From positions 1 through 58,109 of the IMG/VR virus record IMGVR_UViG_3300027983_000019: a DNA stretch of 58,109 nt; one strand, written 5' to 3'. The DNA is from a virus (Duplodnaviria; Caudoviricetes). The notes beneath the pieces were generated by a model, which saw only the letters and a program-made list of their open reading frames with translations, had not been told where the DNA came from and ran no database searches. The first letter of the stretch is position 1. Each line of letters opens with the position of its first letter. This document shows, one piece after another, positions 1 to 58,109 of this stretch. The position numbers were made by a program, and so were the translations under genes.

Positions 1-294
1 TGGTTAATCGATAATTTTGGTGATTTGACACCGGTTGTTGATGGTGATAAAACATTTTATGTTGATGGTAATAAAAAAACAATTTTTTATTATTATCAGG
101 ATGAAGAAAATGGACTTTGTTACGTTAATAATGATGATATATGGTCAGTTTTGAAAACCCGTTTTGGGATTAACTATAATGAAATTCAGAAAGTTACAAC
201 CATGTGGTTGGATGAGGTATACGGATTAACAGGACTCACACCGCCAATGCGCGGCAACCAATATTCCAACCGTTGGATGAGGTATACGGAATAA
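1..294 (+). CDS. 5'-truncated copy of the array-associated small protein family (ends WLDEVYGLTGLTP plus a spacer-encoded tail)
   Basis: Bases 1-242 are nearly identical to 533-774; the true start lies before the window. Confidence 0.85.
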   Translation, partial: WLIDNFGDLTPVVDGDKTFYVDGNKKTIFYYYQDEENGLCYVNNDDIWSVLKTRFGINYNEIQKVTTMWLDEVYGLTGLTPPMRGNQYSNRWMRYTE

Positions 295-438
295 CGGGAC
301 ACACACCTGATTTGTCTTTTTTAACCTTTGGGTGACGTTGGATGAGGTATACGGATTAACAGGACTCAAACCATTAGGGAATTTATCTAAATCATAAATC
401 GTGTTGGATGAGGTATACGGATTAACGGGACTAGATAA
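207..438 (+). CRISPR. CRISPR-like mini-array: 4 x 36-bp repeats (GTTGGATGAGGTATACGGAWTAACRGGACTCACACC-like) with 29/29/30-bp unique spacers; no cas genes
   Basis: Repeats at 207-242, 272-307, 337-372, 403-438 (last has a divergent 3' end). The architecture is directly visible; CRISPR function is unproven. Confidence 0.6.
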
Positions 439-451
439 ACTATTTATAATT

Positions 452-799
452 ATGAACATTAGAAAAATAATAAAAGAGGAAATTGATAACTTCGATTGGA
501 TTGACCAATCGGGTATTGAAACCCCACTATCATGGTTAATCGATAATTTTGGTGATTTGACACCGGTTGTTGATGGTGATAAAACATTTTATGTTGATGG
601 TAATAAAAAAACAATTTTTTATTATTATCAGGATGAAGAAAATGGACTTTGTTACGTTAGTAACGATGATATATGGTCAGTTTTGAAAACCCGTTTTGGG
701 ATTAACTATAATGAAATTCAGAAAGTTACAACCATGTGGTTGGATGAGGTATACGGAATAACGGGACTCACACCATTAAAAATTTATTCGTTGAAATGA
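452..799 (+). CDS. Array-associated small protein (MNIRKIIKEEIDNFDW...WLDEVYGITGLTP-LKIYSLK)
   Basis: ATG at 452 follows a TATTTATA motif; paralogous to five other copies. Confidence 0.9.
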   Translation: MNIRKIIKEEIDNFDWIDQSGIETPLSWLIDNFGDLTPVVDGDKTFYVDGNKKTIFYYYQDEENGLCYVSNDDIWSVLKTRFGINYNEIQKVTTMWLDEVYGITGLTPLKIYSLK

Positions 800-840
800 T
801 TGCTGTTGGATGAGGTATACGGAATAACGGGACTAACACC
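739..840 (+). CRISPR. CRISPR-like mini-array: 2 x 36-bp repeats, one 30-bp spacer
   Basis: Repeats 739-774 (inside the CDS) and 805-840. Confidence 0.6.
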
Positions 841-1022
841 CTTTATTAGAACAATCTACTATTGAATTGTGGTATGGAATTTGAATATGGTTGTGAAAAT
901 CGGGTATTAAACGATGAAGTTATTCAGATGATTAAATCTAATGGGTTTGAGGTCCCATTCACTGATGAAGAAGAAGAAATTCAAAACAGTTTCATTATTA
1001 ATAACTTTTAGTGTAAAATTTG

Positions 1023-1053
1023 TTGACCAATTTAAAAAATATCACTATGTTTG
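1023..1053 (+). promoter_or_regulatory. Bacteroidota-type primary sigma promoter (TTG...TATGTTTG)
   Basis: Matches the -33 TTG and -7 TAnnTTTG consensus, upstream of the ORF at 1080. Confidence 0.6.
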
Positions 1054-1079
1054 TGGTATAATCAATAAAAATACATAAA

Positions 1080-1358
1080 ATGAAGGTTGAAAAGAAAAAA
1101 GTAAAATTCTTAAATAGGTTAGAGAAAGCTCAACATGGTGATGTACTTGATGTTATCCACTTTAAAAGAAAACATTTTAAAAAAGAAGTTGCTAATCCTA
1201 ACATTGGTTTTGGATTTGATGATATGAGAGATGGGCCAAAATGTTTTTATAGATGGTTAATCTGTGAAAATTACGACATTAAAACAAAACCAACATTTGA
1301 ACCTAATGGTGATTTTGGTATTATCATTACGATGACCAAACCACATACAACACAATAA
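1080..1358 (+). CDS. Hypothetical protein
   Basis: 92-aa ORF after a promoter, followed by a hairpin and T-run at about 1415-1441. Confidence 0.7.
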   Translation: MKVEKKKVKFLNRLEKAQHGDVLDVIHFKRKHFKKEVANPNIGFGFDDMRDGPKCFYRWLICENYDIKTKPTFEPNGDFGIIITMTKPHTTQ

Positions 1359-1459
1359 TCATAGTTGTTTCTTTGTTTAGGAAAAACAAAGTGGTGGAGG
1401 CCATTATGGCCCCAACCCCTCCCTAGTGAGGGGTTTTTTTTCAAACATAATTTATTAAA

Positions 1460-3472
1460 ATGAAAGTAGAAGACTTTTTAACTGACCCAAAAACCGTTGA
1501 GTTGGTATTATCATCTATTAATAAAAAAGTAACACTCCCTAATAGTGGGTTTCTTGCTGGTGGTTCTGTCGCTAACATGTTGTTATCACTATATCATAGT
1601 GGGACACCTTCTATGTTTAAAATTAATGATGTTGATATATTCATACCACAAGACCAATTAACCACAGATGAGTTAGAAGGGGAAGATATGTTACGATGTG
1701 ATGTGACATTTAATCTTGAACTTCATCAGGATGGTGATGAAGATTATGGTCAGATTTATGTAGAGAATGACGGCACATACTATAGGGTTATATCAAGTAA
1801 GAGAGATGGTCTGATTAATAATGTAAAATGTGTTATTGAACATGGTCAAACAGGTGGGACACATAGATACACACCCAATGGTGATGAAGGACAATTAATG
1901 ATACCAGTAACAAAACGTGATGCGGTAATACCGAATAATGACCCCGATAATGAAATTATATTAAGGGGTTTTGATTTAAATTGTTGTCAAGTTGGTGTTG
2001 ACCTTAAAAATAACCAAATATATTACACAAAGGATTTTGTTAATTTTTTAAAATCTAAACAAGTTTTAGTTAACATACCACACACACCATTTCATACAGC
2101 ATTAAGATTAATTAAAAAAATGAAAATGTATGGTGACTTTTGTTATTGTGATGTTGATTATGAAATCAAATATTTATATCACGCTGAAGGTTTAGATGGT
2201 TCTTGTCAGTTTTTTGGTAAAGAAAATTATGATAAGTTTATTGAAAACAAAGATGCATTAAAAAAATATCTTGAAGTAAGTGAGGTTAAGATAGAAAACA
2301 TGCCACACGAATATAGAAAAAAATACTTTCCTAAGTCATATGTATCACCTACTATGTCCTTTTTACAACCACGGGATAACTATATAAAAACTGAGATGAT
2401 TGAAGGTAGGGAGTTATGGAGATACACTTTTATTAATAACGATGATTTTATTGATGATGTGTGTGATAACTTGTGGGAATTAAAAAGAATATGGGAACTT
2501 AAACATAGAAACCTTAAAAAGACACAAGTAAGAAAAATTAATACAATCATGAATTATGGGAATCATAACTTACTTAAAACCCAAAAATATATCAGTGGTG
2601 ATTCTGATATAACCTATTTAATAATGTGTCTAATGACCATTGATGATTATTATAATTGTGATTTTACCGTTGGTCATCTTAAAGAAATAGATAGATTTAT
2701 TAAAGAACACGGTGGATTAAAAGGGTTAATCTCTAAATGTAAAACTGTACAAGAACAATATAACAATGTTAAGATGATTAAGAGGTTATCTAAATTGGAA
2801 GGTGATTGGGTTATCGGTGTATTGGAGACCCTTGGTGTTAGTAAAATGACCAACAACACCATTATTAACAAAGAGTGGATTGATAGTCTCGTAAAGGAGG
2901 AAAAAAATAGAATGTTAACACCATTGGTTAAAGCACTTAATTTAGATAACTTTAAATATAAAAAAAATATTACAGAATTGGTCATACCATTAGAATTAAG
3001 GTTGGAAGGTGAAAAAATGGGACATTGTGTTGGTGGTTATTCACACAATATAATAGATGGTAATTCAAGAATATTTAATATTAATATTGGTGGTGTTCAG
3101 TCAACACTCGAAATTAGTTTAACTAAACAGAACAACGACCCATGGTCTATCTCAGATGGGAAACCAAATGGTGAAAAATACTTTAAAATTAAACAACATA
3201 GTGGTAGATATCCAGAGAAAAAAGGTAATCACACACCCACAAACAAATGTAGGGGTGTGGCCTTTAAATTAGTCTATTACTTATCTAAACAAGAAATGTC
3301 TTGTGATGAATATCGTGATATGTTCACAAATAAACCATATAAACAATATTATGAAACAAATAGTGTGTTAGTTAAAAATAGTTGGTGGGAGATTGTAAAT
3401 GACAACCACAAACGTAAAAACAACCCAAATAAGAAAAAAAAGAATAACTATGGTGGGTGGATGTTAGGTTAA
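1460..3472 (+). CDS. Nucleotidyltransferase-like N-terminal domain fused to a PcfJ-like C-terminal domain
   Basis: FLAGGSV...NDVDIF and FDLNCCQVG motifs (pol-beta superfamily NTase); LRLEGEKMGHCVGGY motif (PcfJ-like). Confidence 0.6.
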   Translation: MKVEDFLTDPKTVELVLSSINKKVTLPNSGFLAGGSVANMLLSLYHSGTPSMFKINDVDIFIPQDQLTTDELEGEDMLRCDVTFNLELHQDGDEDYGQIYVENDGTYYRVISSKRDGLINNVKCVIEHGQTGGTHRYTPNGDEGQLMIPVTKRDAVIPNNDPDNEIILRGFDLNCCQVGVDLKNNQIYYTKDFVNFLKSKQVLVNIPHTPFHTALRLIKKMKMYGDFCYCDVDYEIKYLYHAEGLDGSCQFFGKENYDKFIENKDALKKYLEVSEVKIENMPHEYRKKYFPKSYVSPTMSFLQPRDNYIKTEMIEGRELWRYTFINNDDFIDDVCDNLWELKRIWELKHRNLKKTQVRKINTIMNYGNHNLLKTQKYISGDSDITYLIMCLMTIDDYYNCDFTVGHLKEIDRFIKEHGGLKGLISKCKTVQEQYNNVKMIKRLSKLEGDWVIGVLETLGVSKMTNNTIINKEWIDSLVKEEKNRMLTPLVKALNLDNFKYKKNITELVIPLELRLEGEKMGHCVGGYSHNIIDGNSRIFNINIGGVQSTLEISLTKQNNDPWSISDGKPNGEKYFKIKQHSGRYPEKKGNHTPTNKCRGVAFKLVYYLSKQEMSCDEYRDMFTNKPYKQYYETNSVLVKNSWWEIVNDNHKRKNNPNKKKKNNYGGWMLG

Positions 3473-3687
3473 ATAACCTCCACCCCATCCTCAACACAAA
3501 CTTGTAGTTTTCCATTTTCTAAAATGACTTCAACAATGGGAACACCATCGGGGTATTGTTTAATTAACCTAGGGTCTTGTATGTGTTTAGTTGGTATTTT
3601 ATATGTGTCACTAACCCTACCCTTTAACGGTGGGTTATAACCTTTAATTAATACATTATCGTTTCTTTTCATTTTTTTTAATATCAA
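3469..3687 (-). CDS. Hypothetical protein
   Basis: 72-aa ORF coupled to the upstream minus-strand ORF. Confidence 0.6.
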   Translation of the reverse strand: MILKKMKRNDNVLIKGYNPPLKGRVSDTYKIPTKHIQDPRLIKQYPDGVPIVEVILENGKLQVCVEDGVEVI

Positions 3688-4234
3688 AATATATGTTAGA
3701 CATCCTTAGGTCAGTATTTGAACCACCAAATGGTATTGGTTCGTTATCATAGTAAACTTCGGATATTAATGAATTTATAATAACTTCATTATTTTCATTG
3801 TGAACCTCTTTACGGATAAACTTTAATTTACGAATATTGAAATAACCATCAATCATAAATAAGATGTCAGATATTAAACCTGAATGTTCTTGTATTGTTG
3901 TCATAACGATATCAGTGGTGTCTGGGTAAACATAACCGGTATCTTCTAATACACAAGCACCCCCATCATCAAAACACATGGATTCTAAAACAGTTATAGG
4001 TAAATCCATGACCACTTCATCGTTAACCGTTATTAATATATCACCACTTGTAATCCCATAATCCTGTTGTAAATCTATTCTTTTCCATTTCTTCCCTAAG
4101 TATTTATATAGTCCTTTAACCCATATATCATCTAATGTGTTTGACTGTTCTATTTTCTCATATTCTTCATTTGTTATTAGGCCTCTCGATACTTCGCACC
4201 CGTAACCCGATAAGATTATTCTTACAATGTCCAT
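3656..4234 (-). CDS. Hypothetical protein
   Basis: 192-aa ORF. Confidence 0.75.
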   Translation of the reverse strand: MDIVRIILSGYGCEVSRGLITNEEYEKIEQSNTLDDIWVKGLYKYLGKKWKRIDLQQDYGITSGDILITVNDEVVMDLPITVLESMCFDDGGACVLEDTGYVYPDTTDIVMTTIQEHSGLISDILFMIDGYFNIRKLKFIRKEVHNENNEVIINSLISEVYYDNEPIPFGGSNTDLRMSNIYFDIKKNEKKR

Positions 4235-4407
4235 TACTAAAATTGTTTAGATTGTTTTTATTCCCCCAATTTTGGAGGTTAATAAACGATGATATTTTTA
4301 CATTAAGTGTTTTCATAATAATATGTGTCACTTTTTATTATAAATATTTGGCCACTTCCAATTCTTTTGTTATATTTAAAAAAATATTCACACTAAAAAG
4401 ACACATT

Positions 4408-5358
4408 ATGTTCAGAAACATTAAATTTACACACTTATTCCTAGCTTTAATGGTTATTTTTACTTCATGTAAAAAAGAAGAATTAGAGAAACCAAATAAC
4501 ACAAATATCAATACGAGTGGTAACTACACACCCGAAGGTGTAACGTGGGTGGTTTCACAAGCTATTGTTTATGTTGAAAATTTAGACAATGGAGCTAAAT
4601 CTGTTTATGACCATTTCGGACCAAATAAATTTAAATCATGTTTGGCAATATATGGGGAATCTAATGTTAAAATGGATTCAATAAAACAAAACCTTACCAC
4701 ATGGTTCTTTAGTAACAATAAGTTTACATTAAATGGTACTGAACAATTTAATTATACAAACTACGATGATAGAGTACTATCACCTATTGGTCTACATGGT
4801 GGGACAGCTAGACCAATCGAAATGATTAATGTTAATAGTGTTTCAATGACTGTTAAGGTACATGAAGCATATGGTAATGATGGTGTGAATAATTTTAAAT
4901 TTTGGACAATATTAACATTTATTAAATCAGGTGAAACGTGTAGTGACTGTGGACCTAACCATCAATATGGGTACACATATAGTGGAACATGGAATACACC
5001 ATTACAACCAACAACAGAGACAATGGCAGGAACAAGATGGGTTGTTACTAAGTTTAGAATTGGGTTCAGTATTGTTGAACCGAATGATACCTTAGACTTC
5101 ATCAGTAATACAAAATACACAATATCATTTGGTAATGGATTCAGTTCACCAACCGAAAGAAATTATAATCTAGCTGGTGTGATAGGTAATCCGAACAAAT
5201 CATTAACCCTATACCAATTCGCAACGGTTGGTACTGGTAATTATAGTGGACAAATAGGGTCAACATCTATAACTGATGGTATGATAAATGAAGCACTATT
5301 TAACGAAACATTTAATACAGGTGGTGATGTCTACATTACAATGGTAAAATTACCATAA
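4408..5358 (+). CDS. Putative lipoprotein
   Basis: Probable start at 4408; signal peptide and lipobox FLALMVIFTS-C followed by KKEE, typical of Bacteroidota lipoproteins. Confidence 0.75.
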   Translation: MFRNIKFTHLFLALMVIFTSCKKEELEKPNNTNINTSGNYTPEGVTWVVSQAIVYVENLDNGAKSVYDHFGPNKFKSCLAIYGESNVKMDSIKQNLTTWFFSNNKFTLNGTEQFNYTNYDDRVLSPIGLHGGTARPIEMINVNSVSMTVKVHEAYGNDGVNNFKFWTILTFIKSGETCSDCGPNHQYGYTYSGTWNTPLQPTTETMAGTRWVVTKFRIGFSIVEPNDTLDFISNTKYTISFGNGFSSPTERNYNLAGVIGNPNKSLTLYQFATVGTGNYSGQIGSTSITDGMINEALFNETFNTGGDVYITMVKLP

Positions 5359-5359
5359 T

Positions 5360-5392
5360 AAAAAAGGGGGGTCTTTATTGACCCCTTTTTTT
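5360..5392. terminator. Bidirectional intrinsic terminator
   Basis: A-run/GGGGGGTC...GACCCC/T-run between convergent genes. Confidence 0.75.
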
Positions 5393-6020
5393 ACTTAGTT
5401 TTAATACCTTTTTTATTTAAGATACTATCAACAACTGATTTAAGTGTGTATGAACCAGCCGACATTGTTACACCAACAACTAATTTAGTGATACTTTCAA
5501 AGGTGGTACCATATGTGTTAATCAATTCTTTTATCACATCCATTGCTGGAACCAACATAAAAGTAAAACCTAAAACATCAGAAAGTGTGTAGATAGTCCT
5601 ACCCAATTTTTCACCAATGATAGACATTAGTTTTTTAATATTTAAAATGAATTTAGTTACGTTACTTAGTTCAAGGTCAAGATTTCCATCATTAACAGCC
5701 TTAGTTAATTTATCAACTTCCACACTTGAGTTGGTCATCATAATAGCTAATGACGTTATGATTAATAAAGCAACCTGTTCGTTTGTCATATTTAATCCAT
5801 CACCATTCAATAAATCAGTAACTGGTCCCATGAAGGCACCGATACCAGTACCAAATTGGAATATGAAGCCCGAACTAATACCCAAGTCCTTTAACACCTT
5901 CTTAAAAACACTATCATCCTTGGGTGTGCTTTCCTCTTTCAATATATTTTCGTATATTTTATTAACTTGACTGGTTATATAAACTTGTTCAGTTATAAGA
6001 TTTAATTTTAATTTATCCAT
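5391..6020 (-). CDS. Predicted membrane protein with N-terminal LITE/ILKEE motifs
   Basis: 209 aa with several hydrophobic segments; TATTTATA upstream. Confidence 0.75.
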   Translation of the reverse strand: MDKLKLNLITEQVYITSQVNKIYENILKEESTPKDDSVFKKVLKDLGISSGFIFQFGTGIGAFMGPVTDLLNGDGLNMTNEQVALLIITSLAIMMTNSSVEVDKLTKAVNDGNLDLELSNVTKFILNIKKLMSIIGEKLGRTIYTLSDVLGFTFMLVPAMDVIKELINTYGTTFESITKLVVGVTMSAGSYTLKSVVDSILNKKGIKTK

Positions 6021-6044
6021 AATTATAAATATTAAGTAAACAAC

Positions 6045-6254
6045 ATGAATTGTATATTATTAATTATTGTATTAATATTAACATACCCCATAAGTCACTA
6101 TTTTATGAAAAAAGGTATGTATTTGGATTTAACTATGCCAACAAATAAAAAAAGATATAAAATATTGGGTAAATTATTCATAATCCCAATCATTAATTTG
6201 ATTGTTATGTTTATTTACATATGTTACACAATACACAAATTTAAAAGGATATGA
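6045..6254 (+). CDS. Small membrane protein
   Basis: Two hydrophobic stretches. Confidence 0.6.
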   Translation: MNCILLIIVLILTYPISHYFMKKGMYLDLTMPTNKKRYKILGKLFIIPIINLIVMFIYICYTIHKFKRI

Positions 6255-6487
6255 GGGAGAAACAATCAAAAAAACAAAGTATCATTGAATCCGTCACTAA
6301 TACCCTATTTGGGACAATTTTTAATTTTTTGGTGTCATTGGTTGTCTACCCATTAGTTGGTATTGATGTGACTATGAAAGACATTGGTGTGTTAACAGTT
6401 ATTTTCACATTTATAAGTGTTATAAAGAATTTTTTAGTTAGAAGGTTTTTTGAAACTGAAACGTGGAATAATTTTAGGAAAAAATGA
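6251..6487 (+). CDS. Small two-TM phage membrane protein
   Basis: KKQSIIESVTN...KNFLVRRFF pattern, two TM segments. Confidence 0.65.
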   Translation: MREKQSKKQSIIESVTNTLFGTIFNFLVSLVVYPLVGIDVTMKDIGVLTVIFTFISVIKNFLVRRFFETETWNNFRKK

Positions 6488-6510
6488 AAAAGTTAAGCAT
6501 ATTTATAAGC

Positions 6511-7062
6511 ATGAAGGGTATGATTAGAAAAATGTTAAGGGAAGATTTTGATTGGGTTACTAACGACACAGTTTCGTTTTTAGAAATAGGTGAACCATTA
6601 TCAACACAATCACCAAAAAACGCTTACCGATTACACATGACACATGGTGTTGGTGAGGAATATGGAACACATATCCCAAATTGGATTGATTTTAACACAG
6701 ATGATTTGGATAGGTTGACTAGATTTATCAAAATATTAAACTACTTAAACCTAAATCATGCTGATGGTTTAGATGGTTTAGTTGATTTATGGGTTAAGGG
6801 AGGCCAAACATGGGTTTTAAGTGATGATACAAATAAAGAAATTACATATGATAAAGAACTTGGTATGTGGTTTATTGACAACACTGAGTTTGATAAAGAT
6901 GAAATAACATACCAAATAGAAGAATGGTTACGTGAAGAGTTATTGGATTATGGTATAATAGATATCGATACATACCACCAAGAAGACGCAAGTGTTGAAG
7001 ATTGGAAAGTAACCTATTTTGATGAATTTGGTGTTGAACATGTGGTTAAAGTTAATTTATAA
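6511..7062 (+). CDS. Hypothetical protein with the shared N-terminal tag (MIRKMLREDFDW)
   Basis: ATG at 6511 just after TATTTATA; tag shared with other ORFs. Confidence 0.75.
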   Translation: MKGMIRKMLREDFDWVTNDTVSFLEIGEPLSTQSPKNAYRLHMTHGVGEEYGTHIPNWIDFNTDDLDRLTRFIKILNYLNLNHADGLDGLVDLWVKGGQTWVLSDDTNKEITYDKELGMWFIDNTEFDKDEITYQIEEWLREELLDYGIIDIDTYHQEDASVEDWKVTYFDEFGVEHVVKVNL

Positions 7063-7066
7063 AACA

Positions 7067-7717
7067 ATGGGTAAGACAATTATAATGGAAGGTCGATATG
7101 ATTCAGCAACTAATAAAGTTGTTAAAGATATCATGAAAGTGATTAAAAAATCGAAGAACTACCCAACAGATGGGATGGTTCACATATCACTACCTCACGA
7201 TTTGGAGAATACTGAAGAGTATGTGATGGAAAAGGCTAACATCGTATTCAGTGTTGAAGTTAATATCACTAGAGAGGAAAAAACACCCACATATGTGATT
7301 GAATCGTTTAGTATTCCTGACGAGGATATACTTGAATTTAATATATCAATCAACCCAAATAGTGAACCACAGATATACCCTGAATTAATGATAAAATTAC
7401 AGGAAGATGTGAGACATGAAATGGAACACCTATTACAGGGATTGGGTAGAGGTGACAGACCAGCACCAGAAAATAGACCTAAAGATGAATCAACATACAA
7501 CCACCACTCAAGTTTAGAAGAAGTACCAGCCATGGTACAAGGTTTTTATCGAAAAGCTAAAAAATTAAAAATACCATTAGATGATGTTATGAACCAAGAT
7601 TTGGAACATGAGGTTAAGAAAAACAACATATCTCAGATGGAAGCTGATAAATTACTTAACCTTTGGACACTATACGCTAAAAGAAGGTTACCAGCAGCTG
7701 TTTACAGAAACAAATAA
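7067..7717 (+). CDS. Putative zinc metallopeptidase-like protein
   Basis: VRHEMEHLLQ (HExxH) with downstream EEVPA; probable start at 7067. Confidence 0.6.
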   Translation: MGKTIIMEGRYDSATNKVVKDIMKVIKKSKNYPTDGMVHISLPHDLENTEEYVMEKANIVFSVEVNITREEKTPTYVIESFSIPDEDILEFNISINPNSEPQIYPELMIKLQEDVRHEMEHLLQGLGRGDRPAPENRPKDESTYNHHSSLEEVPAMVQGFYRKAKKLKIPLDDVMNQDLEHEVKKNNISQMEADKLLNLWTLYAKRRLPAAVYRNK

Positions 7718-7735
7718 AAAGCCTATATTTAACTC

Positions 7736-8002
7736 ATGGGATATTGGGTTAGGGTAAAGTATGATTATTGTAGTGACCCATCAGTGGAATACACACAATT
7801 AATTAACACAAACCATTACTATCGTGAAAACGTAGATGGAACAACTTTACACATCGATTCACTAAAATTAATTAACATATTACCGAATGGTCTTGAACAC
7901 GATTCAGTCTATAACCAAATTACTGAAGTTGAGTTCAATGAAATCTTACATAATACCATAGATAAACTAGGTATTAATATAATAAATCATAAATTTATAT
8001 AA
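7736..8002 (+). CDS. Hypothetical protein
   Basis: 88-aa ORF. Confidence 0.6.
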   Translation: MGYWVRVKYDYCSDPSVEYTQLINTNHYYRENVDGTTLHIDSLKLINILPNGLEHDSVYNQITEVEFNEILHNTIDKLGINIINHKFI

Positions 8003-8003
8003 A

Positions 8004-8249
8004 ATGGCAAAAAGTAAAAAAAGAGATGGTCACGCTAACCGAATTAAAATTAGAGCGGAAAAAAACAAATCAAAACAAAATTCATTTACCAAGGAATTTA
8101 AGGAGAAGTTAGATAAAGGTGTAGCTGAAGAATTAGCTAGACAAGCTCGTGAACTTAAAGGTAGGGAAATTGATGGAACGGAACAAAGAAGTGTACTAGA
8201 TACACCTATGAGTAAATCACCTATCATAAACACATCACCAAATCGTTAG
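8004..8249 (+). CDS. Hypothetical basic protein
   Basis: 81-aa ORF. Confidence 0.6.
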   Translation: MAKSKKRDGHANRIKIRAEKNKSKQNSFTKEFKEKLDKGVAEELARQARELKGREIDGTEQRSVLDTPMSKSPIINTSPNR

Positions 8250-8299
8250 GTAGTTAAAATATTTTATACATATTTACATAAATTAATAAAAAATACAAT

Positions 8300-9514
8300 A
8301 TGATAATAAATAGTTTAATAGACTTAGATATCTACAAAATTACGATGATGCAACTAGCATATTTTAAACATCGTAATGTTGAAGTTGAATACAACTTTAA
8401 GAACAGGTCAAAAGATGTGAACCTTTTGGAGTACGTTAACATGGATGATTTAGTTAAGGAATTAGAACACGTAACCACGTTAAAAATGTCTGGTCGTGAA
8501 ATTGATACACTTAAAGAAACTGGATTATTTAAAGAGGAATTCTTGGATTTTTTAAGTAATCTAACACTACCTATGGTTAATGTAACAAAATCAATTCCAT
8601 TCAATACCTACGACATTAATGTTAGTGGTAATTGGTGTGATGTTATTTTGTGGGAGACATTAATACTATCCATCATTAATGAGTTATACCATAAGTCACA
8701 AATTAAAGATACATACCATATGGAAAGTACATACAATGAAGGTATGGATAGACTATATAGTAAGATTGAAAAGTTAAGGGGTGGTAAATATCGGTTTACT
8801 GAGTTCGGAACTAGACGAAGGTTTAGTAGAGAATGGCAGGAAATGGTTGTTAAAACACTTAAAAGGGAACACGATAACACCTTTGGTGGAATTGGTTTCC
8901 AAGGGACATCCAACGTTTATTTAGCAATGAAATTACACATACCATGTGTTGGGACATTCGCTCATGAAATGCCAATGGTTTATTCAGGTATTTACAATGA
9001 TGACCTAATCAGTTCACATAGAAAAATGTTAGATGACTGGTATGATTTTTATGGTAAGAGACTATCAATAGCTCTTACCGACACATATGGTAGTAAATTC
9101 TTTTTCGAGGACTTTACAGCAGAACAGGCAAGAGATTGGGATGGTTTCAGACAAGATAGTGGTGACCCATTTGTTTTCGGTGAAGAAGCTGAGGCTTTTT
9201 ATATCAGTAAAATGGTCGACCCAACAAATAAAGTTGTGGTATTCTCCGATGGACTTAATGTTGATAAAATTATAAAATTGGGTAATACGTTCAGGGGTAG
9301 AATTCAAACATTATTCGGATGGGGTACGAACTTATCAAATGATGTTGGATATCACACCTTATCAATGGTAGTTAAAGCGACGAAAGCTAATGGTCACGGA
9401 ACTGTTAAGTTGAGTGATAATCTGAATAAAGCTATTGGTACACCTGAAAACATAAAAAGGTTTACAGAAACCTTCGGATACACAAATAAAAATAAAGAAG
9501 AATTAATAAATTAA
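8300..9514 (+). CDS. pncB: Nicotinate phosphoribosyltransferase
   Basis: DLDIYKITMMQ, EFGTRRRFS, GTSNV, GTFAHE, LTDTYG, RQDSGDP, FSDGL and VKLSD motifs. Confidence 0.92.
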   Translation: MIINSLIDLDIYKITMMQLAYFKHRNVEVEYNFKNRSKDVNLLEYVNMDDLVKELEHVTTLKMSGREIDTLKETGLFKEEFLDFLSNLTLPMVNVTKSIPFNTYDINVSGNWCDVILWETLILSIINELYHKSQIKDTYHMESTYNEGMDRLYSKIEKLRGGKYRFTEFGTRRRFSREWQEMVVKTLKREHDNTFGGIGFQGTSNVYLAMKLHIPCVGTFAHEMPMVYSGIYNDDLISSHRKMLDDWYDFYGKRLSIALTDTYGSKFFFEDFTAEQARDWDGFRQDSGDPFVFGEEAEAFYISKMVDPTNKVVVFSDGLNVDKIIKLGNTFRGRIQTLFGWGTNLSNDVGYHTLSMVVKATKANGHGTVKLSDNLNKAIGTPENIKRFTETFGYTNKNKEELIN

Positions 9515-9516
9515 AT

Positions 9517-10152
9517 ATGGAAGACACAGTAAAACAAGGGCCAGAAGTAATAAAAACAGAAGTAGTTTACGATGGTTATTTTAAAGTAAATAAATTAACG
9601 GTTAAGGATGGGGAAGTTGAGTACACAAGAGAGGTTTTCGAAAGGGGTCACAGTGTTGCTGGAATAGTCTTCAACACCATAACAGAAAAATATCTTTTCG
9701 TTAAGCAATTTAGAGCACCGACAGATGGTGACATGATTGAAATAGTTGCTGGTTCGTTAGATATCCCTGGTGAGGCACCAGCCGAAGCATTAAAACGTGA
9801 AATTGTTGAGGAAATGGGTTATAAGGTTGATTTAATTAACCACCTAAGAGACTTTTATTCAACACCAGGAGCTTGTTCTGAAGTTGTTTCATTATTCTAC
9901 GTTGAAGTTAGTGAGAAAATCGGAGACGGTGGTGGTGTTGACAATGAAAACATTGAGGTTGTTGAAGTTGATTACCTTGGTGCTACTGGTACACTCTTTT
10001 GGAACATGGATATTGAAAATGGGGGTAATATGATACCACCATACCAATTGATTGATGCTAAGTCTATTGTGGCTGTTAGTATGGTTGAAACAAGTAGAAT
10101 TTTGGGTGATATGTCTGATGTACTTACACAGGCTAAAATGAGAACAATGTAA
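9517..10152 (+). CDS. Nudix hydrolase, ADP-ribose pyrophosphatase-like
   Basis: Nudix box AGSLDIPGEAPAEALKREIVEEMG; KQFRAP and YSTPG motifs. Confidence 0.85.
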   Translation: MEDTVKQGPEVIKTEVVYDGYFKVNKLTVKDGEVEYTREVFERGHSVAGIVFNTITEKYLFVKQFRAPTDGDMIEIVAGSLDIPGEAPAEALKREIVEEMGYKVDLINHLRDFYSTPGACSEVVSLFYVEVSEKIGDGGGVDNENIEVVEVDYLGATGTLFWNMDIENGGNMIPPYQLIDAKSIVAVSMVETSRILGDMSDVLTQAKMRTM

Positions 10153-10156
10153 TATT

Positions 10157-10738
10157 ATGAAAAAAGTAGGTCTATATTTCGGGTCATTTAGCCCAATCCA
10201 CCATGGTCATCTTATCGTGGCAGACACGTTGTTGGGTATTTCTGACTTGGATGAAGTTTGGTTCGTCATAACACCAAAAAGTCCTGACAAGACAGATATA
10301 GACCTACTTTGCCATAATAAAAGATATGATATGTTAGAAAAAGTTATCGAAGATAACCCAAAACTACAGATATCAACAATTGAGTTTGACATGGAACAAC
10401 CCAACTACACACATAAAACGTTAGAAAAACTGAGGTTAAACAACCCAACAAATGAATTTGTTGTAATCATGGGGAGTGATAATGTTAACAATTTACAACA
10501 ATGGGTTGGTATAGATGAATGGAGACATCACCATAAGTTATATGTGGTTGAAAGACCATTAAATTATTTAGAACATGGTTCATTAATGTGGTATGGTCAA
10601 GGTAATTATAAAATTTTCGAAATTCCTCAGATAAACATTTCATCCACTATGATACGTGGGAATATTAAGAGTGGTAAATCAATAAAGTATTTGGTTCCCA
10701 ACAACATTATTAATGACATCACTAAAAACTATGGTTAA
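10157..10738 (+). CDS. nadD: Nicotinate-nucleotide adenylyltransferase
   Basis: GLYFGSFSPIHHGH (HxGH), MGSDN and ISSTMIR motifs. Confidence 0.9.
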   Translation: MKKVGLYFGSFSPIHHGHLIVADTLLGISDLDEVWFVITPKSPDKTDIDLLCHNKRYDMLEKVIEDNPKLQISTIEFDMEQPNYTHKTLEKLRLNNPTNEFVVIMGSDNVNNLQQWVGIDEWRHHHKLYVVERPLNYLEHGSLMWYGQGNYKIFEIPQINISSTMIRGNIKSGKSIKYLVPNNIINDITKNYG

Positions 10739-11093
10739 TCGATTCACAACATTTTTAAAAAACTTAACCTTCGTCGTAAGACCAAGGTATTGGTTGATGA
10801 ATTATCAATATAGTAAATCATGGGATATTAAACTAAATAAGTTATTAGATGAACACACATTTACAATAATAGGCCGACACACTGCTAAATTAGGTCCTAT
10901 TGATTTATGGATATCTAATTACCCATACGGTTCATACAGAAACCCATCGTACATTTGTAGACCATCGAGATTAACAATAATAAGATGTTGTAAAAAGTTA
11001 AAAAAGGACCAATACAATATAAATAACCCACCAAAAATCAATAAAATATCACCTAAAAAATATATAATCAGTTTTAAATTCGTTAACACATGA
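10713..11093 (+). CDS. Hypothetical protein
   Basis: ORF in the same operon; may start at an internal Met. Confidence 0.6.
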   Translation: MTSLKTMVNRFTTFLKNLTFVVRPRYWLMNYQYSKSWDIKLNKLLDEHTFTIIGRHTAKLGPIDLWISNYPYGSYRNPSYICRPSRLTIIRCCKKLKKDQYNINNPPKINKISPKKYIISFKFVNT

Positions 11094-11281
11094 TACCAAA
11101 CAAACACATAAAAAGACATAAACTAGTAGAACCAAAATGGGAAACAATAAACAACAACTACCTTAACAATCTTGAAGCTTTTAGACAAATATATCTTAAT
11201 AGTGCATATGGTACTACTAATTCAAATAGGTTTATTACTTGTGATATTGTGGTTAGTGGTTCAACAAGCTATAACCTATGA
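11090..11281 (+). CDS. Small protein containing a family-B DNA polymerase motif-B-like segment
   Basis: RQIYLNSAYG resembles KxxxNSxYG. Confidence 0.5.
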   Translation: MIPNKHIKRHKLVEPKWETINNNYLNNLEAFRQIYLNSAYGTTNSNRFITCDIVVSGSTSYNL

Positions 11282-11628
11282 GATTAATTATAGCTGGTGG
11301 TAGATACTTTATGGATTATAACCTAATGAAAAAAAAGTTAGATATAATCCTTTCTAATGTTGTTGAAGATATTGAGATAGTTTCGGGAATGGCGAATGGG
11401 GCTGATACGCTAGGTTTGAGATACGCTAGTGAAAATAAATTATTTGTTAAGGAATTTTATGCAGAATGGGGTAAACATGGTAAAAAGGCTGGACCCATAA
11501 GAAACAAGGAAATGGCTGAATACGCCACACATTGTGTTTGTTTTTGGGATGGGGTAAGTCGTGGTACTGAAAATATGATTAGTTTATCTAAAAAATATGG
11601 GTTAATTCTTATAGTGGTTAATTATTAA
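11278..11628 (+). CDS. SLOG-family (DUF2493/YspA-like) protein
   Basis: IIAGGR, IVSGMANGAD, AGPIRNKEM and FWDGVSRGT motifs. Confidence 0.85.
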   Translation: MRLIIAGGRYFMDYNLMKKKLDIILSNVVEDIEIVSGMANGADTLGLRYASENKLFVKEFYAEWGKHGKKAGPIRNKEMAEYATHCVCFWDGVSRGTENMISLSKKYGLILIVVNY

Positions 11629-11667
11629 CCCATATTTTTTTGATATTCATAATTATAAATGGTTTAC

Positions 11668-11769
11668 TTATCTAGTCCCTTTATTCCATACACCTCATCC
11701 AACAAATATTAAGTTTTGAAAATAATATCCGTAGGTATGAGTCCCGTTATTCCATATGCTTTATCCAAC
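11668..11769 (-). CRISPR. CRISPR-like mini-array: 2 x 36-bp repeats, one 30-bp spacer
   Basis: Repeats 11734-11769 (in the CDS) and 11668-11703 (same divergent ACTAGATAA end as 403-438). Confidence 0.55.
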
Positions 11770-12050
11770 CATATGGTTGTAACTTCCTGAATTTTATTAT
11801 AATTAATCCCAAAACGGGACCCCAAAAGTGACCATATTTCATCATATTTAATATAACAATTCCCATTTTCTTCATCCCGATAATAAAAAAACAATTTTTC
11901 ATAATTATCATCAACATAATATATTTTATCACCCCTAACAACCGGTGTCAAATCACTAAAATTATCAATTAACCACGAAAGTGGGGTTTCGACATCATTG
12001 ACCCAATCGAAGTTATCAATTTCTTCCTTTATTATTTTTCTAATATCCAT
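11709..12050 (-). CDS. Array-associated small protein paralog
   Basis: MDIRKIIKEEIDNFDW...WLDKAYGITGLIP-TDIIFKT; start at 12050 after TATTTATA. Confidence 0.9.
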   Translation of the reverse strand: MDIRKIIKEEIDNFDWVNDVETPLSWLIDNFSDLTPVVRGDKIYYVDDNYEKLFFYYRDEENGNCYIKYDEIWSLLGSRFGINYNKIQEVTTIWLDKAYGITGLIPTDIIFKT

Positions 12051-12064
12051 GTTTATAAATAGTT

Positions 12065-12433
12065 TTAATCCTCCCAATACACAAATTCTCGAAGTTGGCC
12101 AACCCATAGTGTTGGGTGTCCTGTTATCCCATATACTTTATCCAACCATATGGTTGTAACTTCCTCAACTTCACCGGTGTTAAGACCGAAATAAGTCAAC
12201 AAAACACCCCATATTACCTCATAATCAATAAATAATATACTACCTTCTTCATTTTTATTATAATAAAAAAACGCTTCTTTTTTATCATCAACATAAAAGG
12301 TTTCGTCACCCTTAACAACCGGTGTCAAATCACCAAAATTATTGATTAACCACGAAAGTGGGGTTTCAATACCCGATTGGTCAATCCAATCGAAGTTATC
12401 AATTTCTTCTTTTATTATTTTTCTAATGTTCAT
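12065..12433 (-). CDS. Array-associated small protein paralog
   Basis: MNIRKIIKEEIDNFDW...WLDKVYGITGHPT; embedded repeat at 12111-12146 reads GTTGG...CCAAC. Confidence 0.9.
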   Translation of the reverse strand: MNIRKIIKEEIDNFDWIDQSGIETPLSWLINNFGDLTPVVKGDETFYVDDKKEAFFYYNKNEEGSILFIDYEVIWGVLLTYFGLNTGEVEEVTTIWLDKVYGITGHPTLWVGQLREFVYWED

Positions 12434-12492
12434 AATTATAAATAGTTTACGGCATTAAAAACCCCCGTTAATATTAACGGGGGTTAGTGTTG

Positions 12493-12894
12493 TGGACCTA
12501 GAGGGCTTCGAACCCCTCGTGTTGCCCAATATTCAATAAGTCTTCTACATGTTTATTCTATTTTTCTAAATAGACAAAATACAGAGTTCCCTTATTACTG
12601 TTCGGTTTACTCAGAACTAATCTTCAGTCATCTCTTTTTATGGTAGTGATTACACCTTGTTTCCGATTCTGTGTGACTTTACGTTTTACCCCTATCGGTT
12701 GTCAGGTTGTAAAGGTATTCAACATAGTCTAACTACGCTGTTACTGCTACACCATCAGTAACAAAGTTACCAACAGTTGCATCTGCTAAAATGTCTCCAT
12801 TTAAAATTGTGATACGATTAATTAACGTGACTATTATCATCTCACGACATGCTTACACTGTACATCTTATTGACAGTCAATTCCATTTAGGCCC
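12493..12894 (-). ncRNA. ssrA: tmRNA; predicted tag GDILADATVGNFVTDGVAVTA*
   Basis: 5' GGGCCTA...GGAATTGAC, 3' T-arm GGTTCGAAGCC and acceptor with a G3-U70 pair; internal tag frame 12733-12798; terminator downstream at about 12457-12486. Confidence 0.85.
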
Positions 12895-12911
12895 ATAAAT
12901 CAAAGAACAAA

Positions 12912-12996
12912 TGGGAAAAATCAAGATTCGAACTTGCTTAGTGTGGTCCTCTCTAGTTGGGTCGTTCCACGAATTGGTTTCTCATACCTTTTCCCC
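12912..12996 (-). ncRNA. tRNA-like RNA without a canonical anticodon arm
   Basis: Acceptor GGGAAAA/TTTTCCC and T-arm CAAG-TTCGAAT-CTTG; lies between a promoter and tmRNA. Confidence 0.5.
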
Positions 12997-13048
12997 GTTA
13001 CTTGATACAAATATATGTATTAATATTTGATTAAACAAGCGGGTTGGT

Positions 13049-13249
13049 TCAATTAAACGCCTCTTGAGCTAATTTAGTTGCTTTATCCTCTAAAATTTTC
13101 ATCTCAGATTTTAATTCAATAATTTTAGCTTGGTCACCATCTTGTGGTGTGATGTTTGTTTCTAACTCTCTTACTTGTGTTGCTTTTCTAGCGTGGTCTC
13201 CCAATAACTGGTCATACAATGCTGCCTTTTCTTTTGTCGTTAAACTCAT
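13049..13249 (-). CDS. Small coiled-coil protein
   Basis: 66-aa ORF. Confidence 0.65.
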   Translation of the reverse strand: MSLTTKEKAALYDQLLGDHARKATQVRELETNITPQDGDQAKIIELKSEMKILEDKATKLAQEAFN

Positions 13250-13312
13250 ATCTATATATTTTTATTTTCTTTAAAGATATTATTAAATACTTATAAGTAA
13301 ATACATAGAATT

Positions 13313-13525
13313 ATGGGAATGGATGTAATAGTGGGTTTATTTATCATGTTAGCGTTAGGTAATTTAATCATTATCTTAGTTTTAATAAATAAAATGAGTG
13401 AATTAACCAACGTGATTAAACAGAATAGTATGGTGTTAGATAGTAACAACATTAATATGAAAATGATAACTAAAATTTTAGAGGGTGTGTATAGTAAAAT
13501 TAAATCCCCTATTAATTTTAATTAG
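13313..13525 (+). CDS. Small membrane-anchored protein
   Basis: N-terminal TM segment. Confidence 0.55.
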   Translation: MGMDVIVGLFIMLALGNLIIILVLINKMSELTNVIKQNSMVLDSNNINMKMITKILEGVYSKIKSPINFN

Positions 13526-13932
13526 TGTCTGTTAGGAAACCTAAATCAAAAGTTAAATTAACTTTAAGGGAAGAGAACACCCTAAAAGAATGTAAAAAAC
13601 TTATCCGAGATAATCCAAAAATTAAAAGAAAGAAGTTGGATAAAATGAAGGATTTAGATAAAAGGTTGTATTATATAAAAGTGTGGGTGATTACTGAAAG
13701 TCAACCAATACACACATTAAGAAATTCCAAAAAAAGATGTTGGAGAGGTACTGGGTGTTATCACCTGGACCACATTGTTAGTATAAGTTATGGATTTTTG
13801 AATAAATTACCCCCTGAAAAAATTGGTAGTATGGATAACTTAAGATTTTTACATTGGACTAAGAATATTAAAAAAGGGAGTACGATGACTGAAGCTAGTC
13901 ACCGTACATTAAGAAGACTTAAACGAGATTAA
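13525..13932 (+). CDS. HNH-like protein
   Basis: YHLDHIVS...NLRFL...N..K pattern. Confidence 0.6.
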   Translation: MSVRKPKSKVKLTLREENTLKECKKLIRDNPKIKRKKLDKMKDLDKRLYYIKVWVITESQPIHTLRNSKKRCWRGTGCYHLDHIVSISYGFLNKLPPEKIGSMDNLRFLHWTKNIKKGSTMTEASHRTLRRLKRD

Positions 13933-14336
13933 TATTCATCATCAGTTTGTTCGTAATTTATTAATTCATCCTCTGTGGGTCTAACAAATGGTTCCTTACA
14001 TACAAAGGCTTCGTAATAATTGTGAGCCACAATTACCTCATAGTGTGGGTGTGAACCATCATCGTCTTGCCATTTTAAAGCAATAACGGTTGTTCCACCA
14101 CTACTTATTCTTGTTCTCCAATATTGGCTGTCGGGGTTGTTTTCAAAGTATGTTAAACATTTGTCTACCCATAGGTTAATATCTTCGTTAGAAGCTGTAG
14201 AACCACTAAACTTAAAGTAGTCATTCATAATTTCATTACTATCTTCTCTAATAATAAATTTACCATCTGGATAGATTGGTCTACCCATTTTTTCATGTTT
14301 GGTTGGTGTGAATTTGTGTCTAATTTCTGTATTCAT
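13929..14336 (-). CDS. Hypothetical protein
   Basis: 135-aa ORF. Confidence 0.7.
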   Translation of the reverse strand: MNTEIRHKFTPTKHEKMGRPIYPDGKFIIREDSNEIMNDYFKFSGSTASNEDINLWVDKCLTYFENNPDSQYWRTRISSGGTTVIALKWQDDDGSHPHYEVIVAHNYYEAFVCKEPFVRPTEDELINYEQTDDEY

Positions 14337-14737
14337 AGGTCTAAATGTTTTTTTGCGTTTTCTAAATAGGATTTGATGTTTCTTCGACCCACGGGGTTAG
14401 CTGAATGTACTTGATATTCAGGTAATTTTAACCCATTATCATCACAATACGTAACTAAAAATTTAGCTGAATCCAAACCCGTTTCCTCAACACCCAATTC
14501 TTCAGTTGTATAACCATCCCAATCATTAAAATCCATATCATAGTGGATATCAGCCAAATCATGGTCAAAGGATACATGTGTTGGTACCCCATTTTTTTTA
14601 ACCCATGTAACGAAATCCCGATGTGTTTTAACCACATCCCATTCATCATTAAAGTATAACCTAGCCCAATCTTGTACTAAGTGACAAGCATCTTTGGGTT
14701 GTCTCATATCATCCAGGAAAAGTTTTTTATCTATCAT
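14333..14737 (-). CDS. Cyclic-phosphate-processing receiver-domain protein (RNA-repair associated)
   Basis: LFLDDMR, VSFDHDL, ETGLD and VHSANPVG motifs. Confidence 0.8.
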   Translation of the reverse strand: MIDKKLFLDDMRQPKDACHLVQDWARLYFNDEWDVVKTHRDFVTWVKKNGVPTHVSFDHDLADIHYDMDFNDWDGYTTEELGVEETGLDSAKFLVTYCDDNGLKLPEYQVHSANPVGRRNIKSYLENAKKHLDL

Positions 14738-14917
14738 ACAACAAATATAGTAAAATATTTACAATAAACAAAGTAAATATATATTTAAGAGTATAATGGT
14801 TAACACCATCTTTTAAGTGGTCAGAGAACTACTCTGTTGAGTTATCTAATTTTTATATGAATTAGGTTACAATATCATTTGAAGGATACTAATAACAAAA
14901 GTAAAAATTAATTAATT

Positions 14918-15643
14918 ATGTCAAAAACAGAAATGCCTAGTGCTCACATCACAGTGAACTCTGGAAGAAAAAAAGTAAAAGAAGTTAACAATGTTTATCT
15001 TAACAATGGTCAGGAATTCGAAATCGAATTATTTAACCCAACAACCAATATTGTATTAACAAAAATCAAAATAAATAACAATTCAATTTCTAGTGGTGGT
15101 ATCATATTAAGACCAGGTGAAAGAATATACCTAGAAAGATATATTGACACACCAAAAAAGTTCTTATTTGATACATATGAGGTTGGTGGTGGTTCTTCCG
15201 AACAAAAGGCTATACTAAAAAACGGTTTGATTGAGGTTGAGTTTTTTAATGAGGATATCTCCCAATATTCATTAAAAAACTCAACAACTATTATTCGTAA
15301 TTACAATACATATAATTCACCATATTTAAATCAAACAACCCCATATTGTGCTAATAATAACTTACAGGGCTCTTCAATTAACACAATGATGGGTATTGGT
15401 AGTACTAATTCCCTTTCTGTGGAAACAGGTCGGGTTGAACAGGGTTCTAATTCAAACCAAACATTTGAAACACTTGATAAAAAATTTTTCTCATTTTCTT
15501 TTGAAAAAGTTATCTACCACCTTAAACCAACATCGACAGAACCAAAAACAACAACAGAGGTACTAACAAAGTATTGTACCGAATGTGGTAAAAAAGCCAA
15601 ACCATCTAATAAATTTTGTTCTAACTGTGGAACAAAACTATAA
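14918..15643 (+). CDS. Hypothetical protein with a C-terminal zinc ribbon
   Basis: YCTECG...FCSNCG. Confidence 0.75.
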   Translation: MSKTEMPSAHITVNSGRKKVKEVNNVYLNNGQEFEIELFNPTTNIVLTKIKINNNSISSGGIILRPGERIYLERYIDTPKKFLFDTYEVGGGSSEQKAILKNGLIEVEFFNEDISQYSLKNSTTIIRNYNTYNSPYLNQTTPYCANNNLQGSSINTMMGIGSTNSLSVETGRVEQGSNSNQTFETLDKKFFSFSFEKVIYHLKPTSTEPKTTTEVLTKYCTECGKKAKPSNKFCSNCGTKL

Positions 15644-15697
15644 ATAATGAATGTTAACCATAAAGAAAAAGGGACCTATTAAGGTCCCTTTTTTGAT

Positions 15698-16150
15698 TTA
15701 CTCTGAATATCTAAAAGTTATGTTATTGTCGTTAGGGTTATCATCTAAACCCGTTTCCTCAACAATATCATATTCACCCCCATCATCTATGAAAATCTTC
15801 TTATACGATACCTCAACATCATCTATATATACATATAATTTGTAGTAATAATCTTTAGCTGACCATAAACCAAGTTCAACCATATCACCATCTTTCATTT
15901 CCCAATAATCATATTCCCATCTACGACTAACTGATGCGAATGATGGTGATGGAAAATGTTCCCCATAATTATACTCCGTTTGATAAACAGGTGTCACTGT
16001 TAACTCCAACCAATTAGTATACCCAAAATCAGGTGTTTGTATAAACTCGATTACATATTTAATTCTATGTAACCTTTCTTCTTTTTTACAAGAAATTAAT
16101 ACAATTGTTGTTAATATGATGAAAAATATTTTAGTTGTTAATCTTGTCAT
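15698..16150 (-). CDS. Putative lipoprotein
   Basis: IILTTIVLIS-CKKEE lipobox. Confidence 0.7.
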   Translation of the reverse strand: MTRLTTKIFFIILTTIVLISCKKEERLHRIKYVIEFIQTPDFGYTNWLELTVTPVYQTEYNYGEHFPSPSFASVSRRWEYDYWEMKDGDMVELGLWSAKDYYYKLYVYIDDVEVSYKKIFIDDGGEYDIVEETGLDDNPNDNNITFRYSE

Positions 16151-16204
16151 AATACATATTTATTGGGTTCCCTACAAATATACAATAATCATATTGAATG
16201 GCAA

Positions 16205-16396
16205 TAAAAAAAACCCACAGGTAATTAACCCATGGGTAGTGTTTTGTTGTAACCCAAACAAGGGACACTTACTTTTCGTTGAAGTGTCAAACGGGGTATT
16301 TGATATCGAGTTACCCCTCGACTAAATATTCCTCCAACTTAGTAAGGAACATAATTTCACTCCGTCGACTGAGTAAGGTACTATGTAACCTCTGAT
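16205..16396 (-). ncRNA. Unidentified structured ncRNA
   Basis: Own TATATTTG promoter (about 16398-16405), GC-richer paired segments, terminator at about 16205-16237, no credible ORF. Confidence 0.5.
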
Positions 16397-16449
16397 ACAA
16401 ATATAGTTATAATTCACTTACATGTCAAGTGTTTTATTGAAGATAATTA

Positions 16450-17205
16450 CTATTTTTCAAACCCATCGTCGATAATATATTCACGAAGTTCATTAATACC
16501 TAACATATTAAAAGTTATTGAACCAACCGTGGTGTATTGTGTATCGTGAAAATGCCCATAGTACCATTCTTCGATATGGTTATTTGGTTTTAAGATGTTA
16601 TACATTTCAGTAACCAAACTCCTCTCATAAACTAAATCACCACCCAAGTTAGGGTCATCAAACATGAATTGTTCTACGATGTATGGCCAATCACCATCAA
16701 CATCAACATTAATTGGTTTAACAAAATTAGGCGCTGTATGTGTTACAACGAGACTAATGTTTCTCATACCATCTAACTTTTCTCTATCTAAAACAAAAGG
16801 TTCATCTTCCCAGTAACATCGTTTTTCACTATTATATTTAATTTCATCCCTATTTGATTGTTTACGTGGTACTCTATCAATACTAATAGCTCCACCAACA
16901 CCCAAGATGTTTTTACCCTGAACATTAATAATTGTGTAATCGGGGTGTAACTTAAGGTTTTCGTATATGTGGTCACCATTAAAATAACTTGGGTCGTCGT
17001 GGTTGCCTCTAAAAACATGTAAGACACAACCTCTCTCACCGAAAAAATTATTTATCTCTTTTAATTTATTTAACTCGAAATCTGACCCAATAAACCCAAC
17101 ACCAAAGTCACCCACATGTATGAATTCACTATCCACTATTTTTCTATCTCTAATTAACATTTGTATGTAACGAAGATTTCCGTGTGTATCACCTATAAAG
17201 TACAT
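16450..17205 (-). CDS. Metallophosphoesterase (calcineurin-like)
   Basis: GDTHG, GDFG, GNHD, THTAP and GHFH motifs. Confidence 0.9.
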   Translation of the reverse strand: MYFIGDTHGNLRYIQMLIRDRKIVDSEFIHVGDFGVGFIGSDFELNKLKEINNFFGERGCVLHVFRGNHDDPSYFNGDHIYENLKLHPDYTIINVQGKNILGVGGAISIDRVPRKQSNRDEIKYNSEKRCYWEDEPFVLDREKLDGMRNISLVVTHTAPNFVKPINVDVDGDWPYIVEQFMFDDPNLGGDLVYERSLVTEMYNILKPNNHIEEWYYGHFHDTQYTTVGSITFNMLGINELREYIIDDGFEK

Positions 17206-17208
17206 AAT

Positions 17209-17682
17209 TTAATTTTTTAATAGGACATGGTCATATGTAATATAACTAAATCCCTCGTTTTTAATATTTTCTTTCTCAACCCAATTAATAGCATCAATAG
17301 TTGGAAATGTGGTGTCACCCTCAACCTCAATATGAATTTTGGTTAGGTGTATTCTATCAGCGAAATCGATTGCTCTTTTATAAATCTCACCACCACCGAT
17401 AATAAAAATATCTTTATCATTTCCAGCTTTTTTAATTGCCTTGGTTATACTATCCACAACTAAACACCCTTCAATGACTAAATCTTTATTCCTAGAAATA
17501 ACAATATTAAGTCTGTTTGGGAGTGGTTGTCCGATTGATTCATAGGTTTTTCGACCCATAATTACCACATTATCCGTTGTCAATCTCTTAAACCTTTTTA
17601 GGTCATCGGGTATGTACCAAGGCATTTTATTGTCAACACCTATTATACCATTATCCGAAACTGCTGCTATTAATGAAACCAT
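17209..17682 (-). CDS. folA: Dihydrofolate reductase
   Basis: MPWYIPDDLKRFK, IMGRKTYESI, LPNRLNIV, IIGGGEIY and GDTTFP motifs. Confidence 0.95.
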   Translation of the reverse strand: MVSLIAAVSDNGIIGVDNKMPWYIPDDLKRFKRLTTDNVVIMGRKTYESIGQPLPNRLNIVISRNKDLVIEGCLVVDSITKAIKKAGNDKDIFIIGGGEIYKRAIDFADRIHLTKIHIEVEGDTTFPTIDAINWVEKENIKNEGFSYITYDHVLLKN

Positions 17683-17747
17683 AATTCTTTTATTTTAAAT
17701 ATATAGATAAAAATAAAATAAAAAACCCCACATACGGGGTTTTTTTA

Positions 17748-18791
17748 TTAATATAAGTATTCTAACATACTTTGATGTACGTATACACCTTTTCTAATTT
17801 TAAATTTTCGGAATGTTTCATCACCGATATCAAGTGTGAAAGTATTTTCTGTTATATTTAATTCCACAATACTTCCATCAAGACCACTCATGTTGTCTCG
17901 AAGTCTAGACCCTTTATTGTAGTGTGGTAAGTAAATGTTTGTTTTTTCTTGGAAAAGTGTTTCCTTACCATTGATAACCTCAAACATATCCATTGGGTCA
18001 GTATTTTTAGTCACGTTGAATATCTCAAAGAATTCATTAGTAACAATACCATAAATGTTAGCTTCTTCAGCCATTGACTTAACGATATCAACCGTGATGT
18101 TTTTAAGTTCTTTTAGAATTTCAACTAATCCATGAATTAACTTAACGTCATCAACAGAATCTAACAAGACCTCATGAATATCCTCCATCGTTAGGTCACT
18201 AAATTCTTTTATGTAACGAATTCTAGATGGTCTAGAAATCATCGTGTCAGGTAAATTAACGGTGTTTGTTGTTAAGATAAACAATCTTTTATTTTTTGAT
18301 GTGAAAACACCATCCATAAGTGTTAATAAACTACCAACACTCTTTTTTTCACCATCATCATCATCACCATATGGACTTAATGAGTAAGTTTTTTCAAATT
18401 CATCGAATAAGATAATTATATCTTGGTTGATACTATTAATGAAACCACCCATGTTATCGAACGATTGATTAACTAAAATAGTTGGTAACTCTAACTCATT
18501 ACAAACTTGTTTTGCTAACACAGTTTTACCCGTACCCTTAAGACCTTTTAACAATACACCAAAATTCTTATTAAGTGATTTATAAGTTTGTGTAATTCTA
18601 GTGTTTAACCCCTTCTCAATACCATACACTTTTTCAGGTAATCCGAAACTATCAGATATGTGGGTTAGGAAAAACTCTTTTAGAAAAGCATCGAAACCTA
18701 ATTCATAAACACCTTTAGGTAATGTATTTGATACTGTTGGTAAATCTCCATAACTAAATCTACCGTTAGAATTGACCCATTGTTTACTCAT
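17748..18791 (-). CDS. AAA+ ATPase
   Basis: Walker A GLKGTGKT, Walker B ILFDEFEK, SRPSRI. Confidence 0.9.
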   Translation of the reverse strand: MSKQWVNSNGRFSYGDLPTVSNTLPKGVYELGFDAFLKEFFLTHISDSFGLPEKVYGIEKGLNTRITQTYKSLNKNFGVLLKGLKGTGKTVLAKQVCNELELPTILVNQSFDNMGGFINSINQDIIILFDEFEKTYSLSPYGDDDDGEKKSVGSLLTLMDGVFTSKNKRLFILTTNTVNLPDTMISRPSRIRYIKEFSDLTMEDIHEVLLDSVDDVKLIHGLVEILKELKNITVDIVKSMAEEANIYGIVTNEFFEIFNVTKNTDPMDMFEVINGKETLFQEKTNIYLPHYNKGSRLRDNMSGLDGSIVELNITENTFTLDIGDETFRKFKIRKGVYVHQSMLEYLY

Positions 18792-18919
18792 AATTTTTAT
18801 TTTTAATGATTAATATTGTTTTAGATTACAAACATAGGTATTTTTTTTCGTTAAAACAAGTAATACCCAATAAAAAAAAAGGTCCTTTTTAGGGGACCTT
18901 TGTCAAAACATTTGTTTTT

Positions 18920-19042
18920 GGATAAGGAAGGGAATTGAACCCTCCGATGAATCTTTTCGTGTCACAGTTTCTCAGCTGTTAACCTTATTGTGTGAAACCA
19001 ACCCATAATTCTATGGGTCGTGTATACTCTCCACCACTTATC
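18920..19042 (-). ncRNA. tRNA-like RNA with a 4-nt anticodon-position loop and enlarged variable region
   Basis: Acceptor GATAAG/CTTATC, D-like arm, ACCCATA-GAAT-TATGGGT hairpin, T-arm GAGGG-TTCAATT-CCCTT; terminator downstream. Confidence 0.5.
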
Positions 19043-19073
19043 TTACACTAAATATAGTTATAATACTTGGTAA

Positions 19074-19682
19074 TTACAAGCTTCCATCCAATGAATTTGG
19101 GTAATATAGTAATGTTGGGTTTGTTTTTTGTATTTCATGTTCAGGGAATACGTCTGTAAATTGTTTTGTATTAAACTTTTTGGTTATTAAATGGTATCCG
19201 TTTTTTGTTGGGATTGTTGCTTCGATTTTATCACCCTTTGGGTCTAATCCGTTTATATAATCACCTACCACATTAACTACACCTAAATCCAAAACATCTA
19301 TGTCCACTATCCATCTCTTCTCATTTGTTTTTACTTGACCTACCACACTATCAAACAAGTTTTGTTGACTATGTTGTTTATTTTTAATTCGTGTGGCCAA
19401 GGCACCCATCATATCTAAAGACACATCCATATGGTTTTGTTTTTGGATATGGATGTATATTCTAGCTTTAAACATTTCAGCTAATTGTTTTATCTCATCA
19501 TACCTTTTTTCTAGATAGTCTAAATTACTAACACAATATGTTTTAATTGTTCTAACCGATTGGTGTTTATCTTTTTCACCCTCTGGTTGGTCCTTTTTTC
19601 GTTTCATCACATATAACATGTAGAAATCACCTTCCTCAGTAAAATTTAATAATGGTTTTATTTTTTCTATATTATCAATCAT
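19074..19682 (-). CDS. Conserved phage protein, possibly AEP/prim-pol-like fold
   Basis: WIVDID...TKNGYHLIT resembles the DxD and GxH motifs. Confidence 0.55.
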   Translation of the reverse strand: MIDNIEKIKPLLNFTEEGDFYMLYVMKRKKDQPEGEKDKHQSVRTIKTYCVSNLDYLEKRYDEIKQLAEMFKARIYIHIQKQNHMDVSLDMMGALATRIKNKQHSQQNLFDSVVGQVKTNEKRWIVDIDVLDLGVVNVVGDYINGLDPKGDKIEATIPTKNGYHLITKKFNTKQFTDVFPEHEIQKTNPTLLYYPNSLDGSL

Positions 19683-19786
19683 TTTGTTTTTATTTTATGT
19701 TCCTCACTAAATACCTTACCTTTTTTAACGATAAATAGGTAAAAGTCAGTATAAAGTTTTTTATACTTTCTTTTACCTATTAAGTT

Positions 19787-20040
19787 ATGATGATGAGCTT
19801 ACCCGACTTTCTGCTAGCCATTAGACAGTCTCCACTGTTTTAATGGTTCGATACCATTTGTCTTAAATCCTCTTACCCGACTATAATTAGGCAACAATCA
19901 CCCTAAATCTGTTTGAGTTTCACCCTGGGAAGTGCGTACGGCCCCTTTATTGAACTTAATCACTTTGGTAGTTACCTCCTTCCGTATGTTGTGGTGTGTC
20001 GAAGTTTCTCTCCGTGGAGCGGCATCTTCTCTGTCATCAT
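19787..20040 (-). ncRNA. rnpB: Compact RNase P RNA
   Basis: P1 ATGATGA/TCATCAT, P2 GATGCC/GGTATC after AGACAAAT, P4 elements GAGAAACTTCGAC and CAGAAAGTCGGGTA; promoter upstream; rnpA present in the window. Confidence 0.65.
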
Positions 20041-20095
20041 GTAATTTATTTATAACTTATCTTTAACATTACAAATATAGTGAATATTTATTAGT

Positions 20096-20908
20096 ATGGA
20101 ACTAAAAAGATTAAAAAAAATAATAAAAGAAGAAATAGGGGATTTTGACTGGGCACAAGATGTGTTAGCGGCTAGTCCAGATGATGAAGAGTTTGAATCA
20201 ATGCTTAACCACTTTGGGGCTAATTTGGTTTACGCTGAGGATTTTGAGGAAACGGATAGTTATGACTATCTTGGTGGGAAAACTTACAATGTTGATGGTG
20301 AAACTTGGGTGGTTTTAACCAAGGAACAAGCTGATGAAACATTAAAAGAGGATATACGAAGTCTTTATGAAGAGTTGGGTGTTGAAACAGTACGTGATAT
20401 ATCTGATTATGTTACTGTTTCCCAACAATGGATTGATGATTTTTGTGATGAGGAGGCTGACCATTATATGGATGATATAGATGAGGAAGACATACTCTCC
20501 AATTCTGATGATGAATACGAGGAAAGATATGATGACCTAACAGAGGAGATTGAGGAACTTGAGGACTTGTCTGATGATGATGAGTCCGTACAAACAAGAA
20601 TTTATGACCTAATAAAGCAAAGAGATAAAATTCTTGACGATGCTCGTGATGATGTAAGGGAAACCGAGTTGGTTGAATTACATAGATGTATGGAAGACCC
20701 AATTTATTGTTTAGTTAACGAAAAGGGTTGGTATTCTACTACTAAAGAATTACTTGATGCCATGTTATCACAATGGGGATGGGATATTGATGAAGAAAGA
20801 CTTGTTAACGACCTATTTCAAGAATCTAATTATGATTCATTGGGTTATGGTGAATACGCTGAAGAGATTGTTGAAGATACTGTTTATATATTGATTAGAA
20901 TGGATTAA
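20096..20908 (+). CDS. Highly acidic protein with the shared N-terminal tag (KKIIKEEIGDFDW)
   Basis: 270 aa, D/E-rich; TATTTAT upstream. Confidence 0.8.
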   Translation: MELKRLKKIIKEEIGDFDWAQDVLAASPDDEEFESMLNHFGANLVYAEDFEETDSYDYLGGKTYNVDGETWVVLTKEQADETLKEDIRSLYEELGVETVRDISDYVTVSQQWIDDFCDEEADHYMDDIDEEDILSNSDDEYEERYDDLTEEIEELEDLSDDDESVQTRIYDLIKQRDKILDDARDDVRETELVELHRCMEDPIYCLVNEKGWYSTTKELLDAMLSQWGWDIDEERLVNDLFQESNYDSLGYGEYAEEIVEDTVYILIRMD

Positions 20909-20910
20909 CT

Positions 20911-20963
20911 ATGAAAAAATTCATAAAAAAAATATAAAAGAATCTGATTTTGATTGGGTTTAG
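20911..20963 (+). pseudogene. Stub of an MKKLIKKILKESDFDWV-type gene start
   Basis: Nearly identical to the first 50 nt of the genes at 21318 and 21705 but disrupted. Confidence 0.6.
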
Positions 20964-21256
20964 ACGAATTTAGATACCCTACCTATTGTTGTTTGTTTAA
21001 CACCATAATAAATTTCTTGTTTTTTAACTTGTGCTTTAAACCTCAACACGGAACCAATTTCAATTAACTCACCACCAACCAAGTATCTTTCATTAATTTT
21101 ACCGAATTTAGTTACTCTATTGTTATTATTATCAACCATTTGATAAACATTTGTATCACCAAATGGACCATCAAACTTATTAACACCAACAATTGTTAGT
21201 TCCATGTTAATTTTTTCACCAACCTTACCGATATAATCATTCCCAATGTCTAACAT
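20960..21256 (-). CDS. Hypothetical protein (possible OB-fold)
   Basis: 98-aa ORF with its own promoter. Confidence 0.65.
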   Translation of the reverse strand: MLDIGNDYIGKVGEKINMELTIVGVNKFDGPFGDTNVYQMVDNNNNRVTKFGKINERYLVGGELIEIGSVLRFKAQVKKQEIYYGVKQTTIGRVSKFV

Positions 21257-21317
21257 CTATTTAATTTTATACTATTTATACAAATATACAAAACTTTTGT
21301 GATATTTATCAGTATAG

Positions 21318-21695
21318 ATGAAAAAACTTATAAAAAAAATATTAAAAGAATCTGATTTTGATTGGGTTGAGGGTATCCCTGAGGATTTGGTTATACCTGT
21401 TAATACCCCGTTTGTGATTATACTGGATATGACATTAAATACACATCTATGGTCTAAATTACAAAAAAAATTACAGGGTTTTGGGTGGAATTGGCGACAC
21501 ACCACTCATTACTCATTAGAATCTGTGATGTATGATTGTGATAGTGTAGTTGATAAACAGCCTACCTCACTTTCAGGTGGGGAACAATGGGATAGTAATA
21601 AAGGTTATATGGGTGTGTGGTGTAGTGATGAATGGGAAGGAAATATTACCTATTATGGTGAACATGTCTATAAATTATCTGAAATAGTTATATAA
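21318..21695 (+). CDS. Hypothetical protein with the shared N-terminal tag
   Basis: MKKLIKKILKESDFDW. Confidence 0.8.
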   Translation: MKKLIKKILKESDFDWVEGIPEDLVIPVNTPFVIILDMTLNTHLWSKLQKKLQGFGWNWRHTTHYSLESVMYDCDSVVDKQPTSLSGGEQWDSNKGYMGVWCSDEWEGNITYYGEHVYKLSEIVI

Positions 21696-21704
21696 CTTAA
21701 TATC

Positions 21705-22397
21705 ATGAAAAAACTTATAAAAAAAATATTAAAAGAATCTGATTTTGATTGGACTGAGGATATTATAGGTGTGTTCTCACCTGAAATGTTAAGATATGGG
21801 CAAACATTTAAGAATATGTGGAGTCAATATACAAGAATACTAAAATATGTTGGTAAAGATGATGAGGGTGTTAGTTACGAAACACCATTAACTCTTTTTA
21901 ATTTTGAAATTGTGTCGGATGAATCTGACCTTAATTTAGGTATAGAATTAGTACTTAACACCCACGATTTTATTAAATTTATTAAAGATGGTATATTGAC
22001 CCCAATGATTGATGAAGATGATTTTAAATTTTTGAATGAGTCTAATGATTTTGAATGGGTTGAGGATATCCCATCAGCTAGTGAGTATAGGTTTTTCATG
22101 ATTAGTCTTTGTATAGTTAATGATTACGATGAAGAAACACAAATCGATGAATGTCTTGAAGGTCGTGATATCTATGTTAAAATAAATAATTACGATGTTG
22201 ATGTTGATAGTATATGGAGATTCGGGATTGATGATATGGTTGCTTGTGGTGATGATGGTTATGACGTTATTGATTATTTAGAGACACATAACCTTGGTAT
22301 CCCACAATATGATGATTGTGAGGGTGTAACAGAAGTTAGTTTAAGTAGGTATTGTAAATATGGTCACGATACATTCTGTAATGGTGTGAACTGGTAA
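21705..22397 (+). CDS. Hypothetical protein with the shared tag, plus an internal second tag (FLNESNDFEW)
   Basis: First 48 nt identical to the gene at 21318. Confidence 0.8.
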   Translation: MKKLIKKILKESDFDWTEDIIGVFSPEMLRYGQTFKNMWSQYTRILKYVGKDDEGVSYETPLTLFNFEIVSDESDLNLGIELVLNTHDFIKFIKDGILTPMIDEDDFKFLNESNDFEWVEDIPSASEYRFFMISLCIVNDYDEETQIDECLEGRDIYVKINNYDVDVDSIWRFGIDDMVACGDDGYDVIDYLETHNLGIPQYDDCEGVTEVSLSRYCKYGHDTFCNGVNW

Positions 22398-22436
22398 TAA
22401 TCACGGTGACTTATCACCGTGATATATACACATTTG

Positions 22437-22509
22437 TCTCCCCCACGGGCCTCGAACCCGTAACCTTTCCGTTAAAAGCGGAAAGCCCGTCCACTTGAGC
22501 TTCGAAGAG
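22437..22509 (-). tRNA. tRNA-Lys(TTT)
   Basis: Anticodon arm TTCCG-CTTTTAA-CGGAA. Confidence 0.8.
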
Positions 22510-22511
22510 AT

Positions 22512-22550
22512 AAAAAAAGGGACTAAGTTATGATTGACTTAGTCCCTTTT
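22512..22550 (-). terminator. Intrinsic terminator directly upstream of tRNA-Lys
   Basis: GGGACTAAGT/ACTTAGTCCC stem plus T-run. Confidence 0.8.
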
Positions 22551-22624
22551 AGGTGTGGTTGTAATTTTGTTACCTCCAATTAGTCAATCGATTTTCACGA
22601 CTAACCAATTATCGGTTAGTCTTG

Positions 22625-22834
22625 TTACTGTTTATATTTTAATTTATTTACCATAATTTCTACTTTGTTTTTTCTTTTAATCCTTTTAATCTTTAAAGCT
22701 CTTTTATACTTCTCGTTGAACTCTTTACGGAATTCACTTTTAATAACTTCTTTTTCTGAGTTACTTATTTTTCGTCTTAGTTTTAGTTCTTTTAGTAAAT
22801 ACCTCGTACTAAGACCTAATACTATTGTTAACAT
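22625..22834 (-). CDS. Lys-rich small ORF, candidate leader for tRNA-Lys
   Basis: 16 Lys in 69 aa; ends MVNKLKYKQ just before alternative hairpins. Confidence 0.55.
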   Translation of the reverse strand: MLTIVLGLSTRYLLKELKLRRKISNSEKEVIKSEFRKEFNEKYKRALKIKRIKRKNKVEIMVNKLKYKQ

Positions 22835-22856
22835 TTTGTTTTACTCTTTTAATTAG

Positions 22857-22930
22857 AAGTCAGGGAGGGAATCGAACCCCCGTAAATCGGGTTGCAACCG
22901 ACCACCTATATGCCTCTCAGACACCTGACC
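22857..22930 (-). tRNA. tRNA-Cys(GCA)
   Basis: GTCGG-TTGCAAC-CCGAT. Confidence 0.88.
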
Positions 22931-22934
22931 AAAT

Positions 22935-23012
22935 AAAAAGATAGAGATTAACTATATGAGTGTTTTTCCAAATCCAAATTGATGTAACTCACATTACCGC
23001 TTCTATCTTTTT
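22935..23012 (-). ncRNA. Stem-loop RNA sharing a motif with the elements upstream of Ro60
   Basis: GAAGCGGT...GAGTTACATC...ACTC...AATCTC closed by AGATAGA/TCTATCT. Confidence 0.5.
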
Positions 23013-23014
23013 TG

Positions 23015-23089
23015 TGGAAGTGATGGGACTCGAACCCACATAACCTTCTCGTTGCAAACGAGTTGCTCAGCCAATTGAGCTACACCCCC
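23015..23089 (-). tRNA. tRNA-Ala(TGC)
   Basis: CTCG-TTTGCAA-CGAG; G3-U70 pair. Confidence 0.9.
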
Positions 23090-23143
23090 TTAGTGGCGTA
23101 CCTTTGATTTAAGAGAGGGCACTACCGTTTCAACTCTCTATAG

Positions 23144-23214
23144 AGCGAAATGTGAGAATCTAACTCCTTCCTCTCCTTGGAAGGGAGATGCTTTAACATT
23201 AAGCTACATTTCGC
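23144..23214 (-). tRNA. tRNA-Gly(TCC)
   Basis: TCTCC-CTTCCAA-GGAGA. Confidence 0.85.
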
Positions 23215-23258
23215 GTTTACCATTTTTTTTCTGACCTGAATGATATAAACAGGTTTCG

Positions 23259-23331
23259 CGGAGATGATGGGAGTCGAACCCACTCCGACCTCGCAGACAA
23301 CGAGACATCTTAACCGTTTGACCTCATCTCC
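23259..23331 (-). tRNA. tRNA-Asp(GTC)
   Basis: TCTCG-TTGTCTG-CGAGG. Confidence 0.88.
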
Positions 23332-23540
23332 ATTGCGTCTTAGTTGGTGGTACCACCATGTAGAACCTAAAACAATTTTAACCTACTTTTTATTTTCTAC
23401 CTTTTGTCCACCCTTTGTAATCCAACAGGTTCCGAATTGGGAGTTTAATTCCCCCTTTCCCTTGACCTTTCATTGTGTTACTCATCTTTTGTTTCCTTCC
23501 CATACATATAAATAATATGGGAAGGTACAAAAGTTCCATG

Positions 23541-23613
23541 TCTAAGTGATAGGATTCGAACCTACGACCTGAGTGTCCCAAACACCCCGCTCTACCAACT
23601 GAGCCACACCTAG
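23541..23613 (-). tRNA. tRNA-Pro(TGG)
   Basis: GGGTG-TTTGGGA-CACTC. Confidence 0.9.
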
Positions 23614-23662
23614 TTTTTGTACTTCCTTCTCTCATACGGAGTATAGTACTAACTAATACAGG

Positions 23663-23743
23663 TGGTGCCTGATGGACTCGAACCACTCCCCTAAGGACGA
23701 AATTTACAGTTTCGCTGTCGTATCCAAACGACTTTCAGTCACC
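23663..23743 (-). tRNA. tRNA-Tyr(GTA)
   Basis: CGAAA-CTGTAAA-TTTCG, long variable arm. Confidence 0.85.
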
Positions 23744-23757
23744 AATTGTTTTTAACT

Positions 23758-23791
23758 AAAAAACCCTCGACTTGTTATGGTCGAGGGTTTT
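23758..23791 (-). terminator. Attenuator terminator of tRNA operon A
   Basis: AACCCTCGAC/GTCGAGGGTT stem plus T-run. Confidence 0.85.
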
Positions 23792-23822
23792 AGTTTTAAA
23801 TTAATATCTTTTAATATTTAAC

Positions 23823-23915
23823 TTAATACCTAAGGTCTCGACAATTGTGGTTATAACCACAATCAGTTCCCGCTTTCGCGTCACTCGGTTTATATGTCGG
23901 TTTATTAGTTATCAT
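23823..23915 (-). CDS. Leader peptide A: MITNKPTYKPSDAKAGTDCGYNHNCRDLRY
   Basis: Translated by hand; lies between a promoter (23950-23980) and a terminator; core enriched in K, P, Y, D, A, G, C. Confidence 0.8.
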   Translation of the reverse strand: MITNKPTYKPSDAKAGTDCGYNHNCRDLRY

Positions 23916-24090
23916 TGTTTTTGTTTTTTCTTTGTTTATAAATATAGTACAAATGTAGTAAAAGTTATCTTGTAAGTCAAGTATTTTTTTAATTTATTTT
24001 AATATTTCTTTTTTTCCTTTAATTTAGGTCTTAAACCCTCGTTTCTGATACAAATATAAATAACTTATTTTGATAAATCAAGATAAATCT

Positions 24091-24393
24091 TTATTTTTTA
24101 CCACATTTTTTACATCCTATGTTATCTTTTTTAATTTTTGGTCTCTTATTAATCATTAACTTAATCTGTAATGTAGTTACCATAATAACAACCATGATAA
24201 ATGAATAGGATGATGTTGTTTCTTGAATACCACCACTAAATATATCCTTAACTGATTGAACTCCTGATGATATAACCCATATAACAATGGATATAATGGT
24301 GATAATTTGTGTTAAGTTTCCACCCATAAATCTGTTTAATTCTTGTTGACCACCCTTTTGGTTATCTTTTGGTTTTTCTATTTTTTTATCCAT
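24091..24393 (-). CDS. Two-TM membrane protein
   Basis: Two hydrophobic segments, C-terminal CxxC. Confidence 0.65.
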   Translation of the reverse strand: MDKKIEKPKDNQKGGQQELNRFMGGNLTQIITIISIVIWVISSGVQSVKDIFSGGIQETTSSYSFIMVVIMVTTLQIKLMINKRPKIKKDNIGCKKCGKK

Positions 24394-24400
24394 AATTTTA

Positions 24401-24910
24401 TTAAAATTGTCTAAAATGGTCGATATTAAAAGTAATTGGTGTTATCCCGTCATCTTCATCCATTCCTATTGAAATTGGTTGACAACCGATTAAATGATAA
24501 CTTTCTAATACCCCACCATTTCGTGAGTATAGTTGTAATGTCATATTTTTTTTTAAATTGTTCGTTCTGGAAAAGTTAAACCACTCAAATAACATATTAG
24601 CTTCACCCAAATCCAGAAACTCGACATAATGTTCACATTGTGTTCGTATTGGCATTTGGTTATAATTATGTAAATCTACACCTAACGAACCCATTCTTGG
24701 TTGATTTGTAGATACATGAAAATCTTGATGTCCATCACCTGATGGTATTTGTAAAATCCATCGAACACCATTTAATGGTATAGTTTCTAATAAATGATTT
24801 TGACTTCTTATTTCACTTATAGGTTGAGTAGTTAGTGGCCACACTTTTATAGGTGATTTCTTAACAAATGTTATATTTTCTTTTTTATTACTAGCTATAA
24901 ACAATTCCAT
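24401..24910 (-). CDS. Divergent tail-tube-like (gp19-like) protein
   Basis: LFEWF...KKNMTLQLYSRNGGVLESYHLIGCQP pattern; related to 48143-48706. Confidence 0.5.
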   Translation of the reverse strand: MELFIASNKKENITFVKKSPIKVWPLTTQPISEIRSQNHLLETIPLNGVRWILQIPSGDGHQDFHVSTNQPRMGSLGVDLHNYNQMPIRTQCEHYVEFLDLGEANMLFEWFNFSRTNNLKKNMTLQLYSRNGGVLESYHLIGCQPISIGMDEDDGITPITFNIDHFRQF

Positions 24911-24945
24911 GGCTAAAATATAGAATAACCAATAGACTTGTAAAC

Positions 24946-25407
24946 TTAATAAACAAACTTTAATGTTAATTTATCCCACTCATCATCTTTTTTTTCTTGG
25001 TTACATTTATAACAACACACTTTTAGATTACTAAATTCTTTGGCTAACTCTGGATGTTTGGCTTTTGGGAGGAAGTGGTCAGCGGTAGCCATATCATGAT
25101 GACTTTTAACCTCATCTTTTTTCCAATGGTATAATCTTAATTCTTTTTTACCACAATATTCACAATGTAATTCACCATGGGTCTTTAACATATATAGTAA
25201 AAACTTGGTGTTAAATAACATCTGTTTAAATTTATCGGCTTTCTTTGGGTTTTTTGGCATTGGGTCTATTTCCTTATAGGAATCTATTAATAATAGATAG
25301 TCAGCATATGTACCTTGTAAAGGTTGACCAAAAATTATGTCTTGTACCTTTACATGATTTGTTATTTTTCTAACTATTTTTCTTAACATTACATCTAATA
25401 TAATCAT
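24946..25407 (-). CDS. HNH endonuclease
   Basis: CEYCG...TADHFLPK...NLKVCCYKCNQEK. Confidence 0.85.
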   Translation of the reverse strand: MIILDVMLRKIVRKITNHVKVQDIIFGQPLQGTYADYLLLIDSYKEIDPMPKNPKKADKFKQMLFNTKFLLYMLKTHGELHCEYCGKKELRLYHWKKDEVKSHHDMATADHFLPKAKHPELAKEFSNLKVCCYKCNQEKKDDEWDKLTLKFVY

Positions 25408-25470
25408 TTTTTTAGATAAATTAAACTTTAACTATTCAATGTTATGATATATTTATAGAAAAACAAAAAT

Positions 25471-25812
25471 ATGAACATTAGAAAAATAATAAAGGAGGAG
25501 ATTGATAACTTTGATTGGTTTGATGAGGGTGAAACTCCATTATCGCGGTTAATTGATAATTTTGGTGATTTGACACCGGTTGTTAGGGGTAATCTAACAT
25601 TCTATGCTGATAATAATAATAATAATAAAACAATTTTTTATTATTATCAGGATGAAGAAAATGGACTTTGTTATATTAATTATGATGAAATATGGTCAGT
25701 TTTGGAGTCTCGTTTTGGGATTAACTATAAGGAAATTCAGGTGGTTATAACCAAGTGGTTGGATGAGGTATACGGATTAACGGGACTCACACCTTCAAAA
25801 TCGATTTGGTGA
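25471..25812 (+). CDS. Array-associated small protein paralog
   Basis: MNIRKIIKEEIDNFDW...WLDEVYGLTGLTP-SKSIW. Confidence 0.9.
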   Translation: MNIRKIIKEEIDNFDWFDEGETPLSRLIDNFGDLTPVVRGNLTFYADNNNNNKTIFYYYQDEENGLCYINYDEIWSVLESRFGINYKEIQVVITKWLDEVYGLTGLTPSKSIW

Positions 25813-25904
25813 AATAGTTGAAGGTTGGATGAGGTATACGGAATAACGGGACTTACACCGTACTCTGGAGAATCTTCTGTTTACTTGGCGTTGGATGAGG
25901 TATA
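25758..25904 (+). CRISPR. CRISPR-like mini-array: 2 full and 1 partial 36-bp repeats, two 30-bp spacers
   Basis: Repeats 25758-25793, 25824-25859, 25890-25904. Confidence 0.6.
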
Positions 25905-25932
25905 AAAATAATATGTTAAACTGAAAATAATT

Positions 25933-26280
25933 ATGAACATCAAAAAAATAATAAAAGAAGAAATTAATAATTTCGATTGGTTTGATGAGGGTGAAACACC
26001 ACTATCGTGGTTAATCGATAATTTTGGGGATTTAAAACCAGTTGTTGATGGTAATAAAATCACTTATGTTAATGATAATAATAAAATATTCTTTTATTAT
26101 TATCAGGATAAAAAAAATGGATATTGTTATATTAAATATGGTGAAATATGGTCAGTTTTGGATTCCCGTTTTGGAATTAACGATACTGAAATTATGGAAG
26201 TTACAACCACATGGTTGGATGAGGTCTACGGAATAACGGGACTCATACCCATAAGTTACGGTTCCCATTGCAGCATCTAG
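25933..26280 (+). CDS. Array-associated small protein paralog
   Basis: MNIKKIIKEEINNFDW...WLDEVYGITGLIP-ISYGSHCSI. Confidence 0.9.
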   Translation: MNIKKIIKEEINNFDWFDEGETPLSWLIDNFGDLKPVVDGNKITYVNDNNKIFFYYYQDKKNGYCYIKYGEIWSVLDSRFGINDTEIMEVTTTWLDEVYGITGLIPISYGSHCSI

Positions 26281-26381
26281 TTGGATGAGGTATACGGAAT
26301 AACTGGACTCACACCTTTAAGTTGGTGGTGATACAACTTCTTCATGTTGGATGAGGTCTACGGAATAGTGGGGTGTACACC
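26214..26381 (+). CRISPR. CRISPR-like mini-array: 3 x 36-bp repeats, two 30-bp spacers
   Basis: Repeats 26214-26249, 26280-26315, 26346-26381 (last degenerate). Confidence 0.6.
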
Positions 26382-26418
26382 ATTAAAATCAAATAAGTAT
26401 TAAGTTATTTTTAATTAG

Positions 26419-26492
26419 TGTACCAGGAGGGATTCGAACCCCCGACCTTATGGTCCGTAACCATATGCTCTATCCAACTGAGCTACAAGTAC
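26419..26492 (-). tRNA. tRNA-Arg(ACG)
   Basis: TATGG-TTACGGA-CCATA. Confidence 0.9.
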
Positions 26493-26536
26493 ATTGTCAT
26501 AATCGTTAGTGATTAACTCACAACATTATGTTATAG

Positions 26537-26608
26537 TAGACATGGAGGGAGTTGAGCCCTCTTAACTAAGGTATAAGCTTAGCGTAATAACCCTTATACG
26601 ACATGTCC
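26537..26608 (-). tRNA. tRNA-Ile(TAT)
   Basis: CTAAG-CTTATAC-CTTAG. Confidence 0.8.
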
Positions 26609-26610
26609 AT

Positions 26611-26701
26611 TGGTAGAGGGTATGGGATTTGAACCCATGCGTCGTTTAACCGACCTAATAACTTTCCAAGTTATCCTCTTAAGCCACTTGAGTAACCCTC
26701 T
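26611..26701 (-). tRNA. tRNA-Ser(GGA)
   Basis: ATAAC-TTGGAAA-GTTAT, long variable arm, encoded CCA. Confidence 0.88.
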
Positions 26702-26753
26702 ATTTTATTTTCTTCCCATACATATAAATATGTGGGAAGTACAAAAACGACCA

Positions 26754-26846
26754 TGGCGGAAGACAAGGGGATTGAACCCTCACTACCCATTAAGGGTAGA
26801 CTTGTTTAGCAGACAAGCTCAACGAACCAATATTTGACTATCTTCC
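26754..26846 (-). tRNA. tRNA-Ser(GCT)
   Basis: CTTGT-CTGCTAA-ACAAG, long variable arm, encoded CCA. Confidence 0.88.
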
Positions 26847-27755
26847 ATTAGTGTGTAGATTATTTATGTACTTAATAATTTTATTAGTTTCTTCTATTAT
26901 AAATTTTTTATGACTTGTTAAATCTTTAACTATATATAATTTTATACCTAATATCTCACATTCTTTTATTTTCTGTTTATCTTTTTCTTTTGTTTTAATT
27001 AAAGAACCATCACCTCTAATGTCTTTGTAGTGGTATATACCATTCCACTCAATACCAAAATTCAATGAGGGTATATAAACATCTAATTCACGATTACCCA
27101 TTAGTGTTAACCTATCATTAAATAAAATAGTTAAATTAGGGAAATAAGTGTTTAGTTCATTTTCTAAATATATTTCAGGTTTAGACCTAAGACCATTTAT
27201 TAATTTATTATTTATTTTATTTCTACACACACCACCACAATATTTTCTTCTATTTAATTGTGTTTTAGTTAACCATAATTTTTTATCACAAACCGGACAA
27301 GTAAACTCAACCTTTGGTTTTGTTAATTTTTCACTTATTTTTCGTTTTATTTCGTTACACTTTTTATCATCAAATCTATCACACAGTTTAACACCTTTTA
27401 AATTGACACTAACTGAGTTTCTTATATTAATTAACCCTTGCTTTGATAGTGTGTACACACTCAATACTCTATCTCTATTAGTTGACGAAGCCGAACAACT
27501 GTGTCCACAATATTTATTACCCCTCACTTCGTATGGTATTACCTCAGAACAATATTCACACATTTTTGGTTCAATGTAATACTTTTCCTTATTCTTTCGA
27601 AGTGTTGTTGTTGTATGTTCACGACCTAATCTCACCATTTTCTCATACGATTTACCTTTATTTGGGTTTTTATCACAATTGACTACATGTGACCCAGCGT
27701 GTTTAGGCGTTTTAATTTCCACCTCACCACAGAATTTACATTCATATTTACACAT
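26838..27755 (-). CDS. Putative free-standing homing endonuclease (zinc-finger repeats plus PD-(D/E)XK/Vsr-like domain) inside tRNA operon B
   Basis: Multiple CxxC and YCxxxC motifs; ELDVYIPSLNFGIEWNGIYHY. Confidence 0.75.
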   Translation of the reverse strand: MCKYECKFCGEVEIKTPKHAGSHVVNCDKNPNKGKSYEKMVRLGREHTTTTLRKNKEKYYIEPKMCEYCSEVIPYEVRGNKYCGHSCSASSTNRDRVLSVYTLSKQGLINIRNSVSVNLKGVKLCDRFDDKKCNEIKRKISEKLTKPKVEFTCPVCDKKLWLTKTQLNRRKYCGGVCRNKINNKLINGLRSKPEIYLENELNTYFPNLTILFNDRLTLMGNRELDVYIPSLNFGIEWNGIYHYKDIRGDGSLIKTKEKDKQKIKECEILGIKLYIVKDLTSHKKFIIEETNKIIKYINNLHTNGR

Positions 27756-27799
27756 ATTACTTTATATATAAATATGCACGTGACACCCAAAACGAATAG

Positions 27800-27870
27800 C
27801 ACAAACGGTTTTAATCGAAAAAACTCGTGAAGCTTTTGGAGAGCCCACCGACACCAAGCCTGTCGTTTGT
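27800..27870 (-). tRNA. tRNA-Trp(CCA), divergent D arm
   Basis: Acceptor ACAAACG/CGTTTGT, anticodon arm GGGCT-CTCCAAA-AGCTT, T-arm GTTTT-TTCGATT-AAAAC. Confidence 0.7.
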
Positions 27871-27875
27871 ATTTG

Positions 27876-27948
27876 TTGTGTCGTAGGGAGTCGAACCCTA
27901 TTATTCTATCTTATCAGGATAGCCACTAAACCGTCCATGCCCGACACA
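27876..27948 (-). tRNA. tRNA-Ile(GAT)
   Basis: CTATC-CTGATAA-GATAG. Confidence 0.8.
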
Positions 27949-27955
27949 ATGTTTG

Positions 27956-28026
27956 CTCTCCGTGGTGGTACTGACCCACCTTCCTCTGATTAACAATCAG
28001 GAGCTTCACTTTAAAGCTTACGAAGA
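27956..28026 (-). tRNA. tRNA-Asn(GTT)
   Basis: CTGA-TTGTTAA-TCAG. Confidence 0.8.
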
Positions 28027-28064
28027 GTATTTCAATTATAAGGTTGGTGACTTATAACGTATTG

Positions 28065-28136
28065 CGGACTGGGAGAATAACGATATCTCGGCCTTCACCT
28101 TAACAGGGTGTTGCTCTTCCTCTGAGCTACCAATCC
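28065..28136 (-). tRNA. tRNA-Asn(GTT)
   Basis: CACC-CTGTTAA-GGTG. Confidence 0.82.
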
Positions 28137-28149
28137 TTTTTTACTTTAG

Positions 28150-28237
28150 CGGAGAGCGGAGGAACCGACCCCCGTACCCTTTCGCGTAGCCTAGGTTTCA
28201 AATCTAGTCGCATCTCCATGACACTGCTTCACTCTCC
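28150..28237 (-). tRNA. tRNA-Ser(TGA)
   Basis: CTAGA-TTTGAAA-CCTAG, long variable arm. Confidence 0.8.
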
Positions 28238-28247
28238 ATTATTTTTG

Positions 28248-28320
28248 GGTGTATGAGGAATTACGATATCCCGACCTTCGATTCCACAAACCGACACTCT
28301 TCCTCTGAGCTACACACACC
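28248..28320 (-). tRNA. tRNA-His(GTG)
   Basis: TCGGT-TTGTGGA-ATCGA, extra 5' G. Confidence 0.85.
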
Positions 28321-28324
28321 ATTT

Positions 28325-28495
28325 TTAATCCAGTTCAACAAAAATTATCATCTTACCTTTTTCTTTTTTAAACTTTAACTCCCCATGGTATCCACCTTGG
28401 TCAGCCTTTTCTCTGTGTTCATCCAAGATTTTATCAAAGTTATCTTGGAACTCCTTTATTTTTACCTCACCTATTTTTCTAACTAAATCACCCAT
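28325..28495 (-). CDS. Small hypothetical protein at the head of tRNA operon B
   Basis: MGDLVRKIGE...; start at 28495 lies downstream of the terminator. Confidence 0.55.
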   Translation of the reverse strand: MGDLVRKIGEVKIKEFQDNFDKILDEHREKADQGGYHGELKFKKEKGKMIIFVELD

Positions 28496-28506
28496 AATGT
28501 CTATGT

Positions 28507-28542
28507 AAAAAAAAATCCCCACCTCGGTTTGAGATGGGGATT
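28507..28542 (-). terminator. Attenuator terminator of tRNA operon B
   Basis: AATCCCCATCTC/GAGGTGGGGATT stem plus T-run. Confidence 0.85.
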
Positions 28543-28567
28543 AAGTAGTTATTTTATTAACTATTAA

Positions 28568-28645
28568 TTACACACATCTCGTCATCTTCGTTATCCACGA
28601 ATTACGACTGATATTAATATTATGTATGTTATTATTAGTTTTCAT
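28568..28645 (-). CDS. Leader peptide B: MKTNNNIHNINISRNSWITKMTRCV
   Basis: Translated by hand; lies between a promoter (28681-28711) and a terminator; codons 4-18 are only N, I, H, S, R, W. Confidence 0.85.
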   Translation of the reverse strand: MKTNNNIHNINISRNSWITKMTRCV

Positions 28646-28730
28646 TTTCTTTTGTTTTTTCCTTGTTTATAAATATACTACAAATATAGTAAAAGTTTAC
28701 CGTTGTGTCAAGTGTTTTTTAATTTATTTT

Positions 28731-29216
28731 CTATTTTTTTTTGTTTTCGGTCTTTACACCCTCTTTAAGTGAGTTTATTGTGTCTAATAAACTTGATGCT
28801 TCCTCATAATTTTCTTCATAAACAGCTTCATCTAATTTATTTTGTAATAAATTGATAATAATTTCGGGTGCCAATTCTTGGTCCACCATCTTATTTCTAT
28901 TTTCATTATTGTAGAATTCCTCAGGTGACATTGATATGGTATATATACTAACACTAGTATTATCACCATCTGTTGTTCCACTATATGAGTTATAACCATC
29001 AACATTAAGACCAGTTGCATCTAACCCAAATGGGTTGTTATTCATACCCCACATTAATTTCATTATCTCTTCATAACGATTTTCATAACCACCTATAATA
29101 CCTAAAAACTTTTTCTTAAAGTCGTCATCAGCCATTCTTTCTCTGAATAGTTTATTTAATTTTTCCCTATCAAAGTTTCCAAACTCATCAAATTCATCAT
29201 CATTAAATTCATTCAT
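28731..29216 (-). CDS. Protein with a C-terminal UvrB/UvrC (UVR) motif
   Basis: KLDEAVYEENYEEASSLLDTINSL. Confidence 0.75.
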   Translation of the reverse strand: MNEFNDDEFDEFGNFDREKLNKLFRERMADDDFKKKFLGIIGGYENRYEEIMKLMWGMNNNPFGLDATGLNVDGYNSYSGTTDGDNTSVSIYTISMSPEEFYNNENRNKMVDQELAPEIIINLLQNKLDEAVYEENYEEASSLLDTINSLKEGVKTENKKK

Positions 29217-29289
29217 AATATATTTCTTTTTATTTAAATGTCGTTCATTTTTATTGTAAAGTCAAGTAAAGAAAAATGGATAAACTTAT

Positions 29290-29529
29290 TTATATAAATC
29301 GTCTTTTTTTAAATAATTTAATTTTTTTATCCTTAACTTTGTAACCTCGTTTTCTTAATTTTTTCATGGATTTATTCATTCTACCATCCTCTCGATTAAC
29401 AACCTTTTTCCTGGTCCCTAATGATTGATTATGTGACTGACCACTATTATAGTTTGGTCCTTTAATTGTACAGCAAGATGATAATATTAGTATAAATAAA
29501 CACACTAATATTTTAAATATTGTTTTCAT
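29290..29529 (-). CDS. Small putative lipoprotein
   Basis: LFILILSS-C. Confidence 0.6.
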   Translation of the reverse strand: MKTIFKILVCLFILILSSCCTIKGPNYNSGQSHNQSLGTRKKVVNREDGRMNKSMKKLRKRGYKVKDKKIKLFKKRRFI

Positions 29530-29571
29530 TTATTTGTGTTAATTTAAGTTTAATATAAATATACACAAAAG

Positions 29572-29839
29572 TAAATAAGGAAGGAATCGAACCCCCACAA
29601 CCTACTTTATTCGGTTATACCTTTCCGTGGTGACTCGGTTTTATATTATAGTATTATTGTTTTCTTGTACAAATTTTAAGGACCACCTGATTAAGGTAGG
29701 TTATTATCTAACATGGGTATCAACCCGTCCCACGCCATAAACCACTACACCACTCACTTTATATATCTCGGATGCGTTAATTAATGGACTTTTGATTCAC
29801 CATTTCGAAGTACGCGTCTACCATTCCGCCACTCATTTA
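29572..29839 (-). ncRNA. tRNA-like RNA with a large (about 170-190 nt) insertion in the anticodon arm
   Basis: D arm GTGGCGGAATGGTAGACGC and T arm GGGGGTTCGATTCC flank a long structured insert. Confidence 0.55.
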
Positions 29840-29843
29840 TTTG

Positions 29844-29912
29844 TAATTAAGGTTGGACTCGAACCAACGACCTCCCCTAAAGGATTGCTCTAACCAACTG
29901 AGCTACTTAATC
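29844..29912 (-). ncRNA. tRNA-like RNA with a shrunken anticodon arm
   Basis: Canonical D and T arms; anticodon arm reduced to TCC-TTTA-GGG. Confidence 0.6.
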
Positions 29913-30160
29913 CACCCTCTCATAACCGACTTGAGTAAGAACCTATTGAGGGAACACTAATATGATGTTTTCGGTTTTCACAGTATCTCCATGGGACTAA
30001 CCCATTGTGATTACCAAACCTCCACTAGTGGTTTTCTACTAGAAATCCGAACTGGTATCTTTGACTTTACTAATAATGGTTAGACACTAACGAGTAGGTA
30101 CTAAACACTTTCGAATTGGGGTAACTAAGATACAAAGTTACCATACACATCGATGATTTG

Positions 30161-30230
30161 TGTTGGGTGGGGGTGTCGAACCCTCATCTCCCGCCTGTGG
30201 CGAGTGTCCTAGCCATTAAACGAACCCAAC
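30161..30230 (-). ncRNA. tRNA-like RNA with a 3-5-nt anticodon loop
   Basis: CTCGCC-ACA-GGCGGG. Confidence 0.6.
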
Positions 30231-30298
30231 AACCAACAATATCAAACTGTAATTATCAATTATTGGTTCTAAAAACAACTATTACAGTAATTGTTTTA

Positions 30299-30767
30299 TG
30301 GTACGGGTGGATGGACTCGAACCACCAAAAACTACTTTTCGGATTACTCTTACTTTTCGTCCACCTCGTCATGGGTTACCCCAAACAAGGCGTGTTTACC
30401 AATTTCACCACACCCGCTTATGTAGTTATTTAACATTGGTACGGAAGAAGGGACTCGAACCCCTAAAAACTACTTTTCAGATTACTCTTACTTTTTCGTT
30501 CACTACCCTAAAGAATAGCGTGTTTACCAATTTCACCACTTCCGTAGTTAAGTCTATACCCCCTCATCCCTCTTCTAATCTTGGGGGTTCCACCTTGTGG
30601 GGTGGATGTGTTTTCATCAAATTCCGTTCAGGTAACGTATTGATTACTATTATTGACTTAGTACATGAGGATGGAATCGAACCATCAAGAACTACTTTTC
30701 AGATTACTCTTACTTTTTCGTTCACTACCCTAAAGAATAGCGTGTTTACCAATTTCACCACTCATGT
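30299..30767 (-). ncRNA. Three related tRNA-Leu-like RNAs with aberrant anticodon arms and a conserved long A-rich variable region
   Basis: Copies at 30299-30417, 30437-30545 and 30662-30767 share GTGGTGAAATTGGTAAACACG and CGAAAA(A)GTAAGAGTAATCYGAAAAGTAGTT; acceptor and T stems covary. Confidence 0.7.
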
Positions 30768-30926
30768 ATATTATCTAATTTTGTTGTCTCTATTGTTATA
30801 CAAACCTAATCATTTTTTATTAGTTTGACAAGTATTTTTGTGTTTTTTTTTATTTTATTTTAAAAAGGTTATCCAACCATTGTAACACTTAATCCTCGTT
30901 GTTGGTACAACTATATGTATAATATA

Positions 30927-31214
30927 TTAAGTAGACAAGTACTTTTTAAAATTTAATTTATTTGGTATTTTATCACCGATATAAATTAACGCCACTGAGT
31001 TAGTTGGAACAATCCCTTTTAGTTCCTCTCTCATCATCCTCTTTATTCTGTTTCTATCAACCGCTCTCTTAAACTTCTTAGAACTAACGGTAAATAAGTA
31101 ACCAGGTGTACCATCTGTAACAATTTTAATTAATACATTGTCCACCACTTTGTTTTTAGCTTCCACACTGAATAACCTATCAATATCTTTATTCTGTTTT
31201 AAACTATACTTCAT
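30927..31214 (-). CDS. rnpA: Ribonuclease P protein component
   Basis: RNR motif VSSKKFKRAVDRNRIKRMMRE. Confidence 0.85.
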   Translation of the reverse strand: MKYSLKQNKDIDRLFSVEAKNKVVDNVLIKIVTDGTPGYLFTVSSKKFKRAVDRNRIKRMMREELKGIVPTNSVALIYIGDKIPNKLNFKKYLST

Positions 31215-31382
31215 GGTACAAATGTAAGTTAAATTTATTTAATAAACAAAAAAAAACCACCCTAAGGTGGTTTATCGGGTAAAATCAAAGGCCTTTTGTC
31301 TACCAAAACTATGTTTCATTTCTCATTGTTGTCAATGCTGTACCCAGACGGTATCACCAAACGAAAGAGGAGTTACACAATA

Positions 31383-31775
31383 TCATTCTTTTAATATCAT
31401 TCTTTTTGTTGAAATTCTATCACCATCAACAATTAATTGATAATAATACTCACCCCTACCAAGACCGTTATAGGTAACAGTTATTTTTGATTCTTGGTCA
31501 TCTAATCTAAAAGCAAAAACTTGATATGTAATATCCTTTATAAGGACTATATATGACACACTGTTCTCAGGTATTAAATACTCAATAATTGTATACCCAT
31601 TTGTTGCTGGGTTTGGGTAATTTTGACCAAGTGTTGGTATTATGGTAACTGTTGAATCCCCAATTAATGTTTCATCAACATGTGTAACTGTATTAACAAA
31701 GGTTTCTAAAATAATTGTGTCAGTCTTTGAACAACCATTAACATCTGTAACGGTTACATGATATTCACCCTTTTT
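31383..31775 (-). pseudogene. Start-less fragment of a T9SS cargo gene (SprB-like repeat plus C-terminal sorting domain)
   Basis: Open frame GEYHVTVTDVNGCS...LGQNYPNPATN...GEYYQLIVDG...TKRMILKE* with an in-frame TAA and no start upstream. Confidence 0.65.
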
Positions 31776-31796
31776 TTATTGTTAATATATATTTAG

Positions 31797-31872
31797 TAGC
31801 GGGAGCCAGAGTCGAACTGACGAATGTATGGCTTATGAGACCATAGAGGAATACCACACCTTCTACCCCACG
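31797..31872 (-). tRNA. tRNA-Met(CAT), initiator-like
   Basis: ATGGT-CTCATAA-GCCAT; unpaired C1. Confidence 0.75.
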
Positions 31873-31877
31873 TTTTG

Positions 31878-32017
31878 TGTACTTCTCAGGATTTGAACCT
31901 GAACGTGTGTACCTTAATTTAATCTACCCATAGTGTGTGGGTGGTTTGTAATCGTGTCCACACAACACTCAAACATTTACCATTAAACTAGGTGCGTCTA
32001 CATTCCGCCACAAGTAC
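31878..32017 (-). ncRNA. tRNA-like RNA with an about 70-nt expansion of the anticodon arm
   Basis: Acceptor GTACTT/AAGTAC, D arm GGCGGAATGTAGACGC, T arm CAGG-TTCAAAT-CCTG. Confidence 0.55.
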
Positions 32018-32039
32018 TTTAATAAGTATATACTAAACT

Positions 32040-32228
32040 TTATTGTTTGTCAAGCCGTTTCCTGACATCTTCGTTTAATTTATCATTACCTTTAATAATG
32101 TGTCTTGGCTCAAACGGACAATGTCGACACCCGTTGGAACAACATTGACCCTTATAAGCCAAGAACTTTTCTGTGAGTATAATACACCCATCTTCTTTGT
32201 AAAAATTTTCTTCGTTAGACATAAACAT
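32040..32228 (-). CDS. Small Cys-rich protein (DUF5522-like)
   Basis: FYKEDG..ILTEKFL..KGQCCSNGCRHCPF. Confidence 0.7.
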   Translation of the reverse strand: MFMSNEENFYKEDGCIILTEKFLAYKGQCCSNGCRHCPFEPRHIIKGNDKLNEDVRKRLDKQ

Positions 32229-32778
32229 ATGATTTCCAATCCTCGTGGATATTTTTATATTGTGATAAGAACTCCATATAAGTTGGTCTATACGGTTCGT
32301 GTCTTATTGTTTTACCTGTTAGTAATTCATATTCCTTCAGTGACATATTACCCTTTTCAAGGTTACAAGTACCACAACAGGTTGCTAAATTTTCCCACGA
32401 GTTTTTACCACCTTTTGATTTTGGTTTAACGTGGTCAATCGTTAAGTTTTTTTCAGATGAACAATATACACACTTGTACTCATCTCTTCTGTAAATATTA
32501 AATCTTGATAATGTTACTTTTTTATGTGGTACATATACATAATTGTTTAATCTAACAATTGTTGGTCTTTTAAAACCTTTACCATCATCCGTTAATAACG
32601 TTGGACATTCACCGATTAAATTTAAATAATCCTCGTCTCTAATAGAAACCTTAATAGGGCTATCTTCTTCATACGATACAACATCAGCTTTCCCTTTGTA
32701 AGCGAGCCTAAACCCTCTATCAAAGTTCATCACAGTCATTGGTGACGCATCCATATTTAATACTAATATTTTGTTCAT
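32215..32778 (-). CDS. HNH endonuclease (McrA-like)
   Basis: RDEYKCVYC, LTIDHVKPKSKGG, WENLATCCGTCN. Confidence 0.9.
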   Translation of the reverse strand: MNKILVLNMDASPMTVMNFDRGFRLAYKGKADVVSYEEDSPIKVSIRDEDYLNLIGECPTLLTDDGKGFKRPTIVRLNNYVYVPHKKVTLSRFNIYRRDEYKCVYCSSEKNLTIDHVKPKSKGGKNSWENLATCCGTCNLEKGNMSLKEYELLTGKTIRHEPYRPTYMEFLSQYKNIHEDWKSYVYV

Positions 32779-32822
32779 AACATTTTAATTATAAATAGTC
32801 TAAACTATTAAGTCAAGTGAAG

Positions 32823-32922
32823 TGACCCATAAAGGAATCGAACCTTATATTTGACAGGATAAAACCCATCATTACCGAAGTATGTTATATATCATTTGCA
32901 CAAATGTTTCAATACACGGGTC
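32823..32922 (-). ncRNA. Degenerate tRNA-like element
   Basis: Acceptor GACCCGT/ATGGGTC and T arm AAGG-TTCGATT-CCTT; no clear anticodon. Confidence 0.4.
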
Positions 32923-32927
32923 AAAAG

Positions 32928-33008
32928 TACCTTCGGTGGGAGTCGAACCCACACGCCATAAGACAATAAATCCTAAATCTATCGTGTCTACCATTCCACC
33001 ACGAAGGC
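32928..33008 (-). tRNA. tRNA-Leu(TAG)
   Basis: ATAGA-TTTAGGA-TTTAT. Confidence 0.88.
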
Positions 33009-33038
33009 ATTTATTAGTCTTTCCTAATAGTCTTAAAG

Positions 33039-33122
33039 TAGAGGTGATGGGAGTCGAACCCACAAGCCACAAAGGACATTGCCGCTTAAAAACAACGTGT
33101 ATACCAGTTTCACCACACCTCC
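33039..33122 (-). tRNA. tRNA-Leu(TAA)
   Basis: TTGTT-TTTAAGC-GGCAA, Leu-type D and variable arms. Confidence 0.82.
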
Positions 33123-33136
33123 ATGTGTAATTATTG

Positions 33137-33207
33137 TATCCCCAGATGGAATCGAACCACCATCATACTCAAAATCCTGAGTGGTCGTAACTCCACATAT
33201 ACAGGAC
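33137..33207 (-). ncRNA. Degenerate tRNA-like element (6-nt anticodon loop)
   Basis: ACTCA-GGATTT-TGAGT; T arm GGTGG-TTCGATT-CCATC. Confidence 0.4.
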
Positions 33208-33212
33208 GTTTG

Positions 33213-33287
33213 TGAGGGTAGAGGGAGTCGAACCCCCGGCCTATTGTTTGTAAGACAACCACTCTAAACCAACTGAGCTATACCCCC
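33213..33287 (-). tRNA. tRNA-Val(TAC)
   Basis: TTGT-CTTACAA-ACAA. Confidence 0.9.
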
Positions 33288-34078
33288 TTATATTCGTAAT
33301 GTTTTTTCCATTTTCTAATCGAGTTATCACTAACACCATACTTTTTACCTGTACCAACATAACCTAATGTTTCTATCTCTTCAAGTAGTTGGTTATATGT
33401 TGGTCTAACAACCTTTCGTTTAGATACTTCACTACAACCAACACACCTTAAACTTTTATTGTTTATTTTACAACCACAACTACAAAAATTTTCTTTTTTT
33501 AACCTTTTATTATTTTTACCTGAGAAAGTATCTAAAGTGGTGTCACAGTTGGGACAAACTATTCTAAGATTCTCAATTCTATTGTCGGTATTAATGCCGT
33601 TTATATGGTCTAATATTAAAGACATCTTTTTACCCATCCATTCATCGTTTTGACCACACAACTCACATATTCTCTCTTTAATCCCTTCCTTATATAATCT
33701 TTTTTTTAGTGTTGACGTACCGTATGTACTACCACTAACTAAAATTTCCTCTGTTGGTATTTTTAACCTTTTCCTCGTTATACCATTATTAAAATGTGAT
33801 ATATCTAAATTATATAAATTCATATAATTTTTAATTATTTTATATGATGCTCCAGTGATTGTAATACCCAAATCAATACATAGTTCCCTAATACTTCCAT
33901 AATCTTTAATTTTAGAACTTAACACTTTTTCGTTATATACTCTATGGTTATATTCAATAAAATTATCATTAGCGTATACATAAACTTCATTAACAGGTGT
34001 TTTTAACATACTAGCCACCATAAACGGACCACACTTACTATAGTTTTTTTTAATAATATTTTTTTCATGTTCTCTCAT
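33278..34078 (-). CDS. HNH homing endonuclease inside tRNA operon C
   Basis: LILDHINGINTDNRIENLRIVCPNC; C-terminal HTH-like GKKYGVSDNSIRKW. Confidence 0.85.
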   Translation of the reverse strand: MREHEKNIIKKNYSKCGPFMVASMLKTPVNEVYVYANDNFIEYNHRVYNEKVLSSKIKDYGSIRELCIDLGITITGASYKIIKNYMNLYNLDISHFNNGITRKRLKIPTEEILVSGSTYGTSTLKKRLYKEGIKERICELCGQNDEWMGKKMSLILDHINGINTDNRIENLRIVCPNCDTTLDTFSGKNNKRLKKENFCSCGCKINNKSLRCVGCSEVSKRKVVRPTYNQLLEEIETLGYVGTGKKYGVSDNSIRKWKKHYEYKGV

Positions 34079-34136
34079 AATACTAACCTTTACATATAAA
34101 TACGTGTGGTATTGTAAAAGTTCGATATTTATTTAG

Positions 34137-34209
34137 AGCTAACGATGGGATTCGAACCCACTTCCTCTCAGATACCAACCGAGTGTTCAACCGCATGAAC
34201 TTCGTAAGC
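34137..34209 (-). tRNA. tRNA-Thr(GGT)
   Basis: CTCGG-TTGGTAT-CTGAG. Confidence 0.82.
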
Positions 34210-34214
34210 GTTTG

Positions 34215-34289
34215 TGGGACCACTCAGAGTTGAGCTGAGGCCTCATGTGTTTCAAACATGTGTACAATAACCACCTATACGATAGTCCC
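34215..34289 (-). tRNA. tRNA-Phe(GAA)
   Basis: CATGT-TTGAAAC-ACATG. Confidence 0.8.
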
Positions 34290-34301
34290 ATTATTTATTT
34301 G

Positions 34302-34373
34302 AGGTGAATGAGAGAATCGAACTCTCGTCATTGGATTACAAAACCAACATAATTACCACTATACTAATTCACC
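34302..34373 (-). tRNA. tRNA-Thr(TGT)
   Basis: TTGGT-TTTGTAA-TCCAA. Confidence 0.82.
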
Positions 34374-34379
34374 TTATTG

Positions 34380-34449
34380 TAGCGTACCCGAGGTTCAAAC
34401 TCGGTTAATCATCCTTATGAGAGATAATCCTTTTTCACTAAGTTACGCC
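34380..34449 (-). tRNA. tRNA-Met(CAT) (or Ile2)
   Basis: TATCT-CTCATAA-GGATG. Confidence 0.7.
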
Positions 34450-34467
34450 ATTACTATTATTTTAAAG

Positions 34468-34552
34468 TTGTCTCGGTAGGGTTCGAACCTACAACGGATT
34501 TCTCTCTCTCCCCGGTCAAAACGGGACGTGTTGCCAATTACACCACGAGACA
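34468..34552 (-). tRNA. tRNA-Gln(TTG) with a long variable region
   Basis: TCCCG-TTTTGAC-CGGGA; U1-A72 pair. Confidence 0.82.
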
Positions 34553-34575
34553 ATATTACCAATAAATCAAAGAAC

Positions 34576-34614
34576 AAAAAAAAACCCGAACTCAATAATT
34601 TGAATTCGGGTTTG
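34576..34614 (-). terminator. Attenuator terminator of tRNA operon C
   Basis: AAACCCGAATTCA/TGAGTTCGGGTTT stem plus T-run. Confidence 0.85.
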
Positions 34615-34636
34615 TTTGATTGTATATCTTAAATTG

Positions 34637-34735
34637 TCATGAGACATTAGACACACCAAACCCGAATACAGTTTGTAACTGTACCATAAAGACTTGCGTC
34701 AGGGTAAATAAAGATATGTTTGTTAATGTTTTCAT
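34637..34735 (-). CDS. Leader peptide C: MKTLTNISLFTLTQVFMVQLQTVFGFGVSNVS
   Basis: Translated by hand; lies between a promoter (34771-34801) and a terminator; codons 9-24 are only L, F, T, Q, V, M. Confidence 0.85.
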   Translation of the reverse strand: MKTLTNISLFTLTQVFMVQLQTVFGFGVSNVS

Positions 34736-34810
34736 TTTGTTTTTAATTTTCTTTGTTTATAAATATACTACAAATATAGTAAAAGTTCTCTTATAAGTCA
34801 AGTATTTTTT

Positions 34811-35878
34811 TTATTTATTTTTAATATACTTGAAATCTTCGTTTTCTTCCAATGATAATAGTGTGTGATATATCAATTTAATCACATTTTTAACATCTTT
34901 TTTATCCACAGTCTCAACCGTAGTGTGCATGTATTTTAATGGTAATGATATCAATTGACAAGCAACACCACCATTAGATGTGTAAAAAGCGTTTGTATCT
35001 GTTCCAGAGTTACCATTATATGTACCCCTTTGGAATTTAATTTCTTTTTCCTTAGCTACACCAATTACTTTCTTATGTAAATTTAGTTGGATGTCTCCAC
35101 CTCTAAAAATAACTGGACCGAGACCTGACTTTGTATCACCAGCTGTTTGTTTGTTCATGTGTGGTGTATGTGTATCATGACATACATCCGTTATAATCGC
35201 AACATTAGGTTTAATTGTTTGAGCTATCATTTTAGCTCCGAATAAACCAATTTCTTCCTGAACTGAATTAACGATGTATAGAGTGTAAGGTAATTTATCA
35301 CCTTTATCTTTTAATTTTTTAGCGACTTGTGCTATCATATACCCACCAATTCTGTTGTCCAACGCTCTTGATATGTATTTTCCTTTTCTTTCTTTGAATT
35401 GTGTATTATATACCATAGGACAACCTACAAATATACCCATACCCTCAACTTCTTCTTTTGATGATGCCTCAACATCGACAAATAGGTTGTCAACACTTGG
35501 TTGTAATTCACTTGAACTCTTTCTTTCGTGTATAGCTAACCAACCAAAGTGACCTTCAACTACACCATTTTCACCAAGTATTTGAACACTCGTTCCAGGT
35601 GCTATTTGATGGTCTGAACCACCATTTCGAACTACCCTAATAAATCCATCACTATCAATGTGGTTAACCGTCCACCCAATCTCATCAGCGTGAGCCTCAA
35701 TAACTACTTTATAGTCTTTTCCTGGGTTAACAACCCCAACAGCTGTTCCATATACATCGGTAAATGTTTCATCAACATAATCCTTTATATAATCCAACCA
35801 AATTTGTTGACCTTCGGTTTCCATCCCCGTAGGTGATTTGGCGTTAAGGTATTTTTCTAAAAACTCTTCTTTTTTCAT
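34811..35878 (-). CDS. M42-family aminopeptidase
   Basis: EAHADEIG, RALDNRIG, VQEEIGLFGA, GTDT and YMHT motifs. Confidence 0.9.
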   Translation of the reverse strand: MKKEEFLEKYLNAKSPTGMETEGQQIWLDYIKDYVDETFTDVYGTAVGVVNPGKDYKVVIEAHADEIGWTVNHIDSDGFIRVVRNGGSDHQIAPGTSVQILGENGVVEGHFGWLAIHERKSSSELQPSVDNLFVDVEASSKEEVEGMGIFVGCPMVYNTQFKERKGKYISRALDNRIGGYMIAQVAKKLKDKGDKLPYTLYIVNSVQEEIGLFGAKMIAQTIKPNVAIITDVCHDTHTPHMNKQTAGDTKSGLGPVIFRGGDIQLNLHKKVIGVAKEKEIKFQRGTYNGNSGTDTNAFYTSNGGVACQLISLPLKYMHTTVETVDKKDVKNVIKLIYHTLLSLEENEDFKYIKNK

Positions 35879-35905
35879 ATTATTTAATTATAAATTTATG
35901 TGTTT

Positions 35906-36334
35906 CTAATTTTTTGATTGGTTTTGTGTTATTATTAATTTGGTAACTATCACCTTTTTTTTTAGGTACCCCTCATCATGTAGTCTATTTATTATTTCAT
36001 CGTAAACTAATTCATTATAATATGAGTAATATTCGTAAAATTCATTTGGGTTATTACCTTTTCTTGGGTTTCGTTGACACCAATGTGGGTTTTCTATTAA
36101 CATATACCCATTTTTAACCAAAAAACTATATATAGACCACCGTAATGGGTTTTTCCCAACAAACTCTGTTAATATATTAGGTTTATCTTTTATTTCTCCT
36201 CGATTCCAATAACAGAATGGAACCCACCGTTCAGTATTAAGAGACTTTAGGAATAATTTTAAATCATCCAAATCAACTGAATTAATTAAAATAGAATAAT
36301 CCAATCTAAGTTTATTTAATTCATTAACTACCAT
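35906..36334 (-). CDS. Hypothetical protein
   Basis: 142-aa ORF. Confidence 0.65.
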   Translation of the reverse strand: MVVNELNKLRLDYSILINSVDLDDLKLFLKSLNTERWVPFCYWNRGEIKDKPNILTEFVGKNPLRWSIYSFLVKNGYMLIENPHWCQRNPRKGNNPNEFYEYYSYYNELVYDEIINRLHDEGYLKKKVIVTKLIITQNQSKN

Positions 36335-36370
36335 TCTTTTTCGTTTATATAATTATGTGTCCGATGTTAA

Positions 36371-37120
36371 TCAACTACCCCACTTATTCCACTCAGGGTC
36401 ATCCATTACTAACTTACCGTTTCTACCCATATGTTCAGGGTATAATTGGAACACGGGGTCAGATTGTGTTAATTCTTTGGTATTTAAATCCATAATGGAT
36501 AATTTACCAATATATGTAGCTCCCGTATCCATATTCCACACATTACTAATGTTCACTGGTCTTCCATGTTTGAATGTACTAATGGTTGGTGTGTGTCCGA
36601 TATAAACTTCTTTAAACATGTCCGTACCCTCTAAATAACCATTTGTTAAATCAGACCAAAAAACTCTGTCCCAAAAATATGTGGTTTTTTCTTGTTTATC
36701 GACTGGTATATCTGTATTAAAACCAGCGTGTAAAAATAATCGATTTTGTTCATCAATGTGGTATAATTCAGTTTCCTCTAGGTATTGAATGTGTTTATCA
36801 ACTAATTCGGGTTTATTGTAATAAGAGAGGTGGGTAGCTTTACCACCTTGGTGGTACCAAGTATCACTATATTCATCCACACCATTTTTTAATGTGTGTC
36901 TGAGAAAATCTAATGTCCATTCATCATGATTACCCCTTATTTTTATTAAGTTTTTAATTTTAATTAATTCCTCAATACATTCAGCCACATCAGGCCAACC
37001 ATCACAAACGTCACCCAAAGATATTAACTTATCATTTTCATAATCAAAGTTAACAGCTTCTAATACTTGTTTTAAAGCCCTATACCCACCATGGATATCC
37101 CCAATCACCAATTCTCTCAT
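36371..37120 (-). CDS. Metallophosphoesterase (Ser/Thr phosphatase-like)
   Basis: GDIHG, LGDVCD, RGNHD, HAG, GHTPT and DTGA motifs. Confidence 0.9.
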   Translation of the reverse strand: MRELVIGDIHGGYRALKQVLEAVNFDYENDKLISLGDVCDGWPDVAECIEELIKIKNLIKIRGNHDEWTLDFLRHTLKNGVDEYSDTWYHQGGKATHLSYYNKPELVDKHIQYLEETELYHIDEQNRLFLHAGFNTDIPVDKQEKTTYFWDRVFWSDLTNGYLEGTDMFKEVYIGHTPTISTFKHGRPVNISNVWNMDTGATYIGKLSIMDLNTKELTQSDPVFQLYPEHMGRNGKLVMDDPEWNKWGS

Positions 37121-37477
37121 ATTAATTTTTTATGTAACTCCATCAAAAACCCAATTATGTGTGTGTCGTGGACACCCGAACGAATTTCCTCAAATGTTTT
37201 ACACACTTCAATCGAAGTACCCTTATTAGATGCACTAAACACATTATAAACTAACCCATAATTTATTCCTAAACTCACCGGTAATCGTTTTAACTTGTTC
37301 CCCAAAGGTGTTAGTTAGTTCTTTTCTGAGGTCGGACATTAAACTAGGTTTATTATTCCTAAAAGTTTATTATTCCTAAAACAATCCATTTGATGGGTTT
37401 CAATAACCCATGTTAAAACACCCCGACTACACGTTATTGGTAAACTTACATTAGTACTGTCATTTATTGTTATCATA

Positions 37478-37711
37478 CTATTTAATTTTATTTGGTATAG
37501 TGTTTTTAAGTTTATCAAAATCAGAACACATATCTTCCTCATTCTGATATAGGTAAGATGTTTCAGAATCAACTTCCCCACCTTTTTCCACCACCTCAAT
37601 GGAAGGTAAACCATATGAACTTTTAAAAAAATGGTAACCATTTTTAATTATGTTTTTTGAATCATTCTGTAATGAAGTGTTTTTAAACTTAACTATTGTA
37701 TTTTTCGACAT
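37478..37711 (-). CDS. Hypothetical protein
   Basis: 77-aa ORF. Confidence 0.55.
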   Translation of the reverse strand: MSKNTIVKFKNTSLQNDSKNIIKNGYHFFKSSYGLPSIEVVEKGGEVDSETSYLYQNEEDMCSDFDKLKNTIPNKIK

Positions 37712-38001
37712 AATCTTGTAACTTTAAATAAATTATTGAAATAACTTGTCTATCACAATTTTTTGTTTCTACCCCATCTATGGAATAGATAATATCATAA
37801 TAATTACATAATTGGTGTGGTATTAAAAGGTATAGGATTTCTTTTTTATGTAAATTACATCACCTTTACTATCAATGGTGTCTGTGTAGTAGAATAAATT
37901 ACTAAAATATATTCTACGACCAACCATATCACACTCCTTTACCATTTCGATGGTTGATTCAGATTCTTGTCTACCTAAAAGGTGATTGTCAAAAACACCC
38001 A

Positions 38002-38187
38002 TCAAACTAGTGTTTTAGTTAAGTGGTTATAATCTTTTAGGTATTTTTCATAAGAAGCCTCATCCATCTCTTTTAACCTATTAAATTGAATCCCTATCCT
38101 ACTTTCAGAAATAGTAATTTCACCTTTTTTAATTTGTTTCATCTTAACGGTGATATTCTTCTCAATTTGTCTTATTTGTTTTAACAT
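38002..38187 (-). CDS. Hypothetical protein
   Basis: 61-aa ORF after a TATATTTG promoter. Confidence 0.6.
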   Translation of the reverse strand: MLKQIRQIEKNITVKMKQIKKGEITISESRIGIQFNRLKEMDEASYEKYLKDYNHLTKTLV

Positions 38188-38265
38188 ACAACGGGTTTTA
38201 AAAGATTAAACATTTATTTAAACAAATATAAAAAACTTTTCTTAATAAAACAAGTAATTAGAAAT

Positions 38266-38772
38266 CTAATTAAAAATATCTATACCCACCCAAATTTTTT
38301 TAGGTATAAACTCTAATCTTTTTATCACCATAGACACACCAATTATTGACTTATATACCCCATCTTCAACTCTCCAACTCACCAAATTTTGGTTGTGATT
38401 ATCAATATAATATAATCTACCCATTGGTACTAAATTAAGTGGTCGAACGGATACTAAATCCTGACCAATTGTTCTAGCCATTACTTGTTCAGCCATTGGT
38501 AATAAAGTATTATGATGTATAGGTTCACCATTAATAAATGGGTACATAATATCATTCAATATTTGTCTATTAACTTCAGTTGCAACTTGTTCAGATAATA
38601 ATGCTGTCAATTCAGCCTCAGCGTCGATGTTATGGAATGCTGTTAAATCTTGTGTTAATTCAGGTGTCCAAGTAACTCTTAAGTTCCTTGTTCGTATTTC
38701 TACTACTCCGTTATGAACATAATTACCAGTTATAAAGTTATGTGTGTAAGAACTTTTTTTAATCATTATCAT
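38266..38772 (-). CDS. Small protein built from two T4 gp23-like major capsid segments
   Basis: RNLRVTWTPELTQDLTAFHNIDAEAELTALLSEQVATEVNRQIL, then LPMAEQVMARTIGQDLVSVRPL. Confidence 0.75.
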   Translation of the reverse strand: MIMIKKSSYTHNFITGNYVHNGVVEIRTRNLRVTWTPELTQDLTAFHNIDAEAELTALLSEQVATEVNRQILNDIMYPFINGEPIHHNTLLPMAEQVMARTIGQDLVSVRPLNLVPMGRLYYIDNHNQNLVSWRVEDGVYKSIIGVSMVIKRLEFIPKKIWVGIDIFN

Positions 38773-39013
38773 TAGTTAATGTGTCAGATAATGTTTGGTA
38801 TAATCTGTTATTTATGGGTCGGATTGTGTACCTTGATGAGATTGATTGGTTAGTTTGGTATTCATTCGAGACTACCTCCGTAAGTTCCATGGGTATGTAT
38901 GGTACAAACATATAACCAACATCTAAAAAATTGTTTCCTATTTTAAGGTGTACACCCTTACCTGTGATGAAATTATGACGAATATTGTCACATTTTATTA
39001 AAACGTTGTCCAT
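38759..39013 (-). CDS. Small protein with a gp23-like C-terminal segment
   Basis: NFLDVGYMFVPYIPM...SRY. Confidence 0.6.
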   Translation of the reverse strand: MDNVLIKCDNIRHNFITGKGVHLKIGNNFLDVGYMFVPYIPMELTEVVSNEYQTNQSISSRYTIRPINNRLYQTLSDTLTNDND

Positions 39014-39024
39014 GTTAGTAAATA

Positions 39025-39933
39025 CTACATAACTTCTAAATTATGTGTACACTTTGGGCACGAATAACTCACATTAAATCTTTTATCGGTCACTATTTGT
39101 GTTCCACTACAACAATCATAAACACTTGTATCATCTTTTTTAGGTTTTTCATTAACTAAATCATACAAACAAATTAGGTCTTTATTAATAATAAAGGCAT
39201 ATCTATGTTTTCTAGTTCTAGATATCCAAACACCCTCTTTTTCTTTAGTAGTACCCCTTGGGTTAACTTTACCACCATCAGTGTAGGAAAAGAAATCACT
39301 CTTTTTGTTGGTTAATCCGTAATAACTGAAATTACATACTTGGTATATACTACCAGTGTGTCTACTATCATCAGCTAAAGTGATTACAGCTCTAATTTCT
39401 TCTTTTTTAAGGAGTTTAATACTTGTTGATAATAAAAACGATGTCGCGTTGGTTCCATTTAAGTTTGGCATAACACATAATCTACTTAGTTCTAATACCG
39501 ATTGGTCAGTGTTAGGCAAACCAAACCAACCTTTTAGTGCAACATTACCTTGTGGGTTAGAAAACGCCGTTACACCTAATAATTCACCACCACCCTTATG
39601 ATACATACCATAAGAAAATTTAGCAAAGAATTTAGCTGCACCTAAGTAATGATAGGTCTTTATGAACTCATATGCTATTTTTTTATCGATTAGTTTAATT
39701 ACGTAATCTTTTTTCTTAAAATCGTTGTTGTGTGTTTTTTCAGGTTCGGATTTCATCTTAAATATTGGGAAGTTCCCATGTGGTACTGTGTATTCATCAC
39801 CACTATCTTTGTCTTGGATTAGGTGACCACCATCCAACGGTTTCAAATAAACCCCGATATTATTAGTCTTACTTAAAAAAACATCACCAGGGTTTAAATC
39901 ACCTAATAATGTGTGTTCTTCATTAAAATTCAT
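39025..39933 (-). CDS. Mom-like (GNAT-fold) DNA modification protein
   Basis: FIKTYHYLG, ELSRLCV, VITLADDSRHTGSIYQVCNFSYYG. Confidence 0.7.
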   Translation of the reverse strand: MNFNEEHTLLGDLNPGDVFLSKTNNIGVYLKPLDGGHLIQDKDSGDEYTVPHGNFPIFKMKSEPEKTHNNDFKKKDYVIKLIDKKIAYEFIKTYHYLGAAKFFAKFSYGMYHKGGGELLGVTAFSNPQGNVALKGWFGLPNTDQSVLELSRLCVMPNLNGTNATSFLLSTSIKLLKKEEIRAVITLADDSRHTGSIYQVCNFSYYGLTNKKSDFFSYTDGGKVNPRGTTKEKEGVWISRTRKHRYAFIINKDLICLYDLVNEKPKKDDTSVYDCCSGTQIVTDKRFNVSYSCPKCTHNLEVM

Positions 39934-40342
39934 GTCTTAATATGTGTTTATTGGGTTCGATGTTTATTCTAAAAACTGTTGATAGATTTTCTATTTTAGA
40001 TATGTCAACAGCTAATAAGTTGTAATCAACACTCACCACCCCGTTAGGTTCTATAGAACCATTAGCTCTGGTCGCTAAACCAAATTCACCATTTAATATA
40101 CCATTGATAATTAGTTCGTTATCTGTTTGTAAATCACCAACCATTGTCCCCCCAACCATTCTTAAATTAGTTATCTGATGTGTTGGGTTTTCGGTTAAAT
40201 GGGTTTGTGGTTGATATAGTTCAAAATATCCACCCAAGTATGTTTTTTTATTAACACATAACTTAGATAATAACTCAAACGGGTACACCCTATCATTCTT
40301 ATTTATTACATTAGATTCAAGTATTTTAATTGACATTCTCAT
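39923..40342 (-). CDS. Degenerate prohead-protease-like (gp21-like) protein
   Basis: INKNDRVYP, THQITNL, GLATRANGS (SSRG position altered), LLAVDI. Confidence 0.6.
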   Translation of the reverse strand: MRMSIKILESNVINKNDRVYPFELLSKLCVNKKTYLGGYFELYQPQTHLTENPTHQITNLRMVGGTMVGDLQTDNELIINGILNGEFGLATRANGSIEPNGVVSVDYNLLAVDISKIENLSTVFRINIEPNKHILRHEF

Positions 40343-40641
40343 GTGTGTATGAATATTGGTGTGTTTTCACCCATCCATGCTTGGATTATATTAAATGAAA
40401 AATACTCATGAGCTTCCTCAAAAGACATATTATCTCTCGTTATTAAAATATCAATAATCTTGGAGACACTATAGGCCACAACTGGACCTAAATCTATTCG
40501 TTCAGCCATACCAATGATAGCCTCATCGAAACCATCACATGTTAACGCCTCTTCATTGTATTCTATAATTTCTTGATGTGTCATACGATAATAATAGGTA
40601 TAAAAAATGGGGTTATAAACCCCATTTTTATTAATTACCAT
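40339..40641 (-). CDS. Conserved phage protein
   Basis: DGFDEAIIG...EEAHEYFSFNIIQAWMGENTPIF. Confidence 0.7.
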   Translation of the reverse strand: MVINKNGVYNPIFYTYYYRMTHQEIIEYNEEALTCDGFDEAIIGMAERIDLGPVVAYSVSKIIDILITRDNMSFEEAHEYFSFNIIQAWMGENTPIFIHT

Positions 40642-41504
40642 ATTTTTCCATTACCACTTAACACAAAGCTTTTGGTGCCCATTCTATTATATATTATAAC
40701 ACCATTACCATTTAATGGTGACATAAAATAATCAATATCTACATACCACCTACTTTTACTAGCTTCTATGGCTTGTTCCTCCCAATTTTTAACTTGACAG
40801 GTAATTGTTCTACCCTTATATTCCATTATTAAATCAGCCCCAAATAACATATCAATGAAGTCACCATTACCACCTTGATATAATTTTTTCATACCGAATT
40901 TTTCTAAAACTTTACAAACATAAGATTCAGCAGCATCACCTATATTTGTCATATGGATTGAATTTCTAGTAAACACCTTTATATCATCAATTGAGTAATA
41001 CTCGTTGATTAGTTGTGATAATGTGGGTTTTATACTTTCTAGATACTTCTTAACACCAATTAATTCTTTATCCATCAAATTACTAAGTTGACCTTTTTTT
41101 ATTATTAAATCAGTCACTAATTCAGCCAAATCACTATAATTCGTGTTTAATTTATTAACGTAATGCCACTCACCACCTTCATCTATAACTAAACCAGCTT
41201 CTAATAGTTTTTCATGTATATACACACCATCCACCAACTTAATAGAATTAAATTTTCCGGTGTCATAAAGTAGTTTTAGTGGTTCTTGGTATTCTTCAGT
41301 TCTATCCTCAATAACCTTAATAGTATTTAACATGTTATCAACAATACACCTCAAACCCAAACCACTCCCACTATATAACCATGAAGATAAACTACTAATT
41401 TTCTGACATAGTTTTCTAGCCTCTGGGTCACTAAAGTTTGAACAACTTTTGTAATTAGTTTTACTAATCTCCTCTTTTATTATTTTCTTTATATTCATAG
41501 TCAT
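40635..41504 (-). CDS. Tagged protein with a C-terminal PD-(D/E)XK-like nuclease motif
   Basis: N-terminal NIKKIIKEEI; IGDAAE...DMLFGADL...QVK. Confidence 0.6.
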   Translation of the reverse strand: MTMNIKKIIKEEISKTNYKSCSNFSDPEARKLCQKISSLSSWLYSGSGLGLRCIVDNMLNTIKVIEDRTEEYQEPLKLLYDTGKFNSIKLVDGVYIHEKLLEAGLVIDEGGEWHYVNKLNTNYSDLAELVTDLIIKKGQLSNLMDKELIGVKKYLESIKPTLSQLINEYYSIDDIKVFTRNSIHMTNIGDAAESYVCKVLEKFGMKKLYQGGNGDFIDMLFGADLIMEYKGRTITCQVKNWEEQAIEASKSRWYVDIDYFMSPLNGNGVIIYNRMGTKSFVLSGNGKIW

Positions 41505-41523
41505 ATATGATTTATCTACTCAA

Positions 41524-42405
41524 TTACGTATCCATGTTTTTACCAAACATTTCGGATTCCTTAGCTCTTCTAGGTATGTGACCTTGGTATGTTATATGTG
41601 TGTTTTTAATCTTTTCTCTAGCTTCTTCATAATCACCTCGTTTAACTATTTGTATAAAATCTGAGTTCCTAAATCCACTTACACCCATATTAAATATCAT
41701 AGATATCATAGCTTCATACATGTCTTGGTCTATTTCATACCCAACACCCTTTTTATCCCAATCATTTAACAATCGGTCTAATCCATCTTTTGCGTATAAA
41801 ACATCAGCTTTAAATAATTTTTTAGCCCTTTCTATAGTAATCACATCACCCTTTTTAAATTGTGACTGATTAATTCGTTCAGCGTGACCCCAACCAATTG
41901 TAACCATATCATCACCTAATTGATAAGCTTTTAATACAGCTTCACCTTTATTTTTTCTACTACCCTCCTCATATTTAAGGAAGTCAATTAGGTTTTTAGT
42001 CACCTTGGTTGGTTTAGTATATTTAACCCCCTTAACCTTTGGTGTTGTTGGTAGGGATGTACTTGTCATTAAAACCTCTTTTTCAATTTCAGGAACACCG
42101 TTTGAAACGATGTTTGAAACACTATTGAGACCTAAGATACTAATTAATCCCGTAATAACATACCTAATCATTTTTATTTTTAAATTTTTTGGTACGCTCT
42201 CCACTTTTTTTATAAAGGTTATTAAATATTGTTCAGCTTGTGAACTTGTTTTAACATTCTTTTTTGTATTATCGATTTTATCTTTAACCACATCCCACTC
42301 AAATGTTGGTGATGTCTCATCCTCAGATAAAACAATAAGGTCATTAATGAATGACCATTCGTTGAATGATATCACTTCCTCCTTAATTATTTTTCTTATA
42401 TCCAT
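41524..42405 (-). CDS. Phage lysozyme (GH24) with the shared N-terminal tag
   Basis: LKYEEG, AYQLGDDMVTIGWGH, SMIFNMG, RRAKE; N-terminal MDIRKIIKEE. Confidence 0.88.
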   Translation of the reverse strand: MDIRKIIKEEVISFNEWSFINDLIVLSEDETSPTFEWDVVKDKIDNTKKNVKTSSQAEQYLITFIKKVESVPKNLKIKMIRYVITGLISILGLNSVSNIVSNGVPEIEKEVLMTSTSLPTTPKVKGVKYTKPTKVTKNLIDFLKYEEGSRKNKGEAVLKAYQLGDDMVTIGWGHAERINQSQFKKGDVITIERAKKLFKADVLYAKDGLDRLLNDWDKKGVGYEIDQDMYEAMISMIFNMGVSGFRNSDFIQIVKRGDYEEAREKIKNTHITYQGHIPRRAKESEMFGKNMDT

Positions 42406-42467
42406 GTTTATAAATATAATGTTAACGCATAAAAAATGGGGTAATAATTAAATCATCACCCCATTTT

Positions 42468-44105
42468 TTACTGAGTTACCTCAACGACAGAGACGTTAGT
42501 TTCCACTTCATCCCATGCGTCTATTAGTACCTTAGCGAACTGACTTTCTTTCCCAGTCCACCCTGACAATATAGCTCCTCTATATAAATTTTCAGGAACA
42601 ACCGAGTTATTATATCCAGCTGTTTGTATCGTAAACATATTAACCTTCGGGTTAACATCTTTCCTATACCTCTCAACTAATTTAAGAACATCGATGTAGT
42701 TCCCATAACTAGTACCACCATAAATATAGTCTTTATAGTCACTTCGGTTTATCCCAAACAACGAACCGTGTCCAGCTTGTTGGTCTGAGTATATAAAGAT
42801 ATTGTCGTAGTGAACTTTGTTTTCGATTGCCTCCTTGAAGAACAACCAAATACCATTTTCAGTTCTTGGACCTTGTTTTTTACCTCGTTCTTTGGTTTCT
42901 TTCATTTGAGATAAGATACCATTTCTTTTCGAAACAGGTTTTAAATCTAGTTTATCACCGAAAACGCCAACCTCACCTTCATCAGATTGTATCGCGGTAA
43001 TTATACTAGACAAGTTACCTATATCAGCAACAGTAACAGTACCATATTCAGAATTAAAAGAACCCCAAGCCGAACCAGAGTTATCAGATAAACAAACTGT
43101 TTTACCCTTTAATTTAGGTAAATTTTTCACCGAAATATCAAGACACTCTTCAAGTGCATCTTTCAATAGACCTTCGTGATTAACACCTTCAATAGCTTTG
43201 AACGCTGAGTAATATCTAAAAGGGAATTGTTTACCGTAAAGTACACCGCCTTTTAATTTTTCACACACATCTTTAGTGAATAGTAGGTCATTAACCTCTG
43301 TGAAGATACCTCTAAGATTTATTAGTAAAGCCATATGAGGTATTTTGATTGTATCAAAAATCTCTTTCCATGTTTTACCTTCGGACCTTAAACTTTCCCA
43401 TGTTCGTGAACTTTCTTCCACAGTGACATTACCCGTAGTCATCATCTCTGTAATGACATCTGATTTAGCGTGAGAAATTCTCACTAAATCTATAAGTCCT
43501 TTGGATTTATACTTATTCATTCTGTAAGCGTCGAACTCACCTAACGCGTCAGCCCAAACCCTTTTTACGATTGACGGTAAACCCTTTTTGGTCACATTTA
43601 ACCACATGTAGTAGTCAAACTGATTTGTGATGTCATCAGGTCTGATAATAAGTTCAGAACCAATTTTTCTCATAACACCAGGGTTTTCTTTGTTAAATTC
43701 AACCCTTCCTTCGTGTCTTGCTGCTCTAATAAATATTACAGCTGGGTTCATCCTCATGAAATACTCGTGTCTTAAAGTACGAGCTAATTCCAAAGTCCCC
43801 ATAAAGTTTTCAGTTAATGCCTCATCAATACACTTAGTAAAAACATCTGTTGTTGTTTCAACTTCATCGTCAGAATATAACCCAAGTACGTCATTCTTCA
43901 TAATAGTCTGAATATTGGTTGGTTTATCGTGTGATGCTTTGTAGTAAGATGGTTCACCGAATATTGAACTCCCAGCTACAATCCTTAACGTGTCTAATGG
44001 TTTTAAGGTATAAGATGTACCTCCCATAAAATTTGTTACGGACGTTCCTTCGTGTGTTCTAATACTCGACACTGTTTTCTTAGAAGATTTTGAAAATTTA
44101 CTCAT
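42468..44105 (-). CDS. Ro60/TROVE-domain RNA-binding protein
   Basis: TWES, IPHMALLINLR, QFPFRYYSA and vWA MIDAS-like CLSDNSGS motifs. Confidence 0.9.
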   Translation of the reverse strand: MSKFSKSSKKTVSSIRTHEGTSVTNFMGGTSYTLKPLDTLRIVAGSSIFGEPSYYKASHDKPTNIQTIMKNDVLGLYSDDEVETTTDVFTKCIDEALTENFMGTLELARTLRHEYFMRMNPAVIFIRAARHEGRVEFNKENPGVMRKIGSELIIRPDDITNQFDYYMWLNVTKKGLPSIVKRVWADALGEFDAYRMNKYKSKGLIDLVRISHAKSDVITEMMTTGNVTVEESSRTWESLRSEGKTWKEIFDTIKIPHMALLINLRGIFTEVNDLLFTKDVCEKLKGGVLYGKQFPFRYYSAFKAIEGVNHEGLLKDALEECLDISVKNLPKLKGKTVCLSDNSGSAWGSFNSEYGTVTVADIGNLSSIITAIQSDEGEVGVFGDKLDLKPVSKRNGILSQMKETKERGKKQGPRTENGIWLFFKEAIENKVHYDNIFIYSDQQAGHGSLFGINRSDYKDYIYGGTSYGNYIDVLKLVERYRKDVNPKVNMFTIQTAGYNNSVVPENLYRGAILSGWTGKESQFAKVLIDAWDEVETNVSVVEVTQ

Positions 44106-44135
44106 AGTTTTAATATTTTATTAATGTTTAGACAT

Positions 44136-44175
44136 AAAAAACCCCTTTACTGATTGGTGGGGTAGTAAAGGGGTT
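44136..44175 (-). terminator. Intrinsic terminator in the Ro60 leader
   Basis: AACCCCTTTACT/AGTAAAGGGGTT stem plus T-run, 30 nt before the start codon. Confidence 0.75.
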
Positions 44176-44221
44176 ATAAAGACAACACCCCACATTAGTG
44201 GAATGTTGTTTTTTGGAATAT

Positions 44222-44299
44222 CCTTTACTGAGAATAGTTGATAGAGTATGGTTTTTATATATAAGCTATAGATGTAACTCGTATCACCGCTTCAGTAAA
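44222..44299 (-). ncRNA. Candidate Y-RNA-like stem-loop upstream of Ro60
   Basis: TTTACTGA/TCAGTAAA stem with GAAGCGGT and GAGTTACATC, shared with 22935-23012. Confidence 0.55.
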
Positions 44300-44312
44300 T
44301 ATTTTAGACTTA

Positions 44313-44595
44313 TTTAGGTCTATTCGAGATTTACTCAGAATAGTTCATATGTTACATATTATTGTTGGTTACTTTTATTCACCTCTAATGTATGACACGT
44401 TACAGATATAGGATGTAATCCTCTTAAGTTACAGTGTCATAAGTTTCTGACATCTTATTTAAGGACGTTTATGTTAGTCCGACAATTTTAATTCACAACT
44501 TTGGTTTTTACACTTCCCGTTGTTGGTACAATATTGACAAATATCCCTATCTATTTTAAGAAGTATCTATTTTAACCGCTTCGAATAAACCTAAA
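44313..44595 (-). ncRNA. Larger candidate Y-RNA-like RNA upstream of Ro60
   Basis: Terminal stem TTTAGGTTTATTCGA/TCGAATAGACCTAAA with the same GAAGCGGT...AATCTC junction. Confidence 0.55.
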
Positions 44596-44669
44596 AGTCT
44601 TTGTTTCTGTTTGTTTATTAAAAATATGTATCTTTTTTCGTAATGTCAAGGGTTTACCCTATTTTTTAA

Positions 44670-45356
44670 TCACAAATTTTCTAATTGATTAATTAAATTT
44701 TTAGCTGTCTCAATATCACCATTATCGAGTGCATCTTGTGCTTTTACTAATAATCCAGCCTTATCATCACCCACCACTTTTATTTCTGAAGCCATCTCTA
44801 ATAGTTTAACCCTTATAATTGGTTCACCTATGAGTTTAATTTTAGTTGTTAAAGCCTCAAACTCAACTCTATCCATTGGGTTTTTATTATCACAATGTTC
44901 ATTAATCTCCGTGATTAAATTATTAATAATTTTGGTACCATTTTCTCTTTCACTTACAGATATTTGGTGTGACTTATTTTCTAATAAAGAGTATCTAATT
45001 GTGTGAATATTAGCCATGAATGTTTTCTCAGGTGATTCAACAATATCACCACCTTCCGTTAAAATCCTAACACAATCATCCACCATATCCATAATTATAT
45101 TTTGACTTGTTGTTATAATTCTAACCTCATCGTTTATGATTGTTGAACTAACAATCATTGATATGAAATTCTTCACCTGTGGTAAGGACATTTCTTTTTC
45201 AGGGAATAAGAATGTTGTTGGTGAAAACTCCAACATTTCCTCAATCTGTTTATTTGAGTGGTAAGGTGCTACCAAACATTTTAATACTTTACCACCATAC
45301 ATCATTTTTGATGTTGATATTTGTTCTTCCGTTAATTCGAATAAATTCTTTACCAT
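44670..45356 (-). CDS. Hypothetical protein
   Basis: 228-aa ORF. Confidence 0.75.
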   Translation of the reverse strand: MVKNLFELTEEQISTSKMMYGGKVLKCLVAPYHSNKQIEEMLEFSPTTFLFPEKEMSLPQVKNFISMIVSSTIINDEVRIITTSQNIIMDMVDDCVRILTEGGDIVESPEKTFMANIHTIRYSLLENKSHQISVSERENGTKIINNLITEINEHCDNKNPMDRVEFEALTTKIKLIGEPIIRVKLLEMASEIKVVGDDKAGLLVKAQDALDNGDIETAKNLINQLENL

Positions 45357-45357
45357 A

Positions 45358-45582
45358 TTATTTAATTAAATGTTTAACACTTTCACATGGTACACATGTA
45401 ACCCCTAACCCAGTTGCATCTGTACTAAAAGATTTTCTTGATGCGACAATACCAAAACATAAATTAGTTCTACTGTCTCTCACGTATTGAATGTCGTTAG
45501 AATCAACATCTACATTACCAGATGTAGATACACTACAACTCATCATTCCTAACCCTAATCCTAACACCATTATTCTTCTCAT
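45358..45582 (-). CDS. Small lipoprotein
   Basis: LGLGLGMMS-C. Confidence 0.65.
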   Translation of the reverse strand: MRRIMVLGLGLGMMSCSVSTSGNVDVDSNDIQYVRDSRTNLCFGIVASRKSFSTDATGLGVTCVPCESVKHLIK

Positions 45583-45594
45583 ATTTTATTTATT

Positions 45595-46164
45595 TTAATC
45601 CCACCAATTCTCGATTTTTTGATTTAGAATTTTGAACAATAAATTTTTACATCTTACTTGGTTTTCATGTGCAATTTCCATCGCTATTATTTTACCACCA
45701 TCTTCTTGTTTTTTTTCTAATGGTTGATTAAAACGATTAATTTCCCCACTAATAACTTTTTTATATTGTCGGGGATATTTTTTAAAGTATTCACTAAAAT
45801 TTTCAGATAAAAACACATCGTTAATTTCATAACTCTTTATATCACTTTTTAATTTATCTAAGTTTTCACCAAAAGTAATTTTATTTTCATAGTATGACTG
45901 ATATTCCATATTATAATACTCATCTTGACAATGTCTAATTAATTTAGTACATAATAATATTTGTTCAGAATCACGTTTAGATTGAGTATGAATACCTTGA
46001 TTTTTTAACTTAAACCTTAATATTTCATATATGTAAAAAGTATCCCAATCACGGTCTTTATATATGATTGGGAACCACTTAATTAAGTTTTTAATCCCAT
46101 ATATAAAATTCCTAGGGACGTGTTTAGCATCAAATCTAATCCAAATTTTTAATTTATCTAACAT
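45595..46164 (-). CDS. Conserved phage hypothetical protein
   Basis: KWFPIIYKDRDWD...NWWD. Confidence 0.75.
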   Translation of the reverse strand: MLDKLKIWIRFDAKHVPRNFIYGIKNLIKWFPIIYKDRDWDTFYIYEILRFKLKNQGIHTQSKRDSEQILLCTKLIRHCQDEYYNMEYQSYYENKITFGENLDKLKSDIKSYEINDVFLSENFSEYFKKYPRQYKKVISGEINRFNQPLEKKQEDGGKIIAMEIAHENQVRCKNLLFKILNQKIENWWD

Positions 46165-46172
46165 AGTTTTTA

Positions 46173-46565
46173 TTAAATATATTCTTTTATGATTTGTGAA
46201 ACAACTTTGTTATCAGCCATACCTTTGAAGTTTTTATTAAATTCACCCATCATTTGACCGATGTTATTTAAACCATTCTTACTATATGTGGATATGATTT
46301 CACGAATTCTATCTTCACCCATTAAAATAGGTAGATACGTTTCAATATAACTTAATTCCTTTTCGGATTCACTGTTGTTTGTTTCTTTAAGTGATTTTTC
46401 CATTTTCTTAACCACCACCAACACATTTTCATCTGTCGGTTCAATACCTTTACCACCCATGGCATCTATTTCTCCTTTAATTACCCCAAGGAAATTCTTT
46501 TTATTCATGTCTTTAGCTTTAAAAGCTGTCATGAAATCTTTGTTAATTTGTTCTTTTAGTGTCAT
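46173..46565 (-). CDS. GatB/YqeY-domain protein
   Basis: MTLKEQINKDFMTAFKAKD, IETYLP, IGQMMG and ADNKVVS motifs. Confidence 0.85.
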   Translation of the reverse strand: MTLKEQINKDFMTAFKAKDMNKKNFLGVIKGEIDAMGGKGIEPTDENVLVVVKKMEKSLKETNNSESEKELSYIETYLPILMGEDRIREIISTYSKNGLNNIGQMMGEFNKNFKGMADNKVVSQIIKEYI

Positions 46566-46770
46566 TTTTTTTTATTTTTTAATAAAACTAATCTTCGTTA
46601 CTTGGTATAACCAAACACCTGTGACCAATGTTAAACAATGGGACATTAACCCCAATAATTCATGTTTAGATGATAACCAATAGTATATTTCGGATAAAAA
46701 AATGACCCAAACCACCCATGTTAATATAAACACAATTATTTTCGATATTTTTTCTAAAATTTTACCCATT

Positions 46771-47262
46771 CTATTCGAATTCTATGATTTTACTCCTAAC
46801 GTGACCATTTATTTCGGTTATTATAAAAAAGAAATAAGTTTTTCCGTACTGAACAAATGATGTAAACATGTATCCCTTGTCTTTTTTTAACATTTTTCGT
46901 ATATATGGGTCTCGTTGAATTGCGTCCCAATATATATTTTCATCCTCAGAATATTTATTATCAATATTAAAAATAATGTGTACTTTGGAACTGTCAATGT
47001 GTTTTACTAATAAATCTTCGAAGTGGTAATCCCACATAATCCCCCTTTCATAGTCACCAGGTATACTATCCCACCGTAATGGGTGTTCCCTATCAGCGTT
47101 TATTGAATTGTGTATCCGATTAGATGTCCCAGTCATAAAGATTAGACTATCCATTCTCGTCGTGTCGGCTGTATTAAACCACATTCTACTATACTCCTCT
47201 ATTTCTTGACCAAAAGATGGTGTTGAGGTTAATAAAATTAATACATAAAGTAACTTTTTCAT
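46771..47262 (-). CDS. Secreted hypothetical protein
   Basis: Signal peptide ending SFG-Q, a Bacteroidota-style cleavage site. Confidence 0.65.
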   Translation of the reverse strand: MKKLLYVLILLTSTPSFGQEIEEYSRMWFNTADTTRMDSLIFMTGTSNRIHNSINADREHPLRWDSIPGDYERGIMWDYHFEDLLVKHIDSSKVHIIFNIDNKYSEDENIYWDAIQRDPYIRKMLKKDKGYMFTSFVQYGKTYFFFIITEINGHVRSKIIEFE

Positions 47263-47284
47263 AATATTTATTGTTATACCTAAT

Positions 47285-47593
47285 TTAAATTTTTATTTCA
47301 GATAAAAAAACTTCAAAGGTCTCAACCGTTCTTTGTGATGGTACACCAAATTTATCAACATAATCCACATAGTCGTAGTTTTTATAAAACCGCCTAACGT
47401 CAACTACTCGATATTCTTTCTTAACACCTTTTTTGAATAGTTCCTTATTTGGGAACCTTTTGTTATACCAAATTTCATCCATCATTGTGTCAAAAAATAT
47501 GATTTCATTTATTGATGGTACACAAGATGTTGGTGTTGTTAAAATATTTTCATCCTCAAGCCAATAGGATATTTCTGTTTTATCTTTACTCAT
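47285..47593 (-). CDS. Hypothetical protein
   Basis: 102-aa ORF. Confidence 0.65.
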   Translation of the reverse strand: MSKDKTEISYWLEDENILTTPTSCVPSINEIIFFDTMMDEIWYNKRFPNKELFKKGVKKEYRVVDVRRFYKNYDYVDYVDKFGVPSQRTVETFEVFLSEIKI

Positions 47594-47733
47594 ATTAATT
47601 CATGTTAATTATAAAATGTCCATACTGTGTGATGAAAATGTCTATTTGTTCTAGTTCCGTTGGTTTCATAATGTAATATTAGTTATTATTTTTTAATTAA
47701 ACAAATTTAAATGTGTTTTGTGGTGTTGTTCCT

Positions 47734-48066
47734 TTAGTTAGGGTCATATAATAACCCATCACCATTAGTGTCAATGTGTACTAATTCTAATGTATCGTAA
47801 ACGATAGGTGAATTGGATTGTTTTGATGTCATTCTCGATTGAATTTCTTGTTCATTTTGCCTTGTTGTTTCTGACATTTTATTGTCAAATTTAAGGAAAT
47901 ATGAACCATAAGATTTGTAGTTAGGTCCTCTTTTTGCGTCGGATTCAACTACTTTTTCTGTTCTAAACTTGTAACGATACACATAAACATCTTTACTTTT
48001 TTGACAAGATATTATTGTTAATGTTATAATAACTATAAATACGATTTTTTTAAATGTGTTTTTCAT
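47734..48066 (-). CDS. Putative lipoprotein
   Basis: IIITLTIIS-CQK. Confidence 0.7.
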   Translation of the reverse strand: MKNTFKKIVFIVIITLTIISCQKSKDVYVYRYKFRTEKVVESDAKRGPNYKSYGSYFLKFDNKMSETTRQNEQEIQSRMTSKQSNSPIVYDTLELVHIDTNGDGLLYDPN

Positions 48067-48142
48067 AATGTTTATCTTTTAGTTTGTCTACAAATATACT
48101 TTACTAAATTGGATTGGCAATGATATTTATGATAAAAGTTTT

Positions 48143-48706
48143 ATGAAATTTGATTATATACACAGGTTCTTACCTATAAATGATGAGGTTATACCATTAA
48201 ATGAAGAAGTTATACCCGAAATGACACCTTTTAATGTACCACACTTATATGAAACAATGAGGGGAAATCGATTTATAATTCATTTTCCAGATGTTCTAAA
48301 TATAGAATCGTGGGTTGTGTCATCGATGGTTAGACCAAGTATCACAATGGGATTAAATGGTAGTCATGAATGGGATGAAATGGTGATTAAATTTAGGGAC
48401 CAAATAGGTGTATCAACTTCAAATAGATTATGGGAATTATTTATTGGTGTTACATCACAAACGGAAACACTAACCGTTCACGGTGATTTACTTAACGAAT
48501 ATCGTGATAGATATTCCGATATTAGAGTAAATGGGTTAACATTTAATTTAGAAATGTTAGACCCAAATGGTGTTGTCGTTAGTAAGTGGACAATTAATAA
48601 TTCTGAAATAATTAATTTTGGGTTTGGAGATTTGTCTTACGATGATGGTGGTGTAGTTGAATGTTCTATGACCGTTAAGCCACAGAACGTCCAACTACAT
48701 TTTTAA
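48143..48706 (+). CDS. Tail-tube-like (gp19-like) protein
   Basis: NRFIIHFP...RPSIT...WDEMVIKFRD...LEMLDPNGVVVSKW...FGDLSY. Confidence 0.7.
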   Translation: MKFDYIHRFLPINDEVIPLNEEVIPEMTPFNVPHLYETMRGNRFIIHFPDVLNIESWVVSSMVRPSITMGLNGSHEWDEMVIKFRDQIGVSTSNRLWELFIGVTSQTETLTVHGDLLNEYRDRYSDIRVNGLTFNLEMLDPNGVVVSKWTINNSEIINFGFGDLSYDDGGVVECSMTVKPQNVQLHF

Positions 48707-48999
48707 ACTAAAGTTGATTCTATTAATGTGAATTCATCTTTGTTAATAGCTTTGGAAATCCACCTATTCAATTCAGAACCTTTCATTTCATCGTAGAAAG
48801 TTGTTGTACCTAAATCATCGGATAAGGTATATTGTGGTTGGTCATAAACTGTATCACTCTCAACCACAGTTGGTATTGGGAATTCGTAGACATTTCCATC
48901 TACTTTAACTTTGTAGTAAATGTTTCCAGCTACATATCGACTTAATTTAGCTATTTCTTTTGACTTATATAAGTCTTTCTTTACATCATTAACATTCAT
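48703..48999 (-). CDS. Hypothetical protein at the end of tRNA operon D
   Basis: 98-aa ORF. Confidence 0.7.
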   Translation of the reverse strand: MNVNDVKKDLYKSKEIAKLSRYVAGNIYYKVKVDGNVYEFPIPTVVESDTVYDQPQYTLSDDLGTTTFYDEMKGSELNRWISKAINKDEFTLIESTLV

Positions 49000-49015
49000 A
49001 TCATTTAATTTTTAG

Positions 49016-49088
49016 AACCCCCGACTGGATTCAAACCAGTGACCGACGCTTTAGAAAAACGTTGCTCTATTCACTGAGCTACAGGGGC
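49016..49088 (-). tRNA. tRNA-Arg(TCT)
   Basis: ACGTT-TTTCTAA-AGCGT. Confidence 0.9.
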
Positions 49089-49100
49089 TTGTTTTTTTAG

Positions 49101-49174
49101 TATTCCCAACGGAATTCGAATCCGTAATCTTCACATTGAAAGTGTGGTGCCTTATCCAATTTGGCCATAGGAAT
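49101..49174 (-). tRNA. tRNA-Glu(TTC)
   Basis: CACA-CTTTCAA-TGTG. Confidence 0.88.
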
Positions 49175-49190
49175 ATTTAATTTTTAGAAC

Positions 49191-49224
49191 AAAAAAAATC
49201 CGATTATTTCTAATCGGATTTTTT
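49191..49224 (-). terminator. Attenuator terminator of tRNA operon D
   Basis: AAAATCCGATTA/TAATCGGATTTT stem plus T-run. Confidence 0.85.
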
Positions 49225-49249
49225 AAAGTTTATATAATACAATATTACT

Positions 49250-49312
49250 TCATATCCGATGTGAATAAGTCTCTCTTTCTTCTCTTCTCTCTATGTTAGT
49301 AATTATTGTCAT
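49250..49312 (-). CDS. Leader peptide D: MTIITNIERREERETYSHRI
   Basis: Translated by hand; core GAG AGA AGA GAA GAA AGA GAG; lies between a promoter (49340-49369) and a terminator. Confidence 0.88.
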   Translation of the reverse strand: MTIITNIERREERETYSHRI

Positions 49313-49388
49313 TGTTTCTTGTTTTTTATAAGTATACTACAAATATAGTAAAAGTATTCTAATTGTCAAGTATTATTTTTTTTATTTT

Positions 49389-50507
49389 TTACTCTTGTCC
49401 TTCTTGAATCACCATATTAACAACTTTACTTAATTTCTTTTTCATTTTATCAGCTTTATATTGAAACCTTTTTTCAAAAAATTCAAAGAACTTGATTGGG
49501 TTGTTTTTCACATTTTCGGGTACTTTTTCCATAAACGGGATTTCAATACCCATTTTCTTAAGATGTACTTGTGCATCCCGTATTATTAAATCCCACTGTT
49601 CAATTAATTTACCATATACATTATCACCCATTTCGGATTCAAATTTATCCATAAACTCTTTAGAGTTGAAACCTTTTAACATCTGATAATCTTTCCACGG
49701 TTCACTGGTTTTTAGAAACTTTAATGCTGATTCCTTATCAGTTGCATTGTGTTGTTTCATCGAATAATATAACTGAGGTACCCTAGCGTTAACCTCAAAA
49801 GATAATGAAAGGTACATAATGTGTAAAAATCTATTCCATGTTGGCATATCCGAAATTTTTAGTTTTTGTGGTAATACATTAAGTATAGTCTCTTTACCAA
49901 AACCAATTGTTTTTTTACCACCCAATAATTGTCTATATGTTTGGTATATGTGTGTTAGTTCATGACCAACAACAGGTGTTAATGTGTTGAATAAATTTTT
50001 TTCGTGGTCATTATTTTTTTCACTAATAAATGAAAATGGTATGTTAACGATAAATAATAATTCATTTTTTGGGAATATTGTTGCTTTACCTAATTTTTTT
50101 AATTGTATATTAGCTAAATCATCTGATGTGTAACTTTGTGTTGCCTCAAAATTCTTACCATAATTACCACCCTCAAAGACTACATCAGGTAAAACACACA
50201 ACTCAACAGTTAACTTTGGGTTATATAATGGTAAATTTTTGAATGTTTCGGATTTTAAAAATTCAAACATATCACCATCAAAGTGTATGTCAACCAACAT
50301 ATTAGTAAATTCTTTACCATTAATTTGATAAGCACCCTCATACATTGTGTATTGATTACCTCTCCACTCTATCTCACTACCTTCCCATTTATCTCGACTA
50401 ATAATAACATCAACCGTTGATACCACCATTTCTGATACATAACCAACCCATTTATCTATTGCTGTGGGTACACCCATTATCTCATTTATAAGTTCTTTCT
50501 TTTTCAT
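49389..50507 (-). CDS. Putative zinc metallopeptidase-like protein with an N-terminal LINE motif
   Basis: VGHELTHIYQ...FEVNAR; TATTTATA upstream. Confidence 0.65.
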   Translation of the reverse strand: MKKKELINEIMGVPTAIDKWVGYVSEMVVSTVDVIISRDKWEGSEIEWRGNQYTMYEGAYQINGKEFTNMLVDIHFDGDMFEFLKSETFKNLPLYNPKLTVELCVLPDVVFEGGNYGKNFEATQSYTSDDLANIQLKKLGKATIFPKNELLFIVNIPFSFISEKNNDHEKNLFNTLTPVVGHELTHIYQTYRQLLGGKKTIGFGKETILNVLPQKLKISDMPTWNRFLHIMYLSLSFEVNARVPQLYYSMKQHNATDKESALKFLKTSEPWKDYQMLKGFNSKEFMDKFESEMGDNVYGKLIEQWDLIIRDAQVHLKKMGIEIPFMEKVPENVKNNPIKFFEFFEKRFQYKADKMKKKLSKVVNMVIQEGQE

Positions 50508-50525
50508 ACACTTATAAATATGTGA

Positions 50526-51515
50526 TTACTCCATAGATGTGTTATATTTTAAATTCCTTAACATCTCTTCTTGTTCATTTGATAGTGCATTAGGCATCAC
50601 CCCATCAACTGTGATGAACAAATTACCCCTAACACCTGAACGACCATCCATTAATCCTTTAGCTATTAATCTAAAAACTTTATTAGGTGGACACAATTTA
50701 TCAACCTTTATTTTAACTTTACCATCAAGTGTTATGATTTCTAATTCAGTACCCAACATTAGGTCAATTATATTAACTTTTTCTCTTTTGGTAATGTTAA
50801 GTCCGTCGATTTCAAATAATGGGTGTTTTTTCAATACAATCTTAAAAATAACATCACCATGGTTTGAACCATTTACTTGATTACCGATACCACTCATTAT
50901 AATGTTACCACCCGTCATACCTTTCGGGATGTTAATGGTTACATTTTTAATAGATTTTTTATTACCTGAACCATGACAACCACCACATTGTTTGGTGAAA
51001 ACACTACCCCCACCATTACAGGTATTACAAATGAAACTATGTAGATAATCAGTAAGATAACCCTTACCATGACAATGTGGGCAAACCATAGGTTCCTTAC
51101 CCCCCTTACCTGAACAATCATCACAAGACGTTGATTGGTTAAATGAAACTTCCTTATCAACACCACTAAAGACTTCCTCCAATGTAACCTCAACAACTAA
51201 TTCTATAGGTCTGACACTTCTTTTAGTGAATTGGTTACCAAATCCACCAAACCCACTAAATGGGTTATTATTGAATGGATTACGTCTTTGTTTTTCGGGT
51301 TCTTTTCTTTTACCAGTCAAAATTTCATAAGCTTCATTCACTTTTGACATTTTCTCAACAGCGTCATCGTCTTTGTTGATGTCGGGATGGAATTTTTTTG
51401 ACATTTTTCTATATGCCTTTTTTATATCACCCTCAGATGCATTATTTTTTAAACCTAAAACTTCATAATATTGATTCATAGTATTAAACTTATTCATATA
51501 GATTTGTAATGTCAA
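50526..51515 (-). CDS. dnaJ: DnaJ chaperone
   Basis: J domain with HPD, G/F region, four CxxCxGxG repeats; true start probably 51479. Confidence 0.93.
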   Translation of the reverse strand: MTLQIYMNKFNTMNQYYEVLGLKNNASEGDIKKAYRKMSKKFHPDINKDDDAVEKMSKVNEAYEILTGKRKEPEKQRRNPFNNNPFSGFGGFGNQFTKRSVRPIELVVEVTLEEVFSGVDKEVSFNQSTSCDDCSGKGGKEPMVCPHCHGKGYLTDYLHSFICNTCNGGGSVFTKQCGGCHGSGNKKSIKNVTINIPKGMTGGNIIMSGIGNQVNGSNHGDVIFKIVLKKHPLFEIDGLNITKREKVNIIDLMLGTELEIITLDGKVKIKVDKLCPPNKVFRLIAKGLMDGRSGVRGNLFITVDGVMPNALSNEQEEMLRNLKYNTSME

Positions 51516-51529
51516 TCTATTTATAACAT

Positions 51530-52171
51530 ATGTATCAAATTGTTTTAATGGAAAATAGGGTTAAAGTTAAGGTTCTCCACACTTATGGTAGAGAACGTGA
51601 CGCCATGTATAGATTTAATAAAATTGAATCTGATAATGTGTTTATGTCTAAAAAAACCGTATATAAAGAAAAAGTATTGGTTGATGTGTCGTATGAAGTT
51701 CTTTTACTAAAAACTTATGTGGATGGTGATAAGAATGTTTCGATTAAAAATAAGTTTGGTCATGTTATTCAAATAAAAACCGATGATGGTGATTGGGTTG
51801 TGATGGGTAAAACTGATTATGACATTGAAGAGGTGTTTAATGTTACGGGTGCTAATAGAAAACTTAATGGTAGTGAAATATTAGAACATGTATTATTGAA
51901 TAATACTAAGGAATCCAACATGAAACAAGTGGTTATATTAAACAATAAGGTGGTTGTTGAGGGTCTTAATATATTCATGGTAACATGTAAAAATGTTCAT
52001 GAAGCCACAAGACTTTACAATAAACTGAGGGTTCATTGTTTTGATAAAAATGTTGGTCATGTTGTGTTTTTTGGGACGGTTCCTAAGGAGAACAAAAAAT
52101 CGTGGTATAAAAAAATCCATAATAGGACTGGAACAAACTATAACAGATTATATCGTTCAAGTTCTAGATAA
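51530..52171 (+). CDS. Hypothetical protein
   Basis: 213-aa ORF after TATTTATA. Confidence 0.75.
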   Translation: MYQIVLMENRVKVKVLHTYGRERDAMYRFNKIESDNVFMSKKTVYKEKVLVDVSYEVLLLKTYVDGDKNVSIKNKFGHVIQIKTDDGDWVVMGKTDYDIEEVFNVTGANRKLNGSEILEHVLLNNTKESNMKQVVILNNKVVVEGLNIFMVTCKNVHEATRLYNKLRVHCFDKNVGHVVFFGTVPKENKKSWYKKIHNRTGTNYNRLYRSSSR

Positions 52172-52586
52172 ACGAACATCTATCTATATTATATGTTATA
52201 AAATCTAAGTCGTGTTTTAGTAAATAAACCACACCATCAACAACATTAAAACCCTTAACATTTAATAAAACAAATGTTAAATAAATACAAGTGTTTTTAA
52301 TTTCATCAATTTCATCATTATTTATGTTCAAATTATAGAGGTATGCAACAAATGTCATTAACCACGTTAGATTTAATTCCGACGAATAAAATTCAGTCAA
52401 TACTGGATTACCCATTTTAACCCACACAATAGGTAATTGTTTTTCATATTGATTGCGGGTGTATAGGTTAGTGAAGTGTTCAATATGTCGGTCATCAAGT
52501 TTATCTTTTAGGAAATGACTTTTAAGGTCTTTTAACTCGTTATCCAAGGTTAATAAAAATTGTTCATGTTGTTCATCTGTTATCAT
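52164..52586 (-). CDS. Hypothetical protein
   Basis: 140-aa ORF. Confidence 0.65.
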   Translation of the reverse strand: MITDEQHEQFLLTLDNELKDLKSHFLKDKLDDRHIEHFTNLYTRNQYEKQLPIVWVKMGNPVLTEFYSSELNLTWLMTFVAYLYNLNINNDEIDEIKNTCIYLTFVLLNVKGFNVVDGVVYLLKHDLDFITYNIDRCSFI

Positions 52587-52610
52587 AGTAAAAATATACT
52601 TAAACCTAAT

Positions 52611-53216
52611 TTAGGATTGAAGTATATTTTTAAGAAAACTATCTCTATGTTGTGGTGTGATGCCATGTTCTATAATAGCCTCTCTATGGTTTTTAGTGCC
52701 GTACCCCTTGTTAGTATCCCAACCGTAATTTGGGTGTAGTTCATGTTGTTCTTTCATGTATTCATCACGAGTTACTTTAGCTAAAATAGATGCTGCAGCA
52801 ATAGAATAGTAAGTGTTGTCACCTTTAATAACACACGTATGTGGTGTTTGATTATATTGATTGAAGTAATCCCCATCCACCAATAAGTGATTAGGCTTAA
52901 CTTTTAGATTATCCAATGAATTGTGCATCGCTTTCATAGTCGATTGTAGAATATTATGTTCGTCAATGTACTCGGAACTGATAAACTCGATTGAATAGTC
53001 GATAGCGTGTTCCTTAATCAACTCATAAGCCTCTTTTCGTTTCTTTTCCGAGAGTTTCTTCGAATCCTTAACAATGTCGTAGTCGAAATCGTGTGGAAGG
53101 ATTACAGCTGATGCCACAACGGGTCCAGCTAAACACCCTCTACCCACCTCATCTAGGCCAGCTATATACTTTAAGTGGCCTAAGTGAGGTGGGAAGTTTT
53201 TTAGTTTATTTTTCAT
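52611..53216 (-). CDS. rnhB: Ribonuclease HII
   Basis: GLDEVGRGCLAGPV, DSKKLS, LLVDG, IAAASILAKVTRD and NKGYGT motifs. Confidence 0.95.
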   Translation of the reverse strand: MKNKLKNFPPHLGHLKYIAGLDEVGRGCLAGPVVASAVILPHDFDYDIVKDSKKLSEKKRKEAYELIKEHAIDYSIEFISSEYIDEHNILQSTMKAMHNSLDNLKVKPNHLLVDGDYFNQYNQTPHTCVIKGDNTYYSIAAASILAKVTRDEYMKEQHELHPNYGWDTNKGYGTKNHREAIIEHGITPQHRDSFLKNILQS

Positions 53217-53495
53217 AATTTATTTAATGTTTATTTACCAACACTCATTTAGTTCGGTGGTTTAAACAAGTATCTCCGTATATTTCTGTGGGTATCTTCC
53301 CACAAACCCTACATTTAATTACAAAATGTTTATTACCAAATATTCTTGCTAATAATCTTATAATTGGGTTAAAGAATAATACGTTTTCGGGTTTGTTATA
53401 ATACTTTGTTTCCATAATTCATTCGTTAACAACTATTTTACCGACCACTCCGAAATTTTAGACTTGATAAATAATTTAAGTTCCACATTTGTTTC

Positions 53496-53732
53496 TTAAT
53501 ATCTCCCATATTTAGCTTTATTTAATTTATCTTTTAAATTTCTAATCTCATCTAAGAGATTTTCATTTATACCATAACTCGTTCCGTATGCCTCAAATTC
53601 TATTTTATTTAAATGACTTAATTCATTAAGTATGTTTATTGCATTTTGCAATGCGATATCTTGTTTTGAGATTATCAAAACTTGGTTTATCGCCACATTG
53701 TTTTCTTCTGTTACTAAATTTGAAATTTCCAT
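53496..53732 (-). CDS. Hypothetical protein
   Basis: 78-aa ORF after a TATATTTG promoter. Confidence 0.6.
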   Translation of the reverse strand: MEISNLVTEENNVAINQVLIISKQDIALQNAINILNELSHLNKIEFEAYGTSYGINENLLDEIRNLKDKLNKAKYGRY

Positions 53733-53823
53733 TTTTTATTGGTTTTTATTATTGATTACTTGTTTACAAATATACAGTATTATGTATTAACAACCTAATA
53801 AAAAATGATTTTTATTATAGTTT

Positions 53824-54030
53824 TCATAATTTATTTAATACCAACGTAAGCTTAAACCGTTTTACCAATTCGGAAAATATCATATCGGTATCTTCGGGCG
53901 TTGGTGGTACACACATTCTATGGCTCTTACCCCCTGTTCTTGCAAGTTCTGTAATTTGTCTTTCTACTTCTTTTATCAAGGTTTCATTACTCATTTCTGA
54001 TTGCAATTCTTTTAATCTTTCTACTGTCAT
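53824..54030 (-). CDS. Hypothetical protein
   Basis: 68-aa ORF. Confidence 0.6.
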   Translation of the reverse strand: MTVERLKELQSEMSNETLIKEVERQITELARTGGKSHRMCVPPTPEDTDMIFSELVKRFKLTLVLNKL

Positions 54031-54063
54031 ATTTCTATTATTTAAAGTTTGTAATTCGTACTT

Positions 54064-54816
54064 TTAATTAACATTTGTGGGAGAAAATTTAAAAAGTTTT
54101 TCCACACTCTCCTTACTTCCCCCTATTTTACCGTTCGCACTTAAACTACTTTTAGTTTGTTTTTCCCAAACACATTTAAAGTCATTCGGTGCATTGTATT
54201 CACTTACATAAATTGTATGTCCTTGTTTACTAATACCCCTTACCCAATCCCAAAAATAAATATGATTAAAATCTTTTGACGTTGAATATTGTTTTGTTCC
54301 TTGATATGGGATATCACAATAAACAATACTATTAGGTGGTAACTCTAATTCAGTATAATCAACACTTTTAAACTGACATCCTTTAATCCTTGGAAGTTGT
54401 TTTTCGATATTCCTTATCGCTTCAGCAATGTAGTCTCTAACCGTTCCAATTTTCGTGTTTGATTTTCCTGAATAACCACCATCAAAAAATCTCCCATTTG
54501 CGGAACCCATCCAACCTATCCAACCTATCATAAAATCATCAAATTCTATATTAGTTCCATTGTTATATTCAGTTCTTGCTTTATCATATAAATCTTTTGG
54601 TATTTCATATGGTCGTTCACGATTTTCTAATAAACCATTCCACATGGCAATAAGGTGTTTGTTTTTATCGTTTGCTATTCGACTTCCATCAACATCACAA
54701 ATCATATTCATACCACCAGCAAATGGTTCAACATAACATTGTTCAGGTTTTCTGTCTTTTAAAATAATCGGCAAAATCTCTTTACTAAATCGTGCCTTAC
54801 TTCCCATATATTTCAT
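54064..54816 (-). CDS. DNA adenine methyltransferase (D12/Dam-like class)
   Basis: MKYMGSK, YVEPFAGG, VYCDIPY and YVSEY motifs. Confidence 0.88.
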   Translation of the reverse strand: MKYMGSKARFSKEILPIILKDRKPEQCYVEPFAGGMNMICDVDGSRIANDKNKHLIAMWNGLLENRERPYEIPKDLYDKARTEYNNGTNIEFDDFMIGWIGWMGSANGRFFDGGYSGKSNTKIGTVRDYIAEAIRNIEKQLPRIKGCQFKSVDYTELELPPNSIVYCDIPYQGTKQYSTSKDFNHIYFWDWVRGISKQGHTIYVSEYNAPNDFKCVWEKQTKSSLSANGKIGGSKESVEKLFKFSPTNVN

Positions 54817-54848
54817 ATTAAAATTATTTTTATTATAGTTTTTTTAAT

Positions 54849-55094
54849 TTATTGATAACCTTCATGTTCAAAATTTAATACGATACCTAATATGTTAATT
54901 TCAAATGGTTCAACTAATTCATCCTTTTCTATTTCCAACTCCTTAACCTTAGCCACCTCTTTCTGTAACTCCCTATGATTTAATATTTCCAAATTGAAAT
55001 TCATTTCGGTTGGTAATATGAATTTACCTTGTTTAACCTCATCCATTTCAATTAGTGAAATAACAAAATCTACATAATTTTTAAGTTTAATCAT
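54849..55094 (-). CDS. Hypothetical protein
   Basis: 81-aa ORF. Confidence 0.6.
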   Translation of the reverse strand: MIKLKNYVDFVISLIEMDEVKQGKFILPTEMNFNLEILNHRELQKEVAKVKELEIEKDELVEPFEINILGIVLNFEHEGYQ

Positions 55095-55290
55095 TTGTAA
55101 ATAATTTAAATAATTTATGGTACCACTTTATTTTTTTTTGTGGTTTATTGGGTTCGTTTTTTATTAGGTCACCCATTCCGTTTTGGACATCGTGAATAAA
55201 TTTTCTTTTGTTAGCGTCAGTTGATAACGCATCTTGTTCCATTTTTCGTCTTTCGTGATTAACGGTCCATTCAATGTTTGGGTCTTCCAT
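55087..55290 (-). CDS. Hypothetical protein
   Basis: 67-aa ORF. Confidence 0.6.
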   Translation of the reverse strand: MEDPNIEWTVNHERRKMEQDALSTDANKRKFIHDVQNGMGDLIKNEPNKPQKKIKWYHKLFKLFTND

Positions 55291-55795
55291 CTATTACTTT
55301 ATTTAATTTAAATTTAATATTATCAGTGTGTTCGATATATCTACCCCACCTTTCAAAGACATCAACGTGTTCTTTCCTATCATCCCACATTTCCATCTCT
55401 TTAATAGACGGGTATTTATCAATAATGTCAGCCATATGTCTCATTTTACTATTTTCGGTTAAACCACCCTCTTTAAAAAGGTACATATCGAAAGTGAAAC
55501 CTTTTTTATCTAAAATTTTTCTAACCTGTGGTTCCAACTCTATAACTCTTCCTGTCAATAAAACTTTTAATGTATTTGGGTTTTTTGATTCCTCCATATA
55601 ATCCCTAACAACTTCAGGGTTGGTAGTCATATCGAAAACATCCATATCTAATGACTGTGGTCTTGTCCACCATGATAGAAAAGGCCATTTTTCCTTGTTG
55701 TAATAATCAGCCCATTTTTGTTCATTTCCCTTTGTTTGTATTGGTGAATTAACCATGGTTGAATCAAAGTCAAATATTGCTACTCTACTATACAT
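55271..55795 (-). CDS. HAD-family phosphatase of the RNA-repair (Swiss-army-knife) type
   Basis: IFDFDSTMVNSP, LLTGR and MWDDRKEH motifs. Confidence 0.8.
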   Translation of the reverse strand: MYSRVAIFDFDSTMVNSPIQTKGNEQKWADYYNKEKWPFLSWWTRPQSLDMDVFDMTTNPEVVRDYMEESKNPNTLKVLLTGRVIELEPQVRKILDKKGFTFDMYLFKEGGLTENSKMRHMADIIDKYPSIKEMEMWDDRKEHVDVFERWGRYIEHTDNIKFKLNKVIDGRPKH

Positions 55796-55859
55796 ATATC
55801 ATTGTTTTTACTTTATACTTACAAATATAATAACAATTACTAATAAAGGACACAAAAAA

Positions 55860-56195
55860 ATGGGAATATTAATTTTTATACTAATCAATTACGGAATATC
55901 TAATATAGTTGTTCACGGGTCAATCTTTAACGGTTTTAGAGGTTTTTGGAACAGGGTAAACCCTGGTTTCTTTGGAACACTATTTTCCTGCATGATATGT
56001 TTCCCGACATGGTCGGGATTTATTGTATCAACAATTTTTCAATTGATGGGTTATGATAATTTATCCCCGTTAGCTAGTCAAGGTGTTGATAATATCTATT
56101 TATCTGTGTTTTTAGATGGTTGTATTGCGTCGGGAGCTGTTTTTTTCATTCACATTATTGAAGAATGGTTTGAATTAAACGCACCAAGGGATTAA
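55860..56195 (+). CDS. Membrane protein (DUF1360-like)
   Basis: FFGTLFSCMICFPTW; hydrophobic. Confidence 0.65.
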   Translation: MGILIFILINYGISNIVVHGSIFNGFRGFWNRVNPGFFGTLFSCMICFPTWSGFIVSTIFQLMGYDNLSPLASQGVDNIYLSVFLDGCIASGAVFFIHIIEEWFELNAPRD

Positions 56196-56225
56196 TTAAC
56201 CCAAACTAAGACATATTTATGTTAT

Positions 56226-56609
56226 ATGAGGGGTATTATTAAAAAAATATTAAAGGAATCTGAGTTTGATTGGGTTACTAATATTGATGGGTTTTTACCT
56301 ATGAGTACATGGTTTAATATGGGTGTGGATGAAATTACCGAAATATTTGGTGATTACGGACCCATAAATAAAAAGGATAAACCCGTTGTGCACGTAAAAG
56401 GTAACTTGGAGTACTCAGTTGGTGAATTTATTTACATCGATTGTTTATTCATGGTAAATGGTTTCACCTCGGATATTATTGATTTAGAATTCGTGGAAAA
56501 TCATGATAAACCACTTGATTGGAGTTGGCGTATGGATAATGTTAACTACATTATCCTAAGTTCATCAGATGAAAGTGATTTGAATATATTAATGTCAATA
56601 GTTAATTAA
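56226..56609 (+). CDS. Hypothetical protein with the shared N-terminal tag
   Basis: MRGIIKKILKESEFDW; TATTTAT upstream. Confidence 0.8.
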   Translation: MRGIIKKILKESEFDWVTNIDGFLPMSTWFNMGVDEITEIFGDYGPINKKDKPVVHVKGNLEYSVGEFIYIDCLFMVNGFTSDIIDLEFVENHDKPLDWSWRMDNVNYIILSSSDESDLNILMSIVN

Positions 56610-56891
56610 TCACATTGGCGATTTCCTTCATCATTTCCTTCTTCCCATCTTTCTTGGCCGTAATCTTCAATTAATGTTGTTATCACTATCTAAACAAACA
56701 CCAACAACTGTTTTATTTGGAAAAACTACTTCATCTCTTACAAATGTTTTTACATTAGATTTAATTGACATAATTATTGGCTTTTATTTTTCTATGTTTA
56801 GTCATATGACATTACAAATATACAAAAAATAATGAAACAAAAAAATCCTGAACCAAAAAGATTCAGGATTTTTACCATTATGTTAATTAAC

Positions 56892-57218
56892 CTATAGTTC
56901 TAATATATTAAATAAATGTGTTTCAACAAGTTTATCATGGAAACTTACCGAGTGTGTTTCAGTAACACTATGTTCTTTAAGTATCTTTTGTGTTACTAAC
57001 GATTGTAACCATTCATTAATTTTATTGTCTGCTGCTATACTATTTAATGCACTGAACTCTTTGGTCCCGTTCACCTCTTTATATATAACATCAATCTGTT
57101 CTTCCGTAAAGTCGTTCATATCAGTTAACTCATACTCGTACTTAACGGTGTAAAAGTTTAGGTCATTTAATGCCTCAACTCTTTGTTCTGTTTGGTTATA
57201 ATTTTTTGGTAACCCCAT
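56892..57218 (-). CDS. Hypothetical protein
   Basis: 108-aa ORF followed by a terminator hairpin at about 56840-56873. Confidence 0.7.
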   Translation of the reverse strand: MGLPKNYNQTEQRVEALNDLNFYTVKYEYELTDMNDFTEEQIDVIYKEVNGTKEFSALNSIAADNKINEWLQSLVTQKILKEHSVTETHSVSFHDKLVETHLFNILEL

Positions 57219-57676
57219 TACGCTTCTACTGGTTTTTTTTTATCTTCGGTAACTACCTTAGATTTCTCCTCTTTATCTGTGTTATTATTTTTACTCTGAC
57301 CACCCAATTTTAATACATCGGTATCTGAACTAAATCTTAGAACTTTCAACTCATCTAAAGTACTTGTTTCAAATACTTCTTTAAGTTGAGCTACTTTTTC
57401 TTTAAGTAACTCTTCCTTTTGTTCTACTTCAATATTCTTATCAACAACGTCAACACTGAACCAATCAATTAAGTTATCAAAACTCTCTGTTTCACTATAA
57501 ATCATATAGTGTGACCATCCCTTTTCGATTATTGTTGGTAGTAGTTGACTCATGAACACTCCGTCTGAAGGAATTGTCCATGTGTTTTTCATATGTACTT
57601 CTATCACTGAGAACTCATCAGCTTTTTTAATACCACGAAGATAAGGGTTTAATTTTTTAAATATACTTTCAATCAT
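57218..57676 (-). CDS. Hypothetical protein
   Basis: 152-aa ORF. Confidence 0.7.
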   Translation of the reverse strand: MIESIFKKLNPYLRGIKKADEFSVIEVHMKNTWTIPSDGVFMSQLLPTIIEKGWSHYMIYSETESFDNLIDWFSVDVVDKNIEVEQKEELLKEKVAQLKEVFETSTLDELKVLRFSSDTDVLKLGGQSKNNNTDKEEKSKVVTEDKKKPVEA

Positions 57677-57679
57677 ATC

Positions 57680-57889
57680 TTATATTTTAATCCCCACAAA
57701 TATCGTGGACAATAAGTAGGAGAGGGAAAGTAGGAATAACACAAGTTGTATCGTAGATACTTCGTATTTTCGTTTCCATCCCTCTTCTTCTCTTAGTCTC
57801 CTAATCACTTGCCATATATGTAGACCCACATTGAGTATACTCATGAAAAATGTTAGGAAAAAAATCTTATTTATTAAAGATTCAAACAT
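57680..57889 (-). CDS. Small two-TM membrane protein
   Basis: Two hydrophobic segments. Confidence 0.65.
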   Translation of the reverse strand: MFESLINKIFFLTFFMSILNVGLHIWQVIRRLREEEGWKRKYEVSTIQLVLFLLSLSYLLSTIFVGIKI

Positions 57890-58077
57890 TAGACAGCTGG
57901 GGTATCTTTTTTAGTTTCACTAATTTCCATTCTTACATCCTTAGCGAAATTTCTAATTTCTTGTAAAGATTTTCTAGCTCTCGTTCCAGCTGTTTTATTA
58001 CCTTTTTCTTGGAATTTACCGTAATCTTCTTCGAAGTTAGCTACCATTGTTTTCAATTCTTCTAATCTGTTGCTCAT
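57889..58077 (-). CDS. Histone H1-like (Hc1-family) small protein
   Basis: KGNKTAGTRARKSLQEIRNFAKDVR. Confidence 0.75.
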   Translation of the reverse strand: MSNRLEELKTMVANFEEDYGKFQEKGNKTAGTRARKSLQEIRNFAKDVRMEISETKKDTPAV

Positions 58078-58109
58078 TTTAATTTGTTTTTTTTTTTTTT
58101 TTTTATTTT

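Follow-up and report, generated by a model that had tools for sequence, protein, structure and literature searches.

A probable leader-peptide transcription attenuator ahead of a phage tRNA operon, one of a family of similar units

Leader-peptide attenuators are classically known from the amino-acid biosynthesis operons, as in trpL, hisL, leuL, pheL, thrL, and ilvL. Amino-acid biosynthesis enzymes or synthetases are their usual targets, although this is not strictly defining. The pheM leader of E. coli pheST is an attenuator of phenylalanyl-tRNA synthetase and responds to the level of charged tRNA. T-box leaders bind uncharged tRNA directly, via a specifier loop and a conserved T-box sequence, and do so without translation. 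In an abstract-level search that reached few subscription journals, no published description of leader-peptide attenuation of tRNA genes or arrays was found, and the leader-peptide attenuators in the literature searched concern amino-acid, resistance, and similar protein-coding operons only. Here, the attenuation logic appears, from sequence, to be applied to the tRNA genes themselves.

The DNA analyzed is a phage sequence of 58,109 nucleotides (IMG/VR record IMGVR_UViG_3300027983_000019), hereafter the window. It harbors four leader-terminator-tRNA units, A, B, C, and D, each with a leader that fits its own tRNA set. The features of unit C are given below in the order of transcription; those tRNA genes that are listed with an anticodon were called by both ARAGORN and the Rfam tRNA model.

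34801..34771, minus strand: promoter, TTGACT at 34801..34796, then TATATTTG at 34778..34771
34736..34770, minus strand: 5′ untranslated region, A-rich and conserved in the alignment of units A-D (TATATTTATAAACAAAG...)
34735..34637, minus strand: leader ORF, 32 codons plus TGA (stop at 34639..34637), product MKTLTNISLFTLTQVFMVQLQTVFGFGVSNVS
34711..34664, minus strand: putative sensor core, codons 9-24, 16 codons exclusively for L/F/T/Q/V/M
34683..34667, minus strand: hairpin TACAGTT-ACA-AACTGTA, loop ACA, directly 5′ of segment 2
34667..34657, minus strand: segment 2, the predicted antiterminator strand, ATTCGGGTTTG, within codons 23-27
34614..34604, minus strand: segment 3, CAAACCCGAAT, the terminator 5′ arm plus one base, which can pair with segment 2 or with the 3′ arm
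34613..34582, minus strand: intrinsic terminator stem (14 pairs, loop of 4, -17.9 kcal/mol), with the feature continuing through the T run to 34573
34552-34467, minus strand: tRNA-Gln(TTG), the first gene past the terminator
34449-34380, minus strand: Met-like tRNA element with the loop CTCATAA, sub-threshold in the window
34373-34301, minus strand: tRNA-Thr(TGT)
34289-34214, minus strand: tRNA-Phe(GAA)
34209-34136, minus strand: tRNA-Thr(GGT)
34078..33278, minus strand: HNH endonuclease ORF of 266 aa, inserted inside the tRNA array (Pfam HNH and HNH_3)
33287-33212, minus strand: tRNA-Val(TAC)
33122-33038, minus strand: tRNA-Leu(TAA)
33008-32927, minus strand: tRNA-Leu(TAG), the end of unit C

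The promoter is of the TTG / TAnnTTTG type, which we take to be Bacteroidetes-type. Its 18-nt core, ACTTTTACTAYATTTGTA, is found free of mismatches at all four units A-D, and a scan of the window with up to 3 mismatches gives 10 matches vs 0.94 expected. The leader ATG (34735) is located 66 nt past the promoter TTG, as expected of an attenuator, and the arrangement of a promoter followed by a short ORF ahead of tRNA genes is shared by units A, B, and D. No Shine-Dalgarno-like motif was seen by eye in the 5′ untranslated region of unit C.

The genes downstream of leader C are tRNAs and the inserted HNH endonuclease, with no biosynthesis enzymes or synthetases among them. The Met-like element scores 21.8 bits in Rfam vs a cut-off of 29 and escapes ARAGORN even when the threshold is relaxed; two relatives, L120 and L128, have a tRNA-Met(CAT) that ARAGORN calls after tRNA-Gln, in the same gene order. 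The Val and Leu tRNA genes past the HNH ORF probably belong to the regulated unit, since Val and Leu codons occur in the leader. Beyond unit C, a separate promoter-like site is followed by an HNH_5 ORF. Stop-codon recoding, considered on account of tRNA-like genes with the anticodon TTA, is not supported, as stop-free stretches of at least 100 codons cover a fraction of 0.748 of the window under code 11.

The leader codons carry the main evidence. The listing of codons 9-24 in the original prediction is exact, and these codons encode L, F, T, Q, V, and M exclusively. The six amino acids have a background frequency of 0.31 in the long ORFs of the window, and none of 200,000 simulations produced a run of 16. 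It had also been claimed that the downstream tRNAs cover these amino acids, which holds at the amino-acid level, with the reservations that the Met gene is sub-threshold and that GTC is not read by Val(TAC). Under strict wobble rules, this last point shortens the matched run from 16 consecutive codons at the amino-acid level to 9 at the codon level. In total, 20 of the 31 leader codons are read by the tRNAs downstream, the enrichment expected of an attenuator, and for each of the 8 anticodons, that of the weak Met-like element included, the leader contains one or more cognate codons. The four members of the C family all have a 32-codon leader. Their core substitutions are confined to the same six amino acids (Q to L, V to L, and L to Q) and include the two-base changes CAA to TTA and TTA to CAA, whereas the flanks of the leader vary freely.

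The terminator is situated between leader and tRNAs, as in attenuators, with its T run at 34581..34573 and tRNA-Gln beginning ~20 nt beyond. It ranks third among the 20 terminator-like sites listed in a scan of window positions 20000..39999, and of the 12 stem pairs counted on the family alignment, 2 have changes on both sides. The stop codon of leader C lies 21-24 nt ahead of it.

The perfect 11-nt pairing with the terminator 5′ arm that had been predicted was recovered: ATTCGGGTTTG is fully complementary to CAAACCCGAAT, and 3 of 20,000 dinucleotide shuffles of leader C reach 11 nt. The segment 2:3 duplex amounts to -17.0 kcal/mol, and the terminator arm of unit C pairs better with its own leader than with any other of 24 leaders (rank 1). 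Within the C family, the 2:3 helix shows a single compensatory change, in L120 (UA to AU, alignment columns 83/130), and this covariation is not significant, as 124 of 500 shuffles reach the single compensatory pair. The TACAGTT/AACTGTA hairpin that had been noted ahead of the 11-nt segment is present at 34683..34667. It adjoins segment 2 in unit C without overlapping it. This hairpin, for which a possible role as a pause or protector element had been suggested, does not vary among the family members (4 of 4) and thus offers no covariation. The case for such a hairpin as a general part of the device is weak: a stable hairpin ending within 3 nt of segment 2 is found in just 8 of 24 units.

Antiterminator and terminator pairings are, by computation, mutually exclusive and within reach of a translating ribosome, as an attenuator demands. 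In minimum-energy folds of the nascent transcript, the terminator 5′ arm is paired with the leader in units A, C, and D, while in unit B it pairs with the leader once a ribosome block spans codons 1-17. A modelled ribosome block near the end of the ORF releases the arm. In the footprint model of unit C, stalls at codons 21-24 cover segment 2 and favor termination; the 16-codon run may thus be shaped at its 3′ end by constraints on the RNA and not by sensing. When the stop codon is occupied by a ribosome, segment 2 is just behind the footprint and the model still allows pairing across the ribosome, for which reason the blocking of segment 2 at this position in unit C would depend on a steric argument.

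The other three units of the window have the same plan.

23980..23760, minus strand: unit A, promoter at 23980, leader at 23915..23823, MITNKPTYKPSDAKAGTDCGYNHNCRDLRY
23842..23837, minus strand: unit A segment 2, GTCGAG
23791..23760, minus strand: unit A terminator, followed by the tRNAs Tyr, Pro, Asp, Gly, Ala, Cys (and Lys)
28711..28514, minus strand: unit B, promoter at 28711, leader at 28645..28568, MKTNNNIHNINISRNSWITKMTRCV
28580..28575, minus strand: unit B segment 2, GAGATG
28542..28514, minus strand: unit B terminator, followed by a small ORF (by eye), His, Ser, Asn, Asn, Ile, Trp, an ORF, Ser, Ser, Ile, and Arg(ACG)
49370..49193, minus strand: unit D with promoter, leader at 49312..49250, MTIITNIERREERETYSHRI
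49260..49254, minus strand: unit D segment 2, ATCGGAT, overlapping the stop codon
~49224..49193, minus strand: unit D terminator, followed by tRNA-Glu(TTC) and tRNA-Arg(TCT)

The predicted antiterminators of units A and B comprise only 6 bp, and unit B has a predicted 1:2 pairing. The codons read by a unit's own tRNAs number 16/29, 15/24, 20/31, and 7/19 in leaders A, B, C, and D, relative to background frequencies of 0.26, 0.25, 0.26, and 0.10, respectively. When the four leaders are assigned to the four tRNA sets in all 24 ways, the correct assignment scores 58 and the runner-up 44. The 15 consecutive matched codons of unit B and the run GAG AGA AGA GAA GAA AGA GAG of unit D are each unique across the six frames of the window. 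The match extends to codon choice: AGA is used in leader D, which precedes tRNA-Arg(TCT), and CGT in leader B, which precedes tRNA-Arg(ACG). Leader B also has ATA and ATT/ATC with the Ile(TAT) and Ile(GAT) genes, and TGG with a Trp(CCA) gene that ARAGORN calls only at a relaxed threshold.

Relatives were searched with a detector devoid of any composition criterion, which asks for a terminator at most 150 nt upstream of a tRNA and an ATG-initiated ORF of 12-50 codons ending at most 90 nt before that terminator. It returned 26 units from the window, the huge-phage genomes LR745206.1 and LR756504.1 (634-636 kb), an IMG/VR contig, and metagenome contigs, with at least 19 different amino-acid combinations among them. 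Huge phages of more than 634 kb are predicted to replicate in Bacteroidetes and are assigned to the Mahaphage clade (Al-Shayeb et al. 2020, PMC7162821), and huge-phage genomes carry up to 67 tRNAs each (PMC7162821). The main text of that paper contains neither "attenuat" nor "leader", and the regulation of tRNA genes is not discussed in the passages covered (PMC7162821).

All of the 24 non-redundant units retained for statistics have an ATG start, a common N-terminus, M-[KRT]-T-x-x-N-I, and a stop codon 16-32 nt ahead of the terminator. Where distant relatives have other tRNA groupings, their leaders are altered to match. Homologous units of different genomes have entirely different terminator stems, with the leader segments changed accordingly. 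Units can also be nested in one array. In L155, a K/Q/D/Y leader precedes Asp, a K/Q/Y leader precedes Tyr, Tyr, and Gln, and a KKKK leader precedes the Lys tRNAs; this pattern recurs in L142, L143, L145, and L150. Successive leaders of one array thus drop the amino acids of tRNAs already passed. Certain internal leaders lack a promoter motif and immediately adjoin the preceding tRNA. No unit accompanies single Met(CAT) genes or tRNAs behind protein genes, and some tRNA arrays in relatives begin without a leader.

Across the 24 units, with wobble rules assumed, the leaders comprise 651 codons, of which 293 are read by tRNAs located downstream in the same unit. When the tRNA sets are permuted, the mean is 122.1 (sd 15.8, maximum 207), and 0 of 200,000 permutations reach 293, a figure that, like the other permutation figures here, overstates independence because homologous and nested units are not independent. 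Restricting the set to one unit per amino-acid combination (19) lessens this non-independence without removing it and leaves 229 of 505 codons vs 91.1 ± 13.8 (0 of 200,000 permutations). The other two reading frames match at 119/651 and 86/651. Matching is highest at codons 8-16, where 14-21 of 24 units are matched. A cognate codon is present in the unit's own leader for 118 of 130 distinct downstream anticodons, compared with 66.1 ± 6.0 (maximum 87) for permuted leaders, none of 20,000 permutations reaching the observed value, and a single leader can represent up to 14 different anticodons.

The complementarity is likewise specific to the unit. With segment 2 sought between codon 8 and a point 12 nt beyond the stop, the 3′ part of a leader pairs with its own terminator 5′ arm at a mean of -11.7 kcal/mol vs -6.9 with the leaders of other units. 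The summed energy of -280.4 compares with -169.9 ± 11.3 on permutation and is reached in 0 of 100,000 permutations. A unit's own leader ranks first for its terminator arm in 9 of 24 units; for three units, it ranks 10, 20, and 21 of 24.

Of two negative controls, Microbacterium phage Cece (50 tRNAs on the array strand) has 0 units, and phage C48C1 (8 tRNAs) has 3 loose candidates, which match at 4/48, 1/14, and 1/42 codons. By blastn against GenBank phages, no similar leader was found; the matches were confined to tRNAs, HNH genes, and, in two huge phages, the M42 peptidase gene. Searching with a loose promoter pattern of 16 nt gives 118 IMG/VR loci, most of them unrelated, with a tRNA within 400 nt of the motif only in L001; these loci are not a clean control, since the detector found two genuine-looking units elsewhere in two of them. 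A 22-nt pattern has 3 matches in bacterial and archaeal species genomes, none with tRNAs, and these are taken as chance. The 14 sequencing runs listed as containing window positions 32900-36400 are DNA or DNA-like throughout, with no RNA run among them, and contigs from 4 runs cover 34540-34830 partially and reveal no informative variants.

The original prediction of a leader-peptide attenuator thus stood at every sequence-level expectation that could be checked, namely the frame-specific match, three more operons, the relatives, the complementarity, and the folding. Unit C is probably a ribosome-mediated (leader-peptide) transcription attenuator of a phage tRNA operon and one of a family. What the sequences demonstrate is the presence of the parts, the agreement of leader codons with the tRNAs, the unit-specific complementarity, and the return of the design in relatives. 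We infer that the leader ORF is translated, that the switch has the direction given below, and that tRNA supply, not amino-acid supply alone, is decisive.

It is hypothesized that transcription would start at the promoter and that the short leader ORF would be translated while being made. When charged tRNAs for L, F, T, Q, V, and M are scarce, the core would be decoded slowly, and the ribosome would lag upstream of segment 2. Segment 2 (34667..34657) would then capture the terminator 5′ arm on its emergence, blocking the terminator hairpin and allowing RNA polymerase to continue into the Gln, (Met), Thr, Phe, Thr, Val, Leu, and Leu genes. Upon fast decoding, the ribosome would pass segment 2 to the stop codon and keep segment 2 and the intervening 2-3 helices unfolded, such that the terminator would form and transcription would halt. 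The net outcome would be negative feedback on the supply of exactly those tRNAs that are encoded downstream. As each serial unit would sense only the tRNAs still ahead, transcription would enter the array only as far as needed. Because the 1:2 protector hairpin is irregular (8/24 units), the default without translation is probably read-through.

The same parts could operate with the opposite polarity, efficient translation of the leader promoting read-through in a feed-forward manner, for example through a stop-codon ribosome that hinders the terminator. The proximity of stop codon and terminator in the 24 units (16-32 nt) is compatible with this, as is the simple model in which a ribosome on the stop codon of leader C leaves segment 2 uncovered. 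However, a footprint assumed to extend ~12-15 nt past the A site falls short of a terminator at that distance, and segment 2 is always inside the ORF or at its end within the range searched, where a translating ribosome can remove it. The nested leaders, moreover, fit a rule of reading on if anything ahead is scarce, not one of reading on only if everything is plentiful. We regard opposite polarity as unlikely. A translation-independent RNA switch, akin to a multi-specifier T-box and with codon-like triplets as specifiers for direct tRNA binding, would suit the fact that the regulated products are tRNAs, and T-box leaders likewise choose between terminator and antiterminator. Against such a switch, the match is frame-specific (293 vs 119 and 86), every unit has a start codon, the common N-terminus, and a suitably placed stop, and as many as 14 different anticodons are represented in a single leader. 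Rfam yields no T-box match at the gathering threshold in 20000..52000 or at E≤1 in 32850..34850. In unit C, it identifies tRNAs alone, the leader having no T-box or other family at gathering or E≤1 save for chance-level matches to sRNAs (MicC at 26.5 bits vs a cut-off of 90; others at E 0.3-0.9). A direct RNA switch is therefore judged very improbable.

A comparably low probability is given to the leaders being independent small genes or early transcripts with ordinary terminators, tRNA expression depending on other promoters or on constitutive read-through and the match of codons only aiding translation of the ORF. The relatives' arrays that begin without a leader can be cited in its favor. 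Yet a peptide with a function of its own would neither follow the neighboring tRNA set through 19 combinations and nested subsets nor tolerate Q-to-L swaps, and the complementarity of leader and terminator arm would be left without a role. Chance resemblance in AT-rich DNA has to be considered, as short ORFs and hairpins are common in such sequence and promoter-like sites in the region scanned are about as frequent as in shuffled sequence (107 vs 101.8). It is refuted at the level of sequence statistics and is practically negligible: the observed values are reached in none of the 200,000, 100,000, or 20,000 permutations, the runs of units B and D are unique across six frames, and the design recurs in independent genomes.

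If leader-peptide attenuation is correct, it would provide a direct, codon-resolved feedback loop on decoding capacity and explain how arrays of dozens of tRNA genes are controlled in very large phages. The leaders would offer a sequence-only means to delimit tRNA transcription units and to infer decoding by odd tRNAs, and the units would be compact natural sensors of how fast chosen codons are translated. It would also become testable why, and at what time, phages require tRNAs of their own, as the leaders state the shortages that the phage expects. A wider proposal, for which we consider the balance to be even, is that of a codon-resolved tRNA homeostat, in which chained gates with translated test tracks sample nearly every downstream anticodon and supply replacement tRNAs upon loss of host tRNAs. 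In that case, tRNA arrays would be an inducible counter-measure rather than constitutive cargo, and the loss of host tRNAs could stem from phage-induced decay of the translation apparatus or from tRNA-cutting host defences.

The phage units share with the classical attenuators a short ORF rich in regulatory codons, an intrinsic terminator ahead of the regulated genes, and a leader segment that competes for the terminator 5′ arm, such that the position of the ribosome would decide the fold. As in ilvL and thrL, more than one amino acid would be sensed. With T-box riboswitches, they would have in common the sensing of tRNA status and the choice between terminator and antiterminator, while differing in their frame-specific signal and the lack of a T-box match. 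The pheM leader is similar in that leader-peptide attenuation acts on a component of the translation apparatus, but it serves a synthetase for one amino acid on a bacterial chromosome and regulates no tRNA genes. A hairpin comparable to the upstream 1:2 hairpin of trpL does not occur regularly in the phage units (8/24). The phage units are further distinguished from the classical ones by being phage-encoded, with presumably Bacteroidetes-type signals and no Shine-Dalgarno-like motif by eye, and by their serial and nested arrangement in one array. Where classical leaders have runs of one codon, the phage leaders cover as many as 14 anticodons, with roughly one to a few codons for each. Lastly, the regulated genes would be the tRNAs themselves, so that the loop would close on decoding capacity and not on amino-acid synthesis.

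The window is one AT-rich contig of 58,109 bases, and all of its tRNA genes called by ARAGORN at the default threshold and all of its Rfam tRNA matches lie on the minus strand. Unit C, one of the window's four combinations of promoter, short leader ORF, intrinsic terminator, and tRNA genes, comprises the following elements.

Features of unit C
Below 34812, minus strand: promoter, TTGACT, 17-nt spacer, and TATATT overlapping a TATATTTG box
Between promoter and ATG, minus strand: A-rich untranslated region
ATG at 34735, stop at 34639..34637, minus strand: leader ORF MKTLTNISLFTLTQVFMVQLQTVFGFGVSNVS, 32 codons
34613..34582, minus strand: terminator, a 14-pair hairpin followed by a T run
First tRNA block, minus strand: Gln(TTG), weak Met-like element, Thr(TGT), Phe(GAA), Thr(GGT) (ARAGORN, Rfam)
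33278-34078, minus strand: HNH endonuclease ORF inserted in the array (Pfam)
Second tRNA block after the HNH ORF, minus strand: Val(TAC), Leu(TAA), Leu(TAG) (ARAGORN, Rfam)

The unit is flanked by a DUF5522 ORF (32040-32228) and an M42 glutamyl-aminopeptidase homologue (34811-35878), both on the minus strand.

Leader codons 9-24 read exactly as listed in the original prediction and specify only L, F, T, Q, V, and M. With a background frequency of 0.31 for this residue set, a run of 16 was reached in 0 of 200,000 simulations. At the codon level, the unbroken run is 9 rather than 16 since Val(TAC) does not decode GTC when strict wobble rules are applied. The downstream tRNAs named in the prediction (Gln, Met, Thr, Phe, Thr, Val, Leu, and Leu) are all called except for Met, which is sub-threshold in the window; this Met-like element scores 21.8 bits against an Rfam cut-off of 29 and receives no ARAGORN call, and its counterparts are called as tRNA-Met(CAT) in two relatives. 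The claimed antiterminator complementarity holds, with ATTCGGGTTTG (34667..34657) fully complementary over 11 nt to CAAACCCGAAT (34614..34604), a perfect match reached in 3 of 20,000 dinucleotide shuffles. The TACAGTT/AACTGTA hairpin, likewise proposed, is present at 34683..34667. The observation on unit C is confirmed.

An 18-nt promoter core, ACTTTTACTAYATTTGTA, occurs in four mismatch-free copies in the window, each on the minus strand. Downstream of every copy come an untranslated region conserved among the four, a short ORF, then an intrinsic terminator and the tRNA genes.

Leaders and tRNAs of the four window units
Unit A: leader MITNKPTYKPSDAKAGTDCGYNHNCRDLRY; Tyr, Pro, Asp, Gly, Ala, Cys (Lys further on)
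Unit B: leader MKTNNNIHNINISRNSWITKMTRCV; His, Ser, Asn, Asn, Ile(GAT), Trp, Ser, Ser, Ile(TAT), Arg(ACG)
Unit C: leader MKTLTNISLFTLTQVFMVQLQTVFGFGVSNVS; Gln, (Met), Thr, Phe, Thr, Val, Leu, Leu
Unit D: leader MTIITNIERREERETYSHRI; Glu(TTC), Arg(TCT)

Several of the unit B tRNAs emerge only when the ARAGORN threshold is relaxed or when the sequence is read by eye. The unit's own tRNA set reads 16 of 29 codons in A, 15 of 24 in B, 20 of 31 in C, and 7 of 19 in D, and the true leader-to-operon assignment scores 58, compared with 44 for the runner-up among the 24 permutations. The core of the D leader is GAG AGA AGA GAA GAA AGA GAG. The match extends to codons, AGA in D accompanying Arg(TCT) and CGT in B accompanying Arg(ACG), and each of the matched runs, of 15 codons in B and 7 in D, occurs just once in the window's six frames.

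A 22-nt promoter pattern matches one IMG/VR contig and 20 metagenome stretches, and ARAGORN finds tRNA genes downstream of the motif in 13 of these 21 loci; another (L136) ends 55 nt past the motif. Near-copies of unit A and unit D occur in loci L123 and L130, respectively, diverged copies of unit C in L120, L128, L131, and L139, and a B-like unit in L001. A separate group (L121, L124, L127, L133, L135, and L137) carries the leader MRTNNTHKHFSKSSKWFSNKSELGTGRVLYIS, which fits the Lys, His, Phe, Trp, and Ser tRNAs that follow it, a grouping absent from the window. The M42 peptidase gene beside unit C shows weak similarity at the DNA level to two unannotated phage genomes, 634,780 and 636,363 bases long, and is the only stretch that does. 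Their tRNA arrays were located via all Rfam tRNA matches. The TTG/TAnnTTTG promoter of these units is presumably of the Bacteroidetes type. Passages of Al-Shayeb et al. 2020 (PMC7162821) describe both genomes as complete and predict that the study's genomes >634 kb, placed in the Mahaphage clade, replicate in Bacteroidetes, in agreement with the promoter type.

The detector applied to these sequences ignores composition and calls a unit where a terminator lies ≤150 nt upstream of a tRNA and is preceded by an ORF of 12-50 codons that starts with ATG and ends ≤90 nt before the terminator. It returned 26 units from the window, the two phage genomes (LR745206.1 and LR756504.1), the IMG/VR contig, and three metagenome loci, among them the following.

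Leaders and tRNAs of further detected units
MKTIAMIIRMRIIRPKMLG: Arg, Ile, Met
MTTTQQIQQQQINQTD: three Gln
MKTVNTNIAIVEIAVIGGAEEGV...: Glu, Ala, Ile, Val, Gly, Glu
MKNLTNIFWHFHF...: His, Phe
MKNYKTYKGCDAKADKGCDY...: Lys, Tyr, Asp, Gly, Gly, Ala, Cys

A relaxed distance limit or other scans yield more units in L157, L164, L166 (three units), L167, L012, and L088; the L157 leader LSLCLSLSLSL precedes Leu, Ser, and Cys tRNAs. The L159 unit, with 3 of 24 codons matched, is doubtful. Unit B was missed by the detector because a small ORF (28327-28494, minus strand, ~56 aa, read by eye) between its terminator and first tRNA pushes the latter past the 150-nt limit. This arrangement recurs in a unit of the 636 kb phage (L157 548-820).

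A fifth, differently built unit is possible at 22515-22834 on the minus strand of the window, which the detector passed over because its ORF exceeds 50 codons. This 69-codon ORF (22834..22625) has 16 Lys codons, concentrated near its end, and is followed by alternative hairpins, namely GACUAACC/GGUUAGUC immediately past the stop and GAUUGACU, which is able to pair with the terminator 5′ arm and loop. Next come the terminator itself (22550..22515) and tRNA-Lys(TTT) at 22509.

The main statistical set holds 24 units; L127 and L121 were left out as near-copies of L137, unit B was entered by hand, and the unit C tRNA list was ended at Leu(TAG) with the Met-like element included. Of the 651 leader codons (start codons excluded), 293 have a decoding tRNA among those downstream in the same unit, a value reached in 0 of 200,000 shuffles of tRNA sets among leaders (mean 122.1, sd 15.8, maximum 207). 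The other two frames of the same nucleotides give 119/651 and 86/651. By position, the match is at background at codons 2-6, present in 14-21 of the 24 units at codons 8-16, and again at background near the stop. A 19-unit set with one unit per amino-acid combination, from which the doubtful L159 and five homologous units were removed and to which L157 was added, matches 229 of 505 codons (shuffled, 91.1 ± 13.8; 229 reached in 0/200,000), and the own tRNA set is top-ranked for 11 of the 19 leaders. A cognate codon is found in the own leader for 118 of 130 distinct downstream anticodons, compared with 66.1 ± 6.0 (maximum 87) for permuted leaders, none of which reached 118 in 20,000 permutations. 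Two unrelated tRNA-rich phages serve as negative controls: Microbacterium phage Cece, with 50 array-strand tRNAs, yields 0 units with the detector, and phage C48C1, with 8 tRNAs, yields three loose candidates matching 4/48, 1/14, and 1/42 codons.

Leaders A-D and their relatives share the N-terminus M-[KRT]-T-[IVN]-x-N-I, with A/T-rich codons that match downstream tRNAs at background level only. The shared start may stem from a common origin of the units or from the need for an unstructured start region where Shine-Dalgarno pairing is lacking.

When the transcript is folded as far as the terminator loop, the minimum-energy structure of A, C, and D has the terminator 5′ arm paired with a stretch from the ORF's 3′ part (segment 2) through 6, 8, and 7 contiguous pairs, respectively, with up to 11 possible in C. 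In B, the segment is first bound by an upstream partner, ACAUACAU with AUGUGUGU, and pairs with the terminator arm only with a ribosome-sized block on codons 1-17. The block spans -15 to +14 nt around the A-site codon, an assumed footprint. In the fold model, a block in the sensor codons keeps the antiterminator (codons 1-19 in C, 1-17 in B, and 1-13 in D), and one further on releases the terminator arm (codons 21-31 in C).

Across the 24 units, the duplex energy of the leader 3′ part with its own terminator arm averages -11.7 kcal/mol, compared with -6.9 for the leaders of other units. The summed energy of -280.4 was reached in 0 of 100,000 permutations (-169.9 ± 11.3), and the own leader is top-ranked for 9 of 24 terminators. 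Between homologous units of different genomes, the terminator stems are quite unlike and the leader segments differ correspondingly, as with GAACTTGG and CCAAGTTC in L137 versus GTTCGG and CCGAAC in L142, or GTCGAG and CTCGAC in window unit A versus GGTCAG and CTGACT in the L160 unit. In the C family, two terminator pairs are changed on both sides; the single compensatory antiterminator pair, UA to AU in L120, where the terminator also loses one pair, is not significant alone (reached in 124/500 shuffles). The stop codon precedes the terminator by 16-32 nt in 24/24 units, and the end of segment 2 falls within a range from 32 nt before to 7 nt past the stop-codon end, except in the doubtful L159 unit (46 nt).

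In series of consecutive units on one strand, the leader of the upstream unit covers the amino acids of every tRNA still to come, and each later leader omits those of tRNAs already passed. Locus L155 is an example.

Nested units of L155
First: K/Q/D/Y leader, then Asp
Second: K/Q/Y leader, then Tyr, Tyr, Gln
Third: KKKK leader, then Lys tRNAs

The same nesting is found in L142, L143, L145, and L150. Several internal leaders lie directly 3′ of a tRNA with no promoter motif between, which would place them on the same primary transcript.

The set and order of parts most likely constitute a leader-peptide attenuator, and this reading, originally proposed for unit C, is supported by strong comparative and statistical sequence evidence. 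Slow decoding of the core would hold the ribosome upstream of segment 2, which would then be free to capture the terminator 5′ arm, allowing RNA polymerase to go on into the tRNA genes. Upon fast decoding, the ribosome would cross segment 2 to the stop codon just before the terminator, and the terminator would form. The reverse polarity is disfavored because each leader contains codons for almost all of its downstream anticodons, the sensor codons are 5′ of segment 2, and later gates omit tRNAs already transcribed. A T-box reading was rejected, since Rfam gives no T-box match (at the gathering threshold in 20000..52000 or at E ≤1 in 32850..34850) and the signal is frame-specific. Under the attenuator reading, the state without translation is probably read-through, since a 1:2 protector is not regular (8/24 units). 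The sensed variable would be the decoding rate and hence the charged tRNA of host and phage together; because the output is tRNA, we infer that tRNA supply is relevant rather than amino-acid supply. Two weak points concern unit C: in the fold model, stalls at codons 21-24 would cover segment 2, and with a ribosome on the stop codon, segment 2 falls just beyond the assumed footprint, such that blocking would rely on melted inner helices and steric hindrance.

tRNA genes found without a unit are those behind protein genes inside arrays and single tRNA-Met(CAT) genes. The latter are in most cases solitary genes behind a promoter, lacking leader and terminator (L137 6300-6400; L143 871; L146, L147, and L154; window 31796-31872), which would fit a putative initiator tRNA, beyond elongation-based sensing.

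Other genes also lie among the window's tRNAs. A 95-aa ORF (30927-31214, minus strand; Pfam Ribonuclease_P, E 2.7e-10) encodes a phage RNase P protein subunit. Three tandem tRNA-like genes of 106-116 nt (30302-30417, 30440-30545, and 30662-30767, minus strand) all exceed the Rfam tRNA cut-off; in ARAGORN intron mode, two have the anticodon TTA (‘Stop’) and an 11-nt insert, and the ORF cover of the window gives no sign of TAA recoding. The same mode finds a tRNA-Leu(AAG) split by a 178-nt insert (29571-29838, minus strand), where Rfam has no intron family at the gathering threshold. A second HNH endonuclease ORF (32215-32778, minus strand; Pfam) lies in or beside the arrays, a third (about 26893-27757) was identified by eye, as was a GIY-YIG-like ORF behind tRNA-His in L001. 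Like the HNH ORF inserted in unit C, they presumably encode homing endonucleases that reshuffle the content of the arrays.

A full-text search, with most subscription journals and the supplements outside its scope, such that an earlier description may exist, returned no leader-peptide attenuation of tRNA genes, and ‘attenuat’ and ‘leader’ are absent from the main text of the huge-phage paper (PMC7162821). The mechanism proposed for the units resembles that of the trp, his, leu, phe, thr, and ilv leaders and of pheM, the leader of pheST. In contrast to these, the phage units target tRNA genes, carry a mixed ‘barcode’ of up to 14 anticodons, are serially nested, and are of phage origin. On the sequence evidence, they would represent a new form of leader-peptide attenuation, applied to tRNA genes.

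Follow-up and report, generated by a model that had tools for sequence, protein, structure and literature searches.

The tRNA-Glu(TTC) and tRNA-Arg(TCT) genes of operon D lie on the minus strand of the IMG/VR virus record IMGVR_UViG_3300027983_000019 (Caudoviricetes), the whole 58,109-nt stretch of which was analysed and is referred to here as the window. On that strand the two genes are preceded, in order, by a promoter, a 20-codon ORF, a 7-nt antiterminator strand within the last codons of that ORF, and a 14-bp terminator (Table 1). This layout, first proposed in a preliminary description of the sequence, is present on the minus strand throughout according to ARAGORN, Rfam, the ORF list and a terminator scan, and the leader is the sole ORF of at least 20 aa between the promoter and the terminator. 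Downstream, the scan detected no terminator between tRNA-Arg and the 98-aa ORF that follows it (49015 to 48999). This ORF is possibly co-transcribed with the tRNAs on read-through, and its membership in the unit is uncertain; it has no PHROG match, and behind the tRNA pair of G003, a related lineage, it is not conserved. Among the four proteins adjoining locus D, a single PHROG match was obtained (tail-tube, for a 187-aa ORF), which has no bearing on the leader.

Table 1. Features of locus D, in window coordinates, and the basis on which each was assigned.
Feature	Position	Strand	Description	Basis
Predicted promoter	49340..49369	-	TTG(ACA) 49369-49364, 19-nt spacer, -7 box TATATTTG 49347-49340	Consensus scan
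Predicted transcription start	~49335	-		Placed from promoter motif
5' untranslated region	49313..49335	-	A-rich, without Shine-Dalgarno sequence	Sequence
Leader ORF	49250..49312	-	20 codons plus TGA, MTIITNIERREERETYSHRI	ORF list, sequence
Control codons 8-14	49271..49291	-	GAG AGA AGA GAA GAA AGA GAG (E R R E E R E)	Sequence
Antiterminator, 5' strand	49254..49260	-	ATCGGAT, in codons 18-20 (CAT CGG ATA)	Folding, duplex energy
Intrinsic terminator	49191..49224	-	14 pairs	Terminator scan, fold
Terminator arms and loop	49224-49211; 49210-49207; 49206-49193	-	5' arm (ATCCGAT 49219-49213); GAAA loop; 3' arm	
Eight-T run	49198-49191	-	First six Ts double as the end of the 3' arm	
tRNA-Glu	49100..49174	-	Anticodon TTC, reads GAA and GAG	ARAGORN; Rfam RF00005, 62.1 bits
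tRNA-Arg	49015..49088	-	Anticodon TCT, reads AGA and AGG	ARAGORN; Rfam RF00005, 58.6 bits
98-aa ORF	48703..48999	-	Starts 16 nt past tRNA-Arg	ORF list

A 17-nt promoter motif, CTTTTACTAnATTTGTA, occurs with 0 mismatches at exactly four sites in the window, each of them before the leader of a tRNA operon. The predicted promoter of D lies directly upstream of its leader and fits, at the level of the motif, the Flavobacterium sigma-A consensus, which features a -7 box of the form TAnnTTTG/TAHHTTTG at -12..-5 (accessible parts of PMC9723704 and PMC6847099). The positive determinants of initiation in F. johnsoniae include A at -3, -12 and -13 (PMC6847099, accessible part), and the ATG of leader D at 49312 has A at all three positions; across the 26 leaders described below, A is found at -3 in 20/26, at -6 in 18/26 and at -12 in 22/26. 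From its sequence context, the start codon of the predicted leader appears usable for initiation, and the -7 box and A-rich initiation region together look like those of Flavobacterium. In F. psychrophilum, amino-acid operons have been inferred to be controlled by leader-peptide attenuators upstream of them (PMC9723704 and PMC6847099, in the parts accessible). Conserved sequence also occurs near the tRNA genes. The motif GTTCTTTGAnnTATTGG is found 17-33 nt ahead of many first tRNAs and is present only in part in D; if it were a second promoter, it would bypass the attenuator. The conserved motif GTTCTTTGA sits between the terminator and the first tRNA.

The run of seven control codons given in the preliminary description can be read directly in the sequence, and its two tRNAs, called by ARAGORN and supported by Rfam, do decode GAA/GAG and AGA. 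Leaving the start codon aside, the two tRNAs of the operon read 7 of the 19 codons of the leader, and these seven are consecutive. The corresponding background fraction in the long ORFs of this genome is 0.10 (binomial P = 0.0018 for leader D), and the match to the Glu/Arg set is 0.37 in leader D as compared to 0.00, 0.04 and 0.03 in the other three leaders of the window. It is very improbable, and already disfavoured, that the ORF and hairpin are an independent small gene or a leftover, with a purine tract that matches the tRNAs by chance and tRNAs that are expressed separately. The run does lie in a 23-nt purine tract, the longest of the window's 10 tracts of at least 15 nt on both strands; any frame of such a tract yields only Glu, Arg, Lys or Gly codons, and a strain variant in which GAA becomes AAA keeps the tract purine. 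However, the in-frame reading gives 7/7 cognate codons as compared to 4/6 in each other frame, in-frame Arg/Glu blocks are kept in five other lineages, a match to the tRNAs downstream also holds for the three non-purine leaders of the window (A, B and C) and for another 22 units, and the exact promoter motif is restricted to tRNA operons within the window.

The preliminary description also proposed a match at the level of isoacceptors, with AGA in leader D set against CGT in leader B. The three control Arg codons of D are indeed all AGA, but D has an additional non-cognate CGG inside the antiterminator, and leader B contains one AGA alongside its one CGT. Given that AGA is the commonest Arg codon here (2.0% vs 0.7% for all CGN), an isoacceptor-level match is not established. 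When complete units are pooled, the odds ratios for the Arg (3, p = 0.26), Leu (3, p = 0.58), Ser (4.3, p = 0.18) and Ile (2.25, p = 0.58) codon boxes do not reach significance.

The complementarity described for the end of the ORF is exact, with ATCGGAT in codons 18-20 forming the reverse complement of ATCCGAT in the 5' arm of the terminator. In the transcript, AUCGGAU begins 11 nt past the last control codon and ends 1 nt before UGA. When the 3' arm is left out of the fold, AUCGGAU pairs with AUCCGAU in the minimum-energy structure (-11.9 kcal/mol), and the full-length fold holds the terminator (-27.5 kcal/mol, z = -4.09, with 0/200 shuffles as stable), which as a hairpin alone has a value of -14.5. 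The duplex formed by the antiterminator of D with its own terminator scores -9.2, as compared to an average of -4.9 when it is paired with the remaining 25 terminators, for a rank of 1/26. In these models the antiterminator and terminator are mutually exclusive, and the former is predicted to be placed so that a ribosome at the stop codon would cover it and one stalled in the control codons would leave it free, with the ribosome footprint taken from general knowledge. With an antiterminator helix of 7 bp as compared to the 14-bp terminator, the terminator is expected to win at equilibrium, and a switch at this site would therefore have to be kinetic. Folding of D did not reveal a convincing 1:2 pause or anti-antiterminator hairpin; the full-length fold contains only weak pairing of codons 2-5 with the segment directly after the stop, and no conserved helix was identified.

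A comparison of all 26 units extends this arrangement. The best partner of the terminator 5' arm falls inside the 3' part of the ORF in 26/26 units, and the 3' end of each leader has a copy of the 3' arm of its own terminator. In the C family, a compensatory change is present, with TTCGGGTTTG and CAAACCCGAA in the window corresponding to CTCGGGTTCTT and AAGAACCCGAG in G003. It is improbable that the leader is translated and the same codons are sensed, with the output being Rho-type polarity, ribosome-dependent processing or stability of the tRNA precursor, and the hairpin merely the end of a short leader transcript. Such an output is consistent with an antiterminator that is short (6-10 bp in most units), with mediocre ranks of the own terminator in several units (14, 13, 18, 17 and 14 of 26), and with GTTCTTTGA, a candidate processing site or second start. 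It accounts poorly for the position of the best partner in every unit, for the own terminators that rank first of 26 in 9 units (rank sum 143 vs 351 expected), for the compensatory changes between homologues, and for a fold that takes the antiterminator form once the 3' arm is removed.

Each of the four tRNA operons of the window has a promoter-leader-terminator unit in front of it, and 22 more such units were detected in related IMG/VR phage contigs, using a motif scan of IMG/VR followed by scripts that looked for a tRNA array preceded by promoter, short ORF and terminator. Before counting, three candidates from the automatic search were removed as false (G004 at 83209, L068 at 3861 and L081 at 3320); the latter two lie inside tRNA-like sequence. 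Two units, G003 at 17338 and L052 at 3635, were entered by hand because their terminators carry a mismatch. The tRNA sets used for the counts are those of ARAGORN only, with the further tRNA-like genes detected by Rfam in the window left out. Contig ends truncate two units (G008 at 26129 and L081), which are included in the codon count and left out of the leader swaps, the isoacceptor test and the anticodon count. Candidate L056, in which the promoter motif is followed by a 68-aa ORF and a doubtful tRNA-SeC call, was rejected as a leader unit.

Among the window leaders, the promoter and 5' untranslated region align closely and the ORF bodies differ, with each of leaders A, B and C abounding in the amino acids of the tRNA array that it precedes. 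Across the 26 units, 380/749 leader codons are cognate at the codon-box level vs 204.7 expected, or 336 vs 167.2 under strict wobble. When leaders were swapped among the 24 complete units, the observed excess was 150.1 vs a maximum of 77.3 in 20000 shuffles; likewise, for 151/159 distinct operon anticodons, one or more cognate codons occur in the leader of the same operon, as compared to an average of 103.3 and at most 125 for shuffled leaders (0/5000 reach 151), although these permutation counts overstate independence because the units are related by descent. Several exceptions were also found. The second unit of L082 has no cognate enrichment (P = 0.67), the tRNA-Arg(TCT) in L082 has no leader, and a tRNA-Leu(TAA) in G003 has the promoter motif directly in front and no leader.

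The D family itself is preserved beyond the window. As the preliminary description requires, the leader ORF is present in 5/5 of the other lineages that keep both tRNAs. In all five, the leader before the adjacent Glu(TTC)/Arg(TCT) genes has Arg(AGA)/Glu codons in a block that is in frame, contains a copy of the terminator 3' arm, and is followed by a terminator. The G003 leader reads ...H R E E R E R... (AGA GAG GAG AGA GAA), next to a protein that is only 35% identical to that of the window, and G007 and G008 contain AGA GAG AGA AGA GAA and AGA GAA AGA AGA GAA, respectively. Two of these leaders are weak: in G003, 5/28 codons are cognate (P = 0.10), and in G009, 5/21 (P = 0.27), with a rank of 17/26 for its own terminator. 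The operon composition varies in two lineages. In G009 (Glu, Asn, Arg) the leader reads AGA GAG ... AAT ... GAG, and in G005 (Leu-TAA, Glu, Arg-TCT, Met) it reads TTA TTA GAA AGA TTA GAG AGA ... ATG GAG ATG, with TTA and ATG codons gained alongside the Leu(TAA) and Met tRNAs.

The composition of the leaders also bears on the nature of the signal. A stalled ribosome cannot distinguish a missing from an uncharged tRNA, as is established for trp and his attenuation, and large leaders such as the 39-codon ORF of L068 sample nearly all amino acids. The same attenuator mechanics might respond to amino-acid supply or tRNA charging (starvation) and not to tRNA abundance, with tRNA output a by-product of a sensor of slow translation. 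This seems unlikely, however, given that the regulated genes are tRNAs only and extra tRNA gives no relief from amino-acid starvation, and given that leader composition tracks the operon anticodons and shifts as tRNAs join or leave the operon. A sensor of tRNA supply is preferred.

The nucleotide sequence is conserved in strain variants. In near-identical contigs from two runs, the 214 nt of promoter, leader and terminator (49175-49388) contain 1 and 0 substitutions, as compared to 11 and 13 in 290-312 nt of adjoining coding sequence. The sole leader substitution, at 49282 in run X4, changes control codon 11 from GAA to AAA (Lys), so that the purine tract is kept and a Glu codon is lost.

Relatives were also sought outside these contigs. 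A DNA search of GenBank phages with 47000-51000 returned only tRNA-sized matches covering 2% of the query and no close relative, and neither this search nor tblastn with the 372-aa neighbour protein found a cultured relative among GenBank phages. The one match from tblastn was remote, at 25.5% identity; it comes from an uncultured phage of 635 kb that lacks annotation, and no tRNA lies within 4 kb of it. No related loci were obtained with the single 372-aa protein. A two-sequence alignment of this protein led to 17 loci; in the flank covered, tRNA-Glu lies downstream in 8 of these and the remaining 9 are free of tRNAs; a metagenome scan with the same alignment gave 7 loci, none with a tRNA in the flank covered. 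The D tRNA pair of the window, used as a DNA query, had no match in G001-G005, and the G003 pair was located by running ARAGORN on the whole record. Among the sequencing runs listed as containing locus D, none is an RNA run.

The best reading of operon D is that attenuation of the trp/his type controls two tRNA genes in place of biosynthetic genes, via a ribosome-mediated leader peptide that reads the supply of its own kind of tRNA. The probability of this reading is estimated at roughly 0.75; it withstood every computational test that was run, and the predicted design holds in 26 units. In the mechanism inferred from these features, from transcription start and ORF translation to termination, read-through, the direction of the switch and its physiological trigger, host RNA polymerase would start at the Bacteroidota-type sigma-A promoter and a ribosome would translate the 20-codon leader. 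If charged tRNA-Glu(UUC) or tRNA-Arg(UCU) were scarce, the ribosome would stall in the control codons, leaving AUCGGAU at the end of the ORF uncovered and free to pair with AUCCGAU of the terminator 5' arm. The terminator could then not form, and polymerase would read into tRNA-Glu and tRNA-Arg. If both tRNAs were plentiful, the ribosome would reach the UGA and cover AUCGGAU, the 14-bp terminator would form, and transcription would stop. The outcome would be negative feedback on tRNA supply. Since an ORF packed with cognate codons and a stop-or-go hairpin precede the two tRNA genes, the phage probably transcribes both only when they are short.

The same design is predicted for the other three tRNA operons of the window and for related jumbo phages, with each leader serving as a checklist of the tRNA codons of its operon. 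The trigger could be host tRNA loss after shut-off, tRNA-cleaving defences, or the codon-usage demand of the phage itself. More tentatively, it is possible that Bacteroidota jumbo phages have a checklist leader for each tRNA operon, such that losing any tRNA species, which could result from host tRNA decay after shut-off or from defences of the anticodon-nuclease type, activates the operon that replaces it. If this broader circuit is real, the phage would encode in these leaders a means of both sensing and countering tRNA depletion, and the leaders would be the first known attenuators to regulate tRNA genes through tRNA sensing.

Why phages carry tRNA genes, and how they regulate them, is a long-standing question. 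Phage tRNA clusters have been viewed as supplementing codon supply or as standing in for tRNAs that are lost to host defences, and such roles offer a reason for tRNA supply on demand (PMC10264068, accessible part). That work, in its accessible part, concerns tRNA sequence and function, and no description of a cis-regulatory sensor before phage tRNA genes was found. No leader peptide or attenuator before tRNA genes was found described in the literature covered, which extends to neither subscription journals nor supplements, where a prior description is possible. If the units work as predicted, the tRNA pool would exert direct feedback on tRNA genes in a species-specific manner, and the RNA switch logic that has been known longest would have a previously undescribed role. 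The leader sequences would be a readable record of the tRNAs that a phage treats as limiting, the operons a natural reporter of tRNA depletion in Bacteroidota, and the idea that phage tRNAs replace lost tRNAs would become directly testable.

These units share features with several known systems. In T-box riboswitches, the RNA itself binds uncharged tRNA through a specifier codon and the T-box sequence, and neither a ribosome nor an ORF takes part. T-boxes sense the state of a specific tRNA and choose between terminator and antiterminator upstream of translation-related genes, as the D-type units would; unlike T-boxes, the D-type units bear the codons in a predicted translated ORF. An Rfam cmscan of the whole window at gathering thresholds gave no match to a T-box model or to any leader family, with 24/24 matches being to RF00005 (tRNA). 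The pheST operon, with its pheM leader, is an example of attenuation of aminoacyl-tRNA synthetase genes. Leader peptides likewise act as attenuators for a hisS paralog, an aminoacyl-tRNA synthetase gene (PMC2965389, accessible part). In these systems attenuation acts on part of the translation machinery for the very codons found in the leader, as it would in D, but they control a synthetase for one amino acid in a cellular genome, whereas D-type units would control tRNA genes, often many, in phage genomes.

The closest parallels are the trpL, hisL, pheL, thrL, leuL and ilv leaders of Proteobacteria, which are leader-peptide attenuators of amino-acid biosynthesis operons. Leader D resembles this type in its promoter, its short ORF with a cluster of control codons, its mutually exclusive antiterminator and terminator, the overlap of the ORF end with the antiterminator, and a predicted logic in which stalling leads to read-through. 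Attenuation of amino-acid operons by leader peptides is covered as background in the accessible part of PMC2965389. The phage leaders differ in that a clear 1:2 hairpin was not found in D, that the units are carried by phages, and that they would control tRNAs and not enzymes, so that the molecule sensed would be the product class itself. Finally, trpL/hisL-type leaders contain runs of one or two amino acids, whereas most of the phage leaders are checklists of up to 13 tRNA species; if they work as predicted, phages would join the known carriers of leader-peptide attenuation, and the mechanism would come to include leaders that monitor many amino acids at once.

Operon D is, with a probability of roughly three in four, a leader-peptide transcription attenuator controlling phage tRNA genes. 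All of its described features are present on the minus strand, as judged from ARAGORN, Rfam, the ORF list, a terminator scan and the sequence. The ERREERE codon run of the preliminary description does occupy codons 8-14 ahead of tRNA-Glu(ttc) and tRNA-Arg(tct), at coordinates that match the sequence, and ATCGGAT, which starts 11 nt past codon 14, lies over the last codons and is complementary to ATCCGAT of the terminator arm.

Features of operon D, of the other tRNA operons of the window (A, B, C) and of D-family leaders in related IMG/VR records (G handles)
Feature	Coordinates	Strand	Basis or content
Promoter of D: TTGACA, 19-nt spacer, then TATATTTG	49369-49340	-	motif count and consensus scan
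Leader ORF of D, MTIITNIERREERETYSHRI	49312..49250	-	single ORF upstream of the tRNA pair
Control codons 8-14, GAG AGA AGA GAA GAA AGA GAG	49291-49271	-	sequence
Antiterminator strand ATCGGAT, inside codons 18-20	49260-49254	-	reverse complement of ATCCGAT
ATCCGAT, in the terminator 5' arm	49219-49213	-	sequence
Leader stop codon, UGA	49252-49250	-	sequence
Terminator, 14-pair hairpin, then eight T's	49224-49191	-	terminator scan
tRNA-Glu(ttc)	49100-49174	-	ARAGORN; Rfam tRNA model agrees
tRNA-Arg(tct)	49015-49088	-	ARAGORN; Rfam tRNA model agrees
Leader A, MITNKPTYKPSDAKAGTDCGYNHNCRDLRY			Tyr, Pro, Asp, Gly, Ala, Cys, Lys tRNAs
Leader B, MKTNNNIHNINISRNSWITKMTRCV			Asn, Ser, Ser, Ile, Arg(ACG) tRNAs and one Rfam-only tRNA-like gene
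Leader C, MKTLTNISLFTLTQVFMVQLQTVFGFGVSNVS			Gln, Thr, Phe, Thr, Val, Leu, Leu, Met tRNAs
Rfam-only tRNA-like genes	28248-28319, 29844-29912, 30302-30417, 30440-30545, 30662-30767	-	Rfam tRNA model
Conserved motif GTTCTTTGA(C/T/A)nTATTGG	34570-34545	-	many loci, e.g. L119 2393, L082, L068
G003 leader, MTKATTYIVLTHREERERYLTNSRSGCRI			AGA GAG GAG AGA GAA; Glu, Arg(TCT) tRNAs; neighbour protein 35% identical to the window's
G005 leader, MKNTNIISLLERLERFSLMEMV			Leu(TAA), Glu, Arg(TCT), Met tRNAs
G007 leader, MTHRFFKIRERRESTKSRTGCRM			D family
G008 leader, MTFRFFEIRERRESTKSRTECRV			D family
G009 leader, MTFRFFKIREKIDLKNRTECHM			Glu, Asn, Arg tRNAs; fewer control codons, one AAT, weaker antiterminator

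The 17-nt promoter motif CTTTTACTAnATTTGTA occurs four times in the window with zero mismatches, always before a tRNA operon, and the four upstream regions stay near-identical between about -45 and the ATG, diverging past it. The window's further promoters of the same general type precede ordinary genes or unexplained RNAs, and the leader-plus-terminator unit is absent there. When each of the four leaders is compared with each tRNA set, the matched pairs score 0.37, 0.65, 0.42 and 0.55, and every mismatched pair scores 0.25 or less.

Codons read by the two tRNAs of D make up 7 of 19 in its leader, all consecutive (P = 0.0018), against a background share of 0.10 in the long ORFs of this genome (GAA 0.053, GAG 0.021, AGA 0.020, AGG 0.008). 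That the match reflects mere low complexity is a fair objection to D alone, because the codons lie in 23 nt of unbroken purines, longer than any other of the window's 10 purine runs of at least 15 nt. However, the in-frame reading of the tract is cognate at 7/7 codons and each of the other two frames at 4/6 (read by eye), and the comparative data on other units and lineages defeat the objection. The proposed match at isoacceptor level is unproven: among Arg codons AGA is in any case the most frequent, and pooling gave odds ratios (2.25 to 4.3) that are non-significant.

No close relative was found among GenBank phages. A promoter-motif scan of IMG/VR returned at least 112 stretches, with a tRNA at most 700 nt downstream of the motif at 16 loci or more (by script, over 118 loci including the matches listed). 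Near-complete relatives measure 318 kb (96% complete) and 380 kb (100%), and the window itself is probably part of a jumbo phage genome. Curation, in which three false candidates were removed and two units added by hand, left 26 leader/operon units in 13 sequence sets among the matches listed. In these units, which are related by descent and whose counts are not independent trials, cognate leader codons number 380 of 749 at the codon-box level (204.7 expected) and 336 under strict wobble (167.2 expected). When leaders were swapped among the 24 complete units, the observed excess of 150.1 was reached in none of 20000 shuffles (mean 0.14, sd 16.8, maximum 77.3). At least one cognate codon is present in the operon's own leader for 151 of 159 distinct anticodons, a coverage reached in 0/5000 shuffles (mean 103.3, maximum 125). 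Enrichment is weak in the D units of G003 (P = 0.10) and G009 (P = 0.27) and in the second unit of locus L082 (P = 0.67).

The leaders also vary along with the tRNA sets. In the window, leader A has two Pro codons and its array a tRNA-Pro, both absent from the G001 counterpart; G004 combines two Pro codons in its C-type leader with a tRNA-Pro in the operon; and the G006 leader has additional Met codons together with a tRNA-Met that G005 lacks. Other records also carry homologs of the 372-aa protein upstream of D beside this tRNA pair, which gives five further lineages once duplicates are removed. The control blocks of G007 and G008 differ by one synonymous GAG/GAA change, and the G005 leader reads TTA TTA GAA AGA TTA GAG AGA ... 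ATG GAG ATG. At locus L068, where Glu and Arg(TCT) lie within a ten-tRNA operon, the leader has GAG twice and AGA once. Loss of the ORF in homologs keeping both tRNAs, which the preliminary description held would count against it, was not seen: the leader persists in the five other lineages and in L068, which favours that description. The exception is a lone tRNA-Arg(TCT) in L082 that has no leader. Downstream of tRNA-Glu in G007 and G008, loci L135 (~6150-6209) and L145 (~6160-6200) share a conserved G+C-rich stretch behind a GTTCTTTGA-like motif, and more tRNA-like or structured RNA sequence lies between their Glu and Arg(TCT) genes.

For each unit, the best duplex between the leader and a terminator 5' arm was scored against all 26 terminators. 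The best-pairing segment falls within the 3' part of the ORF in 26/26 units; nine units score best with their own terminator out of the 26, and 14 have it among the top three. The rank sum is 143 (351 expected). D ranks first with its own terminator (-9.2; the other terminators average -4.9), although its antiterminator is short. Changes between homologous leaders match those between their terminators: in leader C of the window TTCGGGTTTG pairs with CAAACCCGAA, and in G003 CTCGGGTTCTT pairs with AAGAACCCGAG. Without the terminator 3' arm, the predicted fold of D (-11.9 kcal/mol) stacks an AUCGGAU:AUCCGAU helix on a small inner hairpin; the terminator hairpin alone gives -14.5, and the full transcript folds as the terminator (-27.5, z = -4.09). 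Because the two predicted states are close in energy, the choice between them must, on the folding model, be kinetic, as in classical attenuators.

Contigs near-identical to the window from two sequencing runs with strain variants (X4 and X5) share one 1-nt insertion upstream of the TTG element. The promoter-leader-terminator region (49175-49388) has one substitution in X4 and none in X5, against 11 over 312 nt and 13 over 290 nt of adjoining coding sequence in the two contigs, so the non-coding unit of D, judged from these variants, is more constrained than the neighbouring gene. The sole substitution, at 49282 and confined to X4, turns control codon 11 (GAA) into AAA, which speaks against strict conservation of all the control codons.

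PMC9723704 and PMC6847099 describe a Flavobacterium sigma-A consensus with a -7 box TAnnTTTG (TAHHTTTG) at -12..-5, translation starts without a Shine-Dalgarno sequence that are aided by A at -3, -6, -12 and -13, and leader-peptide attenuation inferred upstream of F. psychrophilum amino-acid operons. D has A at -3, -12 and -13, and of the 26 leaders 20 have A at -3, 18 at -6 and 22 at -12; promoter and initiation signals suggest a Bacteroidota host. A conserved motif, GTTCTTTGAnnTATTGG, lies 17-33 nt ahead of many tRNAs, after leader terminators and inside arrays, and could mark a site of processing or a second, phage-specific start bypassing the attenuator; D keeps just GTTCT of it. In the form GTTCTTTGA(C/T/A)nTATTGG it is also found upstream of other structured-looking RNAs. 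The pentamer ACATA lies 14-19 nt past the A of the ATG in 20/26 leaders (49296-49292, minus strand, in D); as it ignores frame and lies anywhere from 39 to 63 nt from the promoter, the pentamer is either a nucleotide signal linked to the ATG or a leftover of common descent. At L062 2329 (G003 14240, plus strand) the exact promoter motif directly precedes tRNA-Leu(TAA) inside a C-type array, with neither leader nor terminator, so at least one tRNA has an unattenuated promoter of this class. The same -7 promoter type precedes about 200 nt of G+C-richer, structured-looking sequence at ~16182-16437 and ~19856-20111 (both minus strand). Both are candidate non-coding RNAs: Rfam matches neither, and no ORF exceeds 13 aa in the first or 22 aa in the second. 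The first closes with a hairpin and T run.

Several further features were observed in the window's other operons. In operon B, a 56-aa ORF (MGDLVRKIGEV..., 28305-28475, minus strand) separates the leader terminator from the first tRNA-like gene, and read-through would yield this small protein too. In operon A, tRNA-Lys (22436-22509) has its own terminator immediately upstream, preceded by a very Lys-rich 70-aa ORF (~17 Lys, counted by eye), the whole region spanning 22510-22840 on the minus strand; three GACTAA and two TTAGTC copies between the ORF stop and the terminator offer possible alternative 1:2, 2:3 and 3:4 pairings, and the region may be a second, internal Lys-sensing attenuator. Cys- and Lys-rich protein ORFs that by eye look like homing endonucleases interrupt tRNA arrays within one operon (26850-27750 and 33300-34080, minus strand; L006 ~8900-9790). 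Five minus-strand tRNA-like genes are detected by the Rfam tRNA model and missed by ARAGORN; the 106-116 nt length of three suggests inserts or introns, and at 28248-28319 the anticodon loop is GTG (His; read by eye), which would suit the His codon of leader B. The ARAGORN calls Tyr 23661, Ser 26754, Cys(aca) 30160 and Met 31796 are missing from the Rfam list.

Beyond the anatomy, repetition, leader/tRNA covariation, antiterminator complementarity and conservation that these comparisons demonstrate, the attenuator would operate through the position of the ribosome. One stalled with any of codons 8-13 in the A site would leave AUCGGAU uncovered, and the edge of one stalled on codon 14 would fall at about its start; with AUCGGAU free, the antiterminator would form and polymerase would continue into the tRNA genes. 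A ribosome at the UGA would cover AUCGGAU, the terminator would form and transcription would stop at the T run. Such a circuit would hold the joint host and phage supply of charged tRNA-Glu and tRNA-Arg(UCU) under negative feedback; this pool may be depleted by host shut-off, tRNA-cleaving defences or the phage's own codon demand.

D would work like the trp, his, phe, thr and leu leaders, and it has five of the six sequence features defining that class; for the sixth, the 1:2 pause hairpin, no clear candidate was found in D. T-boxes sense tRNA without an ORF, whereas here an ORF carries the codons, and Rfam detects no T-box in the window; its matches there are tRNAs only, with no curated leader family. 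No description of leaders before tRNA genes was found in the literature searched, including the available text of PMC2965389, with subscription papers and supplements incompletely covered. Unlike the trp, his, phe, thr and leu leaders, those considered here precede tRNA genes as the controlled targets, are checklists of multiple amino acids and are phage-borne.
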